Of a stretch of 64,000 nt of DNA, positions 1 through 64,000 are shown piece by piece (position 1 is the first letter of the stretch; each line of letters starts with the position of its first letter). The notes under the pieces were generated by a model. It searched no databases. It worked only from the letters and a program-made list of their open reading frames with translations, and was not told where the DNA came from. The stretch is from NCBI GenBank assembly GCA_964372025.1, contig CAYJPF010000003.1, positions 3,334 to 67,333 of the forward strand. Direction: 5' to 3'. Source of the stretch: an uncultured Peptococcaceae bacterium (GTDB lineage Bacteria; Bacillota; Dehalobacteriia; UBA4068). The translations under genes were made by a program, and so were the position numbers.

Positions 1-62
1 CTTTTTTGACTATGTGCACAAACTAATTTCACGGGGCAAAATTCGTTTAAATGGAGGTTAAA

Positions 63-512
63 ATGAATTACAACAAAACAAAATTACCGTTTGAATGGTA
101 CGGTTTTACCGTTCAACCGGGCATGATTTTCGGCGACTACAAACGCAAATTAACGGTTACCAACGGCAAAACATACCATGACGCAACCGGCGCTTATATG
201 TACCGGTATGTCATGACATCGACCATGTTCGGCGATGAATGGAAACGCGAAAAGACCTATGATGAAGTCTATCATAATGCCATAGGCCGTATTATGCGCA
301 AAATGGCGAAAAAGGGAATAACCGAAGTCAAATATGCGAGTGCAATGGCGCTTGAGGAAAGTCGCGGTTATACCTATCATGAAAGCCGTGTACCCTATAA
401 GGCGAGCAACGGCAAAAACAAGAATGTCGGCTGCATTTCCGGCGGAGGTCATGGCCCGGAACACAGCTATATCAAAAAAGGTTTTATGTGGGTCAAAGTG
501 CCTGCACGATGA
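63..512 (+). CDS. hypothetical protein (150 aa)
   Basis: ORF with GGAGG RBS 5 nt upstream of ATG at 63; no recognisable motif. Confidence 0.5.
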   Translation: MNYNKTKLPFEWYGFTVQPGMIFGDYKRKLTVTNGKTYHDATGAYMYRYVMTSTMFGDEWKREKTYDEVYHNAIGRIMRKMAKKGITEVKYASAMALEESRGYTYHESRVPYKASNGKNKNVGCISGGGHGPEHSYIKKGFMWVKVPAR

Positions 513-525
513 AAGGAAAATAATT

Positions 526-693
526 ATGAAGAATAAAATAATAGCTATAATTATAGCTGCAACTCTATGTGTGACCGGGGTTATTGCGGTCACTTTGATT
601 GAAACGGTCAATGAATTAAACCGGCAACAATCACGCAACGCATCACTGAACACACAGCTCGTATTTGAGCAGTTAGGTCTTGATTACGAATAA
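526..693 (+). CDS. small membrane protein (55 aa, one TM helix)
   Basis: In-frame ATG at 526 after GAAAGGAAAA; hydrophobic N-terminus IIAIIIAATLCVTGVIAVTLI. Confidence 0.4.
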   Translation: MKNKIIAIIIAATLCVTGVIAVTLIETVNELNRQQSRNASLNTQLVFEQLGLDYE

Positions 694-769
694 GCCATGA
701 GCAAAATACACACTGACGGAGGGTAATTCCTCCGTTTTTTTACGCCCAAAATTAAGGAGGATTTTTTAT

Positions 770-1228
770 ATGAAGATTTTAAAAATTGAAGAATGGGAAG
801 GCAATTTATCAGGATTGCCGGTACATGTTAAAAAGCCAGATTACATAATTAGACAGTATTACGAAGGGTATCAAATTGTAACCAATGAAGAAATATGGTA
901 TTTTTTGATTAATGGCGAAGGGCAATGTTGCGAGCGTTGGGGATATTTTGATTGTGGCGATGATATTTCTGAAGTTATTGGCAAAGAGTTGAAAGAAATT
1001 TATGTCACTGACACGGCGCTGAAATCTGAAACGCTTTACTCTAAGATGGAAAAACATCAAATTAATAGGAAATACGACAGCCCTTCATTGTGTTTTGTAA
1101 ATGTTGTAACCACTTGCGGGGCATCTGTCCAACTGGCTGTGTACAATGAGCATGAGGGGTATTATGGTCATGATGTATTTGTGCTGAAAGTCCCCTGTGC
1201 TGAAATGATTCACGAAACAGGTGTGTAA
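770..1228 (+). CDS. hypothetical protein (152 aa)
   Basis: AAGGAGG RBS upstream; Cys-containing, no motif recognised. Confidence 0.5.
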   Translation: MKILKIEEWEGNLSGLPVHVKKPDYIIRQYYEGYQIVTNEEIWYFLINGEGQCCERWGYFDCGDDISEVIGKELKEIYVTDTALKSETLYSKMEKHQINRKYDSPSLCFVNVVTTCGASVQLAVYNEHEGYYGHDVFVLKVPCAEMIHETGV

Positions 1229-1238
1229 GGAGGAAATT

Positions 1239-1823
1239 ATGAACAGAGAATTTATGAGAGGCGATTTAATTCGTCTCAGCAACGAAAGCATAACCACATG
1301 GGGCATTTCACCTGACTGTGCGATGTTAAAAGACCGGAAGCTGATTATCCATGGTGTTGCCAAATTTTCGTTTGGAGTTCGATATCTTTTGGCGGACTAC
1401 AGAACCGATTTGGTGTTGCCATGGAGCTTTAAAGAGGAGCATTTAGTATTGCTACAAGAGGTAGGCTCATACCGTCATAAAAAAGACGAAGCTACTTTTG
1501 AAGACTATTGGCCGTTTCTCGAACATAGATTTCTTGATTTAACTTGTACAAATAGGAATGGTGATGAAGTGTTCGTTAAATATGTGGATAGGGCAAGGGT
1601 AATATGTGTCACAACGCTGCCTGCGGACGGTGGAGTGCCTGTGCGAGTTTGCTTTAAAAATTATGATGCCAAAACACAGCGTGAATGGGAAAACTATATG
1701 GAATACATAGACGACTGGCGACAAACCCATAATTCAGTGCAATTTCACGGCATGAGCCCTGCGAGCTTTGACGAATGGCGTGATAATGAAAACGCCGAAG
1801 AGGAAGATGAAGATGAACGCTGA
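1239..1823 (+). CDS. hypothetical protein with acidic C-terminus
   Basis: AAGGAGG RBS then ATG at 1239; C-terminal EEEDEDER tail. Confidence 0.5.
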   Translation: MNREFMRGDLIRLSNESITTWGISPDCAMLKDRKLIIHGVAKFSFGVRYLLADYRTDLVLPWSFKEEHLVLLQEVGSYRHKKDEATFEDYWPFLEHRFLDLTCTNRNGDEVFVKYVDRARVICVTTLPADGGVPVRVCFKNYDAKTQREWENYMEYIDDWRQTHNSVQFHGMSPASFDEWRDNENAEEEDEDER

Positions 1824-2061
1824 AACTATGTTTGCTATTCTTAAATACGAAAAGCGCGAATTTATTTATTGTGGTAGGAAAATTATTGATTATGTTTACG
1901 AACCGGGCCCTTATGAAAGCGTTATCCGTTTCGATGAAAACAAAGTGGAATGTTCATGCGTGGAATACGAACCTTTAGCTCTTAACTGGTTGACAGTCAG
2001 AGCAATTCTTGCGCAAATGGAAGAAATGGGGTGGGGGGAAAATGACGATGCCCAGATTTAA
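1807..2061 (+). CDS. hypothetical small protein
   Basis: ORF overlapping previous stop; GAGGAAG RBS. Confidence 0.4.
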   Translation: MKMNAETMFAILKYEKREFIYCGRKIIDYVYEPGPYESVIRFDENKVECSCVEYEPLALNWLTVRAILAQMEEMGWGENDDAQI

Positions 2062-2254
2062 AGTCGGAGATACCGTTCTAATTATTAACGCAGATTTTGA
2101 GCCGGCATGTCCCGGCATGGAAGTATATGTGAATATGATAGGCACAGTGATTGGCAATTCACATAATTATGAGGTAAGTATTCCGTACAAACCAACATGT
2201 TATTGGAACGAAAAGTCCCTCGCTCCGGTCAACGAATATAGAAAGGAAGATTAA
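2042..2254 (+). CDS. small SH3-like paralog-family protein
   Basis: N-terminal FKVGDTVLI and C-terminal W...LAPVNEY; shares signature with 8 other ORFs. Confidence 0.55.
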   Translation: MTMPRFKVGDTVLIINADFEPACPGMEVYVNMIGTVIGNSHNYEVSIPYKPTCYWNEKSLAPVNEYRKED

Positions 2255-2255
2255 T

Positions 2256-2720
2256 ATGAATAAAAGAAGAGAAACAGCCTTTGGCAAAAAAGTGTACCTA
2301 TTGGGCAAAGACCATGAAGGCATTTTATACTGGCTCGAAGAAAGTCAATGGGAATGCGACTGGTACTGGGGCATGGGGTATGTTGAAACTTACACTAATA
2401 ATAAGTATCCACACCTTTCGAGGGACATAAATAGCCACCAGCACTTTGATGGACTATTCTTTAATGGTAGAGTTGATGGGCACACTGCATGGAACAATTT
2501 CTTTGCCGAAAGTGTTTTATCGAGCAAAGAGTTATGGACGCTCATGGAACTCATGAAGACTGCATATACTTTGCAAGAAACTGCGGCAGTGCTCGGCAGA
2601 GGTGGCTCGCATTACACTGCAAATCCATGCGCTGATGTCAAACGTATCAACGAGGTAGTTTTGCCTGCGATATTTGAACAGGTGTATGAGTTTTTATCAC
2701 CAGAGGGAGGATTGAAATGA
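2256..2720 (+). CDS. hypothetical protein (154 aa)
   Basis: ORF with RBS; Trp-rich, no motif. Confidence 0.5.
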   Translation: MNKRRETAFGKKVYLLGKDHEGILYWLEESQWECDWYWGMGYVETYTNNKYPHLSRDINSHQHFDGLFFNGRVDGHTAWNNFFAESVLSSKELWTLMELMKTAYTLQETAAVLGRGGSHYTANPCADVKRINEVVLPAIFEQVYEFLSPEGGLK

Positions 2721-3091
2721 CGATTACTGAATACATAGCATTACACGAAACCGATATCGGCATCGAGGCCTTTGACCCTATAGTAACGGTAATCACCTCA
2801 CCTTCCGGTAGCTTAGAGCTGACACTTAAACAGATTGAATACTTGTCTCGCAAGTTGGATTTTACAATCGAAAAAATAATACTGCACAATAATGGGCACA
2901 GATTAGAGGCGGAATTCAAGTGCCCAAATATTATGTTTTTTGCCTTAACCAATGCTGCCAATAAGCTCGAAGAAGAAATCGAGCGCATGAGCAAAGAAAT
3001 AGATGAAAAAATGACAAAGCGCAAAAAGTTGACAAAAGAACTTGATGAAGAAATCCAAACACTTCAAAAAATAAAGGACGGTCTGAAATGA
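2717..3091 (+). CDS. hypothetical coiled-coil protein
   Basis: ATGA overlap with upstream gene; C-terminal K/E-rich heptad region. Confidence 0.5.
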   Translation: MTITEYIALHETDIGIEAFDPIVTVITSPSGSLELTLKQIEYLSRKLDFTIEKIILHNNGHRLEAEFKCPNIMFFALTNAANKLEEEIERMSKEIDEKMTKRKKLTKELDEEIQTLQKIKDGLK

Positions 3092-3360
3092 ATGAAATGA
3101 GATACGCACGAGACCTATTTACACCGCAGAACCCCATGAGTAGAGTAAAGGAAGTTTTAGAGAAACTGGGCGCTGTCCACGGATGCAAAAGCATCGACTG
3201 TAGGCAGTGCCCTTTTCATAACCTGCACTTAGGTGACAAAGAGCGTTGCCAAACCCAAATGATAGAACATCTACCGGCATTTATTAAGGTGGCGGAAGAC
3301 TGGCTCGAGAAACATAAATGCAGATGTGCGCATTGCACCTGCGGAAAGGAAAAACTATGA
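3088..3360 (+). CDS. Cys-rich zinc-binding small protein
   Basis: CxxC...C...CxxC motifs (CRQCPFH, CRCAHCTC). Confidence 0.5.
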   Translation: MNEMRYARDLFTPQNPMSRVKEVLEKLGAVHGCKSIDCRQCPFHNLHLGDKERCQTQMIEHLPAFIKVAEDWLEKHKCRCAHCTCGKEKL

Positions 3361-3731
3361 GACAATTTAAATGCAATGACTGCGGAGCAGAAATTAAACT
3401 ACCACCCAAAACAACGATGAATTTTTGCATTGAGTGTGGTTCAAATGATGTGCATGGCCTTTTGGGGCTTAGTACAGCCACCCGTTTGAAACGCTTTGAA
3501 AACTACAAAGCTGAACTCAATCAACTTGCTCCGCAGATGGACGAATTAAACACGCAACTAAACGAACTTGAAGTTCAACGCAAAGTCTTGAAGCAACGCT
3601 TTGACTACTTGCTAATGTATTTTGCAAGGCAAGTCGAAAGAGGTTTAATGTCGAAAGACGAACTTACAAAATTAAGGTCTTTGCCTAAAACACGCAAAGC
3701 GAAAGGAGCTAAGCATGAGAAAGAAAATTAA
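3357..3731 (+). CDS. zinc-ribbon plus coiled-coil protein
   Basis: CNDCG...CIECG zinc ribbon at N-terminus followed by helical region. Confidence 0.5.
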   Translation: MRQFKCNDCGAEIKLPPKTTMNFCIECGSNDVHGLLGLSTATRLKRFENYKAELNQLAPQMDELNTQLNELEVQRKVLKQRFDYLLMYFARQVERGLMSKDELTKLRSLPKTRKAKGAKHEKEN

Positions 3732-3738
3732 AAGAGTA

Positions 3739-3879
3739 ATGCCTATTGTAGCGTTCTTTTCGTTCATGTTACTACTGGGCACTTTCGGTTTAATTGAAAA
3801 TGGCGAGATGACGATTAAAGAGGGAGCTCTTAGGATTATTGGGAGCATCTTTGGTTTAGGAGCTTGGGAGGTGATTTGA
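3739..3879 (+). CDS. possible small TM protein (46 aa), not in ORF track
   Basis: MPIVAFFSFMLLLGTFGLIENGEMTIKEGALRIIGSIFGLGAWEVI read directly; fills intergenic gap; weak RBS. Confidence 0.25.
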   Translation: MPIVAFFSFMLLLGTFGLIENGEMTIKEGALRIIGSIFGLGAWEVI

Positions 3880-4088
3880 TGTTCAAGGTAGGCGATGTAG
3901 TGCGTGTCAAAGTCTATGAGCAACGCCCGTCTCGATGGAATAGCGAAGGTGACATGGACAAGTTTATGGGCACAATTCAAACAATCAGCATAGTAAGCGG
4001 TACTGCAATACATCTTCAGGGAGATATTAATTGGATGTGGCGAACAGAAGATTTAATGCCAGCAAATCAATACGAAAGGAGTGATTAA
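3879..4088 (+). CDS. small SH3-like paralog-family protein
   Basis: MFKVGDVVRV...WMWRTEDLMPANQY; GGGAGGTG RBS. Confidence 0.55.
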   Translation: MFKVGDVVRVKVYEQRPSRWNSEGDMDKFMGTIQTISIVSGTAIHLQGDINWMWRTEDLMPANQYERSD

Positions 4089-4331
4089 ATGCGATGGAAA
4101 ATAGGCGACAAAGTTGTCGTAAAGCCGAGAGACCAACTGCGAGGGCTACACATAGTAACACCTATGTATGCGTTTTGCGGAACTGTACAAACAATATACT
4201 CTGTCCCTGCAGAAACACAAATATATTTATTACGACTTGATAGCGCTGACAACCCCGAATGGCATAACGGGCACTGGATTTGGAAGGAGAACGATTTTGA
4301 ACCGCTAAACGAATACAATGGAGGTAAATGA
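4089..4331 (+). CDS. small SH3-like paralog-family protein
   Basis: MRWKIGDKVVV...WIWKENDFEPLNEY. Confidence 0.55.
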   Translation: MRWKIGDKVVVKPRDQLRGLHIVTPMYAFCGTVQTIYSVPAETQIYLLRLDSADNPEWHNGHWIWKENDFEPLNEYNGGK

Positions 4332-4570
4332 TGAATATACAAATAGGCGGCAAGTATAGATTGCGCTACTCAGGAGAAATTTTTTGGAGCGCTGGCATGA
4401 AACATCGGATAGGCAGTATTGTCACGATTCGATGCTATAACCAAAACAGAAGTCGTGGTTTAGATTGCTACAACATCGAAGAGGACTATGGCGAGTTTAA
4501 CGGAAAGGGCTGGACTTACCACAAACAAGATTTTGTACCGATAAACGAATACGACAAAAATAAAAACTAA
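4328..4570 (+). CDS. small SH3-like paralog-family protein
   Basis: IQIGGKYRL...GSIVTI...WTYHKQDFVPINEY. Confidence 0.55.
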   Translation: MMNIQIGGKYRLRYSGEIFWSAGMKHRIGSIVTIRCYNQNRSRGLDCYNIEEDYGEFNGKGWTYHKQDFVPINEYDKNKN

Positions 4571-4591
4571 TACATTTAAGGAGATTTAATT

Positions 4592-6703
4592 ATGGAAATT
4601 GAAATGAAAACAAACGAAACCTCTACAAAAGCTCGCTTTAAAGAAGGCGACAGAGTAAGAGTAACCCGACCCATGGCGATGACAGTGAACTGGGTTGAGC
4701 CTATGGCAAGACATATGAACGAAGTGTTTACCGTAAAAGAAGTCGTTTCTGACGGATATTTCTTTGTAGAACCGCAACACGGTCACCACGAGCGAATTAA
4801 GATGACCGGCAACTGGTGGTGGGCAGATGATTGCTTAGAACTTGAAAATGCAGTAGTACAAGCACCCGAAGAACCTAAGTTGCCGATAGAGAAACCGACT
4901 GAACCTCATAAGTATGCCACGGAAAACGCACAGTTTCTATCCGATTATCCGACTCGTGTAGACCAAATCAGATACTACACTCAAAAAGCTGTTGAGCACT
5001 TCGACCACAAACGTATCGAAGATGATTACAGCTACTCCGGCGTTGAGACAAATGTCGAAGCGTGGTATGACAGCAAACTGCACCTATTTGAGGCGTTCCG
5101 AAATCACCCGCTCTGGAACGAAGAGGCAAAAGCGGTTATAACGAGCGTAGCTATCGAGTACAAACCGCGTTATGTTGACTTTGATAATTACTTTAGGAGA
5201 CTTGTTGAATATAATGCCCAAAGCTCAAACTCGCCGCTGATGCAAAATACCGCTTATCGAGAAGGTGCGGCTAATTGCCGGTCAATCCTTACTCGTTACG
5301 TTAAATGTGGCGTAACAACAATCACTAAAGACTTTATAGACGGAGATGCAAGCACTCCAATCATGAACGGTATGGGCGTGGAGCTTAAAGCCGGACAGAA
5401 AGTCACGAGAGCAATAAACGCATGGCTTAAAAAGCTCGGAGCACACGGCACTCCGTTTGCAAACTCGGAAAACCATTTTATGAAGTGTCACCACGGCGTT
5501 CCGATGGATTTTCACGGACATACCGTAAAAGCTAATTATGTTTATGGAATATATGACAGATACCCGTTTGTTTCTGGCGACGAAGTAAACCGCATGGGCA
5601 TTGAAAAACGTTTACAAATGTATGTTAAAGTCGGCAGCAGTTGGAGCGCTCGAGAAGTTTCCGAAGAAGTTCGCGAAGGCGTTAGAGCCATTCACTACAA
5701 CAAAGTGTTTGCTCAAATGTGCGATGCTATGGTGGCTAAGACAGTCACGCAACCCTACGTTATATCGTTTAACTTCATGGACTTCCTAACTGTATCTAAC
5801 GGGAACTCGTGGTCTTCTTGTCACGCTCTCGATCGTAGCTATCGTGCAGGCGTTCTCTCGTATGCCAACGACGAAAGTTCTGCGGTAACTTATGTGCTCA
5901 GCAAGGAATACACCGGCAACGAATGGTGGGCTGAGCCGAAGGTTAATCGTCAGATGTACCACTTTGACCAAAACGGCGATTGTTTCCTTCAGAGCAGACT
6001 ATACCCGAACGACAACGCAGATGATATTTACGAACCTCTAAGGCACATTGTACAAAAGGCACAATCCGTTGCCTATGCTCGTGCAAATGCGTGGCAAATC
6101 TCTCGTAAGAGTAGAGAGTGCATTTATACTCACGACGATGCTCTGGGCTACAAAGATTACGAAGAGGGCTATAACTCGGTATTCTCCAGCCGTAAAGGTG
6201 CAGATAGAGCAAAAATGCGCATTACTATCGGTGCTCAAGGCTATTGTATCTACAGTGGCGATGACTTGCAGGATAGCGACTCTCTCAACTGCAACAGCGG
6301 CATGACGAAGTGCTATAATTGCGGTAACCGTATTGACGAAGACGATGCAATATACATTAACGACGAATATTACTGCACCGACTGCCTTAGCTACTGCGAC
6401 CACTGTAATGAGTATGTGTTGCCCGGCGACATCGTAGAAGATAGCAGTATCTGTGAAACATGCTATCGCGATGATTATTTCACTTGCGACCACTGCGGAA
6501 GTATTTGGCATAACGAAGATAGTTGCTTTGTTGACGGTGAGGATACTTATGTATGCCCAGACTGTTTGACGGAGTATTACTTCCAATGCGAAGAGTGTAG
6601 CAGGGTGTACACTAACGATGACAGACACGATAGATTGACACACATGTGCGAAAGCTGTGGTGATGAAGCTACAGAAAACGCTGACGAAGAAGGAGCGGAA
6701 TAA
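4592..6703 (+). CDS. large multidomain protein (703 aa)
   Basis: N-terminal SH3-like paralog domain (FKEGDRVRV...WWWADDCLEL), central unknown domain, C-terminal array of about six CxxC zinc-ribbon repeats. Confidence 0.6.
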   Translation: MEIEMKTNETSTKARFKEGDRVRVTRPMAMTVNWVEPMARHMNEVFTVKEVVSDGYFFVEPQHGHHERIKMTGNWWWADDCLELENAVVQAPEEPKLPIEKPTEPHKYATENAQFLSDYPTRVDQIRYYTQKAVEHFDHKRIEDDYSYSGVETNVEAWYDSKLHLFEAFRNHPLWNEEAKAVITSVAIEYKPRYVDFDNYFRRLVEYNAQSSNSPLMQNTAYREGAANCRSILTRYVKCGVTTITKDFIDGDASTPIMNGMGVELKAGQKVTRAINAWLKKLGAHGTPFANSENHFMKCHHGVPMDFHGHTVKANYVYGIYDRYPFVSGDEVNRMGIEKRLQMYVKVGSSWSAREVSEEVREGVRAIHYNKVFAQMCDAMVAKTVTQPYVISFNFMDFLTVSNGNSWSSCHALDRSYRAGVLSYANDESSAVTYVLSKEYTGNEWWAEPKVNRQMYHFDQNGDCFLQSRLYPNDNADDIYEPLRHIVQKAQSVAYARANAWQISRKSRECIYTHDDALGYKDYEEGYNSVFSSRKGADRAKMRITIGAQGYCIYSGDDLQDSDSLNCNSGMTKCYNCGNRIDEDDAIYINDEYYCTDCLSYCDHCNEYVLPGDIVEDSSICETCYRDDYFTCDHCGSIWHNEDSCFVDGEDTYVCPDCLTEYYFQCEECSRVYTNDDRHDRLTHMCESCGDEATENADEEGAE

Positions 6704-6704
6704 C

Positions 6705-7889
6705 ATGACATTTTTTGATATAGTTAAACTCAAACAACATGAACTCAAGCAACAGCTACACGCTGAACTGCGCAAGCATTACGACCAAAGTGACATCAAG
6801 TTTTGCCGAGGATTTCTATACGCTGAAGGCGATATCCCGGTCATGGTAGTCGCTCACCTCGACACAGTACACCGCAAGCCTGTAGAGACTGTATGTGTTA
6901 GCGACGATGGGCGATACGTGATGTCTCCACAAGGCATAGGCGGCGATGACAGGTGTGGGGTATACATTATACTTCAACTTCTCGAACGCTATGGCATTAA
7001 GCCGTATGTACTCTTTACAGAGGACGAAGAAGTGGGCGGTATAGGTGCAAGGATGTTCACCAAGAGCACATTCATGCCAGACTTGAAATATATTATCGAG
7101 TTCGACAGGCGTGGTGATAATGATGCTGTGTTCTATGACTGCGACAATCCTGCGTTTACCGCTTTCGTTGAGACATTCGGTTTCCGTGAAGAGTACGGTT
7201 CGTTCTCGGACATATCTTATATTGCTCCACATTTGAAAGCAGCAGCAGTCAATTTATCTTCGGGCTATTTCAACGAGCACACATTACATGAGATGGTAGA
7301 TTTGGTTGCGGTAGAGGACATCATTAAGCGTGGTGCAAAACTCGTAATGGCACACGATACGGTATCTGCTTATGAGTACATCGAACATGTCTATGTGCCC
7401 AAGCATTACTCATACCGCAATCAGCATAACTTCACCTCCACTTACGCTAAAGGATATGCTGGCGGAGGACTCTATCCTCATGACGAAGAGGAAGACGACA
7501 AATACGAATTTTATTTTCAAGATGATGCACCGAAAAAAACATTACTCGAAACTGAAGTAAGCTATGAGATGGAACTGCGAATTCTATGCGACGATGAATA
7601 CTATTTAAAAGATAGTGAAGGGCATTTCTACATGCCGGATTACTCACATATGGGTTGCGTAGACTCTCGCGGTAGGTTTTATGTAGCGATGGATGTAGGC
7701 GCTACGGACTTTAGCGAAGAATACCCTGTCTTTATCGGCACAGAGTTTACGGTAGTCAGTGAAAGCTTGGGTACGATTATGGCGGTAGAAGCAAACGAAG
7801 ATAATATCTTTGGCGAAATCTGGAGTGAAGCCGACTATGAATGGGAGTTCGGCATACCTTTGGATATGGCTGTAGAGCTGATTGCGTAG
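6705..7889 (+). CDS. M20/M42-type metallopeptidase-like domain protein with C-terminal extension
   Basis: Motifs VMVVAHLDTVH, GGDDRCGV, FTEDEEVGGIGA match the His-x-Asp / Asp / Glu-Glu metal ligands of MH-clan aminopeptidases. Confidence 0.55.
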   Translation: MTFFDIVKLKQHELKQQLHAELRKHYDQSDIKFCRGFLYAEGDIPVMVVAHLDTVHRKPVETVCVSDDGRYVMSPQGIGGDDRCGVYIILQLLERYGIKPYVLFTEDEEVGGIGARMFTKSTFMPDLKYIIEFDRRGDNDAVFYDCDNPAFTAFVETFGFREEYGSFSDISYIAPHLKAAAVNLSSGYFNEHTLHEMVDLVAVEDIIKRGAKLVMAHDTVSAYEYIEHVYVPKHYSYRNQHNFTSTYAKGYAGGGLYPHDEEEDDKYEFYFQDDAPKKTLLETEVSYEMELRILCDDEYYLKDSEGHFYMPDYSHMGCVDSRGRFYVAMDVGATDFSEEYPVFIGTEFTVVSESLGTIMAVEANEDNIFGEIWSEADYEWEFGIPLDMAVELIA

Positions 7890-7897
7890 GTGGTATT

Positions 7898-8095
7898 ATG
7901 TTTGCAAAGGGAGATGTCGTCAGAATTAACCCGGAATTGAAAGGCATAGGGGTGGTGTCAGCGATGTGTCGTTGGTGCGGCTCAGTGCAAGTTATCATGG
8001 AGGTGTCAGGGCAACACGCAACTTTGGTTAAAACACCGTGCAGATGGGATGTATGCGATTTAAGCCCTATAAACGCTTATAAAGGAGACGATTAA
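7898..8095 (+). CDS. small SH3-like paralog-family protein
   Basis: MFAKGDVVRI...GSVQVI...DLSPINAY. Confidence 0.55.
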   Translation: MFAKGDVVRINPELKGIGVVSAMCRWCGSVQVIMEVSGQHATLVKTPCRWDVCDLSPINAYKGDD

Positions 8096-8353
8096 ATGGA
8101 ACTTAAAGTTGGCGAGAAATATATACTAAAACAAAGTTTCGCTCGTAATTGGAACGATTTGATGAAAGCAAGAGATGGCTCGATTGTTACAATTAGAAAA
8201 ATATATTCATCCGGACATTCGCTAAAACCTGTATCTATAGAAGAAGACCAAAAAGAACGTGGGAGCAGTTTTGACGGCAACGGAGGTTGGTTCTATGCCA
8301 AAGAGGACTTCGCTCCCCTAAACCAGTATGACAGAGGTGACGATGATGTTTAA
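8096..8353 (+). CDS. small SH3-like paralog-family protein
   Basis: LKVGEKYIL...GSIVTI...WFYAKEDFAPLNQY. Confidence 0.55.
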   Translation: MELKVGEKYILKQSFARNWNDLMKARDGSIVTIRKIYSSGHSLKPVSIEEDQKERGSSFDGNGGWFYAKEDFAPLNQYDRGDDDV

Positions 8354-8750
8354 AATAGACGATATGGTATACATTAATCCAACCTTTTTATCCCCCAGCG
8401 CATCTCCGGGAAGCTATGCACGACTACTTCATCAACAACAAGCACAACGCATAACTCATTTTACGGATATGCAAGCCCCAGAACGCATGTTTAGTCTTAG
8501 CGAAAGCTTAGCGAAATGGGAAGCCTCTTGTCTTGTGCCGGCGAATATTTACAAACCGGCATTTCACGACTCTACCGAAGGAAGAGCAACCTTAAGGCAG
8601 GCCATGGGCTTGGACGAAGAATACAGGCAAGCACTTGAGCAGATACGTCAAGCAACGCTTTCTATAAATCCTGCTTGGATTGCGAGAACAAGGCGATGGG
8701 TTGAAGAACAAGAGGCTATAGCTTGGAGATTGGAGGGTGACGATGCTTAA
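8343..8750 (+). CDS. divergent SH3-like paralog-family protein with C-terminal extension
   Basis: MMFKIDDMVYI ... LVPANIY motif then about 60 extra residues. Confidence 0.45.
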   Translation: MMFKIDDMVYINPTFLSPSASPGSYARLLHQQQAQRITHFTDMQAPERMFSLSESLAKWEASCLVPANIYKPAFHDSTEGRATLRQAMGLDEEYRQALEQIRQATLSINPAWIARTRRWVEEQEAIAWRLEGDDA

Positions 8751-8982
8751 AGTTGGAGATAAAGTTATAATCGTAGACGCACCGGGAGGAGTAATTATCT
8801 TCCCCGAAATGAAACAATATGTGGGAAAATTAGCAACTGTAGACCACATTGAACGCACTGGTTTTTGTACTCGTGAAACCGGTTTTTTCATATGGTGCTT
8901 TGAAAATGCGATACCAGCGAATATATATCCTAAAAAGGAGGTAGATTACGACGACGACACATGGGAAATAGTACCATTCTAA
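8743..8982 (+). CDS. small SH3-like paralog-family protein
   Basis: MLKVGDKVIIV...GKLATV...FENAIPANIY. Confidence 0.55.
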   Translation: MLKVGDKVIIVDAPGGVIIFPEMKQYVGKLATVDHIERTGFCTRETGFFIWCFENAIPANIYPKKEVDYDDDTWEIVPF

Positions 8983-8997
8983 TTTTGGAGGAAAAAA

Positions 8998-9228
8998 ATG
9001 AACAAGAACAGACGAAAAATACTTGACCGGATAATTAACACTCTCACGGAAGTGAAAGATGACCTTGAGCTTTGCAAGGATGAAGAGCAAGATTGCTTAG
9101 ACAACATGCCCGAGAACCTGCAAGGGTCAAGCAGATACGAAGACGGTGAACAAGCAGTTGCACACATGGAAGACGCGATATATGAACTGGAAAACGCTTT
9201 GGAACATATCGAGGAAGCAAGGCATTGA
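8998..9228 (+). CDS. small acidic helical protein
   Basis: GGAGG RBS; D/E-rich helical sequence. Confidence 0.45.
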   Translation: MNKNRRKILDRIINTLTEVKDDLELCKDEEQDCLDNMPENLQGSSRYEDGEQAVAHMEDAIYELENALEHIEEARH

Positions 9229-9253
9229 CGGTTATCTGCACCTATGATATAAT
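9225..9253 (+). promoter_or_regulatory. sigma70-like promoter TTGACG-17-TATAAT with extended -10 TG
   Basis: TTGACG at 9225-9230, TGaTATAAT ending 9253, 17-nt spacer; followed by GGAGGTG RBS. Confidence 0.5.
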
Positions 9254-9271
9254 TTTTGCGGAGGTGCTATT

Positions 9272-9331
9272 ATGGCAGAGTTGTACTTAATTGTTATGAT
9301 TGTTGGCATAATAGTAGCCGCCGCATCATGA
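9272..9331 (+). CDS. 19-aa hydrophobic mini-ORF (MAELYLIVMIVGIIVAAAS)
   Basis: Strong GGAGGTG 6 nt upstream of ATG 9272; lies between promoter and integrase start. Confidence 0.3.
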   Translation: MAELYLIVMIVGIIVAAAS

Positions 9332-9344
9332 GAAAGGCACACAA

Positions 9345-10232
9345 ATGGACAATTTAAAATGTATAATTAAACAATTTAGCGAATATCAAAAGCGAAGAAA
9401 TCTAAGTTCAACAACCATTACACAGTACGCCACACTGCTCAACAAGTTTGCAGAAAGCGTAGGCGATGTCAGTGTGAGTGATTTAACCAAGCATGATGCC
9501 AACGACTTCCTTGACGGATTTTCCACACAGTCAGACGCTACGAGAGCGCAAAGGGCATGTATTATGAGAGCCTTCTTTCAGTGGGCACACGATGAAGAAC
9601 TGACAGAGCGAAACCTTGGAGCATCCATTATCATCCCAAAGCAAGAGAAGAAAGAAATCGACGTGATGACGGAAGTAAATGCCATGGAAGTTCTCTCGAA
9701 AGCGTACGATACTTACAAGAAAGGTGGGGTTTATGGTCTAAGAGATTACCTAATAGTCCTGTTGTTCCTAAATACAGGCATAAGACGACAGGAACTCCTA
9801 ACAATCACAGCAGAAGATGTAGACGAACCGGGCTGCAGGGTTCTTATTCATGGCAAGGGTAGCAAGCAACGCTTTGTCTATATCGACGCAAACACGGTTG
9901 AGCTAATACGAACTTATTGCAAATTAAACTCAATCGAAAATGGAGCGATTATATTTAACATATCGGTGCGCTCCGTAAATCGCATAATAAATAAGTACAT
10001 GGAAATGGCTGACTGCAAGAAACATGGACGGTCAGCGCATGGTTTGCGCAAAAGATTTGCCACTTCAGCTTATAAAGAAACTTTGGATATTTATTCAGTT
10101 TCTAAAGCTTTAGGGCATAGCACGATAGTCACCTCTGAGAGATATGTACAAGTAGCTCAGGACGAAATAAGAAAGGCATTTAATGCTGTAAAATTTAAAA
10201 TTGAAAGTGAGAATAATAATGAGAACAATTAG
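9345..10232 (+). CDS. int: tyrosine recombinase / phage integrase
   Basis: C-terminal catalytic signature HGLRKRFATSAY...LGHSTIVTSERYVQV (R..HxxR..Y); N-terminal SAM-like core-binding region. Confidence 0.85.
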   Translation: MDNLKCIIKQFSEYQKRRNLSSTTITQYATLLNKFAESVGDVSVSDLTKHDANDFLDGFSTQSDATRAQRACIMRAFFQWAHDEELTERNLGASIIIPKQEKKEIDVMTEVNAMEVLSKAYDTYKKGGVYGLRDYLIVLLFLNTGIRRQELLTITAEDVDEPGCRVLIHGKGSKQRFVYIDANTVELIRTYCKLNSIENGAIIFNISVRSVNRIINKYMEMADCKKHGRSAHGLRKRFATSAYKETLDIYSVSKALGHSTIVTSERYVQVAQDEIRKAFNAVKFKIESENNNENN

Positions 10233-10590
10233 AAGAGGCGAAGTTTACTGGTGCGATTTTTCGGCACCGATGCAACAAACATATGTACAAAAGTACAGCA
10301 GACCGGTCATCATAATGCAGAACGATTTAGGCAATGCAAATAGTGCGACAACGATTGTAGTTCCGCTAACCACGCAACTAAAAACTAAGCTATACCCTAC
10401 GCAGTTACCCTTCTATATGGGGCGTAAGCTTCAAATAGCACGTACAGAACAGATACAGACGATAGACAAAACAATCCTCGGTGATTACATCGACACGCTC
10501 AGCGAGGACATAATCGAGGAAGTAGAGCGCAAGATACACATAGCTATCGGGGCTGTCGGATACGATGTAGAGGAGGATGACGAGAACTAA
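10219..10590 (+). CDS. mazF: EndoA/MazF (PemK-family) endoribonuclease toxin homolog
   Basis: RGEVYWCDFS...RPVIIMQNDLGNANSATTIVVPLTTQ...EQIQTIDK aligns closely with B. subtilis EndoA/NdoA along its length; acidic C-terminal tail. Confidence 0.85.
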   Translation: MRTIRRGEVYWCDFSAPMQQTYVQKYSRPVIIMQNDLGNANSATTIVVPLTTQLKTKLYPTQLPFYMGRKLQIARTEQIQTIDKTILGDYIDTLSEDIIEEVERKIHIAIGAVGYDVEEDDEN

Positions 10591-10976
10591 TGTCAACTTA
10601 TAAGCTAATGGAAGTTTCAAAGGTCACAGGCATATCTCGCCAGACACTGCTCAATCGTATTCAGAAAGGCGAAATAAAGGCAGAGCTTAATGATGTAGGT
10701 GTGTACTCTATCACCGAGAAAGAACTCAAACGCATACACAAAGAGCATATACAGAGTCAGCAATGTATGCCTATCACAAGGGCTGCAGAAGAGCTTGGGG
10801 TAAGCTACAAAGCTTTAGCGGCGCAGGTGAGCAACGGCAACGTTAAGTCTATAGACGGTGGAAAACGTAGAGTGTACATTCCACTGAGCGAAGTCAAACG
10901 CCTGAAGGACATCATCGCAAAATCACGGAAAACTGTACAGCTCAACAACATACTTAAAAATTGGGAGGAAAATTAA
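10590..10976 (+). CDS. tandem excisionase/MerR-type HTH DNA-binding protein (possible Xis or atypical antitoxin)
   Basis: Two HTH units (VSKVTGISRQTLLNRIQKGEI; AAEELGVSYKALAAQVSNG); start overlaps toxin stop (TAATG). Confidence 0.55.
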   Translation: MSTYKLMEVSKVTGISRQTLLNRIQKGEIKAELNDVGVYSITEKELKRIHKEHIQSQQCMPITRAAEELGVSYKALAAQVSNGNVKSIDGGKRRVYIPLSEVKRLKDIIAKSRKTVQLNNILKNWEEN

Positions 10977-11390
10977 ATGAAAGATAACGCAAGGAAAATA
11001 TTTGACATGCTGGAGTTGAAACCCTTTGAACAATTTTATTTCAATGGGCAAGGGATTTACCATTTTGATTCCGAGTTGCAGCTACACTATACAGACGCAG
11101 ACGCAGACGGATGTACAGGCATCGCATACCGAAAGTTTGTATTGGATGTACTCTTAAATCCGGAGAAGATTGTAAAAAAGCCTTGGACGCCAAAAATAGG
11201 AAAAAACTATTGGTACATTACGACAGATGGAGTGCCAGTGTGGCATCCGTTTAGCGTAAACGTAGGGGCCGATGTCATGCGAGTAAGGCTTGGCAACTGT
11301 TATCCTAACAAAGAGGAAGCTCTTAAACCTGAAGTTCTTGCTAGATGGAAAGAGTTTTATAGTTCTACGGAGAGAATAGCATGGGAATAG
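10977..11390 (+). CDS. hypothetical protein (137 aa)
   Basis: GGGAGG RBS; no motif. Confidence 0.5.
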   Translation: MKDNARKIFDMLELKPFEQFYFNGQGIYHFDSELQLHYTDADADGCTGIAYRKFVLDVLLNPEKIVKKPWTPKIGKNYWYITTDGVPVWHPFSVNVGADVMRVRLGNCYPNKEEALKPEVLARWKEFYSSTERIAWE

Positions 11391-11566
11391 TGAGAAACAT
11401 ATCAAGCATCTTCAAAGACAAACAGCGACAACCTAAATACAATAGCCCGTACGACGTTCCACAAGCTCTGCACTGCGATAACTGTGCGTATAAGGGTAAA
11501 GACGAGTGCAATGGAGTTCGTTGCTTCACGGGCATCTTAAAACAAATACAGGAGGACAGGCAATGA
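11381..11566 (+). CDS. small Cys-containing protein
   Basis: ORF 61 aa with CDNCAYKGKDEC. Confidence 0.35.
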   Translation: MGIVRNISSIFKDKQRQPKYNSPYDVPQALHCDNCAYKGKDECNGVRCFTGILKQIQEDRQ

Positions 11567-11844
11567 TTAGAAGAGAGATACTGCAAGAGGCAGAAAAGTG
11601 CGTATGCACAGATAGGAACGACCAATACGGAAGTCCTGAGAATAACTTTGCACTGATAGCTAAGTATTGGAATTTGTATCTTGGTGAACCTTATAAAGTT
11701 ACAGCTGAAAACGTGGGGATGATGCTTGCACTAATGAAGGTAGCGAGGATACAGACTGGTAAATTTAAAATGGACTCGTGGATAGACGCTTGTGGGTATA
11801 TGGCAATTTCTGGAGAGATATCCCAAGAAGGGGGGCAAAATTAA
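11563..11844 (+). CDS. conserved phage protein resembling the DUF6378-type N-terminal domain of phage dNTP pyrophosphohydrolases
   Basis: RNDQYGSPENNFALIAKYWNLYLG...VTAENVGMMLALMKVARI pattern recalled from phage genomes; assignment by memory only. Confidence 0.4.
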   Translation: MIRREILQEAEKCVCTDRNDQYGSPENNFALIAKYWNLYLGEPYKVTAENVGMMLALMKVARIQTGKFKMDSWIDACGYMAISGEISQEGGQN

Positions 11845-12732
11845 ATGCGCCATTTTATTGAATTAACTGGACAAAAATTTACAAGGTTGCGTGTATTAAG
11901 TGTTACTAACCAAAGAGATAGCCACGGAGCTGTTAAATGGCTGTGCAAGTGCGATTGTGGCAACGAGAAGGTTGTTTCTTCACGGCTTTTAAGAAGTGGA
12001 CAGACTAAATCTTGCGGTTGTTTGAATACTGAATTGCGAATGCAAAGAGGTAGAGATGGCAAAATTCACGGAAAGACTGGCACTAAGCTTTATAACGTAT
12101 GGGCAGGCATAAAAAGACGTTGTTACAACCAAAATCAACAAAAATATAAACTCTATGGGGCGAGAGGCATTATAATGTGCGACGAATGGAAAAATGATTA
12201 TGCAGCATTTGAGAGGTGGGCTGTAAATAATGGATATAAGGAGGATTGTGATTTGAGCATAGACAGAATCGACAATGATGGCAATTACGAACCTGATAAT
12301 TGCAGAATAGTAAACAGATATATTCAAGCGAATAATACTCGTTTGAATAATTTGCTAACGTACAAAGGCGTAACCAAAACTATGGCACAATGGGGTAGAG
12401 AATTAGGCTTTCCAAGTTATTTGTTAGGATTAAGAATTACAAGGTATGGGTGGAGCATTGAAAAAGCCTTTGAAACGCCTTTAATAAGTCGAAATCGCTT
12501 TATAACTTTTAACGGAAAAACACAAACAATCACTGAATGGGCAAGAGAATATGGGTTGAGCTACAGTGTTTTAAAAGGACGACTTGATGTAAGCGGTTTA
12601 CCGATAGAAAAAGCATTAAATGCTCCTAAAGGGAAAAAAACACTTAGGGATTATCTGGTTTGCTCGGGGGAAATTGCAACTAAGGAGGAAGCGGATGAAT
12701 GGATTGACAACGCAATCAACACAGATAGCTGA
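11845..12732 (+). CDS. HNH homing-endonuclease-like protein with C-terminal NUMOD-like DNA-binding repeats
   Basis: KLYNVWAGIKRRCYN...YKLYGARGIIMCDEW...IDRIDNDGNYEPDNCRIV core; repeated G.T.T..EWaRE.G motifs at C-terminus. Confidence 0.65.
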   Translation: MRHFIELTGQKFTRLRVLSVTNQRDSHGAVKWLCKCDCGNEKVVSSRLLRSGQTKSCGCLNTELRMQRGRDGKIHGKTGTKLYNVWAGIKRRCYNQNQQKYKLYGARGIIMCDEWKNDYAAFERWAVNNGYKEDCDLSIDRIDNDGNYEPDNCRIVNRYIQANNTRLNNLLTYKGVTKTMAQWGRELGFPSYLLGLRITRYGWSIEKAFETPLISRNRFITFNGKTQTITEWAREYGLSYSVLKGRLDVSGLPIEKALNAPKGKKTLRDYLVCSGEIATKEEADEWIDNAINTDS

Positions 12733-13519
12733 GTTCGAGAAACGCTTACCGGCAATCATCGAACAAATCAAACAAAAGACTGAACTGGCGACAAGCTTAG
12801 TATGTAGCGAAGAAACGCGAGCAAGCGTTAAGAAAGTCCGGGCAGAACTAAATGCAGACAGTGCGGCCTTACACAAAGAGTTCGTGGATTTCGAGAAGCA
12901 ACTCCTCGCACCATGGCTTGAAGTAAAAGAAAAGTACCATGAGGAAATCCTTCAGCAGTACAGAAGAGCAGACCTCAATCTCAAAGCTAAAATCAATGAG
13001 GTTGAGGATGGGCTAATTCAAGAGAAAACTCTCGAACTCTATGGGTACATCCAACAGTACGCAACAAGCCTATACTTATCATGGGTAGTAGCGGATAAAC
13101 TGGGTATCAAAGTCAACCTCACAGCAAGCATAACATCGCTCAAAAAGAAAGCTCGTGCAAAACTGGATAGGATACGCAAAGATGTGGACATGATAACAAG
13201 CTTGGACAACGCAGATGTGGTTATGTCATTCTATCTTGAACGCTACGATGCCTCATACGCAATCACAGAAGCTCACAGAGCGACGATAAGGACTCAGGAG
13301 GGTAAAGCCACCCTTGAGAGCGTTAGCCCGCTGTGCGACAGCTATGAGCCTCCCACGGCTATGTCTGAAGTGGTAGCAACAGAAGCACCCACTATCCAAG
13401 ACGGCAAAGAAAACCAAGATGAACTCTTCTCAATCACTTTTACCGTTACTACAAGTAGGCAGAAGCTGAAGGAGTTGAAAGAATTTCTGGACGAGGGGGG
13501 GTATATTTTAGAAAGTTAG
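12695..13519 (+). CDS. hypothetical helical protein (274 aa)
   Basis: ATG at 12695 in frame; coiled-coil-rich; no motif. Confidence 0.5.
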   Translation: MNGLTTQSTQIAEFEKRLPAIIEQIKQKTELATSLVCSEETRASVKKVRAELNADSAALHKEFVDFEKQLLAPWLEVKEKYHEEILQQYRRADLNLKAKINEVEDGLIQEKTLELYGYIQQYATSLYLSWVVADKLGIKVNLTASITSLKKKARAKLDRIRKDVDMITSLDNADVVMSFYLERYDASYAITEAHRATIRTQEGKATLESVSPLCDSYEPPTAMSEVVATEAPTIQDGKENQDELFSITFTVTTSRQKLKELKEFLDEGGYILES

Positions 13520-13521
13520 TG

Positions 13522-13550
13522 TTGACAGCATGAGTAAATCGTGCTACAAT
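13522..13550 (+). promoter_or_regulatory. consensus sigma70 promoter TTGACA-17-TACAAT
   Basis: TTGACA 13522-13527, TACAAT 13545-13550, 17-nt spacer ending aTCGTGC. Confidence 0.55.
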
Positions 13551-13680
13551 ATATGTAAAGAAGCACAGACTATTCGTGGTAGTTTGAGGCTGATAATAAA
13601 TTTGTTAAATACCTTTCCCGGGGGTGCCACGAACACTCTTGGGAGAGGCATTTTTTATCTTAGCAAATAAGGAGCATAAA

Positions 13681-14352
13681 ATGAAACTTGAAACTAATAC
13701 TGGAGTGTATTTTTTATTCAACGATGACAAATTGGTGTATGTTGGAATGAGCTCTCATTTATCGAGACGCATTCAGCAATCTGTTGCCGAACGGAAAGCT
13801 GAAGGGCATGACATTACCGATTTCGCATATCACACAGTTAAAACGCGCAAAGAAGCTGAAATCTTAGAGAGAGTGTTGATATCAGAGTTGCGACCACCCG
13901 CTAACCGGATGTTCAACACGGACGATAGTCAAATGCCTACGATACAGCATCGCATCAACGTTTCCGAGCTTTCTAAAACAAGCTTGAATGCAGTAGAAAT
14001 TGTATTGCCACCTCCTATTGATGTTTCAGCTGTTTTTTCTCATTCCATGCTAATAAGTTCTGCATGGATAAGCCTTAGCCCCAAACAACAATCCTTGTAT
14101 TTGCACTGCAAGGTAGAGCAGGTGTACCAGCATCTGGATGAAAAAGAAGAACACCTTGAAGAAAATTGTTTTTATTTTAATAAAAAAATCTGGAATAAAA
14201 AGTATAAGCTGTACTCGGAAACGTCAGATGCACGTTTGGTGAAAGATATGCGTGGTTTAATTCAAAAAGGTTTTGTTGATTGCATACACTCGGGCCAAAA
14301 GACAAGAACGAAAAACGTCTATCGTCTTTCTGAAAGATGGCAGAACATATGA
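13681..14352 (+). CDS. GIY-YIG nuclease domain protein
   Basis: GVYFLFNDDKLVYVGMSSHLSRRIQQ = GIY...YIG...R motif; 130-nt leader from upstream promoter. Confidence 0.65.
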   Translation: MKLETNTGVYFLFNDDKLVYVGMSSHLSRRIQQSVAERKAEGHDITDFAYHTVKTRKEAEILERVLISELRPPANRMFNTDDSQMPTIQHRINVSELSKTSLNAVEIVLPPPIDVSAVFSHSMLISSAWISLSPKQQSLYLHCKVEQVYQHLDEKEEHLEENCFYFNKKIWNKKYKLYSETSDARLVKDMRGLIQKGFVDCIHSGQKTRTKNVYRLSERWQNI

Positions 14353-14379
14353 GCCAAAATACTTTTAAGGAGGAACAAA

Positions 14380-14694
14380 ATGATTAAATGCAAATTTTGC
14401 AACGGAACTAACCTGATTGCGAAGGTAGTTGGAACACACACCGGGCTATACTGTATTGACTGTGGCAATAAGTGGAACAAATGGCTCAGTAAAGGCGAAG
14501 TGTCCGAGCTTGCTAACCAGATAAGAAAAGGTAAAGCCAAGGCTGAGTGTCGAAACATCACACAAGCAAGGCACTCGGATGAATTTCAGTGTAGCGAATG
14601 TGGAATTAACTTGGGATGGTGGGCTTGCAACAATACTTATGAGCAGTTTGAATTCAAGTTTTGCCCTAACTGCGGAAGAAAGGTTACGGTGTGA
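14380..14694 (+). CDS. zinc-ribbon protein
   Basis: CKFCNG...CIDCGN and CSECG...CPNCG pairs; AGGAGG RBS. Confidence 0.5.
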   Translation: MIKCKFCNGTNLIAKVVGTHTGLYCIDCGNKWNKWLSKGEVSELANQIRKGKAKAECRNITQARHSDEFQCSECGINLGWWACNNTYEQFEFKFCPNCGRKVTV

Positions 14695-14697
14695 CAA

Positions 14698-14850
14698 TGA
14701 AGGTGTTGGCCGGAATAGTTGTTACAGTATTCAGTGCCTTGGTAATGCTGTTTATTCTTCAAGAGGGAAGCTTGCTTGCTCACATAATGGCTGTATTGTG
14801 GACAGCGGTATATATTGGAAGTATCGTAGTGCTGATAGTAGTAGATTGAG
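14698..14850 (+). CDS. possible 50-aa two-TM membrane peptide, not in ORF track
   Basis: MKVLAGIVVTVFSALVMLFILQEGSLLAHIMAVLWTAVYIGSIVVLIVVD read directly from sequence. Confidence 0.25.
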
Positions 14851-14855
14851 GAGGA

Positions 14856-15038
14856 ATGAAAATGCAACTAAAAGCTAAATGCCTTGGGCAAGAACTCGAG
14901 GTAAACGCAGAGATACCGATAGATAGGTCGTACTTGGACACTAAGACCGGGCAGGTCGTAGTAATTATTTTAGCAACTACAGTGCCGTTGGTGTTGGGGA
15001 TAACGGCGTATAACTTAACGAAGAAGGTGGCAGTATGA
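14856..15038 (+). CDS. small membrane protein
   Basis: GAGGAGG RBS; TM segment VVVIILATTVPLVLGITAY. Confidence 0.35.
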   Translation: MKMQLKAKCLGQELEVNAEIPIDRSYLDTKTGQVVVIILATTVPLVLGITAYNLTKKVAV

Positions 15039-15220
15039 GAGGACTATACGCAGCAATAGCAGATGATAATTACCGCACCAAGCTTATCGAACGGCTACAC
15101 AAGTACGATTACCATAAGTTATATACAAGGTCGGAGACAAGTCGAATGGATGTAACTCAACTCAAACGAGCAATAGATAGGGTGTTTGAACACAATAACA
15201 ATATGAAAGGCAGGAAATAA
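15035..15220 (+). CDS. hypothetical small protein
   Basis: overlapping start/stop; 61 aa. Confidence 0.35.
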   Translation: MRGLYAAIADDNYRTKLIERLHKYDYHKLYTRSETSRMDVTQLKRAIDRVFEHNNNMKGRK

Positions 15221-15221
15221 T

Positions 15222-16043
15222 ATGTCAACAGCAGTAGCTAAGCAAGTACCTTTTAGCGTAGCCATCTCAGGCGACCAGTACCAAGGAATGATTAAGAGGG
15301 CTTTAACAGACCCGAAAGACCAACAGCGTTTCATAGCGTCCATTACGAGTGCAGTAGCGGCAACACCGGCACTACAGGCTTGTACGCCCCAAACAATACT
15401 ATCCTCGGCTCTCGTGGGGCATAGCCTTAACCTCTCGCCTTCACCTCAGCTTGGGCAGTTTTACTTCTTACCCTTTAGAGACACAAAGAACGGCGTGACG
15501 AACGCAGTGCCGTGTATAGGCTATAAGGGATACATACAGCTTGCGTTAAGAACAGGAGCGTACAAGAAACTAAATGTTATCCCTATAAAGAAAGGCGAGT
15601 TCATAAGCTATAATCCGCTTACAGAGGACATCAACGTTAAGATGATAGAAGACCCAACGGAGCGTGAAATGGCCGAGACGGTCGGATACTACGCCTTCTT
15701 CGAGTACCTTAACGGTTTTACTAAGTCTATGTACTGGACAAAAGAAAAAGTCGAGATACACGGCAAGCGTTACTCTAAAGCATACAGCAAGCCTGACTCG
15801 TTCTGGCAAAGAGATTTCGATGCTATGGGCTGTAAGACACTCATTAGACAGCTTATCTCACACTGGGGCGTTATGTCTATTGAACTTCAATCGGCTATGG
15901 ACAACGATGGTGACTTCAGCGATGCGCTTGAAGCCGAAGAGTACGAAGTCCTTGAGCCTGAAACCGCTCCGGAACCGACACAAGAGCCTGAGAAGAAAGC
16001 CAAAGAGAGTAAGGCTATCGACTCATTCGACGACATTTTGTAA
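15222..16043 (+). CDS. recT: RecT-family single-strand annealing protein
   Basis: TPQTILSSALVGHSLNLSPSPQLGQFYFLPF...IGYKGYIQLALRTGAYKKLNVIPIKKGE matches RecT core pattern. Confidence 0.7.
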   Translation: MSTAVAKQVPFSVAISGDQYQGMIKRALTDPKDQQRFIASITSAVAATPALQACTPQTILSSALVGHSLNLSPSPQLGQFYFLPFRDTKNGVTNAVPCIGYKGYIQLALRTGAYKKLNVIPIKKGEFISYNPLTEDINVKMIEDPTEREMAETVGYYAFFEYLNGFTKSMYWTKEKVEIHGKRYSKAYSKPDSFWQRDFDAMGCKTLIRQLISHWGVMSIELQSAMDNDGDFSDALEAEEYEVLEPETAPEPTQEPEKKAKESKAIDSFDDIL

Positions 16044-16045
16044 CT

Positions 16046-16429
16046 ATGTATAAGTGTGAGAACTGCGGTTATACGACCGATGAATTGACTCTTGAAATTG
16101 AGTACATACCTTACGGCGACGAAATGGCAAGGCATGAAAGTTGCTCATACGATTGTGGCAGATGCGGTGGGGAGCTAATCCCTGCCGTTTCTTGCCATGA
16201 GTGCTCCGAAGATTTCCTTAAAGAAGAAATGGTTGGACAATTGTGCAAGGAGTGCTTTGAAGATTACAAGGCGCTTAAGTACATGAAGCAGTACATCTCA
16301 GAAAGAGGATTAACTCAAGAGTATCTAAGCTACAACAGAGACCCTCTGATTGAGGATGAAGAATTAATACTCCAGTTTGTAATGGAAGAGCCAGAAGACT
16401 TTGCAGACTGGATTTGCGGAAAGGAATAA
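16046..16429 (+). CDS. zinc-ribbon protein
   Basis: CENCG...CGRCG...CHEC...CKEC. Confidence 0.5.
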   Translation: MYKCENCGYTTDELTLEIEYIPYGDEMARHESCSYDCGRCGGELIPAVSCHECSEDFLKEEMVGQLCKECFEDYKALKYMKQYISERGLTQEYLSYNRDPLIEDEELILQFVMEEPEDFADWICGKE

Positions 16430-16431
16430 TT

Positions 16432-16659
16432 ATGTTAGTCAGGCAGGCAAAAGATACAGACGGAAAAGAAAAAATCGAAATCGTAAAGTATTGTGATTGC
16501 GCATCTTGCATGAACAATTTAAGGCAAAAAAAGGGCGTCAACTCTGTAGCCATTTACGCCAACACAGTGACAGATATCCTACTTGCTAAAGAAAAGGCAA
16601 ACAAGTGGATTTGTGGTGGAAGGCCATACAGCCATACGCCAGAGTTTGTTTATATTTAA
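16432..16659 (+). CDS. hypothetical small protein
   Basis: ATG 16432; CDCASC motif. Confidence 0.4.
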   Translation: MLVRQAKDTDGKEKIEIVKYCDCASCMNNLRQKKGVNSVAIYANTVTDILLAKEKANKWICGGRPYSHTPEFVYI

Positions 16660-16671
16660 AAGGAGAAAGCA

Positions 16672-16869
16672 ATGGAAGATAAAAGTAAAATAGTTTTCGA
16701 CATGCACCTATATGCAAAAGCAACACATAGAGAAACGCGCAACATACCTCTGTGGGCACAGAACAGCCACGGCAGAACGGTTGAAGATTTGGAAGCAATG
16801 GGGAGGGTGATTTACCCCGAGTGGACGACCCCAAAGGGACAGGGTGCAAAGGTGTTATCGCATGGGTGA
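16672..16869 (+). CDS. hypothetical small protein
   Basis: AGGAGAAAG RBS. Confidence 0.4.
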   Translation: MEDKSKIVFDMHLYAKATHRETRNIPLWAQNSHGRTVEDLEAMGRVIYPEWTTPKGQGAKVLSHG

Positions 16870-16926
16870 CACATATCAGCATGGTGATGCGTTTGAAATG
16901 AGAAAAAAGATTGGAGCATTTAAGAA

Positions 16927-17682
16927 ATGAGTACAGCATTAACAGTAATTACAGAACAAGAAGTTCTTGGTAAAGATTTTAAAATATACGGTACAGCAGA
17001 AGAACCTCTGTTCCTTGCAAAGGATGTCGCAGAGTGGATTGAACACAGTGATGTGTCTACCATGCTTCGGAATATAGACGACAGCGAAAAGGTGACAAAC
17101 ATTGTTTGTACCCTTGGCGGAGAGCAAACAGCATGGTTCTTAACTGAGGACGGAGTATACGAGGTGCTTATGCTGTCAAGAAAACCTATTGCTAAAGAGT
17201 TCAAGACGCAGGTGAAGGCAATCTTGAAAACTATTAGGAACACAGGAGGCTTTGTGTCCAGCGCTGACTTGATGGTGCAAACTTACTTTGGAGCACTTGA
17301 TGACACTTCTCAGAGTCTCGTGAAACAGTTGCTTGTAAATATACAAGAACAACAAAAACAAATTGCAGTTCTAACACCTAAAGGGGAGTTCTACGATGCC
17401 GTTACCGGTTCGGACACTGTTTGCGATATGGGCACTGTAGCGAAAACTTTGGACATGGGGATAGGTAGAAACAAGTTATTTGCTTTGTTAAAGAAAAAGA
17501 AAATCCTTCAATACAACAACAGACCGTATCAGAAACATGTAGACGTTGGGCGTTTTAGGGTAATCGAAAGCCGCTATTCTAAGCCTAACGGAGACGAGGC
17601 TGTCTACTTCAAAACGACGGTCACCCAAAAAGGAATGGATTTTATACGCAAGGTTTTAGTGGACGCAGGATATTCGGAATAG
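16927..17682 (+). CDS. ant: phage antirepressor (BRO-N domain + KilAC/ANT C-terminal domain)
   Basis: N-terminal FKIYGTAEEPLFLAKDVAEWIEHSDVSTMLRNIDDSEKV (Bro-N); C-terminal LTPKGEFYDAVTGSD...MGTVAKTL (KilAC). Confidence 0.75.
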   Translation: MSTALTVITEQEVLGKDFKIYGTAEEPLFLAKDVAEWIEHSDVSTMLRNIDDSEKVTNIVCTLGGEQTAWFLTEDGVYEVLMLSRKPIAKEFKTQVKAILKTIRNTGGFVSSADLMVQTYFGALDDTSQSLVKQLLVNIQEQQKQIAVLTPKGEFYDAVTGSDTVCDMGTVAKTLDMGIGRNKLFALLKKKKILQYNNRPYQKHVDVGRFRVIESRYSKPNGDEAVYFKTTVTQKGMDFIRKVLVDAGYSE

Positions 17683-17736
17683 CTGATTTTCACAACTTTT
17701 AAACGTACTTTAAATCAATAAAGCAAGGTGATGTAT

Positions 17737-18387
17737 ATGCAGATAAACATAATACAAACAGGGAGTAAAGGCAATGCGGTTTTACTTGATGGAGTTGTTT
17801 TAGTCGATTGCGGTGTGAGCTACTCCGCAGTCAAACAACACGCCAAAGACATTAAGCTTGTTCTATTAACGCACCAGCATTTTGACCATGCTAAGCCGTC
17901 TACTGTAAGAAGATTGGCTTACGAAAACCCAAATATTAGATGGGCATGTTGCGAATGGATGCTACCTATACTTGAAGCTTGCCAAGTGCCACGGCATAAG
18001 GTGGATGTTATTAAGCCGGAAGGTGTAGCTACGTATAGAAGGCTAATAGACACCAAAGTGGACTTGAGCATCTCCCCTGTTTTGCTCAAGCACGATGTGC
18101 CTAATTGCGGGTGGAAGATTAAGACTCCAAACTTCAAAGCTATATACGCTACAGATACTCGTGACTTGAACGATGTTGTAGCGAAAGATTACGACCTGTA
18201 CATGATTGAAGGAAACTACAGCGAGAAAGATATTGTTGACAGGGTGAAGCAGAAGCTCAACGACGGAGATTTCATCTATGAAAACCGAGTAGTAAATACC
18301 CATCTTTCAACAGAACAGGCTGAGCGTTGGATTGCGAATAACGCAGGACAAAAGTCGAAATACATACTTCTGCATGGGCACGAGTAG
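17737..18387 (+). CDS. metallo-beta-lactamase-fold hydrolase
   Basis: LLTHQHFDH (HxHxDH) motif. Confidence 0.7.
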   Translation: MQINIIQTGSKGNAVLLDGVVLVDCGVSYSAVKQHAKDIKLVLLTHQHFDHAKPSTVRRLAYENPNIRWACCEWMLPILEACQVPRHKVDVIKPEGVATYRRLIDTKVDLSISPVLLKHDVPNCGWKIKTPNFKAIYATDTRDLNDVVAKDYDLYMIEGNYSEKDIVDRVKQKLNDGDFIYENRVVNTHLSTEQAERWIANNAGQKSKYILLHGHE

Positions 18388-18394
18388 TCAGCAC

Positions 18395-18423
18395 TTGATT
18401 TTTCTGTATTAGTGTGGTATGGT
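18395..18423 (+). promoter_or_regulatory. candidate promoter TTGATT-17-TGgTATGGT
   Basis: -35 18395-18400, extended -10 18415-18423; precedes GAAAGGAG RBS and TTG start of fibre-like gene. Confidence 0.45.
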
Positions 18424-18461
18424 AAGGATAGAAACACTAATTCAGAAAGGAGTCGTTTGTT

Positions 18462-20312
18462 TTGAAGATAGGTACAACGCCGACTATATTGATTTCTATT
18501 CCCGAAGTGGTGGAATACGAAAGTCTATTCGTGACATTTAAAGGTACAGAGGGTAGTGTTACTTTTGAGAATCCCGAAAAGATTGAGGAGGATTTTCATT
18601 GTAAGTTTACCCAGTCTCAAACTCAAACCCTCGGAGTGGGATACGTAGATATTGAAGCGCAGATAGTTTTCTCAAATAAATCTACAGCTAAGACAGTTCT
18701 TGCGAGGATTTATAACGAGAAATCTATACACACTCACTCAGTAACTGGAGTAGGTGGAGTGCCGGAAACGGAAACTTTTTCACTCGCAGTAGCAGGCGAA
18801 ATTGTGTACTCTGGAGAAGGCGGAGCTGGCACTACAAACCATGCTGCGTTGGAAAATCTGGACTACCTTAACAGTGGGCACACAGGCTTTCAATCAGCTT
18901 TAACACAAGAACAGCTTGACAATATCTCGGATATATCAGGGTTCATCGTAGACAGTACGTACAACCAGACTACAGGCGTACTGACGCTGACAAAGCAAGA
19001 CGGTTCAACAATCACAATAGACCTACCTGTAGAAAATATAATCTCGTCCGGGAGTTTTGACACTACAACAAACGAAATAGTGTTGGAACTTGTATCAGGC
19101 GAAGAGATACGCATACCGGCAAGCTCTTTGGTGGATACGTATACAGGTGGTGAAACCGTAACCGTCAGCGTTGCAGTCAACGAAGGTGTTATTACAGCTA
19201 CAGTTAAAAGCGGTAGCATTACTAACTCACATCTCAGTGCGGAACTAAGTGCTTCCTTAAATGAACTGACCTTAGCGATGCACAGTCACGCAAACAAAGC
19301 TTTGCTGGACAGTCTCACTCAAGCTATGGTTGATAAGATAGCCGAGATAGATGACAAAGCAGACGCAAGTGATATCCCTACCGTTCTACCCAGCCCTGCA
19401 TCTATTAAATTTACAGGCGCATCTACTGCAACATACGATGGTAGTGTTGCGGTGACCGTTAACATCCCCGAAGCGTCAGGGCCTGTTACAACTAACCATG
19501 CAAGCCTACAAAACCTTGATTACGCTAATAGCAACCATACAGGATTTCAAGCTTCTTTAAGTTCAGGACAATTAGCAAACATTGCTGCCGTTCCTGACAA
19601 AGCATCTCAAACAGATTTAGAAGCCGTTAGAACAACAGCAAATAGTGCAATCCAAGAAGAGACAGACCCTACTGTCCCCGCATGGGCTAAGGCGAGTTCT
19701 AAACCGTCATATACTGCTACCGAAGTTGGAGCACTTCCTGCCTCGACAACAATCCCTACTAACACAAATCAACTTACTAACGGCAGTGGGTTTATTAACC
19801 AAACAGACGGAGATGCTCGCTACGAACGCATAATAGCAACCAAAAATACAGCCTTTAACAAAAACTTTGGTAGTAGTGCAGGAACAGTTGTCGAGGGAAA
19901 TCGAGTGCTAACAGATGTCCCAGTTGGTGCTGTATTTACTGATACCGTTTACGATGATACCCCCCTATCACAAGAGATAGCTCGTATTGCGGGTGAGATG
20001 GACGGCAAGGAGGACATCACAACCACAAGGACTATCACTGCTTCTACCGCTGCTACAGGTGTTGCACTTGTAGACAACGAAGACGTGACTATCAGTGCTA
20101 TAACAACGTCAATCAACGTCACCGCAAGTGAAGGCACAGGCACTATATCCCTCGTAGCAGGCGCAACACTAAGCGTAACGCTCCCTAGTGGCCAAGGCTT
20201 TGCCGGTCTCACACCTACAAGCGGCACTACGTACGAGCTCGAAATTACCGAAGGCTTAATTTACAACATGGTATATTTCAAAGGTACATACTATATAGAC
20301 GGGGGTAGGTAG
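18462..20312 (+). CDS. fibre-like protein with internal duplication (616 aa), TTG start
   Basis: S/T-rich; two copies of TNHAxLxNLDYxNSxHTGFQ...L.NI motif around aa 125 and 340; beta-rich composition typical of phage fibres. Confidence 0.55.
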   Translation: MKIGTTPTILISIPEVVEYESLFVTFKGTEGSVTFENPEKIEEDFHCKFTQSQTQTLGVGYVDIEAQIVFSNKSTAKTVLARIYNEKSIHTHSVTGVGGVPETETFSLAVAGEIVYSGEGGAGTTNHAALENLDYLNSGHTGFQSALTQEQLDNISDISGFIVDSTYNQTTGVLTLTKQDGSTITIDLPVENIISSGSFDTTTNEIVLELVSGEEIRIPASSLVDTYTGGETVTVSVAVNEGVITATVKSGSITNSHLSAELSASLNELTLAMHSHANKALLDSLTQAMVDKIAEIDDKADASDIPTVLPSPASIKFTGASTATYDGSVAVTVNIPEASGPVTTNHASLQNLDYANSNHTGFQASLSSGQLANIAAVPDKASQTDLEAVRTTANSAIQEETDPTVPAWAKASSKPSYTATEVGALPASTTIPTNTNQLTNGSGFINQTDGDARYERIIATKNTAFNKNFGSSAGTVVEGNRVLTDVPVGAVFTDTVYDDTPLSQEIARIAGEMDGKEDITTTRTITASTAATGVALVDNEDVTISAITTSINVTASEGTGTISLVAGATLSVTLPSGQGFAGLTPTSGTTYELEITEGLIYNMVYFKGTYYIDGGR

Positions 20313-20313
20313 C

Positions 20314-20892
20314 ATGAGCAGAGCAGCAATGTTGCTTAAACAAGGGATTGTTATGAGTGGCAAGAAAAGCGGAGGCAGTTGTTATATAGAATATGAAACC
20401 GACAATCAGGTACAAACGCGTGTAGAATTTTTAAGCACGATTGAAATGCGCGAATGGTTGGATACATACGGCAGTAGTGTGTTTGGCTCAATAAAAGTAG
20501 CAAATAATCACAATGCAGAAAAACGCACAAACTTTGAATTGATGTTTGCGTACATGCCTAATGTTACAACCATCGACCTTAGCGAGTTTAATTTGGATGG
20601 GGCTATAAGTATAAAAAACATGTTTCGAGAGAACATTAGTCTTACGAGTTTATATGTAGCTATAAACGACACTTCCGAATTACACAACATATCATATATG
20701 TGTTGGAAGTGTTCTTCACTTAAAAATATTGACTTTTCCGGTTCAGACTTGATGCAAGTTGGAGACACTCGATACGCCTTTAATGGGTGTACATCCGTTT
20801 TAACGGCTTACGCTAAAAATAACGCCGATGTCGCTAAACTAAACACCTCGACATCCAAACCAGTTACGTGGAACTTCGTAGTCAAACCTTAA
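20314..20892 (+). CDS. BspA-type leucine-rich-repeat protein
   Basis: Repeats F..M.NVTTIDLS / F.EN.SLTSLYV / CSSLKNIDFS / FNGCTSV characteristic of the LRR_5 (BspA) family. Confidence 0.6.
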   Translation: MSRAAMLLKQGIVMSGKKSGGSCYIEYETDNQVQTRVEFLSTIEMREWLDTYGSSVFGSIKVANNHNAEKRTNFELMFAYMPNVTTIDLSEFNLDGAISIKNMFRENISLTSLYVAINDTSELHNISYMCWKCSSLKNIDFSGSDLMQVGDTRYAFNGCTSVLTAYAKNNADVAKLNTSTSKPVTWNFVVKP

Positions 20893-20904
20893 GGAGGCAA
20901 CCAA

Positions 20905-21612
20905 ATGAAATACGGAAAAATAATAAGCGGTGAACTGGTGCTCGTAGACCCTACCAAGGCAGAACTAACCGAAGAGGGTATCTATACCAGAGTACCTAAG
21001 ACCGCAGAGGAGCTTGACGGAGCTAAACCCGTAGTCTATGGGGAATACCCCTCGGCTACTATATATCAGACAGTGGACAGGGTTTATAATGATGGTGCAG
21101 AAAATATTGCCGTTGACTACACTGTAACTGACAAAACAGCAGAGGAAGTTGCTGAAATAGATAGAAGTATTTGGGCTTCAGACGCAATCCAAATATTTGT
21201 TTCCGCTGAACTTGGTGAAGAAGTGCCCGAAGAGCAGTACGAAGTAGCTGTAGAAGAAATCATTAAGCAACAACGAAATAAGCTTACAAGCCCGCCTGTG
21301 CAGGGTGCAGCGTACAGCGAGACCAAGAACTACATCACCGGTGATACTATGCTCTTTACAGACGGCAATACTTACATGTCGTTGAAACACAATAGGGGCA
21401 TGTCACCTATAGACTATCCCGAAAGATGGCTGAACACTACGGTGCAGGGCAATCCTAATTGGGAAGATGACCCGATAGATTTCTACTACCTTGAGGGAGA
21501 TATTCGTGACTACGAAGGTCTAACTTATACCTGTAAAAATCCGCATAGCAAGAATGAGTTAAACTACCCGACATCTCAGAATGGTAAGCAAAACTGGAGA
21601 GTGCAGGTTTAA
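20905..21612 (+). CDS. protein with C-terminal tandem CBM5/12-like carbohydrate-binding repeats
   Basis: AYSETKNYITGDTMLFTDGNTYM and DFYYLEGDIRDYEGLTYTCKNPHSKNEL; paralogous to C-terminus of minus-strand ORF 34724-35206. Confidence 0.5.
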   Translation: MKYGKIISGELVLVDPTKAELTEEGIYTRVPKTAEELDGAKPVVYGEYPSATIYQTVDRVYNDGAENIAVDYTVTDKTAEEVAEIDRSIWASDAIQIFVSAELGEEVPEEQYEVAVEEIIKQQRNKLTSPPVQGAAYSETKNYITGDTMLFTDGNTYMSLKHNRGMSPIDYPERWLNTTVQGNPNWEDDPIDFYYLEGDIRDYEGLTYTCKNPHSKNELNYPTSQNGKQNWRVQV

Positions 21613-21613
21613 C

Positions 21614-22015
21614 ATGTTAAAAAAGAAAAAGAAACTGCCTATAATAGACAGTTTATTTAAAGAGTATACTGAAGCTGAGCTTAATGACATCCTTAAAGAC
21701 CTAAGCAATGAAGACAAGGCTAAGTTCTTAGGTATGGTTCAGTCAAACGCAATCAGTAATGGTATGCTTAGAGCTTACCCAGAGGTTATCCTTGCAGGAC
21801 AAGAGAGCGCTTTCATTTTACTCTACGAACGTTTTGTCAAACCTATGGTAGACGCAGACGAACGAATTAAGCGTGGCCTGACGGTAGACGAATTAAGCGA
21901 ACAGCTTATAACTCTTATAACCGTTAGAGCAGAAGAAGGCGTAGAGCGCAGAGAAAAGATGAAGGAGTACATCAAGAAACGCTCCGAAGGCAAGACAGTC
22001 GAAGATGTAATATAG
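21614..22015 (+). CDS. hypothetical helical protein
   Basis: ATG at 21614; last plus-strand gene before convergent terminator. Confidence 0.45.
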   Translation: MLKKKKKLPIIDSLFKEYTEAELNDILKDLSNEDKAKFLGMVQSNAISNGMLRAYPEVILAGQESAFILLYERFVKPMVDADERIKRGLTVDELSEQLITLITVRAEEGVERREKMKEYIKKRSEGKTVEDVI

Positions 22016-22019
22016 CAAA

Positions 22020-22046
22020 AGGAGAGGATAAATCCTCTCCTTTTTT
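22020..22046. terminator. bidirectional rho-independent terminator
   Basis: GGAGAGGAT-aa-ATCCTCTCC perfect 9-bp hairpin followed by TTTTTT on plus and preceded by AAAAG. Confidence 0.6.
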
Positions 22047-22667
22047 CTATGGCGTGTCATTCAAGTCAGCTACTATCCAGTTTAAATAACTTGCGTACAC
22101 TGTGCCACCTACAAATACGCTTGGAGAGCGACTTCCCGAACCCGACAAGGCACTTATAGCCGTCCTTGCTTGATTGTACATGGCAGCAGTGAAGTCATTG
22201 CCCGAGTACGCTGTGCTAAAGCTATAGTTGCTAAGCCCTTGGTAAGCTCTAAACTCATTGATACGAGAAGTGAACAAGTTCCATTCGTAAGCCGATAGAT
22301 TAAAATTGTTGCCCGAAACCTTAGCGGTGACCCATGAAAAATCATCAGGTCTTGGCTCGTAAGGTTCTTCGTCAGCCCTAAACTCTTGAGCACCTATCCA
22401 GTCAAACGAAAGTTCGTCATCAGAAGCAGAAGCAACATTTATTGTGTACCATTCATCTGGGTAAGGGAAAGTTATGTTTTGCTCAAACGATAAAGTAGAA
22501 GAAGATACAGTCGTAATACGGTCACGTATAGTTTCGCCTGTGCCATCACTTTCTCTACCTGTTCTTAAGAAAATGCGATACTTGGTAAAATTACTGTCTG
22601 TTGTAACTTCAATCCTAACGCTGTTATGGTCAAAACTTAGTATGTCGAATGAAGCAGTTGTAGCCAT
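22047..22667 (-). CDS. structural protein, FN3/Ig-like (206 aa)
   Basis: last gene of tail operon; AGGTGG RBS; S/T-rich beta composition. Confidence 0.5.
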   Translation of the reverse strand: MATTASFDILSFDHNSVRIEVTTDSNFTKYRIFLRTGRESDGTGETIRDRITTVSSSTLSFEQNITFPYPDEWYTINVASASDDELSFDWIGAQEFRADEEPYEPRPDDFSWVTAKVSGNNFNLSAYEWNLFTSRINEFRAYQGLSNYSFSTAYSGNDFTAAMYNQARTAISALSGSGSRSPSVFVGGTVYASYLNWIVADLNDTP

Positions 22668-22678
22668 TTAAACACCAC

Positions 22679-24622
22679 CTATCCAAACTTAGCAGTAACA
22701 CCGGTAACATTAGCAGAGCTAAAGTCCACGCTACCATAAAATATAGTAGAATGAGTGCTGTGCCCCACATCCCCCGGTCTTCTGCCTACATACAAGTTTC
22801 CGCTTCCCAATGAATGGGCACTAATGTATAAGCTGGAATTAGCGTCGAGACTAATGTTACCCTCGCTGGATAGTCGTATGTCTCCTAATTGGTTCCAGAA
22901 TTTTAAGTCAGCATTTACAGCCGACAGAACAGCTTCGTTATTAGCGTTATCTATTTCAAAATGCATCTTAGAGTCGTTGTCTATACCACCCATCTCGACA
23001 CCGTTATCAGAGACAACAAGATACCCTTGACCGAACATCATATCAGTATAGTCGTTAGCATCGCTTTCAGCAGCGTTAGCATACCCTCTGGCATCACTAC
23101 GTACCGCAGAAGCCGATAGCGTTATCTCTGACCCTAACTCACTGGATACTTGTGTAATGCGGCTCTCTGTGTCTATAAATCCTTGTGCTGTCTCTGCTTG
23201 GTACTGAGTGACTAAAGAGATGGTAGCATAAGTAGCGTCTGCGTATGTGTAGATGTTCGCTATAGAGACAACTGTGTCGGACATGTACTGACTAAGGGTA
23301 ACGTACCCGCCGTCAGTCTTGATATGCACATCATCGCCTTCGTAACTACCGTTCCAATCGAACTTAGGATTATCTACCGTTGAGTTGTCATAGGCAAGCT
23401 TGAACATCTCGACGACGTTAATTAGCTTATCACCTATCAATACTGTAGCTTCAGACATATTCCACACATCGTAAGACCAATCGATAACGCGTAGTTCTTT
23501 TACCTCTAACTCAGAGCCGTCTGTAGAACGAGCGTACACTCTAACGATATCTCCTATCTGGAAAGTCTCGTGAGCATAGTCAGGTTCTTCTCTACGGTCG
23601 TACAGTTGTACACTGTAGTTTTCTTTAGGCTTGCACCTATCTCTTAGTTCTCGCTGTCCCCAATACTTGAGCTGTGTCTGACCGCTGGTAGATGCAGCAC
23701 CTGTGTACTTAATGTTAGGGTTAACGAGATACCCCTCGTACACTTCGTCTGTATAGGAATAGTTCTCGAGGTAAGTCTTGTCGTTGTTTACAGCTTTAAT
23801 GTTTAGGTTTCCGTCTCCTAAGATGTAAGCCTTAGTGACTATGTTGTTGTCTACGGTGATTACAGGCTCAGCAAGCATGTTTTTACCGTACCGTACATCG
23901 TACCCTACCCACGTATTAAAGTCCGTCCCTATCTTGTCTGCGTCTCTTAGAGATACAGTCTTGGCTATACTATCATAAACAAGTACGCCTCCCCATAGAG
24001 TGCGTATATTTTTTATGTTTGTAAGCACATCTTTCATGTCGCTTTCTAAGTTGAAAACACCGTAATCTTCGTCAGGGTCAAATCCATCCACGAGAACATC
24101 ACAAACACCCAAAGACCAACCAAAGCGATTACCTTTAAGCACAGCCCATAGAGCATATCCTGCGCTACCTCTGGGCATAGTAATACCACGACCATCTTTA
24201 ACTTCGCTGTCATTATACTCAACGCCATTGACTGTAAGCTTATTGGTAGTGGGAGATTTAGGCAGTATCTTGACTGTGTGTTCGTCCATAGCCTCTACTT
24301 CTAAGTCCACATTATGCGCTTGAACATAAGTATTGGCAAGCTCATACCACTTTTCTACCAATATAACAGTGATAGTATCACCCTCATAGCGTACGGCTTC
24401 AGTGCTAAGAGCTTTATATATGCGTCCATTAACATGCCATTCATTACGTAAGTCTTTAACGTCTGCCCACTTCTTGCTGTCACGCAATATAGTAAAGGTA
24501 AAGGTGCTCTCACCATCTAACTGCGTATGAACAATAGGATTTATAATACTACCTTGTGCTACTGCTCCATTGGCAGGTTTATTAAAGACAGCTACTCTGT
24601 GCCCGTCTTTATCAAAAACTTG
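22679..24622 (-). CDS. tail-associated (Tal-like) minor structural protein, GTG start
   Basis: N-terminus VAIQVFDKDGHRVAVF...WHVNGRIYKALSTEA resembles the phage minor structural protein N-terminal region; GAAAGGAG RBS before GTG at 24622. Confidence 0.6.
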   Translation of the reverse strand, partial: QVFDKDGHRVAVFNKPANGAVAQGSIINPIVHTQLDGESTFTFTILRDSKKWADVKDLRNEWHVNGRIYKALSTEAVRYEGDTITVILVEKWYELANTYVQAHNVDLEVEAMDEHTVKILPKSPTTNKLTVNGVEYNDSEVKDGRGITMPRGSAGYALWAVLKGNRFGWSLGVCDVLVDGFDPDEDYGVFNLESDMKDVLTNIKNIRTLWGGVLVYDSIAKTVSLRDADKIGTDFNTWVGYDVRYGKNMLAEPVITVDNNIVTKAYILGDGNLNIKAVNNDKTYLENYSYTDEVYEGYLVNPNIKYTGAASTSGQTQLKYWGQRELRDRCKPKENYSVQLYDRREEPDYAHETFQIGDIVRVYARSTDGSELEVKELRVIDWSYDVWNMSEATVLIGDKLINVVEMFKLAYDNSTVDNPKFDWNGSYEGDDVHIKTDGGYVTLSQYMSDTVVSIANIYTYADATYATISLVTQYQAETAQGFIDTESRITQVSSELGSEITLSASAVRSDARGYANAAESDANDYTDMMFGQGYLVVSDNGVEMGGIDNDSKMHFEIDNANNEAVLSAVNADLKFWNQLGDIRLSSEGNISLDANSSLYISAHSLGSGNLYVGRRPGDVGHSTHSTIFYGSVDFSSANVTGVTAKFG

Positions 24623-24644
24623 TATAGCCACTTTAATTCTCCTT

Positions 24645-25439
24645 TCAATACAGCTCGTCTGATTTCCAAAGGAACATCGGATTATACTGCACAAGCATGT
24701 TTGCTTCAGTCTCAGCGTTGAGAGCAGTCACAGCATAACTCTTAGTCTTGGATATCTTAGTAAAGAGATACCCTTTGCTCAGATAACGCATAGCATTAAT
24801 CTGACTGCCATCTATGCCTAATAGGTAACACCTGTCCTCTACAGCGTCTATAACAAGCGAATAGCCTGTGGGTACAGTACTATCCCACTTGAACTCAACA
24901 TCGCCTACAGTGAAATTAGGAGTTACTACGCCTTCTCCTATCGTTGCTGTAAAGCCTATATCAGCATGACCCTTGTTATCTATCATGCCGTTGCCGTGGA
25001 AGGCTACAGGGGCAACCAACGTTCCATATGGTTGTGTCTCAAACGGTATAGACACCTTAATCATGTTGTATTCGTCAAGTATCTCAGCAGACCCGGAATA
25101 TTTCACCTTAAACATAATACCGGCCTTAGTAAACACAAAGTTTTGATACTTGTCTTTAGTACTGTCGAGAGCAAACACTAAGTCGCGTTTAATCTTTTCC
25201 CTTTGCTCGAATGTTCGCCCTGCATACGACACAGCAACTACAGAGAATACCCTGTTCAAGTACTTAGTATCCTTGACTATTTCGCCATCTACACCGGGGA
25301 TATTAACGATAACATTCTCAGCAACTGGGATAGCAGGGAAGTTAGTTTCATCTGTGTTGACAATCAAACCAAAAGGCATAAAGTATATCCTCGGGTCTGT
25401 ATCTCCCACTCTGCCTATAGTAAAGTTAAAATCACTCAT
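24645..25439 (-). CDS. distal tail protein (Dit)-like, siphovirus tail family
   Basis: MSDFNFTIGRVGDTDPRIYFMPFGL...IPGVDGEIV pattern; paralog of adjacent gene. Confidence 0.6.
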   Translation of the reverse strand: MSDFNFTIGRVGDTDPRIYFMPFGLIVNTDETNFPAIPVAENVIVNIPGVDGEIVKDTKYLNRVFSVVAVSYAGRTFEQREKIKRDLVFALDSTKDKYQNFVFTKAGIMFKVKYSGSAEILDEYNMIKVSIPFETQPYGTLVAPVAFHGNGMIDNKGHADIGFTATIGEGVVTPNFTVGDVEFKWDSTVPTGYSLVIDAVEDRCYLLGIDGSQINAMRYLSKGYLFTKISKTKSYAVTALNAETEANMLVQYNPMFLWKSDELY

Positions 25440-26590
25440 TCAGAAAACTCCTTTCCCCACAAATACATTGGGCTATAATCAGTGACTATACTTGCCAAAG
25501 TGCTTGAGTTGAGGCAAGTAAGCTTTGCACTCTCGTTAAGATTAAGCTTAAAGAACTCTCCGCCTTTAGTTAAATCAGTTATAGCGTTAATTCTATTTCC
25601 AAAACCGTCAATCAGATAGCATATGGATTTGTCTGCATCTATGATAAGCTTATAGCCTTCAGGCACAGTGCCTTCCCACAGAAACTCCAGCGTGCCTACA
25701 GTAAAGTTAGGATTAACACATCCAGCGGACAGGGTGAATATAGCGCCTATAGGCTTAGCGCCTGTATTAGTAATAGTGCCATCTCCGTAGAACTGTTCAG
25801 AGAACAATGTCTTGCCGTAGGGTGAAACTTCAAAAGGCACTGTAGCTCTCAACCAGCCATGTCCCTCACGAACCTCAGCACCGCCTGAGTACTTAACATC
25901 AAAGGTCATGTCGTTCTCTTGGATAGACAACTGCTGGCTCTCATTGCGTGTCCTGTCCAGCAACTCAGCGATGTGAGATTTCATTTCATTTAGCTGAGTA
26001 ACGCTTAGTCCTTGCATTGAGTAAGAGACAATATTAAAGAAACGATTAGTGTACAAAGTATCCTTAATCACTGTGCCATCAACGTTTGGAAGGTCGATAT
26101 AAGTACTTTCTGTAGAGGGCATAATCTGTATCTCGCTCTCTACAGGTGAAAGGAAAGTGTCGAAAGGCATGAACCACTTTTTGCGTGGGTCTCTATCCTC
26201 TGCACCACCAATATAAAAGTCGCTCTCAGCTACTCTGGGAATACCATCAGTAATTTCTACGCTATCAGACACAGGGATATGAGCAAAGGTACTCAAAACG
26301 TCACTTATGCCTATATCGTCTAAAATATCAAGAAACGCTGCAACTGAAGTACCATCTTGCATGTTTATTTGGTCGAACACATCTAATCGTGCTTCAGCAA
26401 GGCGTGTAGCATCGTCAACAATGACACTATCGCCGAATAAGTTAAGCACTTCCTGCAAGCCTATAGCGTCAGAAACATTGATAGTGTCGATTATGCTAAC
26501 CAAATAAGTAATAACTGCTCCATTGTAGGTCAACGCTCCTTCATAGCCATGCGCATTATAACGAGCGTTTTTGTTATAAATGTTGCTCAA
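25436..26590 (-). CDS. Dit-like paralog with about 130-aa N-terminal extension, TTG start
   Basis: Core ESDFYIGGAEDRDPRKKWFMPF...LPNVDGTVIKDT...PMYLW collinear with 24645-25439; AGGAGG 7 nt upstream of TTG at 26590. Confidence 0.55.
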   Translation of the reverse strand: MSNIYNKNARYNAHGYEGALTYNGAVITYLVSIIDTINVSDAIGLQEVLNLFGDSVIVDDATRLAEARLDVFDQINMQDGTSVAAFLDILDDIGISDVLSTFAHIPVSDSVEITDGIPRVAESDFYIGGAEDRDPRKKWFMPFDTFLSPVESEIQIMPSTESTYIDLPNVDGTVIKDTLYTNRFFNIVSYSMQGLSVTQLNEMKSHIAELLDRTRNESQQLSIQENDMTFDVKYSGGAEVREGHGWLRATVPFEVSPYGKTLFSEQFYGDGTITNTGAKPIGAIFTLSAGCVNPNFTVGTLEFLWEGTVPEGYKLIIDADKSICYLIDGFGNRINAITDLTKGGEFFKLNLNESAKLTCLNSSTLASIVTDYSPMYLWGKEFSE

Positions 26591-26597
26591 AAAAAGA

Positions 26598-26628
26598 CCT
26601 CCTAAAAAGAAAAGGGGCAAGCGCCCCT
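26598..26628 (-). terminator. rho-independent terminator (minus strand)
   Basis: GGGGCgcttGCCCC hairpin followed by TTTTCTTTTT on minus strand, immediately after stop of 26633 gene. Confidence 0.55.
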
Positions 26629-26632
26629 CGTC

Positions 26633-28039
26633 TTATATTCTTTCGTATAGATAATACCGCGGGCTTCTGTTTGCACAATCAAGTTCCAACGCTTCCCAAG
26701 AAGTATAGAAGTAATCTCCATTGATTTGCACGTATTTAGAACGATACGAAGAGTCGAACTTCCCGTCATACATATAAGCATCAGCACCCATCACAGTGTC
26801 GTTAATCATAGCCGCAAGGAAGATGTAATGCCCTCCGGTAGAAAAGATGCCGGTGTGACCAGACCTATCTCCACCTACATTAGCAATAACAGCTCCACCG
26901 CGCTTCAGAACCAACTCAGCTTCTTGCCAATCGCTTGTAGTCTGATAATCAACATCCCACTCGTCAGCTACTGCTTCAGAAAGCGTCTTCATGTTTGTTC
27001 CACCTGACACTCTTGCACCACACTCTAAAGCCAGCTCAACCATGCCCTCAACATCTACATTAAAACCCAAGCGAGACAGTACCATAGCCATAGAAGTAGG
27101 GCCACAACCACCGGATGCAACAGTTGCACTCTCGTAGCCCGGTGCAGGGTAAGGCATATTAGGGTAATCTCTTTGATTGAATACAGTAATGTCAGGCTTG
27201 AACTTACTTAAGCTTAACACAAAAGCAGCTCTGTAACCACTGGAAGTAGGATAGTAAATCCTTATTAGTCCATTGATAGTGACATCTCCGATAGCACATA
27301 CGTCACCTTCGGAAATATACCTTCCGCTCTCTATCAATCCAGCTTCGGTGTAAACAGACTGTTTCTCCGTTGAAACTAAAGTTACTTCTTGGTAGTACTC
27401 TGTATCTTCGGGCGGATGCGGCTCTGGTTGTTCTTCGGGCTCAGGCTCTACTATTGCAGGCGCATCATCATAAGCAACAACAGCGTTATATAGATAGTCC
27501 CTTGTGCTGGTGTCATGCCATTCACCTTCAAACAATAAGTACCTGCTTCCACCACCATCGTGATTAGACATGCTTACCATACCTGCGGACATAGCCTTAT
27601 TGCTAAATTGTTCTAAAGTGGTACCTTCATCAACCATGATTACATAGCAATCACCGTTAGCATCCATAGCGAAGCCTATACGATTAGGCTGTGAGTTAAA
27701 TGCAGGGTCACTCCAACTGGGAGGAACATACTTGCCATTGACTACGCTGCCTGTGAACCCGGTAAAGTATTCGTTCCAACCTAACCATGGAGTGCCAAAA
27801 CCAAGAGCTCCATCCTTAGTTATCCCCATACCATAACCATTGCCAGAGTCTTTTACTTGCTTGCCATCCTCAATGATTGTGCCAAGCGGAATGTTCCCTG
27901 TTTCTTTAGACCAATGCACAAATGAACCTGAAAACATAATCACAGGTTTTTCTTTTTGAGCGTTGTACCACTCTGTAGGCGTTTTGCCGCCGAGCCTCAC
28001 AACATCCCATCTTAATCCCTTTGGTAGCTTAAACTTTTT
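26633..28039 (-). CDS. two-domain protein: N-terminal phosphodiester-glycosidase-like domain + C-terminal C39-like cysteine peptidase domain (monocistronic moron)
   Basis: C-terminal GGCGPTSMAMVLSRLG ... GHYIFL (Cys/His dyad of Peptidase_C39_2-type); N-terminal assignment tentative; GTG start with AAGGGG RBS. Confidence 0.55.
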   Translation of the reverse strand, partial: KKFKLPKGLRWDVVRLGGKTPTEWYNAQKEKPVIMFSGSFVHWSKETGNIPLGTIIEDGKQVKDSGNGYGMGITKDGALGFGTPWLGWNEYFTGFTGSVVNGKYVPPSWSDPAFNSQPNRIGFAMDANGDCYVIMVDEGTTLEQFSNKAMSAGMVSMSNHDGGGSRYLLFEGEWHDTSTRDYLYNAVVAYDDAPAIVEPEPEEQPEPHPPEDTEYYQEVTLVSTEKQSVYTEAGLIESGRYISEGDVCAIGDVTINGLIRIYYPTSSGYRAAFVLSLSKFKPDITVFNQRDYPNMPYPAPGYESATVASGGCGPTSMAMVLSRLGFNVDVEGMVELALECGARVSGGTNMKTLSEAVADEWDVDYQTTSDWQEAELVLKRGGAVIANVGGDRSGHTGIFSTGGHYIFLAAMINDTVMGADAYMYDGKFDSSYRSKYVQINGDYFYTSWEALELDCANRSPRYYLYERI

Positions 28040-28074
28040 CACGTCAAAACCCCTTTTCAATTTAGTATGACTTT

Positions 28075-28103
28075 AATATACACCTATAAACATAAAATGT
28101 AAA
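28075..28103 (-). promoter_or_regulatory. candidate minus-strand promoter TTTACA-17-TATATT
   Basis: -10 at 28075-28080, -35 at 28098-28103 (reverse complement), about 35 nt upstream of GTG start. Confidence 0.4.
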
Positions 28104-28460
28104 GTTAATTAAGAGAAATTGTTAGATGTTGTATATATGGCCCTTTGGTGGGCTGGTTGAGCAAATAGCTACTCCCCCCCCCGCACGTGTTTAAAGCAAG
28201 AGAAAGGAGTAGCTACACATATGGCCCTTCGGAGCCGCCGCATATCGCTTTTTGCTATCAGCCGAAACTGAAATCGGATTAACCACCAAGGTCTTGTGTC
28301 AAACGTGGCGGGTGGTCATCCCTTTCCGATTCTCCCCTCATTGCTGAACAAGGACGGGGTCACTGCACTCACAGTGAAATCTTAAAAACAACGTGGCTCT
28401 AACCCACTACATACCGGTGACGAACACGGCACAGGGAATAACTCCACACCCCTGAACAAG

Positions 28461-28500
28461 AGTAAAAATATAAAAGCCCTACAGTGTAAGCGCACTGTAG
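28461..28500 (-). terminator. rho-independent terminator (minus strand)
   Basis: CTACAGTG-taagcg-CACTGTAG 8-bp hairpin followed on minus strand by GGCTTTTATATTTTTAC. Confidence 0.5.
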
Positions 28501-28587
28501 AGCCTTTGTATAACTTAGCATATGCTAAGTTATCATGTATGTAGTCGCTTACCTACAAACAAATAATAGCATACTCGAAAGCGTTTG

Positions 28588-29133
28588 TCAAGCCATGTAA
28601 TGAAAATAACAGTAAATACGCTCGTAAGGTTTTTTACCGCTATCTTCGTCAAACAAAAAGTCCTTAGCCAGCTCAACAAAAAAGCGAGCTTCACCGGTCA
28701 TTTCAGCAATCACAGCACTGCGGTAGTGGTCGTGCCACATAGCATTTAGGACAGCCCAGAACTCCATCTCTGTAAGGTCTGTCATGTCTACGCCATACTG
28801 CTTGCCCACGGCAGTAGTTTGTTGCATGTTCCAGTGTGCGCCCATATGCTTAGCACCGTTAGCTGTATGCCACATTCCGGCTACCCAGTCCTCAAGTTCT
28901 TTATCGCTCAAACGCATTTCGTGGTCTTCGCTATGCATTTCTGCGTCAGGGTAGGTAGCACCTAAAACTTCTGTGTGATAAGTTTTCCAAAACTCACGAC
29001 TACGCATAAGCTTACAAAACTCATACTCATGTACTACTTCGGCTTTCATTGCCGTAGTAAGGGGCATACCTGACTTGATGTCCTCTTGAAGCATTTGCAG
29101 TTTTTTCTCTGCATCAACGCAAGATTTATACAT
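28588..29133 (-). CDS. hypothetical His/Trp-rich protein (181 aa)
   Basis: AGGAGG 8 nt before second in-frame ATG (MYKSCVDAEKK...). Confidence 0.5.
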   Translation of the reverse strand: MYKSCVDAEKKLQMLQEDIKSGMPLTTAMKAEVVHEYEFCKLMRSREFWKTYHTEVLGATYPDAEMHSEDHEMRLSDKELEDWVAGMWHTANGAKHMGAHWNMQQTTAVGKQYGVDMTDLTEMEFWAVLNAMWHDHYRSAVIAEMTGEARFFVELAKDFLFDEDSGKKPYERIYCYFHYMA

Positions 29134-29314
29134 TAGTTTTATCCTCCTGTGTTTCATCTTCGCTTAGCACAGCGTTCATGTCTATGCCAAGCTTGTTTTT
29201 AAGCACCTTGTCGCCCATCTTTAATGCCATCTTGCTGGTGCTTTCAACTATCTTCCGCCCTTCAGCCGTTGTGAATAGGCAAGCAAAAGTAGCTCCCATT
29301 ACAAACTGCTTCAT
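29126..29314 (-). CDS. hypothetical small protein
   Basis: 62 aa from internal ATG; weak RBS. Confidence 0.35.
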   Translation of the reverse strand: MKQFVMGATFACLFTTAEGRKIVESTSKMALKMGDKVLKNKLGIDMNAVLSEDETQEDKTNV

Positions 29315-29315
29315 C

Positions 29316-29762
29316 TTAATTAGCACACTTTCTCTTGCCTTTTACGCCTTGAAGAGTTAAAGAGCACGATGCCGGTGCAAACCTCAAGACGAGTATACTT
29401 CTGCATTGAAGCGTAGTCTGCCACAGGTCAGCAACGCAACCACCTGTACGGCAAGGTAATACTTCATAGACAGGGAGCGTAGTAGTGCCGTCTGTAATCT
29501 CTACAAGATTGCACGAGCTGTCAAGCGGGATGCTGGCAAATAGACCAACCTCGACACATTCGCAAGCACAGAGACCTGTTAAAGCTCCATCCGATACAGT
29601 TACGGTGTACTTGCCGCTCTTTAAAGTTACACTGCTGGCTCGCAGTACGCAGTTACAATTACTCATTTTAGTAGTTCTCCTTTTAAGTTTTATTTCGTTA
29701 GTCGCAGTCGCAACTACAATTCCGTTAATGCTAAAAGACGCTGTGTTTATGATACTAAGCAT
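29316..29762 (-). CDS. Cys-rich protein (12 Cys in C-terminal 116 aa); start ambiguous (29762 or 29666)
   Basis: N-terminus MLSIINTASF resembles MSIVNTANF of upstream gene (shared TAAACACAGC DNA); internal AAGGAG RBS before MSNCNCVLRAS. Confidence 0.4.
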   Translation of the reverse strand: MLSIINTASFSINGIVVATATNEIKLKRRTTKMSNCNCVLRASSVTLKSGKYTVTVSDGALTGLCACECVEVGLFASIPLDSSCNLVEITDGTTTLPVYEVLPCRTGGCVADLWQTTLQCRSILVLRFAPASCSLTLQGVKGKRKCAN

Positions 29763-30106
29763 TGATAGAGTATCAAGTGGCTCGAGTTAGGCATCCAGTT
29801 GACTTCTATATGTGAAGGATTGCCTTCTAAGGGTTCGGCATCTACAGTAAGCGTACCTTCTATATAGCTTAATGCTGAAGGCAGGGTGTCACTAAAGACT
29901 TGATTGGTAAGTTGACCGTTGAAGTCGCTTATTTCGATGGTAACAGCATAGGTAATCACGTCTCCACGATAAACTGAACTTGGGTGAGCTTTTTTGCTAA
30001 TAGTCACAATAGGCTCAACAAGTTGCTCTACAGTGGAGCTGGCATTAACTACAAAGTCTTCATCTCGGAAGCGATAATTAAAGTTAGCTGTGTTTACAAT
30101 TGACAT
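29747..30106 (-). CDS. DUF11-like beta-sandwich (conserved repeat domain) protein
   Basis: YRGDVITYAVTIEISDFNGQLTNQVFSDTLPSALSYIEGTLTVD resembles the DUF11/B_ant repeat pattern. Confidence 0.45.
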   Translation of the reverse strand: MSIVNTANFNYRFRDEDFVVNASSTVEQLVEPIVTISKKAHPSSVYRGDVITYAVTIEISDFNGQLTNQVFSDTLPSALSYIEGTLTVDAEPLEGNPSHIEVNWMPNSSHLILYQCLVS

Positions 30107-30192
30107 GATAGCCTCCTAAATTAAAAGAGGACGGTCTCCCGCCCTCTAAGTCACGCCGAAGCGGAAAGTCACAATAATTTCTTATTGGAAAA

Positions 30193-30711
30193 TTAGCAGC
30201 CGAATCCGCCTACAGGACTACCACTGCATACATAAGCCTGACCGTAAAGTCTGGGCTCTTTCAGCATCTCGCAACGGATAGCGTTAAGCTCTGCTTTGAT
30301 AGCAGCAGTCTCAGCTTGCGAAACGAGGTCGCGCTTAAGGGTTGCTACCTCAAGGTTAAGTGCGTTCTTCTCTTGTCCATCAAGGATAGCACGTGATTGT
30401 GCATCAAGCTTGAGGTCAAAGATACGCTCTTGAAGTCCAGCCTCATACTGGCGCGAAGACTGGTCATACAGTCTCTGAGTGTTGGCGTTATTAGCTTCGA
30501 TTGTGCGGTTTGTGGTTTGCTCAATCAGATACTGAGTACGAGCGGTATCTATAATGCCTTGTTTTTCAACTTCGCAGTTAGATACACGGTTGCAACCAGC
30601 TTCATTGTAGCGATTACCAAACAGTCCGCCGCCGAAAATCAGCCAAATGATAACGATGATAAACAGGATACCAATGGTTGAGTTCGAGCTTGTGTCTCTT
30701 GTTTCCCACAT
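30193..30711 (-). CDS. membrane-anchored coiled-coil protein with Cys-rich ends
   Basis: N-terminal TM IGILFIIVIIWLIFGGGLFG, long helical region, C-terminal YVCSGSPVGGFGC. Confidence 0.5.
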   Translation of the reverse strand: MWETRDTSSNSTIGILFIIVIIWLIFGGGLFGNRYNEAGCNRVSNCEVEKQGIIDTARTQYLIEQTTNRTIEANNANTQRLYDQSSRQYEAGLQERIFDLKLDAQSRAILDGQEKNALNLEVATLKRDLVSQAETAAIKAELNAIRCEMLKEPRLYGQAYVCSGSPVGGFGC

Positions 30712-30749
30712 AGTGTTTTGCTCCTTTCAAAAAATATTTATTTCGTCGC

Positions 30750-31115
30750 CTATTTCAGACGAGGAAATTTAGGTTTATTGCTGTTGGAGCTGGATTTATT
30801 TGAGCTTTGTGGCCTGTTTACTCCGCCACTTTTAACTATATTTAATCCTTGTTGTTTTAACTGTTCGGGACTTGTTCCTACAAGGCTTAGCAGAGTCTTA
30901 GCCATTGGATTACTCCCGTATCTATTATACAGTTCGTTTATTCCTTGCTCAGTAATACCAAAGTTACGAGCAATGTCACCTGCTTGGTCGTCAGTTGCTC
31001 CCTGAACTGCTTGGCTTGCTCGTTTTACTGCTTCCTGTATTTCGTTTTGGTTGCCCGGAAACATCTTCATCAACTGTGACAGTATCATTTGTGTGTTGAA
31101 CATTTGCATTACCAC
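30750..31115 (-). CDS. hypothetical protein
   Basis: ORF; overlaps 30991-31416 by about 115 nt in another frame; true start uncertain. Confidence 0.4.
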   Translation of the reverse strand: MVMQMFNTQMILSQLMKMFPGNQNEIQEAVKRASQAVQGATDDQAGDIARNFGITEQGINELYNRYGSNPMAKTLLSLVGTSPEQLKQQGLNIVKSGGVNRPQSSNKSSSNSNKPKFPRLK

Positions 31116-31416
31116 CTTTCAGTTCTTTTAACAACTGTAGTATCTCAAGGTTAGCCGCTTGGCTCTGCCTAAGAGCTTCTTGCGTCTCTTGCAAAATCTC
31201 TTCAGAAGTCTTTTCAGGTACGATGATGCCTACTTCGACAAGCTTGTTGTAATATTCAACTGTAGTCTCTTCTAAGGCGTTGTAGCGGTCGTTAGTATGC
31301 CCTATAGGTTGCTTGCCTGTATGGAAGTCTATGGCGTATATAACACCATCTTCTACTACACAAGGGATACGTGCGTTGCCTGTACTAAACTGGGCGTTGT
31401 AAGAAAAATCACTCAT
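30991..31416 (-). CDS. hypothetical protein (142 aa)
   Basis: AAAGGTG RBS before ATG at 31416 (MSDFSYNAQ...). Confidence 0.45.
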   Translation of the reverse strand: MSDFSYNAQFSTGNARIPCVVEDGVIYAIDFHTGKQPIGHTNDRYNALEETTVEYYNKLVEVGIIVPEKTSEEILQETQEALRQSQAANLEILQLLKELKGGNANVQHTNDTVTVDEDVSGQPKRNTGSSKTSKPSSSGSN

Positions 31417-31582
31417 AATTAACACACCTTTCTTTGTTGCAGCGACTGAGTGGGTGCAGGTGTGATACACCCACGTCTGCCGCCGCTATATACATGGGGG
31501 GAAGGAACGGGAATAAAAAACTCCCTACCTTGATACTACAAGATAGAGAGTATATTCATAAGTACTCTAAAGGTACTAATTA

Positions 31583-32932
31583 TTATTTTTTCTTTTGGTT
31601 TTTCTTTAGCTCTGGGAACACCTTAGCAACCTCACCAAAGTAGTTCTTACACGTTTGTTCAGAATAGCCAATCTCTAAAGAGACCTGCTTCATTGTCATG
31701 TTATCCACACAATACATTAAGGTTATCTTCTCGTGTAAGTTTCTAAAACCAGCTTCATTAAGTTTTAGCTTCAACTCATGTTTAGGTGAAAACAACATCT
31801 TTAGTTTAGCAATGAAGGGTTTGTCTGCTATATAATCAAATGCCTCTCTTATCATATACAGAATAAAGTCAACAATCAGTGCGACGATAACTGTGTTGAA
31901 GATAGAGAAAGCAATTCCGGTTGTATTAAATAACGCTACACACAAAGTGATTGTAGTGATACATACGCAAGCAATCTTGACCAGATTAGCTCTAATGTTA
32001 GGAATATAGTCTGCGTGAAACTGCTTTGGAAATAGCTTTCTTAGTGCTAAGTATGCAACGTAAAGAAAAACTGCCTCAACTACTCTGCCTATAAAGTACG
32101 CATAAAGCAAGTACAATCCATAGACAAATATAAGCGGAGGCAAATTCTTCTTCAAGTCGTGCCGAAACTCAAGCTTCAGGTAATGCTTGAAGTTCTTCGA
32201 GTTCCGTGTGAAGCTTGTGCAAACGCCAGCGAATATACTCTTTTTCGCTTTCGTCTGTCGAACCTTCAAAGCGCTTGACAAGGTTTGCAATGCTTCCTTG
32301 AATACGCTTGCGCTCTTCTTCCATGAAGCCGAGGCCCCATCTAAACACAATAGCCATTTGCGTCCACCTACCTTTATATTTATTAGAGTTATAATCCATA
32401 AAAGATAATAGTCAACAGAATATATCGCAGACATTGCAAAAGACTGTGATTGTTCTATTAAAGATAAATTAAGAACAAACAGCGAACAAAAACTGAAAAT
32501 GCTATCTAAAACAAACAAGCACATCGTAGGCGCAAGGCGCTTCGTAAATAATAACGGAATTGCATAAAAAGAAAAACTTAGAATTGCTACTAACACATTC
32601 CATTCTTCCCCTGCGAATAAAGTGTTGATAACAATTAAATAAGATGTTACAAAAGTATTAACAATTAAGGCTCTACTTTTGTAATTTGGGATAACACAGG
32701 CGTACATTAGGTTAATGCCTATCATGCCCTTGATTACGTTAATTATACCTCTCGCCCAGTCGTTGCTGTCTACAAAATAAATAAAAGCGTTGAGTCGAGA
32801 ATTAGTTATCTCTACACCAAACGCTTCTATGCCGAAAAGCTTCAGTGTAAACGTAGCAAACAAGAACACCCAACACAAGGTTAGCACTCGACTCATTATA
32901 GCCGTGAAATGTGCTCTTGTCATAATAGTCAC
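31583..32932 (-). CDS. polytopic membrane protein with C-terminal sigma70-region4/LuxR-like HTH
   Basis: multiple TM helices at both ends; C-terminal MTMKQVSLEIGYSEQTCKNYFGEVAKV; hydrophilic central linker contains an alternative-frame ORF. Confidence 0.5.
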   Translation of the reverse strand: MTIMTRAHFTAIMSRVLTLCWVFLFATFTLKLFGIEAFGVEITNSRLNAFIYFVDSNDWARGIINVIKGMIGINLMYACVIPNYKSRALIVNTFVTSYLIVINTLFAGEEWNVLVAILSFSFYAIPLLFTKRLAPTMCLFVLDSIFSFCSLFVLNLSLIEQSQSFAMSAIYSVDYYLLWIITLINIKVGGRKWLLCLDGASASWKKSASVFKEALQTLSSALKVRQTKAKKSIFAGVCTSFTRNSKNFKHYLKLEFRHDLKKNLPPLIFVYGLYLLYAYFIGRVVEAVFLYVAYLALRKLFPKQFHADYIPNIRANLVKIACVCITTITLCVALFNTTGIAFSIFNTVIVALIVDFILYMIREAFDYIADKPFIAKLKMLFSPKHELKLKLNEAGFRNLHEKITLMYCVDNMTMKQVSLEIGYSEQTCKNYFGEVAKVFPELKKNQKKK

Positions 32933-33015
32933 ACCTGCTTTATAATTGAGGGAGGCCGCCGCCCGGCGAGAAACGACGACCTCGGAGGTTTTAAATGGAA
33001 TCCAACTGTACCTTT

Positions 33016-33044
33016 ATAGTAGCACGATACCCACTATTTGTCAA
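33016..33044 (-). promoter_or_regulatory. minus-strand promoter TTGACA-17-TACTAT
   Basis: -35 at 33039-33044, -10 at 33016-33021 (reverse complement); spacer ends aTCGTGC as in promoter at 13522. Confidence 0.5.
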
Positions 33045-33095
33045 CACACTTCTAAAGAAATAGTGTTTAAAAATATATTAACAAAAGATTAAGTT

Positions 33096-33572
33096 TCACT
33101 TAGCTCTTTTTTCAAGCTTATTAAAGCTTTCAATCCATGTAGGCATCGTTCCATTGCCATTGCTCTTTTCATAAGCATTGTAAAGTTTAATTACCGTCTC
33201 TACTTCGTCATAGGTGCTGTACCCACGTTCTAAAGCTCGTGTAATCAAATAATGCAGTCGTTCGTGAAGCACGGCAATGTTTGCTTCCTGCAATGCCGGA
33301 AGATTGTCTGCAACAGCGTTTAAACTTTCAATCGCTGTGGTTAGCTTGACAATCTGTCCGCTACAGTCTTTCCGGCATTGCAGCCCTGTTTCTAACTTTT
33401 CTCCCATCACTCTTACCTTTTCTTCAAGAGTTGCAATTTTGTTGTTTTGCAATCGTTTGTCTTGAATACGCCTTGCAATTTTCTTGCAAAGAGGGACAAT
33501 AATTTTTGCCAAAGTTAAATACGCACCTCCAATAATGCCAATTAACCCTGCAGCCTCTACAACTTCAAACAC
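33096..33572 (-). CDS. TM + coiled-coil protein, paralog A (holin-associated)
   Basis: N-terminal TM, C-terminal ERGYSTYDE...NGNGTMPTWIE..NKLEKRAK; paralog of 33594-34085. Confidence 0.5.
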   Translation of the reverse strand: MFEVVEAAGLIGIIGGAYLTLAKIIVPLCKKIARRIQDKRLQNNKIATLEEKVRVMGEKLETGLQCRKDCSGQIVKLTTAIESLNAVADNLPALQEANIAVLHERLHYLITRALERGYSTYDEVETVIKLYNAYEKSNGNGTMPTWIESFNKLEKRAK

Positions 33573-33593
33573 ACCTTGCCCCCCTTAGCAAAA

Positions 33594-34085
33594 CTAACTG
33601 GCTCTTTTTTCAAGCCCTCCGTATACTTCCATCCACTTTGCCATAACGCCGTTACCATCGTTTTCTAAATACGCTCGGTGCAGATTGTGGATAACATCAA
33701 ACTCGTCAAAAGTCGTATACCCACGCTCTACAGCCTTTGTAATTAAATGATGAAGCTTGTCGTACATCATAGCAAGATTTGCCGCTTGAAGAGCTCTTAA
33801 CGCAGGTCTGAACCCTTCTGCTTCTTTAATTAACTCCTTTAAGGCGATGCTGTCTTCTTCGTACTTTTCGTCTAATTCAGCACCGGCTTTTACTGCCTCT
33901 TTCAACTCCCTCAAAACCTCCTCCAACTTGGCTATGCGTTCGCCTTGCATTTTTGTTGCCTGTCTTGCATCCCACCATCTACGAATGGGAGGCATGATTA
34001 GTTTTTGAACGGCTATAATGGCTCCGGCTACAATTGAAATTCCACCAAACCAGCCAAGTATTACGTCCATTTGCAAGCTAATCAT
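33594..34085 (-). CDS. TM + coiled-coil protein, paralog B
   Basis: C-terminal ERGYTTFDE...NDGNGVMAKWME..GGLEKRAS collinear with paralog A. Confidence 0.5.
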   Translation of the reverse strand: MISLQMDVILGWFGGISIVAGAIIAVQKLIMPPIRRWWDARQATKMQGERIAKLEEVLRELKEAVKAGAELDEKYEEDSIALKELIKEAEGFRPALRALQAANLAMMYDKLHHLITKAVERGYTTFDEFDVIHNLHRAYLENDGNGVMAKWMEVYGGLEKRAS

Positions 34086-34106
34086 CCTTTCGTTGGGAAG
34101 AATGTT

Positions 34107-34289
34107 TTACAGATGTCCGCTGTCTGTAGGATTGTTTACAATACCAAACGCTACAAGTACCGGCAACAGCACATTTAGGAGTCCGTCAACGGTTGCTGAA
34201 ATGTCAATACCGGCAAACTCTTTTACACAAAAAGTTACCAGTGCTGCGATAGACACCCAAAGTGCCCAACTCTTAAATCTGTTTTGCAT
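34107..34289 (-). CDS. holin, phiLC3/Phage_holin_1-like (60 aa, two TM)
   Basis: NRFKSWALWVSIAALVTFCV...GIDISA...LLPVLVAFGIVNNPTDSG matches phiLC3-family pattern. Confidence 0.6.
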   Translation of the reverse strand: MQNRFKSWALWVSIAALVTFCVKEFAGIDISATVDGLLNVLLPVLVAFGIVNNPTDSGHL

Positions 34290-34291
34290 AG

Positions 34292-34702
34292 TTATACCTC
34301 GTTTTCTTTCTGAGCTTCTTGCTCCTTAATGTTCAACTTAGCGTACTCGTCGGCAAGGGTAGAAATGAGTTCCATATCCCAGTGGTCGTGAGTCTCGTAC
34401 CACTTTTCAACGGCTTTGAACATTGCAAACGACCATTTGTATTCAGGATTTGCACCCATAAAATACATTTGGTTGTTCTCTGCAAATTCGTTACGCCATG
34501 CGTTAATCTGCTCAGCTGTTGCCACCTCAAACTCTGCAATAACTACAGGGTCATAAGCAGGGGCTACGGCAATGCCAAGTTTCAAAGCTTTCATGTCTGC
34601 TGCAAACATGTCTACATGCTGGTCAATGGTGTGAATACTGTCAGGGGTAGACTTATCGACTACCTCAACTTGCGTGATGTGCTTCAAGATTAGATTGTTC
34701 AT
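34292..34702 (-). CDS. hypothetical protein (136 aa)
   Basis: ORF; no motif. Confidence 0.5.
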   Translation of the reverse strand: MNNLILKHITQVEVVDKSTPDSIHTIDQHVDMFAADMKALKLGIAVAPAYDPVVIAEFEVATAEQINAWRNEFAENNQMYFMGANPEYKWSFAMFKAVEKWYETHDHWDMELISTLADEYAKLNIKEQEAQKENEV

Positions 34703-34723
34703 TTTGTTTGCCTCCTTTTTATT

Positions 34724-35206
34724 TTAAATGCTTATCCAATACTTTTTGCCTGTAATAGTATCAGGAGCATTTAATTCGTTTCTGCTGTGACTCTGCTTAC
34801 ATTCGTAATTAGCACCATTCCACGACACCCTGTCGGTGCCGTCCAAAAAGTAATAATCAATAGCATAGCTATCCCAAGAGGGATAACCAGCCTCAAGCCT
34901 TAGCCAGAATGCCTTTTCGTCGCTATAAGTAGCGGTCACAGGGTCAATACCTTTAACAGGCTTCTCTGCCATGTATTCTGCTCCGTCAGAGCCTGTAACA
35001 ATATCGCCCCTGATGTACCGTTGCTCAGGGTTATACGCGTCACCTGCTTTAGGTATACCGCTTAATTGTCCGTCTACAATAGTGAGAGCTGACAGCCTTG
35101 TTGTAGTTTCGCTAAGTGCAATTTCCATCTCGAGTATCTCATTAGCCTTTGCTTCTGCAAGCACAAGGTCTACTGTAAATCTGCTATCTGCTTTAGGCAT
35201 TTTCAA
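34724..35206 (-). CDS. protein with tandem CBM5/12-like carbohydrate-binding repeats
   Basis: AYNPEQRYIRGDIVTGSDGAEYMAEKPVKGIDP and YYFLDGTDRVSWNGANYECKQSHSRNEL. Confidence 0.5.
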   Translation of the reverse strand: MKMPKADSRFTVDLVLAEAKANEILEMEIALSETTTRLSALTIVDGQLSGIPKAGDAYNPEQRYIRGDIVTGSDGAEYMAEKPVKGIDPVTATYSDEKAFWLRLEAGYPSWDSYAIDYYFLDGTDRVSWNGANYECKQSHSRNELNAPDTITGKKYWISI

Positions 35207-35606
35207 TTACCTCCGTTCCGGGTAAAGTCGGCCACACTACAGCATCGGGAAATCCCTCTTGCTCTGTGACATCTCGCAAAGCTTGTTTGTATATCTGCCA
35301 CTCAACCTTCTCTTCGGGAGATTTAAGCTCCCAGTTAGATGCGTTGCAATAGGTTAAGTCACATTCAAGCAGTAGTGCGTTACGCTGGTCGCGGATTACT
35401 TGTTCTTTCTGTGGGTCGAGTTCGGAGTGCTCAACTTTATCCCACCAGAGTTCTTCGGTCTCCACGTTAACCTTAAGGATGTAATCAAAAGGTACTGAAC
35501 CCGGCGGAGGCGGAATAGTGTCCGTAAGGAAATATGGACGGTCTGTCGGTGGTTTAGTTGAATATGACGCTAAGTCCCCACCGAACGTAAAAACATAATA
35601 AATCAT
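35193..35606 (-). CDS. tail fibre assembly protein (Caudo_TAP/Tfa-like)
   Basis: C-terminal KVEWQIYKQALRDVTEQEGFPDAVVWPTLP matches Tfa W..YR..L...WP..P signature. Confidence 0.55.
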   Translation of the reverse strand: MIYYVFTFGGDLASYSTKPPTDRPYFLTDTIPPPPGSVPFDYILKVNVETEELWWDKVEHSELDPQKEQVIRDQRNALLLECDLTYCNASNWELKSPEEKVEWQIYKQALRDVTEQEGFPDAVVWPTLPGTEVIENA

Positions 35607-35618
35607 TTTACTTCTCCT

Positions 35619-36878
35619 TTATAGTGGTAAAACTATAGCACCGCAAAAACTACCAGACCCCATCGATATGGCCGCTGAGTTACTGCTGATAGCAATGACT
35701 AAAGACGTCTTCGGGGAATGACCATACTCTTGGTCGTAGATAGAGATGGTGTTTTTGTTGGTAGACTGAACAATAATTAGGTCTGTTCCAGCGTTTTCGC
35801 TGGAGTATATCATAAAATAATCAAATGGGTTATCGTTGCTCAAATAGGTTGTATAATTACTTTTATTAATTCTAAAGTTGTGTGCCGATGCGCCGACTCC
35901 TATGTACACGGCCATCCCGGAGCTATTGTCCACATATTGTTTATTAACCGCGTCTCCGTCGTCAGTAGGAGTTGCAAGATTGAGTATCTTATTTGTCGCC
36001 ATGTTAATGGCACCTGACATATTCCCACCACTTGTTGTTAAATAACTTAGTAACCTTTCAAGCAAAAAGCTTTGAGGAACAGCGTCATTGGCCTCAGCAG
36101 GAGAGGAGACATTCTGGATAGGGTTCCCACCCATGTTTAAGGTGCCACTCATTGTTCCTCCAATTTTGGGCAAAGCGTCTATAGGTGTAGCCCATTGCTC
36201 ACCGGTAGCTGTCTTGGTTAGAACTTGCCCAGCTTCTCCGGCTACAGTAGGCTTGGCTATAACGTCCTCTTTTAAAGCATAAGGTGTTAAGTCTATTTTA
36301 GCAGCAGAAGGCACCCAATCGCCTGTCACGCTGTCCCAGATATAGAACATATTCTCCGTGCCCAACACAAGAGCATAGTCACCACTAAGGCTTGTAGGTA
36401 AAGCTGTACGCAAAGCTTCTACAGAGGCATAATCACCCTTGTAGTTATCTATATGCTCCTCTATGGCTGCCAGCGATGCATTTATAGCCGATATAACGGC
36501 ACTTACATCGTTGACACATACAGCACTAACAGTAATCGTATCGTCCGCTGTGGGATACGTAGAAGGCTGCCCGACGAACTCTATACTACCACCTATATAA
36601 CTTACAGCAAATTGCGCAGACTCAGGAGTGATTATGACTCCATTCTTCTTAACAATAGGAGCAGGGCTTTCAAGCCAACCCTTCTTATCGTTAGGCACTT
36701 GGAATATACGATAGCGGTCGTCTGCGTCTATATAGACCTCAGTCATAGCCAAATCAGTTATTTCAGTAGTGCCAAGATTAAGCGCAGTAGCTAATTTAGT
36801 TATAGCTCCAGAGAGACCGGCAATGTCCGCACTCTTAGCAGCAGTTGAGCCGGGGTCAAATGATACAAATGTAGCCAT
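35619..36878 (-). CDS. tail fibre protein
   Basis: two copies of the fibre repeat GGTMSGTLNMGGNPIQNVSSPAEANDAVPQSFL / GGNMSGAINMATNKILNLATPTDDGDAVNKQYVD. Confidence 0.65.
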   Translation of the reverse strand: MATFVSFDPGSTAAKSADIAGLSGAITKLATALNLGTTEITDLAMTEVYIDADDRYRIFQVPNDKKGWLESPAPIVKKNGVIITPESAQFAVSYIGGSIEFVGQPSTYPTADDTITVSAVCVNDVSAVISAINASLAAIEEHIDNYKGDYASVEALRTALPTSLSGDYALVLGTENMFYIWDSVTGDWVPSAAKIDLTPYALKEDVIAKPTVAGEAGQVLTKTATGEQWATPIDALPKIGGTMSGTLNMGGNPIQNVSSPAEANDAVPQSFLLERLLSYLTTSGGNMSGAINMATNKILNLATPTDDGDAVNKQYVDNSSGMAVYIGVGASAHNFRINKSNYTTYLSNDNPFDYFMIYSSENAGTDLIIVQSTNKNTISIYDQEYGHSPKTSLVIAISSNSAAISMGSGSFCGAIVLPL

Positions 36879-36898
36879 AATTTCCCTCCTTTCTTAGA

Positions 36899-37489
36899 TT
36901 AAGCAGACAGAATGGTTATAGTGCCCTGAAGCGTCCAAGTAGAGCCAAGAGCCTTAGTACCCATATTCTGCACAGTCCTATTAAGGGCAACAGCTTCGCC
37001 TGTGTTCCCGTTAAGGATACAAACCTCACGCCAGTTGCCATTAGCTGCATCGTCATCGAATACAGCTCTAAATATGACAGAGCGCCCACTAACTTGAGGA
37101 TAGCCCGATTGCACTTTAGCTGTACCCAAGGAAGCAAGAACACCTACTTGGTCTGCGGCAGAGGGAGTTTCGCTTGAACCGACAGCCATATATGCGTTAG
37201 CCTCAGAATACGGAGTAGCAGACGCGCCTACAAGGGCTTTAAGCAGCTCAGCAGCGCCGCCGTTAAGGATTATATTCCCACCGTCTTCGTACACTTCATA
37301 AGGGACAGCTCCTTCAGCAAGAGCTAAATAGTCCTCAGTATGGTACTTGTTAATCAGAGTATGAAAGCACCATCTAACATGCTCAGATACGCCAAGCTTC
37401 TTACCAACCTGCCGGAGCAGGTCAGTAAGTTGGTCGGTATTTAAATCCTTGAGATTGTCGAGTATAAAGTTAAAATTCTTGTCTTGCAT
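36899..37489 (-). CDS. hypothetical structural protein (196 aa)
   Basis: GAAAGG RBS before ATG (MQDKNF...); directly downstream of tape measure. Confidence 0.5.
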   Translation of the reverse strand: MQDKNFNFILDNLKDLNTDQLTDLLRQVGKKLGVSEHVRWCFHTLINKYHTEDYLALAEGAVPYEVYEDGGNIILNGGAAELLKALVGASATPYSEANAYMAVGSSETPSAADQVGVLASLGTAKVQSGYPQVSGRSVIFRAVFDDDAANGNWREVCILNGNTGEAVALNRTVQNMGTKALGSTWTLQGTITILSA

Positions 37490-37551
37490 AATAAAGCCGC
37501 CTTTCTTCGATTGCTTCTCTGTTTTCATCATACACCCATTTGTTCGAAAAA

Positions 37552-40500
37552 TCAATAGGGCAGTAGCCTAAAGTCTAAGCTACTATATCCCGACTGTCTT
37601 TTCGTAGGTGTAAGATTTACTACTGTATTGTTCGTTGTGCGGGTGTTGTTGTAGTTGTTTTGAGAACCGGTATAACCTGAGCTTCCGCCGGGACTTGTAG
37701 GCATAGAAGGTGTCATCTTCTTCTGTTCTTCTTGGAATTGCCTTAGAACCGCAGCAAAATCTTCCGAGATAGGCTGTATCCAGCCATCACGCCATGCTTC
37801 ATACAAGATTTGAGCACTGCTCTCTCCAACTGATACCATGCCGTGGATAAAGATATCGTCTATCTCTAACCTTGCAGGGTCTGCCCATTCCTCTCCAAAG
37901 ACTTTAGATAGGTCTACAGCAGCAAGTTTGTTGTCTTTCTCCATCTGTTCAAGAACATCAGCCCACATCTTCTCGGCTAAATCGGTAGCCGGTATCATGT
38001 AATCTGTTTTATAGCTCTCCAGCAAGGCTTGATTGTCGTAGGATAGGTTATCCGCATCCAGCTCATTAACTTCATCTACGAGGGCAGATAAAGCGTCAAT
38101 AAGCCTATCAATGACTTCAAGCTCAGCATCTCTTAACGACTCAAGTTGCTCAATCTGGTCATCAATACGCCAGTCCTCAAGTTGCTCATTCCAATCCTTG
38201 TTGATATCAGAAATCTCTTCCATGATATCAGCTTCTTGTTCACGGTACTCTACACCGCTTCGAGCAGAAGCTTCAGCCAAAGACTTACTTGCTTCATCAA
38301 GACGCTCATAGTACTCTTCCTTAGCACGTATACGGTCGTTCTCTTGTTCGACATCCCTAAGCGCATCAATCTGAGCCTGATACCTGTCCTCAATAGCTTC
38401 TTTTTCGCGCTCTAAAGCTTCGATATTAAGCTCAAAGTTCTTTGTTATCTCTTCTTGGGTTTCTGCAAAATTAGACTGTATCTCTACAATTTCATTCTGC
38501 AAGTCCCACCAAGCGGTACTGTTAGCAAGGATGTCTGTAGCATACTCGTTAGGGTCAATAGCACGATATAAATTATTGACCTCGTGTAGTTTCTGCTGTA
38601 TAATCTGAAGCAATGCTACTTGCTCTTCGTCAGATGCGCCTCTTGCTCTTGAAAACTCCAACTCTGCTTCAGCTAAAGCCAAAGCCTCTTCTGCAGCTGT
38701 GATGCGTGGGTCTTCCGTGTCGCTACCGCCATAGCTATCATAGCTGTACGTATCGCCGGAAACATCTGGTAGCTGTACCCCAGCTTCAAGGTTGGCAAGC
38801 TCTTCTTGTATCTGACCTACCATGTCTAAAGCTGAAAGATATTCTTGCTCAGCAGCGATAAAGTCTGCGGTAGCTTCCTCTGCCAAAGAAGAAAACCCTT
38901 TGCGAATGTTAGCTATTTGGATATCTTTTTCGGCTTGTTCTGCAACATTAAGCCACTTCTCCAGCTCTGAGGTAAGCCCTTCAACATTAGTAGAAACAAC
39001 AAGGTTATTGACATTCATACCTTGTGCAAACAAAGCCGAAACCATTTGTGCCTGAGTAAGCAAGCCCTCGGTAGCTTCTTTCATTTGCTCGATACGAGTA
39101 ATAGCGTCTACTATTTCGTTTCCGACATCAACCCAAGCATTAGCGTAGTCCTCTAAGACTCCATTAACGATATCTTGAAGTAACTCTCCAGCCTCTCCAT
39201 TCTCTCGTATATACGCCTGCACATAGCTTTGAATAGCATCCCATGCTTCGCCTTCGCCCTTTACTCTTGCAGCGTTATAAGCATCAAAGTATCCGGACAT
39301 AGCATCTATTGCGTCTTCTACTTCAGCACCGTATAGCTCTTCTACTTCAAGTGCGGCTATCTGGGCTTTTCTTAGGATGTCATCGTTGATTGTATCCCAA
39401 TGCTCCTGATAGTCAGCTTCATATTCACTCATACGAGCTTCAATCGCAGTATATACTTCCTGAACTTCCGAAGGCCATTCGCTGAAGTCCATAGTGTATT
39501 GCTGATTTAACAGTTCCTGCAAACGCTCTAAGTTTTTGTAGATATCAAGAGCGCTGTCTCCAGAAATCTCAAAGGTTCTAAAAAGCTCCTCACCCTTAGA
39601 GTTGATTGTATCTATAGAGCCACCTACCTGTTCAATAAGGTGCTCTATTTCGGTAAGCTCTGGTACAGACTCTCCAAAAGTAAATCCTGTACTTTCAGAT
39701 GACTCCATAAGAAGCCCGCCTTGTTCGTTAATACGATTGGCGTTTGCAACTGCAACTTGATTTTCTATTTCTAAAGCTTTAAGTCGCTCTATAGACTCTT
39801 GCGCTATAAGAGCTATACCAGATTGACGACCATCGTTAAGCTTCTCAATCTGTTCTGCCTCAAGTGCATAAGCTTCAGTGACATCTTTTACCCAACCGCC
39901 AAGAACCTGCCTCTGAGATGCTTCTTCAGTCTGTAATAGCACTGTAGACTTGTACTGGTCTGACAGTTTTTGCATAGCAGAAAGCTCGTCAAACACCTCT
40001 TGTGCTCTATCATTAGCAGCAACAGACATCTCGCGTTGTTTTTCGTTATAATCTTCGATGGCACTAACTATTGCGTTTACAGCAAGAGTGCCGATAGCAA
40101 AGGCGGTAGTCCAACCAGTTATACTTTGGCTAAGAGTTTTGCTGACTTTAGCTGCTGCTTCTACGTTTGGATTGAACTTATTTGCTATGTTTTTTCCAGC
40201 ATTAACAAACGCAGTCCCAACACCACCAATAAACTTAGCAATGTTCTCTTGTTTGATAAGCAAGAAGGCTATCCACACTGCATTGAGCAGAGAAGGTATA
40301 CCACCGATTACGCCTACAAACTTTACAAGTTCGGTAAGCGCAGAAGTTAATCCTTTGAAGAAACTTAGTCCGCTCTCTTCACTAAAAGCTACTGCCAGCA
40401 ATTCAGCTTCATTACGCAGTACTTGGAAACGTACAGCAAGTGTGTTCATAACCTTGACGTTTTCTTCAACTGAATAATTAGAAGCAGTAAGCATACCCTC

Positions 40501-41757
40501 AAGAGCCTTCTCATAGGTGTCCGTACTACCCAACAAACCTATAAAGTAATTCTGCCTAAGAGTACCTGCTGTAGTATAAACGTCCGTAATTGTAGAGGTA
40601 ATATCAGTAGCTTCGGCTTCTAATTGGTCGGCAAACTCACCATACGCCTCAGATGCAAATAATTCATTGAGTACAGCCTGACGCTCTACGTCTAAATTAT
40701 TTATCTCTACAGATAGTGCCTGCCATACTTCAGCTATAGATGCTGCGCCCATTCGGTATCGTTCTACCGTGTCAGCAACGCTACCGCCCAACTGGGCAAA
40801 TACGTCTAAAGAAGATGCACGTGAAGAAAAGTTAATCAAAGAGTTAAGCGCCGTACCAATATTAGCACCGCTACGACCAAGCTCTTCAGACATACCTGTA
40901 ATCAAAGCTATAGTAGATTGCAAAGACAGTCCTGCGTTATCAGCCGCACCACCGGCACGTTGCAAAGCATCGACTATTTTTTCTGAAGTAACAGGAAAGT
41001 TATCAGCAGTTTTGTTTATCTGGTCGATAATGCTTTCCATATCGGAAGCTTCAAGGTTAAACTGAGAGATAACAGCGATAAGCCCTGTTGTAGCATCCTC
41101 AACTTCAAGCTCAGCAGTGTTAACTGCAAGCATGGTAGCACGAGTAAGGTCAAGCACTTCAGCCCACTCAGCACCTGTCTGAGCAAACTTAACAGCCGTA
41201 TCAGATACTTCTTCAAAAGTACGACCGAACTCAATAGCCATATCATAAAGTTCGCCCTGAATAGCTACATCGCCGACATCTTCGTTCAAAACCCTCTGGA
41301 GCTCAACAACAGCCGTTTCGGTTTCAGTGATAACCCTTAGTGTCTCGGTAAAGGCTTCTTTAATTTGGGTGACTAAATAGAACGCCGCCAACCATCTGGC
41401 TTTGTCTGTGATTGTTTTTAAAAACTGAAAAGATGCTCCTTCAGCCTTGGTCGTTGCATCGCTAATGTCAACCATAGACTGTTTGTGTTTAGCTGTTTCA
41501 GGAGCCTGACCCTTATAAGCATCAGTGGCACTTTTAGTAGCCGTAGCAAGTCTCTCTGTGCTTTTGGCAGCTTTATCTACAGCATCACTACTGCCGCTCT
41601 CAACGCCTAATGCCTTATTGAGGTTAATCTGATACTGCGGGTCTGAAGCCATATCTGAGGCAGCTTTCTGAAGGGCAGCCTTTGCCTCGAGAATATCTTG
41701 GTTAAATTGGGTTAAGTCTAAGCCTACCGACGTAAGCCTTGTTAATCCGTCGCTCAC
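37552..41757 (-). CDS. tail tape measure protein (1401 aa)
   Basis: length, extreme helical A/E/L composition, TP901-type core (FQFLKTITDKARWLAAFYL...LISQFNLEASD...LSLQSTIALITGMSEELG). Confidence 0.85.
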   Translation of the reverse strand: MSDGLTRLTSVGLDLTQFNQDILEAKAALQKAASDMASDPQYQINLNKALGVESGSSDAVDKAAKSTERLATATKSATDAYKGQAPETAKHKQSMVDISDATTKAEGASFQFLKTITDKARWLAAFYLVTQIKEAFTETLRVITETETAVVELQRVLNEDVGDVAIQGELYDMAIEFGRTFEEVSDTAVKFAQTGAEWAEVLDLTRATMLAVNTAELEVEDATTGLIAVISQFNLEASDMESIIDQINKTADNFPVTSEKIVDALQRAGGAADNAGLSLQSTIALITGMSEELGRSGANIGTALNSLINFSSRASSLDVFAQLGGSVADTVERYRMGAASIAEVWQALSVEINNLDVERQAVLNELFASEAYGEFADQLEAEATDITSTITDVYTTAGTLRQNYFIGLLGSTDTYEKALEGMLTASNYSVEENVKVMNTLAVRFQVLRNEAELLAVAFSEESGLSFFKGLTSALTELVKFVGVIGGIPSLLNAVWIAFLLIKQENIAKFIGGVGTAFVNAGKNIANKFNPNVEAAAKVSKTLSQSITGWTTAFAIGTLAVNAIVSAIEDYNEKQREMSVAANDRAQEVFDELSAMQKLSDQYKSTVLLQTEEASQRQVLGGWVKDVTEAYALEAEQIEKLNDGRQSGIALIAQESIERLKALEIENQVAVANANRINEQGGLLMESSESTGFTFGESVPELTEIEHLIEQVGGSIDTINSKGEELFRTFEISGDSALDIYKNLERLQELLNQQYTMDFSEWPSEVQEVYTAIEARMSEYEADYQEHWDTINDDILRKAQIAALEVEELYGAEVEDAIDAMSGYFDAYNAARVKGEGEAWDAIQSYVQAYIRENGEAGELLQDIVNGVLEDYANAWVDVGNEIVDAITRIEQMKEATEGLLTQAQMVSALFAQGMNVNNLVVSTNVEGLTSELEKWLNVAEQAEKDIQIANIRKGFSSLAEEATADFIAAEQEYLSALDMVGQIQEELANLEAGVQLPDVSGDTYSYDSYGGSDTEDPRITAAEEALALAEAELEFSRARGASDEEQVALLQIIQQKLHEVNNLYRAIDPNEYATDILANSTAWWDLQNEIVEIQSNFAETQEEITKNFELNIEALEREKEAIEDRYQAQIDALRDVEQENDRIRAKEEYYERLDEASKSLAEASARSGVEYREQEADIMEEISDINKDWNEQLEDWRIDDQIEQLESLRDAELEVIDRLIDALSALVDEVNELDADNLSYDNQALLESYKTDYMIPATDLAEKMWADVLEQMEKDNKLAAVDLSKVFGEEWADPARLEIDDIFIHGMVSVGESSAQILYEAWRDGWIQPISEDFAAVLRQFQEEQKKMTPSMPTSPGGSSGYTGSQNNYNNTRTTNNTVVNLTPTKRQSGYSSLDFRLLPY

Positions 41758-42011
41758 TTCTGCACCTCCTGCAAAGATTGTATCTGCTGATACGCTTTAT
41801 AGCCGTCCGGGTCTGCACTCTTGAACTCTTCTGTACCCCAAGTTGGGTACTCACTGTCCGGCAAAACCATAGGGACTGTATCGTCTTTTTTCTTTCCACT
41901 TACGCCTAAGTTCTCACATGCACGTTTAGGATATTCCGAGTACATACTTAAAAGATAGGGGTAAGAATGTTTGGAAATCTCTTCATCAGTAAATCCGTAG
42001 TAGTAACGCAT
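41754..42011 (-). CDS. tail assembly chaperone-like small protein
   Basis: position between major tail and tape measure; acidic. Confidence 0.4.
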   Translation of the reverse strand: MRYYYGFTDEEISKHSYPYLLSMYSEYPKRACENLGVSGKKKDDTVPMVLPDSEYPTWGTEEFKSADPDGYKAYQQIQSLQEVQK

Positions 42012-42097
42012 TACTGAGTGAAAATGTTCCCAAGTAAACTCGTTTTCAGCGTCCGCATCATCTGCGTTATCTGCATCGTCCTTGGACGCAGACGCTT

Positions 42098-42574
42098 TTA
42101 AAAACCCGAAAGCTTATGTAACTCCACAAGCATTAGTTCAATTTCGCTCTTGCTAAGTTCAAACTTCCGCTCTAAGTCGTAGAAACAGACAGACTTGCCT
42201 TTATAAAAGACTTTCTTTTGTATCCACTTAACGTTGCTGTGAGCAGGGCTATCTACATAATAATGTTTTTTAAAGCCCAGTTTCTTTAGCAGTAAGCACC
42301 ATACACGCCTGAAGCTCTTTAAATCTTTCTCAGAGTTGCGTCTTGAACCGGCAGAGAACAAAGCTATAATGTGTTGTTTAAGCTGCTTATCGGTAAAATC
42401 TTCGTCTTGCCCATCTTCTTTAATAGGCACAGGCGTAACAGCTAAATCGTTAAGATACTCTTCCTCTTCCCCAAGGAACACAGGTATAATTTTAAACTCA
42501 AATCCGTTTAATGTAATATGCCCTCTCTCAAGCATCTTATCTTTTGCTTCACGAGAAACATCTATATCTGCCAT
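42098..42574 (-). CDS. tail assembly chaperone-like protein
   Basis: position upstream of tape measure. Confidence 0.4.
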   Translation of the reverse strand: MADIDVSREAKDKMLERGHITLNGFEFKIIPVFLGEEEEYLNDLAVTPVPIKEDGQDEDFTDKQLKQHIIALFSAGSRRNSEKDLKSFRRVWCLLLKKLGFKKHYYVDSPAHSNVKWIQKKVFYKGKSVCFYDLERKFELSKSEIELMLVELHKLSGF

Positions 42575-42665
42575 GCTAATCCTCCTTTACAAAAAACCCG
42601 CCGCCCACATGGTTGTCAGATGTGGAACGACGGGTCTTTGCCTTAATTGTTAAGTGTAAATGCGG

Positions 42666-43493
42666 TTACGGTGTGACTGCCGAAGGTTCATAGACAGGCA
42701 AGAACTGCTCTGTAAATGCACGCTTTCCAACAGGCGGTGTCTGCGATACGAAGGTGTACGAAACGGTAGAAACAGGTGATTTCTGGCTGGCCATCGAAGT
42801 AAGGTCGCCCGAAACAGCAGCTCTTTGAACTACCCAGTATCTACGGTGTTTGGTCTTACCGGCAACAGACTGAACAACACCGAAGAACTCGAGTTTAAAC
42901 TCGGTAGCACTAAGGATTTCGGCACTCTCAATAGTAGTAACATCGTCTACCATAGAGAAATACATAATCTCAAAGTTCTTTACGCCATAGCTTGATGCTA
43001 CCGAAAGAGTCTTGGTGTCTACGTCGTACTTGTACTGACCTTCAGCAAGTGCTTCCGAGCTATCGCCCATGTCCACAAACATTGTACCCTCGTCATCGGT
43101 AAGGTAAATGTAAATGTGTCCTTCGGCGTTAGCTGTGGGGAAGTTCTCAGTGCCAAAAGTATAAGTGCCAGCTGCGATGGGCTGGATGCTACCCATAACA
43201 GGTGCATAAGCCTGACCTTGTACAACCTGACGACCGGCAATTTTGCCATGGAATATCGGGTCAAACGTACTGAACTCAACAGCAATACTCTCTTGCTCCG
43301 ACTGGGGAAGAGTGTAGTCCGGGCCATCACCCGAAGGTACTGTTTCATCTGTACGGGATGTAGTGGGGGTTGACGCTGTTAGAAAGTTCTTGAACGTTTT
43401 GAGGTGCTCAAGTTCTACTCCGCCCTCACCAATCGGAGTCATTACCATTGTGCCGCCATTAAAGGGGGCGAGGTCTCTGGGTATCATGCTCAT
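42666..43493 (-). CDS. major tail protein
   Basis: 275 aa beta-rich protein immediately upstream of chaperone/tape-measure genes. Confidence 0.55.
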   Translation of the reverse strand: MSMIPRDLAPFNGGTMVMTPIGEGGVELEHLKTFKNFLTASTPTTSRTDETVPSGDGPDYTLPQSEQESIAVEFSTFDPIFHGKIAGRQVVQGQAYAPVMGSIQPIAAGTYTFGTENFPTANAEGHIYIYLTDDEGTMFVDMGDSSEALAEGQYKYDVDTKTLSVASSYGVKNFEIMYFSMVDDVTTIESAEILSATEFKLEFFGVVQSVAGKTKHRRYWVVQRAAVSGDLTSMASQKSPVSTVSYTFVSQTPPVGKRAFTEQFLPVYEPSAVTP

Positions 43494-43516
43494 AATGTGT
43501 GTCTCCCTTCAGTTTG

Positions 43517-43942
43517 TTAGTTTACTTTTCTTATCGGATTAAATAAAGTAGCCTCGCAGTAGAACTGCATTGAATATAATAACGTGCCAGCAGGAGAGGT
43601 TAGCTTCTTAGGGGCTCGTTTAAGGTTGAGCACGTGTAAGTTGCCAATATCTCTGTTCTGCAACAACGCTAATATCTGGTCACAAGCGTTAGAAACGGTA
43701 CCAATTTTCTTTGTATTAGCTGCTACCAAGATTTCGTACACAACACGTGTGCTAATCTCAGAGGCATCAAAATCAGTATCAGCCTTAATGAAGATAGCTT
43801 GAGTGGTAAGCGTAATCTCTTCATCAATCATATCATAAAGATAAATCTCTTCGGGAATAAAACCTACAGCAAGCAAGTACTCGTCTGTCTCAAGAATGGT
43901 CTTGATTTCTCGCATGTCTTCAAATGTTGTTAAAGCCATCAA
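43517..43942 (-). CDS. tail terminator / head-tail joining protein
   Basis: synteny in head-tail connector cluster. Confidence 0.4.
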   Translation of the reverse strand: MMALTTFEDMREIKTILETDEYLLAVGFIPEEIYLYDMIDEEITLTTQAIFIKADTDFDASEISTRVVYEILVAANTKKIGTVSNACDQILALLQNRDIGNLHVLNLKRAPKKLTSPAGTLLYSMQFYCEATLFNPIRKVN

Positions 43943-44523
43943 GCATTCCCCCAGTACTTAGTTGCATTTTTTGAGAGCCACTCTGTAAACTCTTTAGAAA
44001 TGTAATCAGCAAGCTCACCGTCGTCAAAGTAAATCTTCTCTACGTCCTGTATACGCATCGTAGGTGTAATGCCCGGACTCCCTATAGGCACACCAGCATG
44101 AGTTCCGCTTGAAACTGCACTTCCAAAGATGCTCTTATATGTGCCACCTTCTCTGCCTACTATTGTATTGCCGGAACGCAATTTATTGAAATACTCAGAC
44201 TCTTTATAGTCTCCCCATTGCTTGTTGCTCTTGTCACGTCTATCACCAGTACCAAAGCTATCCATAATAGCCAAAGCACCAGCTTCTATATACGCAACCG
44301 CTCTTTTTTCAAAGGCTTGCACCTCAGCAGGTATTATTTGAAAATCATCTGCAGCTTTATTCTTGTCGTAAATGCCGATATCAAATATCCTACCGGCAGG
44401 GTTGTGTTGCATCTCAGACATAATGGTCATAGCAATAACGTCGAGTTTCTTAGACATATACTCAAGCAAGTCCATCATCATCTTATCAATATCAACTGTG
44501 ATAGTCAAAAGCTTGTTAGACAT
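43939..44523 (-). CDS. head-tail joining protein
   Basis: synteny; overlapping stop/start. Confidence 0.4.
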   Translation of the reverse strand: MSNKLLTITVDIDKMMMDLLEYMSKKLDVIAMTIMSEMQHNPAGRIFDIGIYDKNKAADDFQIIPAEVQAFEKRAVAYIEAGALAIMDSFGTGDRRDKSNKQWGDYKESEYFNKLRSGNTIVGREGGTYKSIFGSAVSSGTHAGVPIGSPGITPTMRIQDVEKIYFDDGELADYISKEFTEWLSKNATKYWGNA

Positions 44524-44530
44524 GCTCCAC

Positions 44531-45229
44531 CTATATATCTTTCGTCAGCTCTATCTTAAGCACTCCAAATACAGCACTCTCGTCAAAGCTGTCTACAAAG
44601 GTCTGGTCTATACTCTCTACTTTATAAGATTGATTGCCCCATATCGTAGTGTGGTCTGTTTTGCTAACAGGGACAAACTCTTTTCTTAAAACAAAGTTAG
44701 ATGCGTTTACGGGGTACGCAACAGGAATAATTACATTGATAACATTCCTTGGATATCCACCCATTTGTGTAGATTGCTGAGCGGTCATCGTTGTATTTGA
44801 GTAAACCAAAACACCTTCGTGTATATTAACAAACACATCTTTAAGGTCGCCCGTAAGAGGGTCTTCCTCTTTATCTTTATAAGCAACGTCAACCTTTTCG
44901 TTACACTCAGCTATATAAATCTCAGTAAGCCTATCTGTGTACGGAGTTTCGGTAGTAGACATTAAGATATAAGTTTTGCCCGGAACCTCTTCACGCGTAA
45001 AGTAATGCCCTCTAAGTTTATCTGCAATAATGCCTTCGGGACAAAGCATAGTGCCTACAAACTCGTATTCTTTAGCACCGGAGATGTGGCTCTTTGCCAT
45101 CGTAGTTTCCATTGCAATATAACACTCAATCGAAGCTGAGCCATCATACTGCTGTATATAAATCTTCTCGCCAAGCTCTTGAACAGTTTCAATAAGCGAT
45201 AACGCTATTTCATTCTTATCTATTTCCAT
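44531..45229 (-). CDS. hypothetical structural protein (232 aa)
   Basis: synteny. Confidence 0.4.
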   Translation of the reverse strand: MEIDKNEIALSLIETVQELGEKIYIQQYDGSASIECYIAMETTMAKSHISGAKEYEFVGTMLCPEGIIADKLRGHYFTREEVPGKTYILMSTTETPYTDRLTEIYIAECNEKVDVAYKDKEEDPLTGDLKDVFVNIHEGVLVYSNTTMTAQQSTQMGGYPRNVINVIIPVAYPVNASNFVLRKEFVPVSKTDHTTIWGNQSYKVESIDQTFVDSFDESAVFGVLKIELTKDI

Positions 45230-45645
45230 TAGGTCACCCTAATTCCAAAGAAGGTAGTGCTACCCTCGATTAACTGAGACAGCAGACTATCAAGCATATC
45301 ACTTAGGCTCATAGACGCTTGACTAAACAAGTTGTAATCAGTTGCGTGATATTCTACGTTTACATCTGCAACTTGCCTGCGCTTAACCTTAGCACTACGA
45401 GCATAGCCTTCAAACATGATTGCTGTCTTATAAACGATACACGATTGGAATATTTCAAACTTATCTTTATCTTCAAGTTGAAAAGTTTCCCAATTAGTAA
45501 CGATAGCCTTAATGTCTCGCTCTGCCATAGGAGCTTTCTCAGGCATATCTATAAGCATATTAGAAATAGACGCTTCGGATATATTATCCAACAACGCTCT
45601 AACACGAGAATGAAAGTTAGTTATCCGCAAATAGTTCCAGCTCAC
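45229..45645 (-). CDS. head-tail connector/adaptor protein
   Basis: synteny downstream of capsid gene. Confidence 0.4.
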   Translation of the reverse strand: MSWNYLRITNFHSRVRALLDNISEASISNMLIDMPEKAPMAERDIKAIVTNWETFQLEDKDKFEIFQSCIVYKTAIMFEGYARSAKVKRRQVADVNVEYHATDYNLFSQASMSLSDMLDSLLSQLIEGSTTFFGIRVT

Positions 45646-45672
45646 GTACTATTCCACCTTTCAGCTTATTAC

Positions 45673-45858
45673 CTACATAGTAGCACGATAGTCCATGTTT
45701 GTCAAGAGCGGTTCAAGGAAGGTGATGTCGTGTATGCCATACGCTTCGCATCTTCCGTTTTCAAACTCCACTATTCCCATAACACAACTGTCTACTACTA
45801 ACCACTGAATAAAAGTAGCAATCTCGTTAGAGCCGTCTATAACGCACTGTCTATACAT
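45673..45858 (-). CDS. hypothetical small protein
   Basis: 61-aa ORF. Confidence 0.3.
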   Translation of the reverse strand: MYRQCVIDGSNEIATFIQWLVVDSCVMGIVEFENGRCEAYGIHDITFLEPLLTNMDYRATM

Positions 45859-45859
45859 A

Positions 45860-46060
45860 CTAACCTCTCCTGACTTTCAATGAGTTATCTCCACTAAATA
45901 CTCGTGAAGGCTTATCTGTGGTATAGCCATATCTGACACCGTTAATTATTACTTGACCTGAAGTCTGCCTTGCTATAGAATATACTCCTCTTGAACTTTT
46001 ACTACGCATAGCATCGCGCTCGTAGTCCTTATAAGTATGTTTGGGCGTTACCCTTGCCAT
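45860..46060 (-). CDS. hypothetical small protein
   Basis: 66-aa ORF. Confidence 0.3.
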   Translation of the reverse strand: MARVTPKHTYKDYERDAMRSKSSRGVYSIARQTSGQVIINGVRYGYTTDKPSRVFSGDNSLKVRRG

Positions 46061-46157
46061 TCACATCACCCTTTCTAAGTTGAACATAGCACAAAAAACC
46101 ACAAAAGTCAATTTAAAAAGCCTCCCGGAATTACCCGAGAGGCCTTGAAAAGGAGGA

Positions 46158-47237
46158 TTACTTCGAGACAAGCTCAGCGACTGAGTACTTATCCAGCTTC
46201 TGGAACACAGCGTTCTCAGACATGGTGTAGTAAACAGTTTGGTTAGTGCTCTCAGTCTTGCTTTCCGAGATAAGCGAACCGCCCTCGACCATTTTGCGAA
46301 TACCGTTTGCCTTATTAAGCATAAGGATACGGTCTTTCGAACCGGTGGCCAACGGAAGGTTTCTTACATAGAAGACTCTTGCACCGTTGAGTATCTCTTG
46401 CGGGAATGTGAACGCAGCGCCCGGAGCAAATCCGTTAAACTTATCATTGTCTGTAAGCAGTTGCAGAAGAGCACTAAAAGCACCCTTTGTGCAGAGATAA
46501 GTGTCAGCATTGAGACCTTCAGAAACATCATTGAAGTTGATGCTTGCAGTGATAAGGTCATTTGCAGTCCAAGTGCCTGCAGTAGTTGTGGTGAACTTAA
46601 GGTCAGACGGAATAGCGTTATCGTTGCCATCACCGTTAATCATCGTGTAGATGACTTCATCAAGGTTCTGCGAACCAAAGCGACGAGCAAGTCTGTTCAG
46701 GTGTTCTTGAGCGATGTCTATAGTAATGCGGCGCATAGCTTCGTAGGTTTGCTTAACACCGATTGCATTTTTATAGACTTTCAGGCTCTTTTCACCTGTT
46801 TTGACTTGTACGAACGGAATGTCTGCACCCTCTGCTACGCCCTGCCACATCATCGCTTTCTTATTGCCATCAGTACCAAAGTCCATATAAGTTCCCTTAT
46901 AGGAGTCGGAAGGAATGGTGGTCTCTCCTGCGATAAGCGAAGGATAGATTATATCCTGCGGATTAGCAGTTCTGATTTCCTGAAGCACTGTGTCGATGTA
47001 TGCAGGGAACAGGATATCGTTGTTCATTGTGGACTGCGAGTAGTTGAAGATGTCATACATGTTGCTGTAGCTATCAAAGCCAGCGTTCTCCATGGCAATC
47101 TCAACGAGTCTGCGGTCGTCACCGGAAGCACGAATTTCGTCAACTTCCTTTTTGTGTACGCTTGCAACAGCGTCATCAAGCTTCATGCCCTTCGTTGCGG
47201 AAAGGTCATAAACTTCTTGTGTAAACTTAAAAGCCAT
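46158..47237 (-). CDS. major capsid protein (HK97-fold)
   Basis: 359 aa; position after protease/scaffold; strong RBS. Confidence 0.7.
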   Translation of the reverse strand: MAFKFTQEVYDLSATKGMKLDDAVASVHKKEVDEIRASGDDRRLVEIAMENAGFDSYSNMYDIFNYSQSTMNNDILFPAYIDTVLQEIRTANPQDIIYPSLIAGETTIPSDSYKGTYMDFGTDGNKKAMMWQGVAEGADIPFVQVKTGEKSLKVYKNAIGVKQTYEAMRRITIDIAQEHLNRLARRFGSQNLDEVIYTMINGDGNDNAIPSDLKFTTTTAGTWTANDLITASINFNDVSEGLNADTYLCTKGAFSALLQLLTDNDKFNGFAPGAAFTFPQEILNGARVFYVRNLPLATGSKDRILMLNKANGIRKMVEGGSLISESKTESTNQTVYYTMSENAVFQKLDKYSVAELVSK

Positions 47238-47259
47238 AATTCTATCTCCTTTCCGTCAA

Positions 47260-47670
47260 TTAGACAATTTGTACGTCAACAAACAGGTCACTTGCAGTAG
47301 ATGCTTTAGTGACAAAAGCTTTGCTGAACGGAGTGGTTTCGCCACCAGCAGCTACTTGACCGTCATTAGTGACGACAAGATTAGATATGCCCTTAGCAAG
47401 AGCAACTTTAGCCGGAAGGTTTACTGCGAAGTTGTTGTACTGAACACCGACGGTGTTTGCGCCCTCGTAGCTACGGATAACTCCGAAGAAAGCGTCAGTA
47501 GCTGCACCAGCAGCAGTTGTGCCAAAACCGACAGTGTTGTTGCCGGTCAGTGTGACAGCCAGCCCATTCTCGGGGATAGTGGTCATAGCGTCAAGTAGAG
47601 CTTTAGTGGTTGTGTCTACATACATCGTTACGATATTGTATGCAACATTCATGCTAATTGTTTGAGTCAT
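47260..47670 (-). CDS. head protein (possible decoration/scaffold-associated), 136 aa
   Basis: G/A/T-rich beta protein between protease and capsid genes. Confidence 0.45.
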   Translation of the reverse strand: MTQTISMNVAYNIVTMYVDTTTKALLDAMTTIPENGLAVTLTGNNTVGFGTTAAGAATDAFFGVIRSYEGANTVGVQYNNFAVNLPAKVALAKGISNLVVTNDGQVAAGGETTPFSKAFVTKASTASDLFVDVQIV

Positions 47671-47673
47671 GGA

Positions 47674-48987
47674 TTAGTCCTCCTTCTTAGTATTGATAAA
47701 TCGTTTTCTTTCAGCGGTCTTAGTCTCTGCGGTAGGAACACTGGCTCTGCCACCTGCATTAAGAGTAGCCTTAGCGTGAGCTTCATAGGTGTTATGCATA
47801 GCACACACGTGGTCGTAGTCTTGCAGGGTGTCAAAGGTTTTCTTAAGGGGCTTTTCGTCAAACGACTCAGCTCCATAAGCTCTTACGCCCATCTCGATAG
47901 TTTCTTTGACCTTAGCGTCATAAATCTTATCGAATTGTGCTGCTTTGCTTGCGTTAAGCTCGTTAAGAGCCTTAGCTTGTGCGTCCTCAATTACCTCGAC
48001 AGGTGCGTTCTTTCCGGCAACAGCGAAAGCGAGAAGCTGCTCTGCGGTTATTTCCTCAGTTTCAAGAGCTTCATTGACAGTCTCTGTCTCCAAAATCAAA
48101 CTACCTTCGGGGAGCGATTGAGGTTCCGGCTCGGGAGTGGGCTCAGGCTCTGCGACTGCTGTAGCCTCAGTAATCTTAGCAACAAACTCTTCTGCCGTCA
48201 TGCTTGCAAACTCTTCTTCGGTAATACCGAACTTTTCCTCAAAGATTGCATCATACTTCATTTCATCGTCCACCTCGCTTTCACTTTTAATTTCGTTGAA
48301 CATTTCTTTATATTTATCAACAGCACCGGAGTGACTGAAAATAACATCTTGTATCTTTAGACGGTCGCCTGTAAGTGCTGCTGCATACATCTCGTCTTCG
48401 ATAATCTCGTCAGCAAAGCCCCATTCAAGCACTTCTTTAGGAGTCATCCAAGTTTCTTCGTCCATCATATCGCGAAGGTCTTCTTCAGAACCCTTAAAGC
48501 GTTTCATGTACAGCGCAACCATGTTTTCCTTAATCATATCTAAGCGGTCTGCAGCCTTGCGCATATCTTCAGACTCACCCATTGCACCGCCCCATGGGTT
48601 GTGTATCATGAACATAGCGTTAGAATAAATCCTAATAGTGTCACTCGCTAAAGGGATAACAGTGCCCATGCTTGCCGCATAAGATATATCTGAAGTTATC
48701 TTGGCACCGGTTCTTTCTTTATAACGCTCAAGTACGTGAAGCAGTGCAATCCCCGCTTTGCAGGAGCCACCAAAAGTATTGATGAACAAATTCAATTTTT
48801 GAACGCTACCAAACGAGTCAAGGGCTTCCAACACGCTCACGGGAGATACGTCTTCGTCAAACCATCTTTCATCCACAATATCGCCATTGATGTGCAACTC
48901 AGCTTCGCCATAGGCGTATTGCTTAGCCATCATATACTCGTTAATCTTAACACTCTTAGGTGTTTTGAGTTTCCTCGGCATCTGCAT
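47674..48987 (-). CDS. ClpP-family prohead protease fused to scaffold-like C-terminal domain
   Basis: ISYAASMGTVIPLA...MFMIHNPWGGAMG (Ser/His ClpP motifs); acidic helical C-terminus. Confidence 0.75.
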   Translation of the reverse strand: MQMPRKLKTPKSVKINEYMMAKQYAYGEAELHINGDIVDERWFDEDVSPVSVLEALDSFGSVQKLNLFINTFGGSCKAGIALLHVLERYKERTGAKITSDISYAASMGTVIPLASDTIRIYSNAMFMIHNPWGGAMGESEDMRKAADRLDMIKENMVALYMKRFKGSEEDLRDMMDEETWMTPKEVLEWGFADEIIEDEMYAAALTGDRLKIQDVIFSHSGAVDKYKEMFNEIKSESEVDDEMKYDAIFEEKFGITEEEFASMTAEEFVAKITEATAVAEPEPTPEPEPQSLPEGSLILETETVNEALETEEITAEQLLAFAVAGKNAPVEVIEDAQAKALNELNASKAAQFDKIYDAKVKETIEMGVRAYGAESFDEKPLKKTFDTLQDYDHVCAMHNTYEAHAKATLNAGGRASVPTAETKTAERKRFINTKKED

Positions 48988-50407
48988 TTTCCTCCGTTTC
49001 TACAATTTCAGTTGTTTGGGTCGCAGTTGTATTAGTTGCTGTAGCTTCCGCAGCCGCCAGAGTAGAAAGCGATACTTTCAGGTACTCGTAAATGCCTTCG
49101 TCGTTAGTATTGTCGGCCTTATCCGCACCATGCAACACGTTAGCTGCTTCGTCTTTGGAGATATATCCATACTCTTCACTGCGCCTGTAATACTCTTGCT
49201 TCTTAAGCTCTGCGTCCCATTTGTCGATTAGCTTATCCCACTCTAAAGGAGTAGCCTCGAACTTTGCTACTGCGTTAAAGCCGTGAACTCTACACCACAT
49301 GTTTGCGATGTACTCATTAGCTCTCTTTAAGTCCTTAGCTGTAGCTTCTACGCCATCAACAAAAGCTTTAAAGGTCGCAGTACCTAATGCATACGAGCCT
49401 GTAGTCTGCCTACCCATTAGGATAGGCTGCAAGCTAAAGCTGTTGCATATAAGTGGTTCATCTACTTCAAGCCAACCTCGAATATCTATACCGCTACCAG
49501 CAAGACCACCCAACGTATCCACTTTCATGTGGTTGAATGTTAGCAAGTCACTGTCTCGCCCAATTAAAGCGAGTTGCTCTTGAGCTGAGTCGAACGCATT
49601 TTCAAGAAGCTCTTGTCTCGAAGCAAAGTCTTTTTTCTCTTCGTAAGTAGCAGTTTCAAGAATTGCGTTAGCGTCAAGCTCAATATGGTAACGAGGATAA
49701 CCAATACGGTTAAGTACCGTAGTAGCGTCCAGTATGTGCTGGTAATAAGTTGTCATTGCCTGTATCGCAGGTTCAAACTTCAACGTACCTACAGGACTGC
49801 CGACAGCAGGCTGATAGGGGAAGTAAACAAAGTTTCCATCATATAGGTCAACTCTGCTTCCATCTGTTCGTCTTTGGTAGATAGCATACCGTTGCTCTGC
49901 TTCAAGCCATACAAACGTGTCAAAAGTAGCGGGGTCTACTACAGCAATGTCCGATATCTCTTTCGCATCGTCGCTTACGATTACCTCAAAGGCAAAACCA
50001 CCTCGAGTGTAAGCACTACGCGCAAGCACGTCCATTATACCGTCTAATCCGCTACCATTGTTAAAGCCTATCTTCTCACACCAACTTCTAAACGCCGTTT
50101 CAGGTCTCTTAGTGCGTCTGCCAGTGCTCGGGTTATAAAATGTAAAGTTGCCACCACGATTGGTAAAGGTCACATAAACGTTCAAAGCGGTCTTACCGTC
50201 AGGCGTTTGTGTAACAATAGTGTCGATAGCGTCAAACTTGTTATTAGTAGAAGTGATTTGGGTTAACACATCACTTATCACTTGAGTAGATTGCCTTATA
50301 TCTCTTCTGTCAGACGGTATTTGAGAAACACGACCGGACACAAGCTCTACATTCCCATCAGCATCCACTTGTTTTGTTGCACCAAATATAGTGTCGAAAA
50401 CTCCCAA
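48956..50407 (-). CDS. portal protein
   Basis: 483 aa, position between terminase and protease, acidic C-terminal tail. Confidence 0.75.
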   Translation of the reverse strand: MGVFDTIFGATKQVDADGNVELVSGRVSQIPSDRRDIRQSTQVISDVLTQITSTNNKFDAIDTIVTQTPDGKTALNVYVTFTNRGGNFTFYNPSTGRRTKRPETAFRSWCEKIGFNNGSGLDGIMDVLARSAYTRGGFAFEVIVSDDAKEISDIAVVDPATFDTFVWLEAEQRYAIYQRRTDGSRVDLYDGNFVYFPYQPAVGSPVGTLKFEPAIQAMTTYYQHILDATTVLNRIGYPRYHIELDANAILETATYEEKKDFASRQELLENAFDSAQEQLALIGRDSDLLTFNHMKVDTLGGLAGSGIDIRGWLEVDEPLICNSFSLQPILMGRQTTGSYALGTATFKAFVDGVEATAKDLKRANEYIANMWCRVHGFNAVAKFEATPLEWDKLIDKWDAELKKQEYYRRSEEYGYISKDEAANVLHGADKADNTNDEGIYEYLKVSLSTLAAAEATATNTTATQTTEIVETEENADAEETQNT

Positions 50408-50472
50408 AAAACATCACCGCCTTTTCTTAATCCAGTTGTTCATCTCAACTTTAGCACGATTTACACTTCTTG

Positions 50473-51777
50473 TCAAGCCTTGCGCCTCGCTTTGCTGTTG
50501 ACACCGGCAACCATCCCTGTATAGTGCGCTTTAAACTCAGGAACAGAGCTGTAATCATAGTAAGTAGCATACAACGCTGAAACATAGTCATCATTTGCTT
50601 CGTTAGAGTTTGAAAACTTACCGGTCTTCTCTGACTCTGTATAGTCTTCCATCTGAAAGATAAGAGATTGTATTTCCGTACTACCATCATCGATAACCAT
50701 AATATCCTCGTTCTGAACTGCCCTTTGTAGGCTTTGAACAAGCATACGCTTTTGAGTGCCCTGCTCGCCTATTGGAGTAACATTGCAGCCACGTTTTCGC
50801 AACTGCCCCTCAACAAGCATATTACCAAGAGTAAGAACGCAAATCTCGGCATTGTTATAAGACTTAGCCCAGAACGCAACCTCGTCAAGCTGGTCATCGT
50901 CAATCTTGCCGTACATGTCTATAGCACGAACTATGTTATCAGTAGACATCTCTCGTATAACAAGCACGGGCATATCTCCACTACTACCGGATGCAGGGTC
51001 ATAACCAACGCGATACATAGTAGCTACTTTAGGTTTCTGCAAATCCTGTATTTCCTTACGAAGCTCTTCTTTAGTCTTGCCAAGGTTGGCCTCATACACA
51101 TCGTGTACGCACCGCTCCTTGAAATTAGAGAACACAGTGCCACCGCTCTCTAAAAACTCAGCTCCGAAGTCCTGTCGAGCCTCTTTTCCGTATCTGCGGT
51201 ACAAGCTTTCCTTGTAGCTAATAACCTCTCCGGTTTTAGTCTTAACAGGTTGCTTAAACTCTTTGTCTATCTCGGGGTTCTCCCAACTGGGAAGCTGATA
51301 GCTAATCCAGTTACTATCGAAGTTAGGGTGGCTTCTCTGTCCCCAAGTCCAGATATTATAAAAGAAGTTCTTGCCCAGTGGCGAACTGTTAACAACAAGT
51401 CTGCCACCTTTGCCACCGATGCCTCTGCCCGGAGATTTTAGACGTGCTTCTATGTTTCTCATAACCGTCTTTAAATCTTTAACACGAGCAGCCTCAGTGA
51501 TTGAACAGAAATCAACGCCGACACCGACAAGGCTTTGAGTATCGTATGCAGACCTGCACTCAATTACACAACCGCCGATAAGCTCCATCGTTTTAGTACC
51601 GTTGGAAATATCTACAATCCACTCTTTGGGGATAAACGCTTTGAGTTCTCTCCAGTTCTGGTTTATAATACGGTCAATAGGCGCAAGTATCCAACACAGA
51701 ATACTCGGCACGAGGGTAGGCTGTTCGATATGTCTGTTCTCGTTAAGCAACTGCATAATATCGAAAATCATCTGCAT
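50473..51777 (-). CDS. terL: terminase large subunit, 3' exon (ATPase remainder + RNaseH-like nuclease)
   Basis: IGGCVIECRSA, VDFCSITEAA (Walker B-like), nuclease motif YRVGYDPASGSSGDMPVLVI; frame open upstream only to TGA at 51803-51805, so exon 2 begins no further upstream than 51802 (likely 51790-51802). Confidence 0.8.
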   Translation of the reverse strand: MQMIFDIMQLLNENRHIEQPTLVPSILCWILAPIDRIINQNWRELKAFIPKEWIVDISNGTKTMELIGGCVIECRSAYDTQSLVGVGVDFCSITEAARVKDLKTVMRNIEARLKSPGRGIGGKGGRLVVNSSPLGKNFFYNIWTWGQRSHPNFDSNWISYQLPSWENPEIDKEFKQPVKTKTGEVISYKESLYRRYGKEARQDFGAEFLESGGTVFSNFKERCVHDVYEANLGKTKEELRKEIQDLQKPKVATMYRVGYDPASGSSGDMPVLVIREMSTDNIVRAIDMYGKIDDDQLDEVAFWAKSYNNAEICVLTLGNMLVEGQLRKRGCNVTPIGEQGTQKRMLVQSLQRAVQNEDIMVIDDGSTEIQSLIFQMEDYTESEKTGKFSNSNEANDDYVSALYATYYDYSSVPEFKAHYTGMVAGVNSKARRKA

Positions 51778-52172
51778 GTTGGTAGCACGGTCTTTCCTTT
51801 GTCATTCGCTTCAGCTCGCAACACTGAAACCGCCTTTCGGCTGCTCACTCTTTCAAGTGAGAGTGGATTATATGTCACCCCGTAAGGGTAAGGATTTTTC
51901 TTCCCGCATTAGCTTCGGGCTTTACTCTCCCGTAAGGAGATAATCTCTGAACGTCTCCCATATCTTTCGACTTAGGGCTTTCGCTGCTGAACTTCCATTG
52001 TTACTGCACTTAGCACCTTTCGGCTTTTATTTCAGCTTATGCAATCCCTACGTTTTTTCCGCTTTCGCACTTCGCACTTGCCGTTTCCAGCTTTGCTTTA
52101 GTGTAGGGCTTTAGGATTTACCAGCAATTAACTCTTAAATACGCACAAATTGCTCTGTACGCAGGGCGACTT
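51778..52172 (-). ncRNA. ORF-less structured intervening sequence in terL (candidate group I-type self-splicing intron)
   Basis: about 395 nt with stops in all frames splitting terL immediately after the P-loop-encoding region; contains GNRA hairpins (GCGAAAGC x2, GCCGAAAGGC, CUCACUU-GAAA-GAGUGAG) and the 11-nt tetraloop-receptor module CCUAAG-ucGAAAga-UAUGG. Confidence 0.6.
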
Positions 52173-52958
52173 TTACCCCGCACGTGCTCCTGCTGCTATA
52201 CATGCAAATCTTTTCTTCTGCATATCTTTGTGGAACTTCTTCTGCCACGGATAAGGCTTGTAGCTGAGAGAAGAAACTACATAGGCAACCTCTTCACCTT
52301 TTTTCTTAGCACCTTCATGTGCTTTCTTGTTGCGACACGAATGACAAGTTTTAAAATCTGAGTAACGATTAACATAAGGCTTGTAGTCTTGCTCAAATAC
52401 TGTTCCACACTCAGCACACTTTGTAAATTGTTCTCCATTTGCAAACTGCTTGTCAAGTGGGTCTACATGCCTAATGTACTTAGGAACCTCCGGTGGTTTT
52501 CCAGCCGCAGCGTCTTGATTTGCCTTAATCCTCTGCTGACGTATCGACTTGCGCAATGCAAGCATATCAGGGTGCGTTGACCCTAATGTCTCCTCAAGGC
52601 TACGCATCATCTCGTCAACGTCTTCATCAGACAGCTCTTCCTTCTCTACAACACTATCATTGTCAAACAAGTCAACCATAGAACGGTCAACATCTTCTTC
52701 ACTCATAGGCGGCGGTGCAGGCTTACGACCAATATTGCCTTCAGGTTTTGGAAGATTGCGAAGAAGGTCAGGGTTCTTATTGATAGCCATTTGTTCTTCC
52801 CGTGTACGAAGAGGGATTTTATACTTCTTCAACACATCACGCACACTCGGTCTGGAATAACCCATTCGTTCTGCAACATGAGTTATAGACATTCCATTGG
52901 AATACAGGTCGCAAATCTCTTTCTGCTCGACGTGAGTTATTTTATACGCATATCCCAT
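52173..52958 (-). CDS. terL: terminase large subunit 5' exon with N-terminal HTH + zinc-ribbon DNA-binding extension
   Basis: ends YKPYPWQKKFHKDMQKKRFACIAAGARAG-stop (TerL N-terminus/P-loop start); N-terminal ITHVAERMGYSRPSVRDVLKKY HTH; CAECG...CHSC. Confidence 0.7.
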   Translation of the reverse strand: MGYAYKITHVEQKEICDLYSNGMSITHVAERMGYSRPSVRDVLKKYKIPLRTREEQMAINKNPDLLRNLPKPEGNIGRKPAPPPMSEEDVDRSMVDLFDNDSVVEKEELSDEDVDEMMRSLEETLGSTHPDMLALRKSIRQQRIKANQDAAAGKPPEVPKYIRHVDPLDKQFANGEQFTKCAECGTVFEQDYKPYVNRYSDFKTCHSCRNKKAHEGAKKKGEEVAYVVSSLSYKPYPWQKKFHKDMQKKRFACIAAGARAG

Positions 52959-52966
52959 AAATCCCC

Positions 52967-53428
52967 CTAATCGATTTCAATGCCAAACGAACCGCCTATT
53001 GTTCGCCCATCACCTATATCCAACGCTACAGCTATTCTTGCGGCAGTACTGCCTGTGCCAACGCTGTCCATACGCATAAGGTTCTGGAGCATCTTCAAAC
53101 GCTTCTCTGCGGCTTCCATAAACAACTTGTCGTCAAACGGAGTAGCAATGTTGTCAGCTACCCTCTTGTTTTTCTCAGGGTCTATCATAACCGAAATATC
53201 GTGCCAAAGTGCATCAATCAAGTGGTTGGCCATCGCAAGCTTCTGCCCATCAAAACGAAGAGCTGCAGCTTTACGCATACTCGTTAGAGTGTCACGAGCG
53301 GCAGTTTCGTCTGCAAGAGATATGCCACTGGCATCGCTACCTACGACTAAACTGCTACCTGCTAATTTGGCTAAGCTGAGATTGTCGTCTGATACTTCAG
53401 CAAGTGCGCTGTTCTTCAAATCAACCAT
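52967..53428 (-). CDS. hypothetical protein (153 aa)
   Basis: ORF upstream of terminase; no HTH. Confidence 0.45.
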   Translation of the reverse strand: MVDLKNSALAEVSDDNLSLAKLAGSSLVVGSDASGISLADETAARDTLTSMRKAAALRFDGQKLAMANHLIDALWHDISVMIDPEKNKRVADNIATPFDDKLFMEAAEKRLKMLQNLMRMDSVGTGSTAARIAVALDIGDGRTIGGSFGIEID

Positions 53429-54473
53429 TTTGACGCTCCTCTCTTTCTGCCGCTAATGCAGCTCGTACTTCTTCGTCTTTTATCTGTCTATACAACTTAG
53501 GGTTACTGTACTTGAGGTTTATTGTAGTATTGAGTAAAGCAATCGCATCTTTGATATAAGAAGACATAGACCACAACGGCTTGCCTTTATTCTCGTATGC
53601 GTTGTTGTAATTCTTGATTATCCGTTCCATTGTAAGCGCCATCTCATACCCAATGCCAACTGTCACGTTTACGTCTCTTGTAGCTGGGCGAGGCACGTCT
53701 GCGTATGCTTCAAGAACGCTCTCTTCGTTTTCGTAAAACTCAGGCGGATGCATCCCCTCGAACTCGTTGTTCTCAAAGAAATCCTGCAATATCCTCACCA
53801 TAGCTTGACTGTACGTCAATTTGTTCAGCAAAGCCCAATGCTTAAACATTCGATTGCAGACAATGCGCTGCAAAAACACACGAGCGTCTTTTATAGATGC
53901 GTTTGCCGGAGACGCAGATGCATGGACAACTTCCTTGTAAAAATCAGTCTTCATTATAGGGGCAGGATACCTGACTGCTTTGGGTGGTGGAACAAACTCA
54001 ACGCCTGTTGCTTCAGCTTCTTGCTTAGCATCAAAATAGCTCTTAATAACATGTTTGTTCAAGCCAAAAGAAATGTGAGTGGTAAGTCCAGTTTTTTTCC
54101 GATTTGGAAGTTTTCGTTCAAAACACTCGATATACTGACACAATCCCTCAAGAGGTTCATACTGGTGAAATTCTACCATACCTGAAGCTACTATCTCAAA
54201 GGCATAGTAGTTCCAAAAGTTCGCAAAGTTATCCGCTTTCACACGTTTAAATTCAGCAAGCACATTTTTGTACATAGCCTTGCGCCTCAGCTCACCAGTG
54301 TCTACAGAAAACAGGTCTCGACTTTGCTCCGGCTCAATGAAAAGTGCGTAAAGAGGAATGTGCGATGCGGGCACAAATTCGTCACGGTCGGTAAGGAGTA
54401 AATACTTAAGGTCTGTATAACGAAGTTCATCGCCAGCGTTCTTGATTGGCTTTGAGGGCCTACGTTTAGCCAA
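53421..54473 (-). CDS. hypothetical protein (350 aa)
   Basis: ORF; no motif recognised. Confidence 0.5.
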   Translation of the reverse strand: MAKRRPSKPIKNAGDELRYTDLKYLLLTDRDEFVPASHIPLYALFIEPEQSRDLFSVDTGELRRKAMYKNVLAEFKRVKADNFANFWNYYAFEIVASGMVEFHQYEPLEGLCQYIECFERKLPNRKKTGLTTHISFGLNKHVIKSYFDAKQEAEATGVEFVPPPKAVRYPAPIMKTDFYKEVVHASASPANASIKDARVFLQRIVCNRMFKHWALLNKLTYSQAMVRILQDFFENNEFEGMHPPEFYENEESVLEAYADVPRPATRDVNVTVGIGYEMALTMERIIKNYNNAYENKGKPLWSMSSYIKDAIALLNTTINLKYSNPKLYRQIKDEEVRAALAAEREERQNG

Positions 54474-54813
54474 TCAAATCAGCCCCAGTCTCCCTTGCTT
54501 TAAGATAGTTCTCTTGCAGTTTTGCCTTGTACGCTTTAAGGCAAGTTGGGCATATTTTACGCTCAGACAAGCTGGTCTCGACACCGCAAAGGTAGCACTT
54601 ACCTTTTCCGGTACTCTTAACAGCAAACACTTGATACGGGTCTCCGAGATAAGTTACCAGTGTTTCCAGATACTCTATTTTGCTAATGGTAGGCATCCTT
54701 ACTTCGGCACTTGCTTCTTCGATAGCAGCTTCTACAACTTTCGGTTCACTCTTCTCAACTACAAAAGCCTCAGCCATAGTAGTCTCAACCGCAAAATTCT
54801 CATTTTTTTTCAA
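54466..54813 (-). CDS. zinc-ribbon protein
   Basis: CYLCG...CPTC. Confidence 0.45.
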   Translation of the reverse strand: MKKNENFAVETTMAEAFVVEKSEPKVVEAAIEEASAEVRMPTISKIEYLETLVTYLGDPYQVFAVKSTGKGKCYLCGVETSLSERKICPTCLKAYKAKLQENYLKARETGADLIG

Positions 54814-55349
54814 AATAAAAACCCTCTTTCAAATAATTTATTCTTAACAAAGGCATCAATACCCTTGCCAAACGACATTGTCGGATAACGCTGACTCATT
54901 TCAAACTTAGCCGGCTCATATCCATTCTCTAAGCTTATAAAACCGTTATACACGGCGTATAAGAAAGCAACAGACACGCTACGGCTCATACCTTGGTCGC
55001 AACAGATAAGCACATCTCTACCCATTCTACGTTGCTCGCAGACGAACTCAACAGCCGTATCCATACCCAACTTGGATATATAATCCATACTGGGTGCATC
55101 AATCAAGTTTATGGCTATCATCTTTCGTTCGGGTCTAAAAGCTACGATGTACTCTTCACTATCCTTTGGCATATTACCGTGGTAACCCTCTACAGCGTTA
55201 CCGTCAAGCTTTGCGATTTGCTTGTGTAGAGTTTTCGCCACAAAACACATCGCCTGCCCCTCTTTAGGGCTTTCCATAGCATCTATAGCATCAGAGAAAT
55301 CTCCAATATAAATGCCATCAAACACCTTCACTGCCATTTTCGTCCTCAC
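54810..55349 (-). CDS. protein-tyrosine/dual-specificity phosphatase-like protein
   Basis: VLICCDQGMSRSVSVAFLY = CX5R(S) catalytic loop. Confidence 0.6.
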   Translation of the reverse strand: MRTKMAVKVFDGIYIGDFSDAIDAMESPKEGQAMCFVAKTLHKQIAKLDGNAVEGYHGNMPKDSEEYIVAFRPERKMIAINLIDAPSMDYISKLGMDTAVEFVCEQRRMGRDVLICCDQGMSRSVSVAFLYAVYNGFISLENGYEPAKFEMSQRYPTMSFGKGIDAFVKNKLFERGFLF

Positions 55350-55992
55350 TTTCCTTCACTGTAGCACTTTTTTGTGCTTGTGTCAACTCCGCTTTGGGGT
55401 CTCTAGGCTTGTGTATGCCCCAAACCAGCTCTGCAAATCGTTTCTCTTCTCGTTTTTCTGCGTTAGTTTCTTTTACATCTTTCGTCCACCGTTCGTCAAG
55501 CACATTCATCCGTACCTCGAAGTTATCCGTTGACCCTTTGAAGGTGCTGGTTATACACGCCTCAGCGCCAAGAATCAATAAGCGGTTTACAGTTTCAGTT
55601 ATCGGAACTTTAAAAGAGTACGACATATTTTTTACTATAGCTTTTAGGCGAGGGTGAATGTCAGCGTGTAACCTATGGTCGCCCTTAAGCTCAAAGAAAG
55701 GCTGGACGCGATGCTTTGGCACTCTCTTTGACTTTTCTCTTGGAGGAGGCGGTGGTGGTCTTCGTGCTATCGCTTCCATTCGAGCTTCAGTTCTTTTAGC
55801 AATAACTTTCATTTTTTCCTCAACTTCGGCATTTCTTTGAGAGCGAAGCTTTGCACGTTCACGTAAATACTTTTCGTGAGCCTTCTTAGCTTTTAACGCC
55901 GCTTCCTGTTTCCTTTTAGCTTCGGCTTCAGCCTTTCGTTGCTCTTGCGTTTTCTTCGGTTTGACGTTTGGGATAGGTGGCAAAAAACTCAT
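55318..55992 (-). CDS. lysine-rich hypothetical protein
   Basis: GAAAGGAAAA RBS before ATG (MSFLPP...); KAEAEAKRKQEA low-complexity N-terminus. Confidence 0.5.
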   Translation of the reverse strand: MSFLPPIPNVKPKKTQEQRKAEAEAKRKQEAALKAKKAHEKYLRERAKLRSQRNAEVEEKMKVIAKRTEARMEAIARRPPPPPPREKSKRVPKHRVQPFFELKGDHRLHADIHPRLKAIVKNMSYSFKVPITETVNRLLILGAEACITSTFKGSTDNFEVRMNVLDERWTKDVKETNAEKREEKRFAELVWGIHKPRDPKAELTQAQKSATVKESEDENGSEGV

Positions 55993-56330
55993 AAAATTTT
56001 CCTTTCTACAGTTATTCCAAGCCGAGCAAACCAAACTCTCAAATCTGAAGACTTAACCTTTTCTCGCTTGGATATTTCATAAATCGACATGCCTGCATTA
56101 TACATCTCCAACCTACGTTTCCTGCGTTCTTCGTGAGTAGTTGGTGCTTTGCCTTTTGGCTCGACAGGAGAAAAATGACACTTCTTTCCTGCAGGGCATG
56201 GTCGTTCCGTTCCCATCAAGTTGCGGTAATCACAGCCTTCACTAATAGGCGAATAATACTCGCAACTTTCAATACTGCACTCGTATCTGTCTTTGTCGTT
56301 ATAAAAGCTTTCCCATCTGGGCACAAGCAT
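55989..56330 (-). CDS. Cys-rich protein with C-terminal HTH
   Basis: CSIESC...C...CPAGKKCH then MSIYEISKREKVKSSDLRVWFARLGI. Confidence 0.5.
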   Translation of the reverse strand: MLVPRWESFYNDKDRYECSIESCEYYSPISEGCDYRNLMGTERPCPAGKKCHFSPVEPKGKAPTTHEERRKRRLEMYNAGMSIYEISKREKVKSSDLRVWFARLGITVERKIL

Positions 56331-56344
56331 CCCCCTCTCTCTGC

Positions 56345-58354
56345 TTAGAACGGTAACGTTGGGTCTTCGTCGATATATCCAGCCACTTCCACTAACGAGC
56401 GTTTATCCCAACCAAAAACAATATTTTCTGCGTTAAAGTTCAAAAATCGCTTACTTTCTACTTCAAAAAACAAAGGGACGCAAACGTCCTGAATACCAAT
56501 ATCTCTATTCTTCATTATTTCAATAAAGTTAGAGCACTTCTTCAAATGCTCGTGTTCAATAGTGCCAAAAACAGTAGCCCCTAAATTTTCAAAATCACGA
56601 TTGACGCGATGCACCATTAAAACATTGTCTGCAGCATTGGTAATATCTGAAGTTCCGCTGATATCTTCTTTGCGAGGAACGCCCTGAGATTTTTTAGGGT
56701 GACAAATGAAATGAATGTGTATGTTGTATTTCTTAGCCATTTCTGAAAGTTTCAAAACAATAGCAGTTTGGTTTTCATACTTGTCTCTTCCAATATCACT
56801 CGTATCGAAACTCATTAAATTGTCCACAATCATCACGTCACATGGGTGTTTTGCAAAATCCTGTTCAAAACGCTTCAGCACTTCCCCCACCTTCAAACCA
56901 TAAGAATTGAGATAAACTCTTAATCTGTCTCCAATCCAGTCGTCAATTTTAAGCGAAGCAACGTCGCTTGCCTTGTACCTCACCCCGCTTGCGTCTAATG
57001 CAACGTTGTGCTTTCCAGCTGCCTGCAAATGCAGCCATTCTTTCACTCTGAAATCCCGAAGCTCTCCACTAAACATGGCAACAGAAAAACCCTTATCTAT
57101 GCAATTAAGAGCTAAATGAGATAAAACACTTGATTTCCCCGAACCGTTTATACCCGACCAAACCGAAAATTCACCCTTGTTGAAACCTAACATAGCCTTA
57201 TCTAATGCAATAAAACCAGAAGGCATAGACACAAGCTTGCTCCTATCAGGAGCCGTTATCTCGTGCAGACTCCTAAACGCTTCTTCAGGCAAGTCGTCTT
57301 CTTTCATAATCTTATCAAGAGAATGTGTTGCAGTTCGAGGTGATAAAGAATATCGGTCTTCGAAAGTCCGCTCATATGCTGTCGGCTCAAACAACCGGCG
57401 AACATCCTTCCATGATTTATCAGCGCAGCTGTCGTGAAAACAATGATAACACAACACTCCGTCGTTGCGCACTAATATTGCACTATCTGGAGATTTGTGA
57501 CTGGGGTCAAACACACATTCGTCTAAAACAAATTTAGTTCCGTATGCAAAATTGCCTTCGCTTTTTACGGAAATTCCATGCTTCGCAATAAAATCTCTAA
57601 CGTCAAACTCTTTTCCGCTATATTTGCGTTGGTATTCAGATTGAGGCTTAGGGTCGGGATACTTATTTGCTAACTTACTAAGTATACCTGTAGGTGTCGC
57701 AACAATAGAATGAGGGATGTGCAAAAGAGCACTCTCTCTATGAGGCCTCTCCTTGGTGTTTGCACCTTTGCAAGCCGTTGTTCCATAAAGTTTAGTAATT
57801 CGACTGGGATTGAAAACAGAAGTGTCTACCTTTACATCCTCTGTGCTAAAAAACATATCTAAAGTCTTCAGCACTTTCTTTGCAAGCTCGTCGTTTTCTT
57901 TTTCTAAACCCATAAAAACGCTATACAGTAAATGAAAGCCATTGCCACTGTCTGCTATAACTGGAGGAGTAAAACCTAAGTTATGAAGATAGTTGTACAT
58001 TTTCTGAGTAACTTCTTTAGCCTTAAGTTTTTCTTCGTCAGTAGCCGAAACGCCAGTTGCTCTAACCGGGTCAGCGTCTATCAACAGCCATCTACGAGAA
58101 ACAATGTCCTTGTCAGTAGTAGCGGTTTTAACAGGAATAAGTTTTTCTTGCTGTTCTCTAGAATAACAAGCGTCGTTTATTTTATTGAAAACAAAATACC
58201 ACGTTTTATCTTGATGTTTTTCTAAGCAACGAAATAAATTGTCTTTATTCCTAAAATACCCACTCAGCGGAGTTCTGCCAAAACATCTTACTTCTATAAG
58301 CGAGTCTTCGGGTTTGAAAAGGTCTATCGTTCTTGCAATCATTTCAAAATTCAC
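56345..58354 (-). CDS. bifunctional AEP-type primase / DnaB-like (SF4) helicase
   Basis: LLIDADP and SGNGFHLLY (AEP motifs), CYHCFHDSC zinc finger, Walker A GINGSGKSS and IHFICHPKK in C-terminal RecA-like domain. Confidence 0.8.
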   Translation of the reverse strand: MNFEMIARTIDLFKPEDSLIEVRCFGRTPLSGYFRNKDNLFRCLEKHQDKTWYFVFNKINDACYSREQQEKLIPVKTATTDKDIVSRRWLLIDADPVRATGVSATDEEKLKAKEVTQKMYNYLHNLGFTPPVIADSGNGFHLLYSVFMGLEKENDELAKKVLKTLDMFFSTEDVKVDTSVFNPSRITKLYGTTACKGANTKERPHRESALLHIPHSIVATPTGILSKLANKYPDPKPQSEYQRKYSGKEFDVRDFIAKHGISVKSEGNFAYGTKFVLDECVFDPSHKSPDSAILVRNDGVLCYHCFHDSCADKSWKDVRRLFEPTAYERTFEDRYSLSPRTATHSLDKIMKEDDLPEEAFRSLHEITAPDRSKLVSMPSGFIALDKAMLGFNKGEFSVWSGINGSGKSSVLSHLALNCIDKGFSVAMFSGELRDFRVKEWLHLQAAGKHNVALDASGVRYKASDVASLKIDDWIGDRLRVYLNSYGLKVGEVLKRFEQDFAKHPCDVMIVDNLMSFDTSDIGRDKYENQTAIVLKLSEMAKKYNIHIHFICHPKKSQGVPRKEDISGTSDITNAADNVLMVHRVNRDFENLGATVFGTIEHEHLKKCSNFIEIMKNRDIGIQDVCVPLFFEVESKRFLNFNAENIVFGWDKRSLVEVAGYIDEDPTLPF

Positions 58355-59382
58355 AGAGTGTCACCATCCTTTAAAGTTTGAGAAAAATCAGTTACGTAAA
58401 CTTGCTTGGATTGCTGTGAAGCAACAGGAACAAGCTGCTCTAAAATTCTTGTGGCATTTTTAGGGTTAACTATCCAGTCGAAATCTGCCTTCCAAGAACT
58501 GTTATTGCCACCAGTATGCCAAGAGCTGGCATTTACAGCCTTGCAAATACTTCTAAAGTCTTCAAGATTGAAATGCTTTTCAAAAGCTTTTATCAATTTC
58601 TTTCGACTTTGATTGATTACCAAGCACTTTGGGAGTAACGGGCAAAGCTCTGAATAAACTATCTTGAAAGACTCGAAGTCAGGCTCACTCTTCTCTTTTT
58701 TGTTTTTGTATTCTGAAGCGGTATCACCGTGCCTTGATGAATGAGGGGGGTAGGGGGGAGCAGTGTTGTTTCCAGCTGGGGATGCTTCGCAATACGGCTC
58801 TTCGTAAGTAACCTCGCCTAATCCTCGTATTGCGTCCTCGTCCATATCCTCGTCGAGAGGATGGTATCCGTCCCCTGCATAGGGGACCATACTAACTATA
58901 TTATCTTTACCTATACTTACCTTACCTAACCTATCCTTACCTATGCCGTCCATTGGTTGTCCATGGGACGTCCCGTGTGTGTCCCAAGCTTCTTTGGTAG
59001 TCGTATCATTTCTGTCTGCTCTTGGTTTTTTCTCCAAAAGCACTGCATCTGGAACGATTTGCAGTAAAAGGTTCTTGTAGATGCTATCGACTTTTCTGTC
59101 AGCTCTCAACTTGTTGTTTTCGTTCCAATCTGTAATAAACGATACTAAATCTTCGTTGAGTACCACAATGAATTGCTTCGCAGAGAGTATCTTAATATCA
59201 TCCTCGGTTGCCCCAATGCTTCGCATTACGCTGTATGCTTCAACGACACCATCATCATCTGCGTTTAAGCTAAGATGAAAATAAAGATTCTGTGTAGTTT
59301 GTGGCATTTTCAAAAACCTTGCGCTGGAACAAATACGTTTAGAAAACATTCTTCGCTCAGCCATCCTCAAAACTCCTTCCAT
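58351..59382 (-). CDS. replication initiator (phage replisome organiser N-terminal domain + DnaD-like C-terminus)
   Basis: RRMFSKRICSSARFLKMPQTTQNLYFHLSLNADDDGVVEA. Confidence 0.6.
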   Translation of the reverse strand: MEGVLRMAERRMFSKRICSSARFLKMPQTTQNLYFHLSLNADDDGVVEAYSVMRSIGATEDDIKILSAKQFIVVLNEDLVSFITDWNENNKLRADRKVDSIYKNLLLQIVPDAVLLEKKPRADRNDTTTKEAWDTHGTSHGQPMDGIGKDRLGKVSIGKDNIVSMVPYAGDGYHPLDEDMDEDAIRGLGEVTYEEPYCEASPAGNNTAPPYPPHSSRHGDTASEYKNKKEKSEPDFESFKIVYSELCPLLPKCLVINQSRKKLIKAFEKHFNLEDFRSICKAVNASSWHTGGNNSSWKADFDWIVNPKNATRILEQLVPVASQQSKQVYVTDFSQTLKDGDTL

Positions 59383-59624
59383 TCGGCTTTGCTTAGTTCT
59401 GGTTCCAAACTTGAAACTAAGCCCGAAATAGACGGAAACACTGTACTATAGTAAATATGACTCTTAAGTCTTTCCTCTACGTCAATAAAACTATAGTCAA
59501 CAAGCACAAGACCCCAAGCTGCTCCCAGCATCTCGTCAATGTTTCCGTTTTGGTCTATAGGGAGCGGTTTTCCGTAGGCCAAATAGGCACAAGTAGCAAT
59601 AGTTTTCGCTTCATTAATTGTCAT
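59367..59624 (-). CDS. hypothetical small protein
   Basis: 85-aa ORF. Confidence 0.4.
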   Translation of the reverse strand: MTINEAKTIATCAYLAYGKPLPIDQNGNIDEMLGAAWGLVLVDYSFIDVEERLKSHIYYSTVFPSISGLVSSLEPELSKAEWKEF

Positions 59625-59783
59625 AATAATCTTCCTTTCAAGATAAAAGAACGCTCCTACGGTAGTACAAGTACCGCAAGAGCGTCGTATATCATTGTCG
59701 CAACAATAGATATTAAGTTCAAGTAATCTTGTACATTACTCTCTTATTATACCCTATGCGGGCTTGTAAGTCAAGAACTTTTT

Positions 59784-60662
59784 TTACTTTTCAAGCCACC
59801 AGTCCATGACTTCTTGTGCAGTTTTCCAATCTCTTGGCTGACCTTTATCTTGCCATACTCTAAGCATCTTTTCAAAGGCATTGAGATAGTAACGTTCAAA
59901 GTTAAACACCTTCATTTCGTGTTTCCTTTGAGAGTTATTTGGACACCCAACGCAGCCTAATCGGCTATAACCTTGGTCGTATAGCTCGCAGTATGGCACA
60001 CTGTTTGACTTTATAAAATCCCACAGCAAATCATCAGTCCAAGCAATCATAGGATTTATAGCGCGTATTCCTTTGATGGTGCAGCTTTCAAATTGTTTTC
60101 GCTTCTCACTGTTTTCGTCAAACAGCATTACCTCACCCTTGATTGTTTCTTCCGAGAAAACCAATTGCGCTTCTTGTTCGCTCATATCGAGGTCAAACCT
60201 TCGTCCTAAGTGCATACGTCGATTATGAACTACTTCCAGAGCTTCTCTTGAGTTTCTTGTGGCACTTTCTGATTTTCTAACGCCAAAAGAATGAAAACAA
60301 TCTCGATTTTCCGGTATGCGTCTCTCCTTAAACTCCTTGCAGCAATAGCGTATTAGTCTCGTTGGTGGCATTCCTTTGTGTACGATAAGGTCAAACATGG
60401 ATATTCTGGGTTTTACTACAAATACTCCTATACCCATATTCTCTAATCGTTCTATTTCTTGTCTCGCAAAATATACAAGGGGAGGAGGGTCAATTCCGGT
60501 TATATTATGCTGAACAAAAAACTTCACCCCAGCTTGGATAAACAGCTCAACCAAAGCTACAGAGTCCTTGCCAAAGCTACTGCACACACAGTAGCCTCGG
60601 CTGTCCATCCTTAAAGCCATAGGTTCCATTTCTTGTATCAAAGCAATGCTTTTACTTACCAT
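59784..60662 (-). CDS. PAPS reductase-family (PP-loop ATP pyrophosphatase) protein
   Basis: SFGKDSVAL PP-loop and C-terminal CVGCP. Confidence 0.7.
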   Translation of the reverse strand: MVSKSIALIQEMEPMALRMDSRGYCVCSSFGKDSVALVELFIQAGVKFFVQHNITGIDPPPLVYFARQEIERLENMGIGVFVVKPRISMFDLIVHKGMPPTRLIRYCCKEFKERRIPENRDCFHSFGVRKSESATRNSREALEVVHNRRMHLGRRFDLDMSEQEAQLVFSEETIKGEVMLFDENSEKRKQFESCTIKGIRAINPMIAWTDDLLWDFIKSNSVPYCELYDQGYSRLGCVGCPNNSQRKHEMKVFNFERYYLNAFEKMLRVWQDKGQPRDWKTAQEVMDWWLEK

Positions 60663-60665
60663 ACT

Positions 60666-61061
60666 TTAAAAAGGCAAAGAAAAATCAGTGGCTACCTCTG
60701 CGCTTACGTGAGGGATGTCTTGAGCAGGAGCTTGTTGTCTGGGCCTATTAAGACCAAAATCCAGCTCGTCTATTTGGATAGACCAAGAGATGCGTTTGTT
60801 GCCATCTTTATCTTCCCATTTGTTGCTTTCCATGCGCCCCATTATCATGACTTCAGAGCCTTTGTCTAAATGCTTATTGCAAACTTCGGCTAATCTAGCC
60901 CAAGCCGTACAGTCAAAATAATCCGTAACTTTGTCTTGTCCTTTTGGAGCAAAAGTTCTTTGCACCGCTACAGTGAAATTGGTAAAAGAAGTGCCGGTTT
61001 TAGTTTGTCTTAGTTCAGGCTGGCGAACCACTGCCCCGTGAATGATTGTTTTATTTAACAT
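60666..61061 (-). CDS. ssb: single-stranded DNA-binding protein
   Basis: OB-fold pattern GAVVRQPELRQTKTGTSFTNFTVAV...WARLAEVCNKHLDKGSEVMIMGRMESNKWEDKDGNKR; C-terminal DFSLPF tail. Confidence 0.75.
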   Translation of the reverse strand: MLNKTIIHGAVVRQPELRQTKTGTSFTNFTVAVQRTFAPKGQDKVTDYFDCTAWARLAEVCNKHLDKGSEVMIMGRMESNKWEDKDGNKRISWSIQIDELDFGLNRPRQQAPAQDIPHVSAEVATDFSLPF

Positions 61062-61063
61062 GA

Positions 61064-61654
61064 TTATTTCTCCTCTTCTTTCTTTTCGTCTAAGTAAGTT
61101 GCTACCAAGTCAGCACAATGCAACAGCATACCGAGCGGGTACTTTTCCCAAGCTCCGCTGAGTGCATAAGAACCGCCTTTAACCCTGTCATCAAAGCCAC
61201 CCATATGCCAGTTGATAGCAAGAGCCTCTTCACGAGTTAGCCTGATAAAGCTGGAAATTATATAGACGCTTCCTTCGCCGTGACCGTAGCAGAGCGAGTC
61301 TTCTACCGTGTAGTACGGGACTTGAACCCACTCGCCGTTTTGCTTTACATTTCGGGTATCTTGCTTATAGAAGTTGACTTTGCAGAGGTCGTGTAGAAGT
61401 GACACAACTGCTATTGTTTCCCCACCCAATTGCAGGTCTAAAAGCTTGTTTAGATGCAATAGTCGGTGGTAAACATTGATACTGTGCTGGGCTAAACCAC
61501 CTTCATAAGAACCGTGGTATTTGGTGCTTGCCGGAGCGGTAAAAAAGTCGCTACTGTCCAGCCAAGCTAACAGCTTATCCGCTCCCTCTCTCTTGATATT
61601 TGCCGTAAAAATAGCAGCAAATTCTTTTCTCAAATCGCCGGTTGGACTACTCAT
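61064..61654 (-). CDS. HD-domain phosphohydrolase
   Basis: H..NV...L...LLHDLCK (HD motif). Confidence 0.65.
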   Translation of the reverse strand: MSSPTGDLRKEFAAIFTANIKREGADKLLAWLDSSDFFTAPASTKYHGSYEGGLAQHSINVYHRLLHLNKLLDLQLGGETIAVVSLLHDLCKVNFYKQDTRNVKQNGEWVQVPYYTVEDSLCYGHGEGSVYIISSFIRLTREEALAINWHMGGFDDRVKGGSYALSGAWEKYPLGMLLHCADLVATYLDEKKEEEK

Positions 61655-62138
61655 TTACTAATTTCCCCTTTACAAATTTTAGTTTAGAAATAATGTGGTC
61701 GTATTTGTCTATTATGCTCAAAAGTTCTTCTTCTCTTTGTGCAAATTCATCAAGCAAAGCTTCGGGAGTAATAAATCCTTCGTAGCCTCTTTTGACAAAT
61801 GCTTGTAGTAGTTGCCTAAAGTTTCCGTAATAGCCTGTAATGCGTACATCTTTCATGTTGTGAGACTTTCGTCTTGCGTTATAAACCATCTTACGCTGCG
61901 TGATATACATGTTCATAGACGTAATAACAAGCGTAAAGCCGTGCCCTAAGCTTATATAGTAACCGCCTTTAAAGCCCTCGGGTTTTACATCAAGGAAGCC
62001 CCTGTCTCTATCGCTAAGTTCCTCGCCTTCCTCGACAATTTCTTCTTCATCAAGCCCGTCGTAGAACTCGTCTTCATCATCAAAGTCCTCAATGTCTTCG
62101 TCAAAATCTTCTTCCAAATAAAACTCTCTGTCTGACAC
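61647..62138 (-). CDS. hypothetical protein with highly acidic N-terminus
   Basis: EEDFDEDIEDFDDEDEFYDGLDEEE. Confidence 0.45.
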   Translation of the reverse strand: MSDREFYLEEDFDEDIEDFDDEDEFYDGLDEEEIVEEGEELSDRDRGFLDVKPEGFKGGYYISLGHGFTLVITSMNMYITQRKMVYNARRKSHNMKDVRITGYYGNFRQLLQAFVKRGYEGFITPEALLDEFAQREEELLSIIDKYDHIISKLKFVKGKLVNE

Positions 62139-62140
62139 TT

Positions 62141-62371
62141 TTATTTCCTCCCTTTCTTAATGAATTCGTCAATATCCGCCTTGGGTATTCTGTGCATACG
62201 CCCCAGCCTAATAGATGTCAAATCCCCTGTCGAGATTGCCTGTCTAATCCAGCTATTGGACACCGCAAGTAGGGCGGCAGCCTCCGAAACTGAGTAATAT
62301 TCACGCAACTCTTCGTGCTTCTTAGGCTTCTTTTCAACTTTCTCTTTCTTTTCTACCTTTTTATTTGCCAC
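62141..62371 (-). CDS. excisionase-family HTH DNA-binding protein
   Basis: YSVSEAAALLAVSNSWIRQAISTGDLTSIRLGRMHRIPKADIDEF. Confidence 0.55.
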   Translation of the reverse strand: MANKKVEKKEKVEKKPKKHEELREYYSVSEAAALLAVSNSWIRQAISTGDLTSIRLGRMHRIPKADIDEFIKKGRK

Positions 62372-62582
62372 TTTTTCTTCTTCCTTCCTTAATTTTGCCG
62401 TCTATTAGGTCTGAGAGCAGTCTCAAAACAACAGACACTCCCCACGTTAGCACTGTAACGTGTAACGAAAACTCCAGATTTCCTGCCATGCAAATCAACA
62501 AGACTAATGCAGTTGTAATTGCCCAGTCTATAACAAGCGTGAATAGGAAATACAGTGTCAATAAAACCTTAACTTTCTTCAC
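62361..62582 (-). CDS. small membrane protein (two TM)
   Basis: hydrophobic 73-aa ORF. Confidence 0.4.
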   Translation of the reverse strand: MKKVKVLLTLYFLFTLVIDWAITTALVLLICMAGNLEFSLHVTVLTWGVSVVLRLLSDLIDGKIKEGRRKSGK

Positions 62583-62585
62583 TTC

Positions 62586-63275
62586 TTAATCTCCTTGTTC
62601 AGGGAAAGTATAATACTCTCCGTTATCAACGTAATTTATCCTAAACAGGTTCTCAGTTCCAGCTCCGTGAAAGTAAACATACTCTTTTGGAAGCACTCTT
62701 CCGGCATCGTTACCGTACTTTTGTTCAAAAGAATACAACTCCAACACGCTTTCAGCCATATCATAGAACTCTTGTTCGACGGGATTGGTTATATTATAAC
62801 CAGTAAAGGCTCCGTTTTGCAGGATAACTGTAACAATACTATCTGGGAACTCAGGGCTGTCAACTCGATTTAGCACACACCATGCAACTGCGGCTTGCTC
62901 GTCATACGATTGAACACCTCTTGCTTCGCCCCAAATCAACATAGCCAGCATTTTTACTTCAGCATCCGTATACTCAAAGTTATCGCTAATCGGTTCGGCT
63001 TCCACAACGCTTTGGATGCTTTGAATATTAAGCTCGAGTCTTTCGTTTTTTTGCTTTAACACGCTAACCTGTTCCTCTAAGTTCTCAATCTCGTCATCTT
63101 TGTTTTCAACTTGGTCATTTAACTCAAAAATGACTGAATTAGCAACCTCTGCATTTTCTCTCCACAGTTGTATTTCTGACTGCAAAAGCCATACAACTAA
63201 ACCGATGGTTGATATCAAACAAATACTGATTGCGATGGACATAAGCATGAAAAGGTTACTCTTGGTTTTCCACAT
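62586..63275 (-). CDS. membrane-anchored SleB-like cell wall hydrolase (Hydrolase_2 family)
   Basis: N-terminal TM, coiled coil, C-terminal AEVKMLAMLIWGEARGVQSYDEQAAVAWCVLNRVDSPEFPDSIVTVILQNGAFTGY. Confidence 0.65.
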   Translation of the reverse strand: MWKTKSNLFMLMSIAISICLISTIGLVVWLLQSEIQLWRENAEVANSVIFELNDQVENKDDEIENLEEQVSVLKQKNERLELNIQSIQSVVEAEPISDNFEYTDAEVKMLAMLIWGEARGVQSYDEQAAVAWCVLNRVDSPEFPDSIVTVILQNGAFTGYNITNPVEQEFYDMAESVLELYSFEQKYGNDAGRVLPKEYVYFHGAGTENLFRINYVDNGEYYTFPEQGD

Positions 63276-63285
63276 TCTGCACCTC

Positions 63286-63747
63286 CTAAGTTTCTAAAAT
63301 CTTGATGCCGAGGACAGACATCATCATTTTTTTCTTTGTACGATAAGTCTGAGTTTGCCTGCCCTTAACATCTTCTACAATGCGCTCACCAGTCTTGCAT
63401 ACGGTATAGGTGAAATCAGCTTGGTAGCTTATAGCCCTAATGCGTTCGCCTTCCGGTGTGGTATACGGTCTCTGCAATACAAAGGTTTCTTGAAGCCGTA
63501 AGTCGGATATCTCGCCAAGGCTTAACATAGCCATAAGTTCACGATATCGTATAGCTTCCTTCTTGCTATCAAAGGTAATCGCTCCAACATCTGTCTTGAC
63601 ATTTCGCCATTTCGAAGTCTTGTCTTTCTTGACTTGCTCTATAGCAGAGTCGATTTGTTTGTTTAGCTTTCGCTCTTCTTGCTCTTTGATTTTAGCAAGG
63701 GCTTGCTTTAAAACTTTATCAGACAAATCCTTTAACTCGATAGCCAT
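63286..63747 (-). CDS. DUF1064-family protein
   Basis: GAITFDSKKEAIRYRELMAMLSLGEISDLRLQETF...YQADFTY pattern. Confidence 0.5.
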   Translation of the reverse strand: MAIELKDLSDKVLKQALAKIKEQEERKLNKQIDSAIEQVKKDKTSKWRNVKTDVGAITFDSKKEAIRYRELMAMLSLGEISDLRLQETFVLQRPYTTPEGERIRAISYQADFTYTVCKTGERIVEDVKGRQTQTYRTKKKMMMSVLGIKILET

Positions 63748-63977
63748 TACTTTCCTGCCTTGGCTCTACGCTCTGCTTCGACCTGACCTATCATTAAGAA
63801 GTTGATAAAATCTTCTCCATCGTGCGGATACTCACCAAGATAACGCTGGGGTCTATCACCTACAAACTTAACAAACGGGCCGTGTTCGGATTTAAGCCAG
63901 TAACACATAGTCGTGCAAGTATCGCCTCTCCAACGAACTATCTCGATAATTTTGTTTTCATCCGAACGTAACTCCAT
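63747..63977 (-). CDS. hypothetical small protein
   Basis: 76-aa ORF near window end. Confidence 0.4.
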   Translation of the reverse strand: MELRSDENKIIEIVRWRGDTCTTMCYWLKSEHGPFVKFVGDRPQRYLGEYPHDGEDFINFLMIGQVEAERRAKAGK

Positions 63978-64000
63978 ATTATTGCAACGGATGTTTATAA

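Follow-up and report, generated by a model that had tools for sequence, protein, structure and literature searches.

Comparison with its relatives indicates that a small open reading frame (ORF), embedded in another frame of a long membrane-protein ORF in the window (the whole stretch of 64,000 nt analysed), is very probably a genuine conserved gene, and that the long ORF is itself real, having been fused from two genes of a three-gene cassette. The region as a whole is best explained by two overlapping genes, the longer of which would encode a membrane-tethered regulator, and this explanation is likely.

Organization of the transcription unit

The region is a single promoter-to-terminator unit with two overlapping genes, all of it on the minus strand. 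A sigma-70-type promoter with a TG extension (TTGACA-17-TACTAT; positions 33016-33044, minus strand) serves the long ORF, and an intrinsic-terminator-like stem-loop with a T run (31520-31551, minus strand) lies 32 nt past the long-ORF stop codon. The promoter belongs to a motif family with those at 13522 on the plus strand and 45705 on the minus strand. The spacer-end motif that the preliminary description reported as shared with the 13522 promoter, ATCGTGCTAC, was located at 13538, and a further copy was found at 45680.

The 5' leader contains a GC-rich hairpin of 13 bp (32952-32983, minus strand) with a centroid energy of -19.9 kcal/mol. The leader folded no better than shuffled sequence (z -0.22). 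No family match was obtained in an Rfam search of the leader, the hits to MIR169_2 and psbA being attributed to chance. It had been suggested that this hairpin, together with CCUCC tracts, could mask a weak Shine-Dalgarno (SD) sequence. The hairpin is real, but the SD is not weak (AGGTG, 8 nt before the ATG at 32923) and no robust SD-masking structure was predicted. The structure predicted around the internal SD of the embedded gene was likewise not significant (z -0.81), giving no sign of sequestration.

Architecture of the long ORF

Both ORFs of the preliminary description were found on the minus strand, a frame-0 ORF at 31583-32932 (449 aa from GTG 32932) and a 76-codon ORF at 32169-32399 in the -1 frame. 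The most likely start of the long ORF is ATG 32923, which gives 446 aa, since AGGTG at 32936-32932 lies 8 nt upstream of this codon and the single database copy of the protein (P0001) is the 446-aa form. The predicted product is a polytopic inner-membrane protein derived from the fusion of two genes that most relatives keep apart. It consists of an N module, a basic linker, an AgrB-like module and a probable helix-turn-helix (HTH) domain.

The N module (32360-32923, minus strand) is a six-transmembrane (TM) helical bundle of a conserved family without a Pfam or PDB match. Its AlphaFold2 model (pLDDT 88.3) has six long helices and one short helix, and that of the C part (pLDDT 87.5) has four long helices followed by a five-helix cytoplasmic domain, in agreement with the earlier statement that TM segments occur at both ends of the 449-aa ORF. 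The two halves are not duplicates of each other, as the hhalign probability was 2.5%.

The C-terminal helical domain (31601-31819, minus strand) is probably of the sigma-70 region 4 or GerE-LuxR HTH type. In Foldseek searches it matched GerE, SigF region 4 and SigE region 4 with TM-scores on target of 0.57-0.70 and probabilities up to 1.0, the E values of at least 0.2 reflecting the small size of the domain. Sequence matches were weak (TIGR02937 at 1.2e-4, Sigma70_r4_2 at 0.0024, ArpU at 0.0068, and phrog_36), and those to sigma70-ECF, ArpU and Sigma70_r4_2 agree with the fold matches. The models and both kinds of match support the previously proposed combination of a membrane protein with a C-terminal HTH. 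The six plus four predicted TM helices and a linker charge of +9 to +19 place the linker, the AgrB-like active site and the HTH all on the cytoplasmic side in the modelled topology.

The embedded small gene

The embedded gene occupies 32169-32357 on the minus strand, with 62 codons and a stop in the -1 frame. As the preliminary description had it for the 62-aa form, an AGGTGG sequence (32364-32369, minus strand) precedes the likely start, ATG 32357, by 6 nt; read in frame 0, this SD encodes the conserved GG of a GG.KW motif. The predicted product, whose sequence includes MAIVFRWGLGFMEEER..., has a hydrophobic N-terminus of 12 residues (MAIVFRWGLGFM), followed by acidic residues and then by a charged, coiled-coil-like helix, and its tail carries a conserved K-x-I-A-K-I-D-x-x-I block. 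The frame-0 linker that overlaps it (32169-32359, minus strand) has a net charge of +10 and no stop codons, and shows no sequence conservation. The third reading frame is full of stops.

A 76-codon alternative-frame ORF is by itself unremarkable within the window. The embedded ORF is placed beyond chance by its conservation in relatives, by synonymous resampling and by a profile match with the window left out. Given the frame-0 protein, the probability of an open peptide frame was 0.0005-0.023 per locus, the open frame being unsurprising at two loci (L010, 0.55; L036, 0.27). Given the peptide, the probability of an open frame 0 was 0-0.0235 in six loci and 0.003-0.014 in three further loci. 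Of 1,727 six-frame segments, the embedded ORF of the window was the top match (E 1.5e-6) to a peptide profile built from five relatives, and the same test on the frame-0 linker gave an E value of 1.5. When a frame-specific Markov model was trained on genes of the window itself, it favoured the embedded frame across 32141-32404. By sequence, then, both frames are open beyond chance, and the alternative frame is conserved and has its own translation start, as expected of overlapping genes.

The embedded gene has no annotation in the public protein collection. Among 15 billion predicted proteins, none of the seven overlapped peptides checked was present (from seven of the eight fused loci in which the long ORF had been called). 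A word-indexed protein search with the 76-aa ORF gave no match, and one with the long-ORF protein returned only the protein itself. The window very probably carries a protein-coding gene missed by standard gene calling.

A three-gene cassette and its fused forms

A search without a word index yielded 40 relatives (full-length, N-only and C-only). Their loci were scanned in six frames with profiles, and the peptide segment in the remaining loci was identified by eye. The N and C halves are separate genes in most relatives, and the order was N, peptide, C in loci where all three were detected. The fused loci, nine of nine with the window included, all carry an overlapping ORF at the same place; its frame is -1 in the window, L001-L005 and L035, and +1 in L010 and L036. 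A separate gene encodes the peptide in L009 and the L013 group, and in L006 and the L018 group the peptide is the C-terminal tail of N, in the same frame. All loci examined, those with the peptide in frame among them, have a conserved ATG with an SD (AAGGAG, GGAGG or GGTGG) 5-9 nt before it. The occurrence of the peptide as a separate gene, in frame, at +1 or at -1 indicates that the long ORF fuses two genes of a three-gene cassette, a relationship that the preliminary description had missed together with the AgrB-like nature of the C half.

A profile made from split-type peptides only did not detect the embedded ORF of the window, and its homology to those peptides rests on intermediates (L010 at 2e-5, L001 at 3e-4); we therefore relied on these intermediates and on the leave-one-out profile of fused-type peptides. 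Pattern scans with the motif FHADYIP gave no new loci.

Comparison of the relatives suggests an ancestral cassette N - peptide - C, of which the small gene is the older member and the one constrained in sequence. The frame-0 basic linker would be an overprinted by-product, probably kept only open and positively charged, because N and C appear to have been joined in the window's lineage by read-through of the peptide gene in another frame. The alternatives first offered were an overprinted gene or evidence that the long ORF is two genes. The first of these holds, as the embedded frame is conserved, has its own SD and ATG and is constrained in sequence; the second is false for the window, where frame 0 is open against expectation as it is in the eight other fused loci, and true for most relatives. 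Homologs with a stop in the embedded frame and the long frame kept had been named as contrary evidence, and the overlapping frame is open at all nine fused loci. The cassette thus offers an unusually clear natural history of overprinting, with one small gene found free-standing, in frame, at -1 and at +1 relative to its neighbours and a 'new' frame that is only a basic tether.

The separation of N and C in those relatives also raises the question whether the long ORF of the window is one protein at all, or whether N ends in a junk tail and C begins at an internal start, so that three genes are present here too. The unconserved frame-0 linker would agree with this, as would the long ORF of L010 having been missed by the gene caller. 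However, frame 0 is stop-free in nine fused loci from at least four subfamilies, with a chance given the peptide of 0-0.024 per locus; no SD and no ATG or GTG stands in front of the C module of the window; and the linker is basic throughout, which fits a cytoplasmic loop. We consider three separate genes in the window very unlikely.

Programmed -1 ribosomal frameshifting from the N module, giving an N-peptide fusion, is highly improbable as the route into the embedded frame. No X XXY YYZ heptamer occurs at the junction, and in L004 and L005 the peptide frame is closed by a stop one codon ahead of the ATG, so that a shift before the conserved N-terminus would have no space; a programmed -1 site was rejected on these two grounds. 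L010 and L036 would require +1 shifts, and the conservation of SD and ATG at every locus, in-frame loci too, also speaks against frameshifting, even though the embedded frame is at -1 relative to N in the window and the in-frame C-terminal tails in L006 and the L018 group show that N-peptide fusions exist in nature. It is barely credible that the embedded ORF is open by chance or is the product of a frameshift error in the assembly. Alternative-frame ORFs of 40-100 codons are common in the window, and the purine-rich linker is low in T, which favours open frames. However, independent assemblies with about 30% protein identity have the same open frame with a similar peptide, SD and ATG; resampling gave low probabilities; and N and C share one frame at all these loci, which a single indel error would break.

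The position of the cassette after the lysis cassette is conserved, and the lysis cassettes of the relatives are of the holin and amidase type. At the nucleotide and protein levels, 50,697 records of cultured phages gave no match to the region, to the protein or to a C-only relative; the large terminase had only distant matches. No description of the three-part module was found in the literature.

The Rz/Rz1 pair of phage lambda is a comparable case, in which a small gene lies entirely within a larger gene for a membrane protein, in another frame and beside a lysis cassette. Unlike Rz1, the embedded product has no lipoprotein signal and no conserved Cys in 23 peptides, a Cys occurring in three of them at differing places among the first 30 residues, and an embedded spanin of the Rz1 type was rejected for this reason. 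The host gene also differs, being polytopic with an HTH here and not single-pass with a periplasmic coiled coil.

The AgrB-like module

The first part of the C half (31826-32149, minus strand) is an AgrB-family-like module of four TM helices with Arg298 (32039-32041), His306 (32015-32017) and Cys322 (31967-31969). PF04647 was matched by 14 of the 18 C-half sequences at E<1, and its gathering score (cut-off 23 bits) was reached by P0020, P0021 and P0012 (25.7, 24.7 and 24.4 bits). The match covers profile positions of about 16-119 of 185. Most of the 97 profile matches (about 80) carry a precomputed PF04647 match. The window's own C half did not reach a PF04647 score, and the putative AgrB-family membership of the window protein rests on transitive homology.

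The Arg, His and Cys residues are invariant in 18 of 18 C halves and align with R70, H77 and C84 of AgrB, at low hhalign probability and with an S. aureus AgrB sequence as the reference. Most relatives have a His-Cys spacing of 7; in the window, whose subfamily has a 9-residue insert between the two, it is 16. Gly75 of AgrB is not conserved in the C halves, and in place of the full AgrB architecture (about 190 aa with all TM helices) four TM helices are followed by the soluble HTH domain. That Arg, His and Cys do not vary among 18 diverse C halves speaks for catalysis having been retained. The roles of R70, H77 and C84 have been described for AgrB, which cuts AgrD at M32|D33, with D33/E34 being essential (PMC10196373).

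Possible function of the cassette

The embedded peptide and the AgrB-type membrane protein may together form a peptide-controlled switch. We tentatively propose that the small protein would be made in the cytoplasm from its own SD and ATG and would dock on the membrane complex through its hydrophobic N-terminus. The AgrB-like module would then bind it or cleave it at the hydrophobic-to-acidic junction (GFM|EEE), and this event would control the membrane-tethered HTH and hence phage gene expression. If the peptide is such a substrate or ligand, the module would give phages a new way of linking a signal from the membrane or from a peptide to transcription. Hitherto uncharacterised, the three-part module belongs to uncultured phages, of which several come from human-gut metagenomes, and in it an AgrB-type membrane peptidase fold is joined directly to a putative DNA-binding domain.

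It is a real possibility, if well short of an even chance, that the small protein is instead a structural or regulatory subunit, such as a coiled-coil adaptor through which the N-C membrane complex dimerises or by which the HTH is masked, with the AgrB-like module acting elsewhere or being an anchor only. The tail of the peptide is coiled-coil-like with its K-x-I-A-K-I-D-x-x-I block, and the peptide is covalently joined to the N protein in some relatives. A subunit would also suit the search results, as none of the 23 peptides matched PF05931 (AgrD) and no conserved Cys or Ser nucleophile was found in them. On the other hand, the catalytic Arg, His and Cys of AgrB are invariant in the 18 C halves, the peptide is the only conserved small partner, and its hydrophobic-to-acidic junction resembles the AgrD cleavage site; these points speak against the subunit reading. 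Against the substrate-and-switch mechanism, which is likewise short of an even chance, an identification of the peptide as AgrD was rejected, as the Pfam search of the peptides gave coiled-coil noise only, and no AgrC- or AgrA-type partner and no kinase or LytTR domain was seen among the called neighbours.

A further extension of that mechanism is a self-contained, phage-encoded peptide signalling circuit, in which the 62-aa product would be a propeptide cut by the AgrB-like module at the junction named above, a hydrophobic peptide of about 12 residues would be released, the N module would export or sense it and the HTH would read out the signal. Such a circuit is unlikely. Were it real, gut phages could gauge infection density or superinfection, much as with arbitrium, by a one-polypeptide system derived from Agr with its signal gene in an alternative frame.

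Comparison with known systems

The staphylococcal agr system shares with the cassette a polytopic membrane enzyme whose Arg...His-x6-Cys set is located where helix 2 ends on the cytoplasmic side and helix 3 begins. Both also encode a small peptide in which a hydrophobic or amphipathic N-terminal stretch is followed by acidic residues and these by a charged tail. In contrast to AgrB, only the first two-thirds are present here, the last two TM helices being replaced by the HTH. The peptide gene lies upstream and not downstream, and the peptide lacks a conserved Cys or Ser for ring closure as well as the AgrD profile match. The six-TM N module is an extra component that is always present here, and the module is phage-encoded. 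An agr-type quorum-sensing locus is defined by an AgrD propeptide with a Cys or Ser five residues ahead of its cleavage site and by genes for AgrC and AgrA; neither such a propeptide among the 23 peptides nor such genes among the called neighbours were seen here.

The members in which the peptide is in frame (L006 and the L018 group), with their internal SD and ATG, resemble fsrB-fsrD of Enterococcus faecalis as described in PMC7028047, which cites Nakayama 2006. In contrast to fsrB-fsrD, the peptide here follows the N module and not the AgrB-like module, and in the window its frame differs and is fully overlapped by the read-through linker. Phage phiCDHM1 of Clostridioides difficile carries agrB, agrD and agrC homologues from bacteria (PMC3901668), and is likewise a phage with an AgrB-family gene and a peptide gene; here, however, a truncated AgrB fold is fused to an HTH, the peptide is different and there is no kinase. 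An entry of UniProt/BFVD, A0A8S5R960 ('Accessory gene regulator B', virus sp. cti5L29, 429 aa), is a fused member of the family that bears this name by automatic annotation only. The N module of the window matched its structure with a probability of 1.00 and a TM-score on query of 0.59, at 21% identity.

Conservation of the embedded reading frame

Both ORFs named in the preliminary description were found on the minus strand, the long ORF at 31583–32932 (449 aa from a GTG; its frame is called frame 0 here) and the embedded ORF at 32169–32399 (76 aa, −1 frame). The −1 frame was likewise open across the linker in the five full-length relatives for which DNA was fetched, and encoded a similar peptide with the common pattern M-A-I-F-G-x-G-x-F-L-S-E-E/D-K, followed by a charged helix with K-K-I-x-x-I-D-x-E-I. 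Three more fused loci, from other subfamilies, contained an overlapping peptide ORF, in the −1 frame in L035 and in the +1 frame in L010 and L036. The embedded frame proved open, with no stop codon, in all fused relatives examined.

Synonymous codons were resampled for each locus with the protein of one frame held fixed. When the frame-0 protein was fixed, the peptide frame stayed open in just 0.05–2.3% of trials per locus, except in L010 and L036, in which its openness was unsurprising (P 0.55 and 0.27). When the peptide was fixed, frame 0 stayed open in 0–2.4% of trials. The third frame was riddled with stops. The results indicate that selection keeps both frames open.

A peptide profile built from the five relatives, with the window left out, ranked the window's embedded ORF best of 1,727 six-frame segments (E 1.5e-6), and the alignment began precisely at Met 32357; the equivalent test of the frame-0 linker gave E 1.5. 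In BLASTP the window peptide matched that of L001 (E 1e-6) with 31% identity, on a par with the main protein. When a frame-specific Markov model was trained on long genes of the window, it preferred the embedded frame from 32404 to 32141 and frame 0 in the rest of the gene. These comparisons indicate that the embedded frame, not the frame-0 linker, is the conserved one. Its conservation, the low resampling probabilities and its own Shine-Dalgarno (SD) sequence and ATG support the option of an overprinted gene raised in the preliminary description and mark the embedded ORF, as judged from sequence, as a genuine gene. A match to the embedded-peptide profile at 2690–3088 on the plus strand (E 4e-4; FFALTNAANKLEEEIERMSKEID...) most likely reflects coiled-coil composition bias and not a second copy.

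The N and C modules

Relatives were retrieved by a search that read every representative protein. Forty relatives of the long protein fell into three groups: full-length (394–436 aa, the five closest at 28–32% identity), N-only (~195–260 aa) and C-only (~170–205 aa). The N half forms a well-conserved family with no match in Pfam. Its AlphaFold2 model (pLDDT 88.3), with six transmembrane (TM) helices and one short helix, matched no PDB fold; the BFVD match was A0A8S5R960, a 429-aa fused family member auto-named 'Accessory gene regulator B'.

An Arg, a His and a Cys were invariant in the 18 C halves, 14 of which matched Pfam AgrB (PF04647). Three reached the curated score, at profile positions ~16–119 of 185, and about 80 of the 97 proteins retrieved by the C-half profile had a precomputed PF04647 match. 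The window's own C half, which has nine additional residues between His306 and Cys322, did not match PF04647. At low hhalign probability, the invariant residues appear to align with R70, H77 and C84 of S. aureus AgrB. AgrB needs R70, H77 and C84 to cut AgrD between M32 and D33 (PMC10196373).

The C half was modelled (pLDDT 87.5) as four TM helices followed by a five-helix soluble domain, which matched GerE and sigma region 4 folds and had weak sigma-70/ArpU sequence matches. Because there are six plus four TM helices and the linker has a net charge of +10 in the window, a cytoplasmic position is predicted for the linker, the Arg/His/Cys site and the HTH.

The small protein runs from ~12 hydrophobic residues through acidic residues to a charged helix, a layout like that around the AgrD cleavage site (hydrophobic residues | D-E). 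In the AgrB-like module the catalytic set is conserved, and it is predicted to lie on the cytoplasmic side of the membrane, where the peptide would be made. We propose, with low confidence, that the module binds or cleaves the peptide and thereby controls the tethered HTH. The main rival, in which the peptide is a coiled-coil subunit and not a substrate, is a tentative possibility, favoured by the lack of an AgrD match and of a conserved nucleophile in the peptide.

The C module has the catalytic residues of AgrB and some of its fold but lacks the last third of AgrB, and the cassette lacks the AgrD signature and AgrC/AgrA. Among phages, the classical pair with one gene embedded in the other is Rz/Rz1, but the embedded product described here carries no lipoprotein signal. 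The closest precedent for a propeptide gene concealed in its neighbour's reading frame is fsrB-fsrD (PMC7028047). Phage phiCDHM1 carries ordinary agr genes (PMC3901668). A full-text literature search with PF04647 and 'AgrB-like' plus 'phage' found no description of an N-peptide-C module. The feature is a variant on overlapping phage genes and AgrB-type peptidases, both known.

Gene architectures and translation starts

The order N, peptide, C was found in all loci, with the peptide located by profile scan or by eye, and the frames varied. The peptide is a separate gene beyond the N stop codon in L009 and L033. In the L013 group N, peptide and C are three genes, no two of them in the same frame, and each overlaps its successor. 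The peptide continues the frame of N in L006 and the L018 group, and in L008 and the fused loci it is overlapped in an alternative frame. The ancestral unit was most likely a three-gene cassette, whose N and C genes became fused in the lineage of the window via read-through of the peptide gene in another frame. Sequence constraint lies on the peptide frame, and the frame-0 stretch is an overprinted, basic, unconserved tether.

The SD noted before the embedded ATG has its counterpart in every locus examined, as a strong SD (AAGGAG, GGAGG or GGTGG) 5–9 nt upstream of the conserved ATG. The conserved 'GG.KW' motif with which the linker begins is simply this SD–ATG stretch translated in frame 0. 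Since loci with the peptide in the N frame have the SD and ATG too, independent initiation of the peptide is the simplest reading. Frameshifting into the peptide frame is unlikely because a stop in L004 and L005 closes that frame one codon upstream of the ATG and two fused loci would require a +1 shift.

A profile built only from split-type peptides, those of relatives with separate N and C genes, detected the L010 (2e-5) and L001 (3e-4) peptides and did not detect the window peptide, so the window's link to split-type peptides is transitive. None of the seven overlapped peptides checked, of eight fused loci with the long ORF called, was in a 15-billion-protein collection, which holds the free-standing L009 peptide and the L010 peptide. 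In L010 the region from N through the linker and C to the HTH is one open frame (811–2097); public annotation gives just a 44-aa peptide (1394–1528, +1 frame) and P0007, a 78-aa HTH fragment. P0007 is 48% identical to the window's HTH and is its closest relative.

For the long ORF itself, the ATG at 32923 is a likelier start than the GTG because AGGTG (32936–32932, minus strand) lies 8 nt upstream of it and the long protein has a single public copy (P0001, NCBI, on a 70,377-bp contig), which is 446 aa long. The flanking elements on the minus strand are a promoter, TTGACA-17-TACTAT with a TG extension (33044–33016), a 13-bp leader hairpin (32952–32983) and a terminator (31551–31520). Masking of a weak SD by the leader, as had been suggested, was unsupported: the SD is not weak and the leader folds no better than shuffled sequence (z −0.22). 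The leader matched no Rfam family.

Phage setting and promoter motif

The window is phage sequence, and no close cultured relative of the phage was found. The minus-strand order is large terminase (50473–51777), tape measure protein (37552–41757), holin (34107–34289; PF04531), two tandem paralogues of 158 and 163 aa (33096–33572 and 33594–34085), the N-peptide-C unit and a DUF7841 gene (28588–29157). The relatives' units occupy the same spot, directly after holin/amidase lysis genes, and DUF7841 follows a few genes downstream in the window as it does at five of the related loci (L001, L005, L006, L008 and L010). In each tandem paralogue an N-terminal TM helix is followed by a coiled coil and a conserved C-terminal domain (phrog_4257). 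Other genes downstream, of ~150 aa each, likewise fall into conserved clusters.

A 475-aa protein (26633–28060, minus strand) with phosphodiester glycosidase (NAGPA) and Peptidase_C39_2 domains and a 410-aa protein (6657–7889, plus strand) with weak M42/M28 aminopeptidase matches are unusual as putative phage cargo or lysis-related enzymes. The contigs of fused relatives L004/L011 and L005/L012 were binned as 'uncultured Lawsonia sp.' and 'uncultured Treponemataceae bacterium' MAGs; these labels say little on the host because the genes present are typical of a phage (holin, amidase, RecT, SNF2 helicase).

The motif TTGACA-N11-ATCGTGCTAC(A/T)AT, with a consensus −35 and an extended −10, was found at several module starts and is probably a phage-specific promoter class. 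It stands at 13522–13550 (plus strand), at 33016–33044 (minus strand) as the promoter of the long ORF, at 45677–45705 (minus strand) and, as a near-copy, at about 50448–50476 (minus strand). This recurrence shows that the promoters at 33016–33044 and 13522 were correctly described as sharing a spacer end. With at most one mismatch, ATCGTGCTAC occurred 10 times, against 3.6 expected.

Follow-up and report, generated by a model that had tools for sequence, protein, structure and literature searches.

A phiLC3-type holin gene followed by two tandem members of a holin-linked protein family in a divergent phage region of an uncultured Peptococcaceae bacterium

The block studied here consists of three consecutive ORFs on the minus strand of the window, that is, the whole 64,000-nt stretch of DNA that was analyzed. 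A small holin gene is followed by two paralogs, A and B, and the genes, their domains, a promoter-like site and two hydrolase-like genes located elsewhere in the window are as follows.

34107-34289, minus strand: holin of the phiLC3/Phage_holin_1 type, 60 aa, two transmembrane domains (TMDs); Pfam PF04531 and PHROG 297
33594-34085, minus strand: paralog A, 163 aa, of the PHROG 4257/4105 (Dp-1 Gp57) family; PHROG 4257 E = 3.3e-15, family profile E = 1.2e-30
34008-34064, minus strand: N-terminal TM helix of paralog A, about aa 8-26, Gly/Ala-rich, predicted N-out/C-in; hydropathy 2.31
33597-33809, minus strand: conserved C-terminal domain of paralog A, aa 93-163, modeled as helix-strand-helix-GNG loop-helix-strand; AlphaFold2 pLDDT 94.2, pTM 0.79
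33096-33572, minus strand: paralog B, 158 aa, of the PHROG 4257/4105 family; PHROG 4257 E = 1.9e-12, PHROG 4105 E = 1.5e-8, family profile E = 5.8e-31
33489-33545, minus strand: N-terminal TM helix of paralog B, about aa 10-28; hydropathy 1.94
33099-33311, minus strand: conserved C-terminal domain of paralog B, aa 88-158; 34 of 71 residues identical to the domain of A
33016-33044, minus strand: sigma-70-like promoter, a consensus match only; TTGACA-17-TACTAT with TG, 10 of 12 matches in the promoter scan
26633-28060, minus strand: NAGPA phosphodiester glycosidase with Peptidase_C39_2; Pfam E = 2.7e-11 and 1.4e-8
62586-63275, minus strand: SleB-like candidate for an unlinked endolysin; Pfam Hydrolase_2 E = 4.2e-11, PHROG 14642 'endolysin' E = 7.7e-11, PDB 4fet SleB E = 3.7e-6

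The tail module of the window, which contains the block, runs in the order TMP, fibre, chaperone, CBM protein, holin, A, B, NAGPA/C39 protein, Dit, Dit, and Tal. Gaps of 21 nt separate A from the holin stop and B from the stop of A, and every gene has its own ribosome-binding site (RBS), an RBS-like AAAGGA upstream of A and AAGGGGGG upstream of B. The NCBI call for A begins at M6 (34070), which gives a protein of 158 aa. The only promoter-like site seen in the block lies past B, downstream of it, and may mark the boundary at which the holin/paralog block ends and the next unit, starting with a 449-aa membrane protein, begins.

The phage in the window is highly divergent. Relatives of its terminase are only 24-28% identical, and blastn of the region against cultured phages returned no match. 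Searching IMG/VR and the GTDB genomes with the alignment of the two paralogs retrieved no close relative, and an exact 40-mer was absent from the GTDB genomes. Rfam and tRNA scans gave no match.

The 60-aa protein had been proposed in the earlier note to be a phiLC3/Phage_holin_1-type holin, and the profile searches agree. It passes the Pfam Phage_holin_1 model (PF04531), if only just (22.1 bits for a cut-off of 22, a borderline pass), it matches PHROG 297 'holin' with an E-value of 1.9e-8, and the quoted motifs were found. Its two hydrophobic segments span about aa 10-30 and 30-52. This score, the two TMDs, and the small size all fit Phage_holin_1.

The description of 33096-34085 as two tandem TM/coiled-coil paralogs sharing a conserved C-terminal domain was also borne out. 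A and B align over 149 residues with 36% identity (E = 5e-36), far beyond chance, and they are mutual best matches, at 99 bits compared with at most 50 bits to the other family representatives retrieved from a 1.84 billion-protein library. Each carries one N-terminal TM helix, with no K/R ahead of it and four (A) or six (B) within the 15 residues behind it. The TMDs are rich in Gly and Ala, with GxxxG/A-like spacing. Between the TMD and the C-terminal domain, the linker is a single long helix in the AlphaFold2 model, and its heptad periodicity is significant in A (p about 0.005) and marginal in B (p about 0.05). This coiled-coil spacer, of about 60 aa, is longer than in most family members. 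The C-terminal motif that had been quoted is present in both proteins, reading ERGYSTYDE...YEKSNGNG...LEKRA in B, except that the two residues ahead of GNG had to be corrected to ND in A and SN in B. Foldseek searches of PDB with the full-length model and with the isolated domain returned nothing significant (best E 4.4), and the BFVD matches of the C-terminal domain (TM 0.8-0.95) are members of the same family. Taken as predictions of topology and fold, these results suggest a short N-terminus outside the cell, one TMD, a cytoplasmic coiled-coil stalk, and a small conserved globular domain.

Both paralogs belong to a large family without a Pfam model, PHROG 4257/4105, which is annotated as "unknown function". 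Its members include Gp57 of Streptococcus phage Dp-1, ORF7 (gp54) of phage SM1, ORF16 of Lactobacillus phage A2, and 'membrane protein' genes of Streptomyces phages such as GoblinVoyage gp24. In a word-indexed homolog search, a single query found only itself and a profile found 17 proteins, and a looser E-value added nothing useful. A family profile was built from 147 representatives. It matched A and B with E-values of about 1e-30, the proteins of Dp-1 (Gp57), SM1 (ORF7), MissB1, Javan355, and Javan266 with 1e-23 to 1e-28, and A2 ORF16 together with proteins of Streptomyces, Enterococcus, Tetragenococcus, Latilactobacillus, Faecalibacterium, and Butyrivibrio phages with 1e-18 to 1e-25. On the strength of these profile matches, A and B are true homologs of the Dp-1 Gp57/SM1 ORF7/A2 ORF16 family. 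The same profile gave weak matches to the ORFs at 3318-3731 and 62586-63275, which we judged to reflect coiled-coil and TM bias. For the paralogs and the 147 relatives, searches of Pfam, NCBIfam, PADLOC, and PDB sequences yielded weak coiled-coil noise only, and a literature search found no study or phenotype for Dp-1 Gp57 or any other family member. The 'Holin protein' names that some entries carry in BFVD/UniProt are automatic and have no weight.

One N-terminal TMD is present in 132 of the 147 members and a second TMD in none. In 131 of the 132 TMD-bearing members, as in A and B, the K/R residues are concentrated after the TMD, which predicts an N-out/C-in orientation. The conserved portion of the family is the soluble domain, not the TMD. 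This C-terminal domain of ~65 aa has the pattern RGY.T..E...Y..LGGNG, with nearly invariant columns G122, Y139, G144, and N145, all of them kept in A and B; the coiled coil is optional. The domain is kept across phages of Firmicutes and Actinobacteria. Phages that infect streptococci, lactobacilli, enterococci, gut Clostridia, and Streptomyces commonly carry the family, and every host identified for the relatives is monoderm. It also occurs in strictly virulent phages, namely, Dp-1 and a Rountreeviridae podovirus. The window carries two copies, compared with one match at each of 98 other loci.

The genomic contexts of the relatives link the family to holins. In 18 of 29 independent contexts, its gene is directly beside a holin gene, overlaps it, or is fused with it. 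In annotated phages, the holin is the immediate and often overlapping neighbor in 12 of 14 cases, and among 12 IMG/VR clusters the neighbor is a member of a holin family in six, an unclassified small 2-TM protein in two, and a Glucosaminidase+CHAP endolysin in one. A lysis neighbor is absent in seven of the 29 contexts, and some of the genes lie among tail genes (L005, L006, Arian, and MissB1). The partner holins fall into seven families (LLH, Dp1, Phage_holin_1, SPP1, Hol44, Hol118, and r1t-like). In one natural fusion, AIE38350 of Siphovirus contig89, the family domain (aa 1-100) is joined to Phage_holin_Dp1 (aa 113-172, E = 3.3e-27), which puts the family domain on the side of the membrane where a two-TMD (N-in) holin has its N-terminus. 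In most relatives the family gene is upstream of the holin gene, and the holin-first order in the window is the reverse of this. As a known-family holin stands beside the gene in nearly every relative, the family is an addition to the holin and not a substitute for it.

The absence of an endolysin gene next to the holin and its paralogs was confirmed. ORFs of at least 119 aa between 22047 and 37555 were compared with Pfam (except the 218-aa ORF at 36899-37555), with PHROGs (except the 137-aa tail chaperone ORF at 35193-35606), or with both, and no glycosidase, amidase, or peptidase domain was detected in the ORFs flanking the cassette, which is therefore not a canonical holin-endolysin cassette. 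For the remaining window, concatenated ORFs of at least 90 aa were searched at E <= 1e-4, a setting that a very divergent or small lysin could escape. The search covers the window, which takes in all but about 6.4 kb of the 70,377-nt source contig. Within these bounds, the sole hydrolase-like genes lie 6 kb downstream and 28 kb upstream of the block, and they are the two that had been singled out before, with NAGPA and Peptidase_C39_2 domains at 26633 and a Hydrolase_2/SleB domain at 62586-63275. The endolysin is probably encoded apart from the holin block, and there are documented cases of holins without linkage to their endolysins (PMC9327680). We regard as the most likely candidate the protein encoded at 62586-63275, which combines an N-in/C-out membrane anchor (TM aa 6-35), a coiled coil, and a cell-wall hydrolase domain of the SleB type. 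The alternative is the NAGPA+C39 protein, a second candidate wall-degrading enzyme that may act either as an endolysin or as a virion-associated lysin. It has no match in cultured phages or PDB sequences. Calling this gene a 'moron', as had been done, is not obviously right, because it is directly upstream of the two Dit-like genes and the Tal gene. It was likewise an overstatement to see the paralogs as standing 'instead of an endolysin': in relatives, the family gene is found in holin-lysin cassettes as an additional member, and the lysin is not replaced.

Because this family almost always sits beside the holin in other Gram-positive phages, and is once fused to it, A and B are most likely an uncharacterized helper that controls the time of cell burst. 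The lysis-accessory role that the earlier note had considered is accordingly the best-supported reading, and we consider it probable that the block serves to control lysis, as a module that combines a two-TMD holin with a holin-partner protein duplicated in tandem. The late operon would give rise to paralogs and holin by co-translation, and the paralogs would insert beside the holin in the membrane. Their TMD and oligomerizing stalk would allow association with the holin, and an A-B hetero-oligomer is probable. In this position they may set the time or the efficiency of holin triggering, as a co-holin/activator or as an inhibitor. The murein hydrolase would be encoded elsewhere, and the SleB-like protein would need only membrane depolarization to act. 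Several observations go against this reading. No phenotype was found in the literature for any family member, seven of the 29 contexts lack a lysis neighbor, and the holin-first order is the reverse of that in most relatives. The position at the tail-fibre/lysis boundary also fits a tail-related role, the occurrence of seven unrelated holin families as partners speaks against a sequence-specific TMD-TMD interaction, and the family has no detectable sequence homology to the 1TMD regulators that have been studied. It is conceivable, though we regard it as doubtful, that the RGY...GGNG domain is an unrecognized cytoplasmic module that partners many unrelated holin families and links their triggering to some cue or partner inside the cell, for example the recruitment of the endolysin, the maturation of virions, or a membrane factor of the host.

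Other roles were weighed against that of a holin partner. The paralogs might be real one-TMD pore-forming holins, alone or as a hetero-oligomer, with the 60-aa protein as antiholin or minor partner. A 1TMD protein is indeed the main effector in the F1 and A2 mycobacteriophages (PMC13056207; bioRxiv 10.64898/2026.08.27.747656), the TMDs are Gly/Ala-rich with GxxxG/A-like spacing, some databases label members 'holin', and in context L028 the family gene is directly ahead of the endolysin, with no holin detected between them. However, a genuine holin from a known family adjoins the gene in nearly every relative, conservation resides in the soluble domain and not in the TMD, and the 'holin' labels stem from automatic annotation and from the fusion protein, so that we find this reading unlikely. 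Somewhat less likely still is that A and B are tail-fibre or baseplate accessories, such as factors tethered to the membrane that assist the assembly or maturation of receptor-binding proteins, and that they merely lie at the tail/lysis boundary. In the window, the tail module surrounds the block, the L005, L006, and Butyrivibrio Arian genes are found among tail genes without an adjacent holin, and in streptococcal prophages the gene comes after hyaluronidase/fibre genes. A boundary position, however, accounts neither for the Dp-1-type holin fusion nor for translational overlaps with holins; in FP_Lugh the gene is flanked by endolysin and holin, in the small podovirus phiYA5_2 it adjoins the holin despite a different tail, and no role in fibre assembly is obvious for an anchored domain that faces the cytoplasm.

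Near prophage ends, small membrane proteins with a single pass often serve as exclusion factors, duplication and fast divergence are typical of arms-race genes, and the family is absent from Pfam. A function unrelated to lysis, in superinfection exclusion or some other modification of the host (moron), is nevertheless very unlikely: the genes sit in a late operon without a promoter of their own, strictly virulent phages carry the family, PADLOC gave no match, and exclusion proteins are usually lineage-specific, whereas this domain spans phages of Firmicutes and Actinobacteria. We give the least credence of all to A and B being LL-H-type holins or extracytoplasmic lysis accessories, whether spanin-like or directed at wall polymers, and both identities that the earlier note had offered along these lines were rejected. 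An anchor followed by a coiled coil plus a small C-terminal domain bears a superficial likeness to an i-spanin, and the SleB-like enzyme of the same phage is similarly laid out. The positive-inside rule, however, places the coiled coil and the C-terminal domain of nearly all TMD-bearing members in the cytoplasm, in agreement with the fusion to an N-in holin; moreover, no lipoprotein partner ORF was found in or after the genes, and the relatives infect monoderm hosts. As for LL-H-type holins, neither A nor B matched Holin_LLH (PF09682) at E <= 1, and this model is not among the listed families matched by the 147 members. The PF09682 holin of Javan355 (E = 5.6e-29) is encoded by a separate gene next to the A/B homolog, and hhalign against this holin gave a probability of 0.4%. 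XhlA (PF10779) and BhlA (PF10960) were not among the matches at E <= 1 either.

Lysis timing is much less understood in Gram-positive phages than in coliphages, and recent genetics shows that the main trigger can be a one-TMD partner rather than the classical holin. As a candidate for a general regulator of lysis, the family described here can be tested in tractable phages (Dp-1, SM1, A2, and the Streptomyces phages), and it has relevance for timing and yield in phage therapy and for the biology of dairy and gut phages. Its assignment also corrects 'holin' and 'transcription termination factor' annotations that have been propagated, and the window adds a version that is rare in being duplicated, from a highly divergent phage whose endolysin is probably unlinked. 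If the RGY...GGNG domain does couple many unrelated holin families to an intracellular cue, it would be a general third component of Gram-positive phage lysis, independent of the holin family, and the pair in the window would be a hetero-oligomeric form of it, in which one copy perhaps activates and the other inhibits, much like a holin with its antiholin.

Among known systems, the two-component holins HolP30/HolP33 of Bacillus phage Deep-Purple and XhlA/XhlB of PBSX resemble the paralogs as small single-pass proteins with coiled-coil or charged cytoplasmic parts that act with a second membrane protein. The TMD of XhlA is C-terminal. HolP33 is N-out/C-in and 98 aa long, and in B. thuringiensis lysis needs two single-TMD proteins together (PMC9327680). 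Unlike A and B, HolP33 has no C-terminal domain, and hhalign gave a probability of 27% that concerns the coiled coil only. Holin_LLH proteins also share one N-terminal TMD, a charged soluble part of about 100 aa, and a place in lysis cassettes of phages of lactic-acid bacteria, but they are a separate family.

A functional precedent, similar in architecture, is offered by actinobacteriophage pairs of a 2TMD and a 1TMD protein, as compared from published descriptions: LysF1a/LysF1b, LysA2a/LysA2b, and Ms6 Gp4/Gp5 share with the block the N-out/C-in orientation and a charged helical cytoplasmic tail. For LysF1a (2TMD)/LysF1b (1TMD) and for LysA2a/LysA2b of D29, both partners are needed for efficient and timed lysis, the 1TMD protein being the principal effector and the 2TMD protein an auxiliary, and the 1TMD gene is either adjacent to the 2TMD gene or embedded among minor tail genes (PMC13056207; bioRxiv 10.64898/2026.08.27.747656). 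LysF1b-type proteins lack the conserved globular RGY...GGNG domain and have no detectable sequence relationship to A and B (hhalign of the family profile with D29 LysA2b (gp30) gave a probability of 2.3%), and the function of LysF1b and LysA2b has been demonstrated, whereas for A and B we infer it.

An unlinked holin has precedents in the Bacillus phages Deep-Blue and Vp4, in which the holin gene is not beside the lysin gene (PMC9327680). The window would resemble these phages, and also systems with membrane-anchored or secreted endolysins, in that its candidate lysin has an N-terminal anchor and is presumed to act with a distant holin. The nearest relatives remain Dp-1 Gp57, SM1 ORF7, and A2 ORF16, which share with A and B the N-terminal TMD, the C-terminal domain with its motif, and the holin neighbor. 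Here, in contrast, no endolysin follows, the genes are downstream of the holin, the spacer is longer, and the family is present as two tandem copies.

At 33096-34289, three minus-strand ORFs stand in succession, a holin and two proteins that we call paralogs A and B (together, the holin block), followed by a promoter:

34107-34289 (-), holin, 60 aa with two hydrophobic segments, matching Pfam Phage_holin_1 and PHROG 297 'holin'
33594-34085 (-), paralog A, starting 21 nt past the holin, with the RBS AAAGGA in front
33096-33572 (-), paralog B, starting 21 nt past paralog A, with the RBS AAGGGGGG in front
After paralog B and before the gene of an unrelated 449-aa membrane protein, sigma-70-like promoter TTGACA-17-TACTAT (promoter scan)

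The Phage_holin_1 match lies right at the cut-off (22.1 bits, threshold 22), and PHROG 297 is matched with an E-value of 1.9e-8. Paralogs A and B share 36% identity across 149 aligned residues (E 5e-36), and each has one hydrophobic helix, at its N-terminus. The ORFs, holin match, paralogy and N-terminal helices described in the earlier note were all confirmed, and the conserved C-terminal motif that it quoted was found as such in both paralogs. The only promoter-like site around the three genes lies 3′ of paralog B, and they therefore appear to close a transcription unit. The 449-aa protein (31583-32932 (-)) has approximately eight hydrophobic segments and an HTH-like C-terminal stretch, with no significant match in Pfam, PHROGs, NCBIfam or PADLOC; the region 32957-33044 provides its gene with a sigma-70-like promoter of its own and, in the leader, a GC-rich hairpin of 10 bp. 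Another protein, of 172 aa (30193-30711 (-)), combines a transmembrane domain (TMD) at the N-terminus with a coiled coil and a C-terminus rich in Cys; its sequence shows no relation to the paralogs and no significant match in Pfam and PHROGs.

The paralogs match PHROGs 4257 and 4105, each of 'unknown function', and neither has a match in Pfam, NCBIfam, PADLOC or the PDB sequences. HMMER, run exhaustively on 1.84 billion representatives, gathered 149 proteins at E < 1e-3, nearly all of 64-210 aa. Their consensus plan starts with a TMD at the N-terminus and continues through a basic juxtamembrane stretch and a variable coiled coil (missing from the shortest members) to a conserved C-terminal domain, 'LLHDRLyyl...ieRGyiT.dE.enl..LY..Y..LGGNGt...l...v..LPik'. 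A single N-terminal TMD is present in 132 of 147 members and a second one in none of the 147. Lysine and arginine are concentrated C-terminal to the TMD in 131 of the 132 TMD-bearing members, which predicts a cytoplasmic location for the entire soluble part (N-out/C-in). AlphaFold2 modelled the full-length paralog with a pLDDT of 88.9 and its linker as a single long helix, the heptad periodicity of which is significant for A and marginal for B. The isolated C-terminal domain (pLDDT 94.2, pTM 0.79) is modelled as helix-strand-helix-GNG loop-helix-strand. Foldseek found no relative of the paralog model or the domain in the PDB (best E 4.4) and, in BFVD, nothing but members of the family from uncultured phages (TM 0.8-0.95), of which many carry the automatic name 'Holin protein'.

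The family profile matches Streptococcus phage Dp-1 Gp57 (E 4e-28), SM1 ORF7 (7e-23) and Lactobacillus phage A2 ORF16 (4e-22), and also recognises Javan and Miss prophage proteins, Streptomyces phage GoblinVoyage gp24 and GirlPower gp27, proteins of an Enterococcus cecorum phage, Tetragenococcus podovirus phiYA5_2, Faecalibacterium phage Lugh and Butyrivibrio phage Arian, and a 'putative holin' of a Latilactobacillus prophage. In 12 of 14 annotated genomes, the family gene is immediately upstream of a holin gene, often overlapping it, and the lysin comes next. A scan of IMG/VR gave 80 loci in 12 clusters (60% identity), where the neighbour is a holin-family protein in six, an unclassified small two-TM protein in two, a Glucosaminidase+CHAP+CW_7+LysM endolysin in one and none of these in three. 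Three metagenome contexts comprise one probable holin-linked case and two negatives. Seven families are represented among the partner holins (LLH, Dp1, Phage_holin_1, SPP1, Hol44, Hol118 and r1t-like). In Siphovirus contig89, one polypeptide combines the family protein (aa 1-100) with Phage_holin_Dp1 (aa 113-172, E 3.3e-27), a Rosetta-stone argument for a joint function with the holin. A basic linker leads into the first TMD of the holin, and the fusion thus also fits a cytoplasmic position of the domain. As holins make up approximately one gene in fifty or more, chance adjacency would be roughly a few percent; adjacency, overlap or fusion in 18 of 29 contexts is far above this estimate.

Several metagenomic records name family homologs 'holin', and in two S. 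thermophilus/S. salivarius phages they are called 'transcription termination factor' (records: KX879642.1 / NC_070900.1 (CHPC926), PQ571305.1 (SA-TP2), KF594184.1 and BFVD entries). Both labels look like annotation artefacts, the former probably spread from the name of the contig89 fusion protein and the latter probably stemming from coiled-coil similarity. A DUF7841 protein is encoded a few kb downstream of the paralogs (28588-29157 (-)), and another is encoded directly upstream of the family gene on an unrelated IMG/VR contig (L084, 4553-4987); this association is possibly recurrent. A protein of approximately 125 aa with a GDC(T/V)(I/V)RAI...H...D pattern lies next to the family gene in two phage lineages that are unrelated to each other (loci L006, 6410-6787, and L071, 4546-4929), one of which, with 52 loci, is the most abundant cluster of the IMG/VR scan. 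No Pfam family matches this protein, which is possibly a small papain-like peptidase and might be a minimal endolysin.

The best-supported model, which we consider reasonably probable, is that the holin block forms a module for lysis control, where the paralogs would work jointly with the holin at the membrane's cytoplasmic side. The lysis-accessory role advanced in the earlier note is the best available reading, drawn from synteny, one fusion and analogy, and an antiholin role is possible. Pairing with seven unrelated holin families suggests that the conserved domain recognises a generic feature rather than a particular holin sequence.

That the paralogs are themselves true one-TMD holins is unlikely, given that a classical holin is nearly always present too. 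Their position at the tail/lysis boundary could point to a tail-associated role, but the fusion to a holin, the holin genes that overlap family genes and the family member of a podovirus make this quite unlikely. Superinfection exclusion or a moron function is highly improbable in view of the late-operon position and the occurrence in virulent phages. The spanin-like and LL-H-type holin labels of the earlier note both failed when tested (hhalign of the family against an LL-H-type holin, 0.4%), and such an identity is hardly credible.

We found no lysin gene beside the holin block, as the earlier note had stated, in Pfam and/or PHROGs scans of all ORFs of at least 119 aa in 22047-37555 (the 218-aa ORF 36899-37555 by PHROGs only, the 137-aa tail chaperone ORF 35193-35606 by Pfam only). 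The rest of the window was covered by a lysin scan on concatenated ORFs; a lysin may lie in the approximately 6.4 kb of the 70,377-nt source contig beyond the window. Domain scans of the whole window gave only two muralytic-looking proteins:

62586-63275 (-), SleB/Hydrolase_2 protein with an N-in/C-out membrane anchor (by charge), a coiled coil and a hydrolase domain
26633-28060 (-), 475-aa protein with NAGPA phosphodiester glycosidase and Peptidase_C39_2 domains (Pfam)

The SleB-like protein matches Pfam Hydrolase_2 (4e-11), a PHROG 'endolysin' (8e-11) and PDB 4fet (4e-6). Its gene is distant from the holin and sits amid replication genes (SSB, PAPS reductase-like, DnaB-like helicase). Being membrane-anchored, the enzyme might need only holin-caused depolarisation to act, which would explain the missing linked soluble endolysin. 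The NAGPA/C39 protein, whose domains are joined by a Pro/Glu-rich linker, has no relative among cultured phages or PDB sequences and could cleave phosphodiester links of wall polymers.

The tail-module order is TMP, fibre, chaperone, CBM-like protein, an acidic protein of 136 aa, holin, A, B and, further on, NAGPA/C39, Dit, Dit and Tal. The NAGPA/C39 gene is directly upstream of the two Dit-like genes and the Tal gene, which puts the holin block inside the tail module. The genes at 22679-26620 (-) follow several unknown genes as well as the holin block and the fibre genes, which is an atypical arrangement for a siphovirus tail module. A second fibre-like module, which converges on the minus-strand Tal gene, lies at 18462-22015 (+); it encodes a 616-aa repeat-rich fibre-like protein and proteins of 192 and 235 aa. 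The C-terminus of the latter shares 38% identity (E 2e-22) with the 160-aa CBM5/12-like protein encoded just upstream of the holin block (34724-35206 (-)); the window's two large fibre proteins show no similarity to each other. The two modules may be alternative receptor-binding sets.

Two copies of the family gene are present in the window and one in each of the 98 other loci examined. A and B are mutual closest relatives (99 bits, against at most 50 to other relatives), which, at the sequence level, indicates a lineage-specific duplication since diverged to 36% identity. The holin gene comes first here, whereas most relatives have the reverse order, and unlike in the relatives' cassettes, no lysin follows the paralogs in the window. 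The phage is very divergent: the region matches no cultured phage at the DNA level, relatives of the terminase reach only 24-28% identity, and all phage proteins checked are singletons at 90% identity. The plus arm (9345-10590 (+) and 15222-18387 (+)) encodes a tyrosine recombinase, RecT, a Bro-N/ANT antirepressor-like protein, a metallo-beta-lactamase-fold protein and a protein that is MazF/PemK-like by eye. The phage may be temperate or plasmid-like. Scans for tRNAs and Rfam families gave no match in the window.

From a biological perspective, the paralogs represent a duplication within a holin-linked family that is widespread and uncharacterised, and the kind of system would be the lysis-regulator set or multi-component holin of phages of Gram-positive bacteria. 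Members of this common family can be tested directly in cultured phages, and their well-modelled domain has no recognisable fold in the PDB. In mycobacteriophages Girr/NBJ and D29, the 2TMD proteins LysF1a/LysA2a and the 1TMD proteins LysF1b/LysA2b together set lysis time; the latter are N-out/C-in, with a charged helical tail, and are the dominant effectors, and in cluster A phages the 1TMD gene is located among minor tail genes (PMC13056207; bioRxiv 10.64898/2026.08.27.747656). Two single-TMD proteins of Bacillus phage Deep-Purple are both required for lysis in B. thuringiensis, and holin and endolysin genes lie apart in Deep-Blue and Vp4 (PMC9327680). The mycobacteriophage pairs and the Deep-Purple proteins are the closest functional precedents, although unrelated in sequence to the paralogs; the family has no homology to D29 gp30 (hhalign 2.3%) or HolP33 (27%, coiled coil only). 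By analogy, the paralogs may work like the studied 1TMD lysis proteins, as members of a different family.

Follow-up and report, generated by a model that had tools for sequence, protein, structure and literature searches.

A predicted IA2 group I intron of the IStron ribozyme type interrupts the ATP-binding loop of a phage terminase gene

In the 64,000-nucleotide stretch of DNA analysed here (the window), the gene for the terminase large subunit (TerL) lies on the minus strand as two open reading frames, as the initial annotation had described: one of 261 amino acids (52173-52958), listed with the C-terminus ...FACIAAGARAG-stop, and one of 434 amino acids (50473-51777), which matches the PHROG family phrog_2, 'terminase large subunit', with E=2.6e-23. 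Exon 1 (52176-52958, minus strand, 261 aa) was delimited from the open reading frame list and from its colinear alignment with an uninterrupted homologue, P0005, through …ICIAAGARAGKDRWSNMQ. It encodes an N-terminal helix-turn-helix (residues ~10-50), an acidic linker, a CxxC...CxxC zinc ribbon and the start of the ATPase domain as far as the first half of Walker A (…FACIAAGARAG); its matches to Pfam HTH_23/HTH_28 are below cut-off. Exon 2 (50473-51795, minus strand), supported by the phrog_2 match and by PDB and tblastn matches, consists of the codons for KDRATN followed by the 434-aa frame, and supplies the second half of Walker A (GK-D), the remaining ATPase domain and the nuclease domain. 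The ATG at 51777 corresponds to a conserved internal methionine of uninterrupted homologues and is not a start codon; exon 2 begins 18 nt upstream of it, at 51795, and the KDRATN codons, which the called open reading frame does not include, are nonetheless conserved in frame. The in-frame stop that closes the exon 2 frame upstream is the TGA at 51802-51804, one base from the position first given for it (51803-51805).

Alignment of the exons with uninterrupted TerL homologues, a check that the initial annotation had proposed, fixes the insertion site inside Walker A, between its G and K (GARAG|KDR). The conceptually spliced protein aligns with P0005 with no gap across the junction (54% identity over 566 aa) and matches the ATPase domain of P74-26 TerL (PDB 4ZNJ/4ZNI), with GARAGKD placed on GRQSGKS; annotated TerL genes of Thermus, Microbacterium and other phages were matched by tblastn at 21-26% identity. 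The window TerL is at most 26% identical to that of any isolate, and the phage belongs to an uncultured, siphovirus-like lineage. A Walker A ATPase, an RNase H-like nuclease and an adjoining portal gene are all present, and the gene order is normal, with portal, protease and major head protein downstream of TerL. By homology, the interrupted gene is one TerL gene of a tailed phage, split in the ATP-binding loop.

Between the exons lies an ORF-less element of 380 nt and 45.5% GC (51796-52175, minus strand), recognised as a group I intron by an Rfam match (RF00028), by ~70% identity to phage ribozymes and by covariation. It runs UAAAAGUCGCCC … GAAUGACAAAGG, from U 52175 to a terminal (omega) G 51796, and replaces the interval of about 395 nt (51778-52172) initially assigned to it. 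The boundaries were set from protein homology together with the rule for group B IStrons. The three frames of the intervening RNA contain 6, 6 and 9 stops, in keeping with the earlier observation of stops in every frame; the TAA 'stop' of exon 1 is formed by intron bases 1-3. No stretch stays open for more than 41 codons and no ORF was found inside the intron, which hence has no homing endonuclease, again as first read. Free-standing HNH-like and GIY-YIG genes had been reported elsewhere in the genome; the GIY-YIG gene stands (13624-14352, ~38 kb from the intron), and no other endonuclease-like gene was confirmed. The intron occurs once in the window.

Uninterrupted homologues read AAGARAGKDRWSNMQ and AAGARTGKDRASNMQ across the junction, and this fixes the ligated mRNA as GCG GGG|AAA GAC should splicing occur as predicted; the predicted product, …GCACGUGCGGGG|AAAGACCGUGCU…, would be 380 nt shorter than the precursor. 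This is the sole protein-compatible junction, and every exon join that yields G-K-D has G at -1. Almost every group I intron has the U of its P1 U.G pair as the final base of the upstream exon. In the window the last exon base, G 52176, pairs with a C, and the wobble uses the first intron base, U 52175. Junctions with a canonical U at -1 were tried in the window and in the relative L003 and rejected: whenever a U-ending exon 1 is combined with a G-ending intron, either the Walker A lysine is lost (GARAG-Y-RATN, GARAG-DRASN) or the frame runs into a stop. At the other end, G 51796 is the last intron base by the homology-defined junction, and the relatives also end in G. The insertion context, …GCGGGG|UAAAAG, has the GG-ending site and the first base U of group B IStrons, the junction being deduced. 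A 'GKT' in another frame (the 51768-51878 open reading frame, …DKGKTVLPTCR-stop) was considered as a Walker A motif and is coincidental; homologues use GKD or GKN. As read here, the G at -1 would break the canonical group I rule, and the explanation offered is by analogy with one experimentally studied relative, BcISt1 of Bacillus cereus, which splices after G and has U as the first base of the element (Tourasse, Stabell & Kolsto, 2014, NAR 42:12333, PMC4227781).

The predicted fold, all on the minus strand, was assembled helix by helix. P1 (52161-52181), a direct reading, pairs the exon bases GCGGGG (52181-52176) and intron U 52175 with the guide GCCCUGC (52167-52161), and the U.G wobble at intron position +1 abuts a 7-nt loop, AAAAGUC. 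P2 (52143-52160) is a hairpin, GUACAG/UUGUGC, with 2 compensatory pairs and 89.7% of alignment cells paired. The 5' strand of P3, AAGAG (52132-52136), pairs with UCCUU (51890-51894) with one A.C mismatch in the window copy; the alignment contains the variants AAGAG/UCCUU, UUGGG/UCCAG, CAGUG/UACUG, GAGAG/UUCUC and CGGUG/UACCG. The P4-P5 domain (51985-52126) comprises covariation helices 3-9 and is reproduced in the minimum free energy (MFE) fold of the intron, which has z = -2.65 against shuffles. Within it, P4 (52121-52126/51985-51990) is supported by comparative pairing and the MFE fold, P5 (52114-52116/51994-51996) by compensatory changes in 3 of 3 pairs and P5a (52103-52108/52046-52051) by such changes in 4 of 6. 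Two GAAA-capped hairpins, P5b (GCUG-GAAA-CGGC, 52080-52091) and P5c (UGC-GAAA-GCG, 52060-52069), are found in the sequence, the MFE fold and the comparative pairing alike. The same three lines support the GCC-GAAA-GGU hairpin of an extension (52005-52043) that also contains UAAGC…GCUAAG, a receptor-like motif.

P6/P6a (51957-51984; covariation helices 10-11) contains an 11-nt GAAA-tetraloop receptor, CCUAAG…UAUGG, under a GAAA loop cap; this module had been pointed out in the initial annotation, and sequence, MFE fold and comparative pairing agree on it. One of two GCGAAAGC hairpins reported there is sound; the second (51977-51984) is the 5' strand of P6 and reads GGGAAAGC, GGGACAUU or ACCACUUC in relatives. 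The 5' strand of P7, GAUUA (51941-51945), pairs with UAAUC (51866-51870) in 100% of cells with two compensatory pairs (variants GACUA/UAGUC, GACCA/UGGUC and GAUUA/UAAUC) and forms the pseudoknot with P3; G 51948, A 51947 and C 51865 would correspond to the Tetrahymena-like bulged A beside the G-binding pair. P7.1 (UCUCC-UUACG-GGAGA, 51926-51940) and P7.2 (CCCG…CGGG, 51903-51919) are likewise paired in 100% of cells, with compensatory changes in 3 and 2 pairs, respectively. P8 (ACCC-UUACG-GGGU, 51877-51889) has a hairpin at its place in all relatives, which are poorly aligned there. The 7-bp stem CUCACUU-GAAA-GAGUGAG (51844-51861), noted at the outset, is P9; it was recovered as an inverted repeat and is supported by the sequence, the MFE fold and covariation in the comparative pairing. 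P9.1 (GCC-GAAA-GGC, 51832-51841) is seen in the sequence, the MFE fold and the comparative pairing, and P9.2 (51810-51828) has a conserved loop, GUUGCGA, and compensatory changes in 5 of 5 pairs. The flank of P7 in the window copy is unlike that of all relatives (CAGAG…UCCAC vs CAACG…UCUG), and therefore this copy may have suffered some loss of ribozyme activity.

Rfam Intron_gpI (RF00028) matches 51844-52184 on the minus strand over its full length (model positions 1-253) with 28.8 bits, E=3.6e-5 in a 1-kb search and 0.0023 over the whole window, and is the sole RNA family match within the 64 kb. The scan with group I and group II models that the initial annotation had recommended gave the group I match, at a score below the gathering score of 50 bits, and no group II match. 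One relative, L055, scores 28.7 bits with the same model, and three homologous relatives, L003, EF1TV and phage c-st, are missed by it at E<=0.01; RF00028 is insensitive to this ribozyme lineage, and therefore the database test alone would not have passed. By blastn, the intron is 68-71% identical over ~290 nt to ribozymes of Enterococcus Kochikohdavirus, of Staphylococcus phages and of the Clostridium botulinum phage c-st, with E down to 5e-31. In a MAFFT alignment of 7 sequences and 498 columns, 16 helices with 69 pairs were counted, P1 and P8 being omitted because MAFFT misaligns their variable loops. Paired cells amount to 93.2%, against 78% in shuffles and at most 42% when slid, and 35 of the 69 pairs show compensatory (double) changes, a number reached in 0 of 500 shuffles. 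All helices of a group I core, P3-P8 with the P3/P7 pseudoknot, were located. The P7.1 and P7.2 hairpins define subgroup IA; here they lie between P7 and the 3' strand of P3 and are joined by P9.1/P9.2, as in subgroup IA2. Nucleotide homology, covariation in 16 helices and uninterrupted homologues reading through the junction bear out the early suggestion of a group I-type intron; by fold and homology, the element is a group I intron of subgroup IA2, and its ribozyme is of the group B IStron type.

The intron-bearing relatives were found through exact-protein look-ups of ~430-aa 'truncated' homologues; a scan of viral contigs with a single protein gave no relatives, and one with an alignment query gave only uninterrupted or intein-bearing ones. 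In related phages these P-loop codons are occupied by an intron of the window type, by a canonical group I intron, by a group II intron that lacks an ORF, or by an intein. The G|U…GC arrangement of P1 recurs in L055, L003, EF1TV and PMBT8, and the G|U…G rule holds in L055/L056, in L002/L003 and in the tail-tube intron of Enterococcus phages. Since the GenBank records of related phage introns have no join annotation, the splice sites of the last were placed by comparing the EF1TV exons with intron-less alleles; these read CAA UUC ACA, and six downstream differences all fall at third codon positions in that frame. IS-less introns with the G|U boundary occur in the window phage, in uncultured phages related to it, and in phages of Enterococcus and Staphylococcus.

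We suggest that the locus is very probably one TerL gene whose precursor transcript contains a 380-nt group I (IA2) ribozyme of the group B IStron lineage. The RNA would fold into P1-P9.2 in the standard group I manner, exogenous guanosine would attack the phosphodiester after G 52176, and the freed exon 1 would attack after the terminal G 51796. The ligated mRNA, …GCG GGG|AAA GAC CGU…, would encode a TerL of 701 aa with an intact Walker A, G-A-R-A-G-K-D. On unspliced RNA translation would end at once, because the intron begins with UAA. That splicing occurs and is autocatalytic we infer from sequence. As the window copy has no IS, AU-rich terminal repeat or homing endonuclease, any present-day mobility would be in trans or by reverse splicing. 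A broader proposal, made speculatively and considered unlikely, is that IS-less 'G|U…GG' group I introns are a widespread and as yet unrecognised phage lineage and the ancestors of IS607 IStrons, and are still moved in trans by IS607-type serine recombinases; taken as one with it are the suppositions that the IS inserted beside the 3' splice site and that GG-defined boundaries allow movement in trans. If true, such movement would explain the colonised GG^AAA boundary inside the GxxxxGK P-loop. In their 2014 survey, Tourasse et al. (PMC4227781) reported the intron component of IStrons nowhere as a free copy, and IStrons themselves were confined to Firmicutes and Fusobacteria.

A rival history, in which the element is a decayed, ORF-less remnant of an IS607-type IStron, is considered rather unlikely; it concerns origin and mobility only, not splicing. 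The element would have come by DNA transposition, through a serine-recombinase TnpA acting at a GG core, not by endonuclease homing, and the ribozyme would merely make the insertion harmless. Group B IStrons and IS607 sit after GG and end in GG (PMC4227781), as the window element does, and ORF-less IStron copies are known and have been generated experimentally (PMC4227781). The closely related c-st ribozyme is followed by IS607-type OrfA/OrfB and is the CbISt3 IStron of Tourasse et al. (PMC4227781); past P9.2 its tail can be aligned to the IS-less introns at their 3' end, with the IS directly after. Against this history, the c-st OrfA/OrfB gave nothing below E=0.3 when searched against the window by tblastn, and, as noted, the window holds no second intron copy. 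The 3' stem-loop of group B IStrons, an inverted repeat of 15-34 bp and >80% AU, is also missing, only 14 nt (GCGAAUGACAAAGG) lying past P9.2. The intron ends in AGG and not in the CGG of group B IStrons; its relatives end in UGG, AGG or CUG, so that the terminal GG or G is retained and the C is not. Occupation of the codon boundary GGN^AAA in several related phages is the pattern of site-specific homing and not of promiscuous transposition. A comparable IS-less intron of Turicibacter was judged a distinct element, not a stripped IStron (Tourasse et al., PMC4227781).

Were the intron instead to splice canonically, after U 52175, the mRNA would have one extra base and TerL would be truncated, so that this copy would be a dead gene and the genome defective or mis-assembled. 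The near-universal position of the P1 U and the Rfam alignment, which puts the model's conserved U on U 52175, speak for this reading. We nevertheless regard it as very unlikely: the same one-base 'excess' recurs across independent assemblies and in over 10 Enterococcus phages that have been isolated and are viable, the two exons are undamaged and conserved (54-62% identity to homologues) with no other frameshift, and the BcISt1 experiment shows that this ribozyme type excludes the U (PMC4227781). It is slightly harder still to credit two separate TerL polypeptides, a 261-aa DNA-binding, N-terminal piece and a 434-aa ATPase-nuclease piece started at ATG 51777, with a non-splicing structured RNA as spacer, for example a regulatory RNA or a degenerate intron. 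Gene callers do annotate two open reading frames (P0001 being the 434-aa product), and an ATG and a purine-rich stretch (AAAGGAAAG) precede exon 2. However, the break between the G and K of Walker A would leave neither piece with a functional P-loop, and the conserved KDRATN codons and the internal nature of the methionine argue against a start there; the initial annotation had asked whether TerL homologues naturally exist in two parts, and most are single polypeptides of ~560-570 aa. That the spacer is a group II intron or some other type of intervening sequence is effectively refuted. A group II intron does occupy this P-loop in related TerL genes, but the group II models gave no match to the window in the 1-kb search even with the cut-off relaxed to E<=10, a GUGYG 5' end and a domain V are lacking, and fold and homology are those of group I.

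The splice-after-G ribozyme lineage is already described but unusual, and the window intron is a further example, which takes it beyond Firmicutes IStrons to introns that lack an IS and lie in essential genes within an uncultured lineage of phages. Gene callers split the window TerL, many of its relatives and the Enterococcus tail-tube gene into two 'hypothetical' open reading frames, and the G|U…G rule allows exact exon joins in such genes. These introns also offer compact, 380-nt natural substrates for studying the choice of a 5' splice site one base from the wobble pair. In this phage family the P-loop codons of TerL host four kinds of selfish element (group I introns of two types, a group II intron and inteins) and illustrate clearly how the most conserved sites of essential genes are preferred refuges for them.

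Group I introns occur in the terminase large-subunit genes of Twortvirinae and of Lactobacillus phage LL-H. In Bastillevirinae, 5 of 52 TerL genes carry them (PMC11878797). The phage TerL introns reported before mostly encode homing endonucleases, of the HNH or other types, and their splice sites are canonical as far as reported; the window intron has neither, and their hosts are Firmicutes myoviruses whereas the window phage is of an uncultured siphovirus-like lineage. The best nucleotide match (71% over 292 nt) is the unannotated tail-tube intron of Enterococcus Kochikohdavirus (EF1TV, ECP3, phiEF17H and others), which is likewise ORF-less and has the same P1 arrangement (…CAG|UAAG…ACUG|UUC), but lies in another host gene and phage family and has an extra AU hairpin in the P1 loop. 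The Turicibacter IA2 intron, as described, resembles that of the window in being of the group B ribozyme type, free, IS-less and devoid of the inverted-repeat stem-loop, at a GG-ending site (GGAGG); it is bacterial whereas the window intron is from a phage, and it was described as similar to CbISt1/CbISt4 (PMC4227781). The c-st copy (CbISt3) is among the closest relatives, with 68.6% nucleotide identity over about 290 nt. With the group B IStron ribozymes (BcISt1, CbISt3/CbISt4) the window intron shares the IA2 architecture with P7.1/P7.2 and P9.1/P9.2, the after-GG site, the first base U, the G at -1 and the GG end (for BcISt1 by description), and the P1 U.G shifted by one pair to abut the loop. 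Unlike them, it has no IS607 OrfA/OrfB, omega-RNA/RAGATH-18 region or long AU-rich terminal stem-loop, and its site is conserved, in an essential phage gene and common to related phages, whereas IStron sites differ from strain to strain.

The terL gene is divided between two minus-strand ORFs, as the initial annotation had read: an upstream one of 261 aa (52173-52958, ending …YKPYPWQKKFHKDMQKKRFACIAAGARAG-stop) and, after a gap, a downstream one of 434 aa (50473-51777) that matches PHROG phrog_2, the terminase large subunit family (E=2.6e-23). The spacer carries 6–9 stops per frame, and the TGA that closes the downstream frame on its upstream side is present, at 51802-51804 rather than at 51803-51805 as first given. 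Around terL lies a tailed-phage packaging/head module, in which genes for portal, head-maturation protease, major head protein, tape measure and tail follow downstream. The relatives of this TerL in isolated phages are distant, at 21–26% identity; they come from Thermus, Microbacterium and Tunturiibacter phages, and each carries a TerL annotation. The 235-aa N-terminal extension of TerL (aa 1–235 of 52176-52958, minus strand) comprises a weak helix-turn-helix (aa ~10–50), also found in the uninterrupted homologue P0005, an acidic linker and a CxxC…CxxC zinc ribbon (…FTKCAECGTVFEQDY…FKTCHSCRNKK) kept in nearly all homologues. A separate small terminase is not recognisable, the upstream 153-aa and 350-aa ORFs having no Pfam or PHROG match, and the extension may provide DNA recognition.

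Uninterrupted homologues fix the exact insertion site, as the initial annotation had anticipated. They read …ICIAAGARAGKDRWSNMQLL… (P0005) and …VIAAGARTGKDRASNMQMI… (P0006), and since G-x-R-x-G-K-D/N is invariant in them, the mature mRNA must read GCG GGG AAA GAC CGU; the exon 2 frame codes for K-D-R-A-T-N ahead of the ATG at 51777. With the protein alignments, this requirement places the intron at 52175..51796 (380 nt, UAAAAGUC…GACAAAGG), so that the split does lie in Walker A as first proposed, with these bounds in place of 51778-52172. Joining 52176 to 51795 yields a 701-aa protein that is 54% identical to P0005 over 566 aa, gap-free at the junction, and its GARAGKD aligns to GRQSGKS, the Walker A sequence in the structure of the P74-26 TerL ATPase (4ZNJ/4ZNI).

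Under this homology-defined junction, exon position -1 is G. P1 is GCGGGG(U)/(G)CCCUGC, in which the U.G wobble uses the first intron base, with a 7-nt loop directly after. The canonical junction, with U as the last exon base, was rejected: it would leave one surplus nucleotide and an immediate stop. A G at -1 recurs independently in three further cases (^ marks the junction), namely the related TerL genes L055 (…AGU GGG^UAAUUAGCCCC … AAUGG^AAA GAC) and L003 (…GGU AAA G^UGACGC … AAAAAGG^AC AGA) and an Enterococcus phage tail-tube intron (…ACG CAG^UAAGAUU … AAAACUG^UUC ACA). The exons of the last were compared with the intron-less alleles of phiM1EF22 and EF24C, which read CAA UUC ACA UAC …; all six downstream differences fall at third codon positions and the stop position is shared, while the canonical join is one base longer.

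An Rfam scan, as proposed initially, gave a single match in the 64 kb, full-length to Intron_gpI (RF00028; minus strand 52184->51844, model positions 1-253), at 28.8 bits against a gathering threshold of 50 (E=3.6e-5 in a 1-kb search, 0.0023 for the full window); group II models had no match in the window. Being sub-threshold, this match alone is suggestive, but three independent lines of comparative sequence evidence, namely nucleotide homology, related TerL genes and covariation, argue solidly for an intron, and for the group I type first called. By blastn, the spacer is 68–71% identical over ~290 nt (E down to 5e-31) to unannotated inter-CDS gaps in three phage groups: Enterococcus Kochikohdavirus (EF1TV and others), Staphylococcus phages (PMBT8, Silviavirus and Kayvirus relatives) and C. 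botulinum phage c-st. Homologous intervening sequences occupy the same place in metagenomic TerL genes (L002/L003 and L055/L056, and L053 and L054, both truncated at the 5' end).

For covariation, the structure was assigned on the window sequence and seven sequences were aligned with MAFFT. Standard pairs fill 93.2% of cells (column shuffles 77.9 ± 1.2%, slid partners ≤42%), and 35 of 69 pairs change on both sides, a figure reached in none of 500 shuffles. Every core helix is supported, as are P7.1, P7.2, P9 and P9.2; across the alignment P3 appears, for instance, as AAGAG/UCCUU, UUGGG/UCCAG or CAGUG/UACUG, P5 as UCC/GGA, GGG/CCC or CCC/GGG, and P7 as GAUUA/UAAUC, GACCA/UGGUC or GACUA/UAGUC. 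P7.1 and P7.2 put the intron in subgroup IA (phage IA2 type). Most of these helices are regained by the MFE fold (z = -2.65). The tetraloops and CCUAAG…UAUGG receptor noticed initially fall in P5b, P5c, P6, P9 and P9.1, except that one of the two supposed GCGAAAGC hairpins (51977-51984) is the 5' strand of P6. In P9.2 (51810-51828, minus strand) the loop GUUGCGA is near-invariant in all relatives while all five stem pairs covary, which suggests a tertiary contact.

Judging from sequence, the window copy may be less active on account of two features: an A.C mismatch in P3, and a P7 flank (51941-51950 and 51863-51870, minus strand) that departs on each strand from the one in all six relatives (CAGAG…UCCAC vs CAACG…UCUG). 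The latter is possibly a compensated change of the bulge near the guanosine-binding pair, and can be read as a Tetrahymena-like switch to a single bulged A beside that pair, or else it may be a defect. As the split falls between G and K of Walker A, splicing is needed if the phage is viable, and we infer that it occurs. The packaging operon would be transcribed into a precursor on which translation would halt at the UAA that opens the intron. The ribozyme would remove itself through two guanosine-initiated transesterifications, group I style, and only from the spliced mRNA could the 79-kDa TerL, its P-loop intact, be translated. No homing endonuclease lies inside the intron, which has no ORF, as the initial annotation stated. 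The free-standing GIY-YIG gene that it mentioned is present at 13624-14352 on the plus strand (PF01541, 25.6 bits vs a cut-off of 22.6), ~38 kb from the intron, and nothing ties it to the intron site.

Uninterrupted relatives of this TerL exist (L001, L005-L009), and in others the P-loop codons house an inserted element, of which there are four kinds: two types of group I intron, a group II intron, and inteins. Besides the window-type intron, L057/L058 have a group I intron of canonical form whose -1 base is U (Intron_gpI 71.7 bits, above gathering). This shorter second type (L057:1657-1970, and L058) is without the P2-like hairpin and has an identical GGN^AAA boundary, with 5' junction UCG GGU^UAAAUAU… and P1 CGGGU/GCUCG. 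The third is an ORF-less group II intron of ~590 nt with domain V (RF02004 99–104 bits, RF00029 56–58 bits, both above gathering), in L042:1919-2500, L043, L044, L045 and L046 (Logan SRR23823965_9688, ERR4191867_136497, ERR14656837_222; ENA ERZ24773513; ERR4096593). Its 5' end is GUGCG in L044-L046 and GGCUG/GGAUG in L042/L043, and its exons read …AGNRTGK + G and …CUAU^AU AGA UAU (DRYTIM); group II introns of phages were recognised only recently (PMC12350094). The fourth is inteins, in P0003 (742 aa) and L004:~2390-2500, at …ACGSR^CFTAN…LQHN^SGKNR and …VHNNQITGN^SGKDF in the Walker A loop.

Related ribozymes also lie in isolated phages. In EF1TV (L048:2443-2830, MK268686.1 55825-56212) the tail-tube ('structural protein') gene contains, close to its 3' end, an unannotated group I intron of 388 nt that has no ORF, shared with at least nine other Kochikohdavirus genomes and predicted to splice after G (CAG^U…CUG^UUC); the deposited CDS ends at the intron UAA and misses the last 11 codons (FTYLTSAKVK*), which are contiguous in EF24C and phiM1EF22. 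PMBT8 (L047:1284-2842, MK893987.1 8947-10505) has four unannotated group I cores in tandem, within ~1.56 kb that separates two CDSs labelled 'hypothetical protein'; all have a …CAACGACUA… P7 motif, and the fourth is the one whose 5' end (…AAAGAG^UAAAAGUAGCUCUGC) matches the window intron best. The Remus portal gene (L052:1937-5564, NC_022090.1 8301-11928), whose sole annotation is 'similar to portal protein', contains a 'transposase' CDS together with a ribozyme segment that matches window 51884-52001 at 81% identity, and looks like an IStron insertion.

Group I introns are known in TerL genes of Twortvirinae and phage LL-H. Among Bastillevirinae they occur in 5 of 52 TerL genes, some spliced experimentally (PMC11878797). 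The G at -1 is explained by the literature on group B IStrons, in which an IA2 intron is joined to an insertion sequence of the IS607 family; they are located after GG-ending sites, with U as the first base and with the U.G wobble of P1 shifted by one pair. BcISt1 splices 'after a G instead of a U', its ligated exons and intron circles having been sequenced (Tourasse, Stabell & Kolsto 2014, PMC4227781), so that splicing after G is already precedented. The c-st match is CbISt3 of that study (PMC4227781), and in the c-st record the ribozyme is followed by OrfA/OrfB; the RAGATH-18 RNA directly 3' of OrfB (L049:4800-4861, 61 bits, above gathering) agrees with the TnpB guide (omega) RNA region known from IS607 IStrons. 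Although ribozyme lineage and boundary rule are common to both, the window intron is not an IStron: the window has no IS607 OrfA/OrfB similarity and no second intron copy, the AU-rich terminal stem-loop of group B IStrons is absent, only 14 nt following P9.2, and the 3' terminus reads AGG where theirs is CGG. The window intron resembles instead the IS-less intron of Turicibacter, judged a distinct element related to IStron ancestors in the 2014 survey, which did not find the IStron intron component in free form (PMC4227781). What is new here is modest: an IS-less member of the group B ribozymes, in a gene essential to an uncultured phage lineage outside Herelleviridae, and evidence that such IS-less copies are common among phages.
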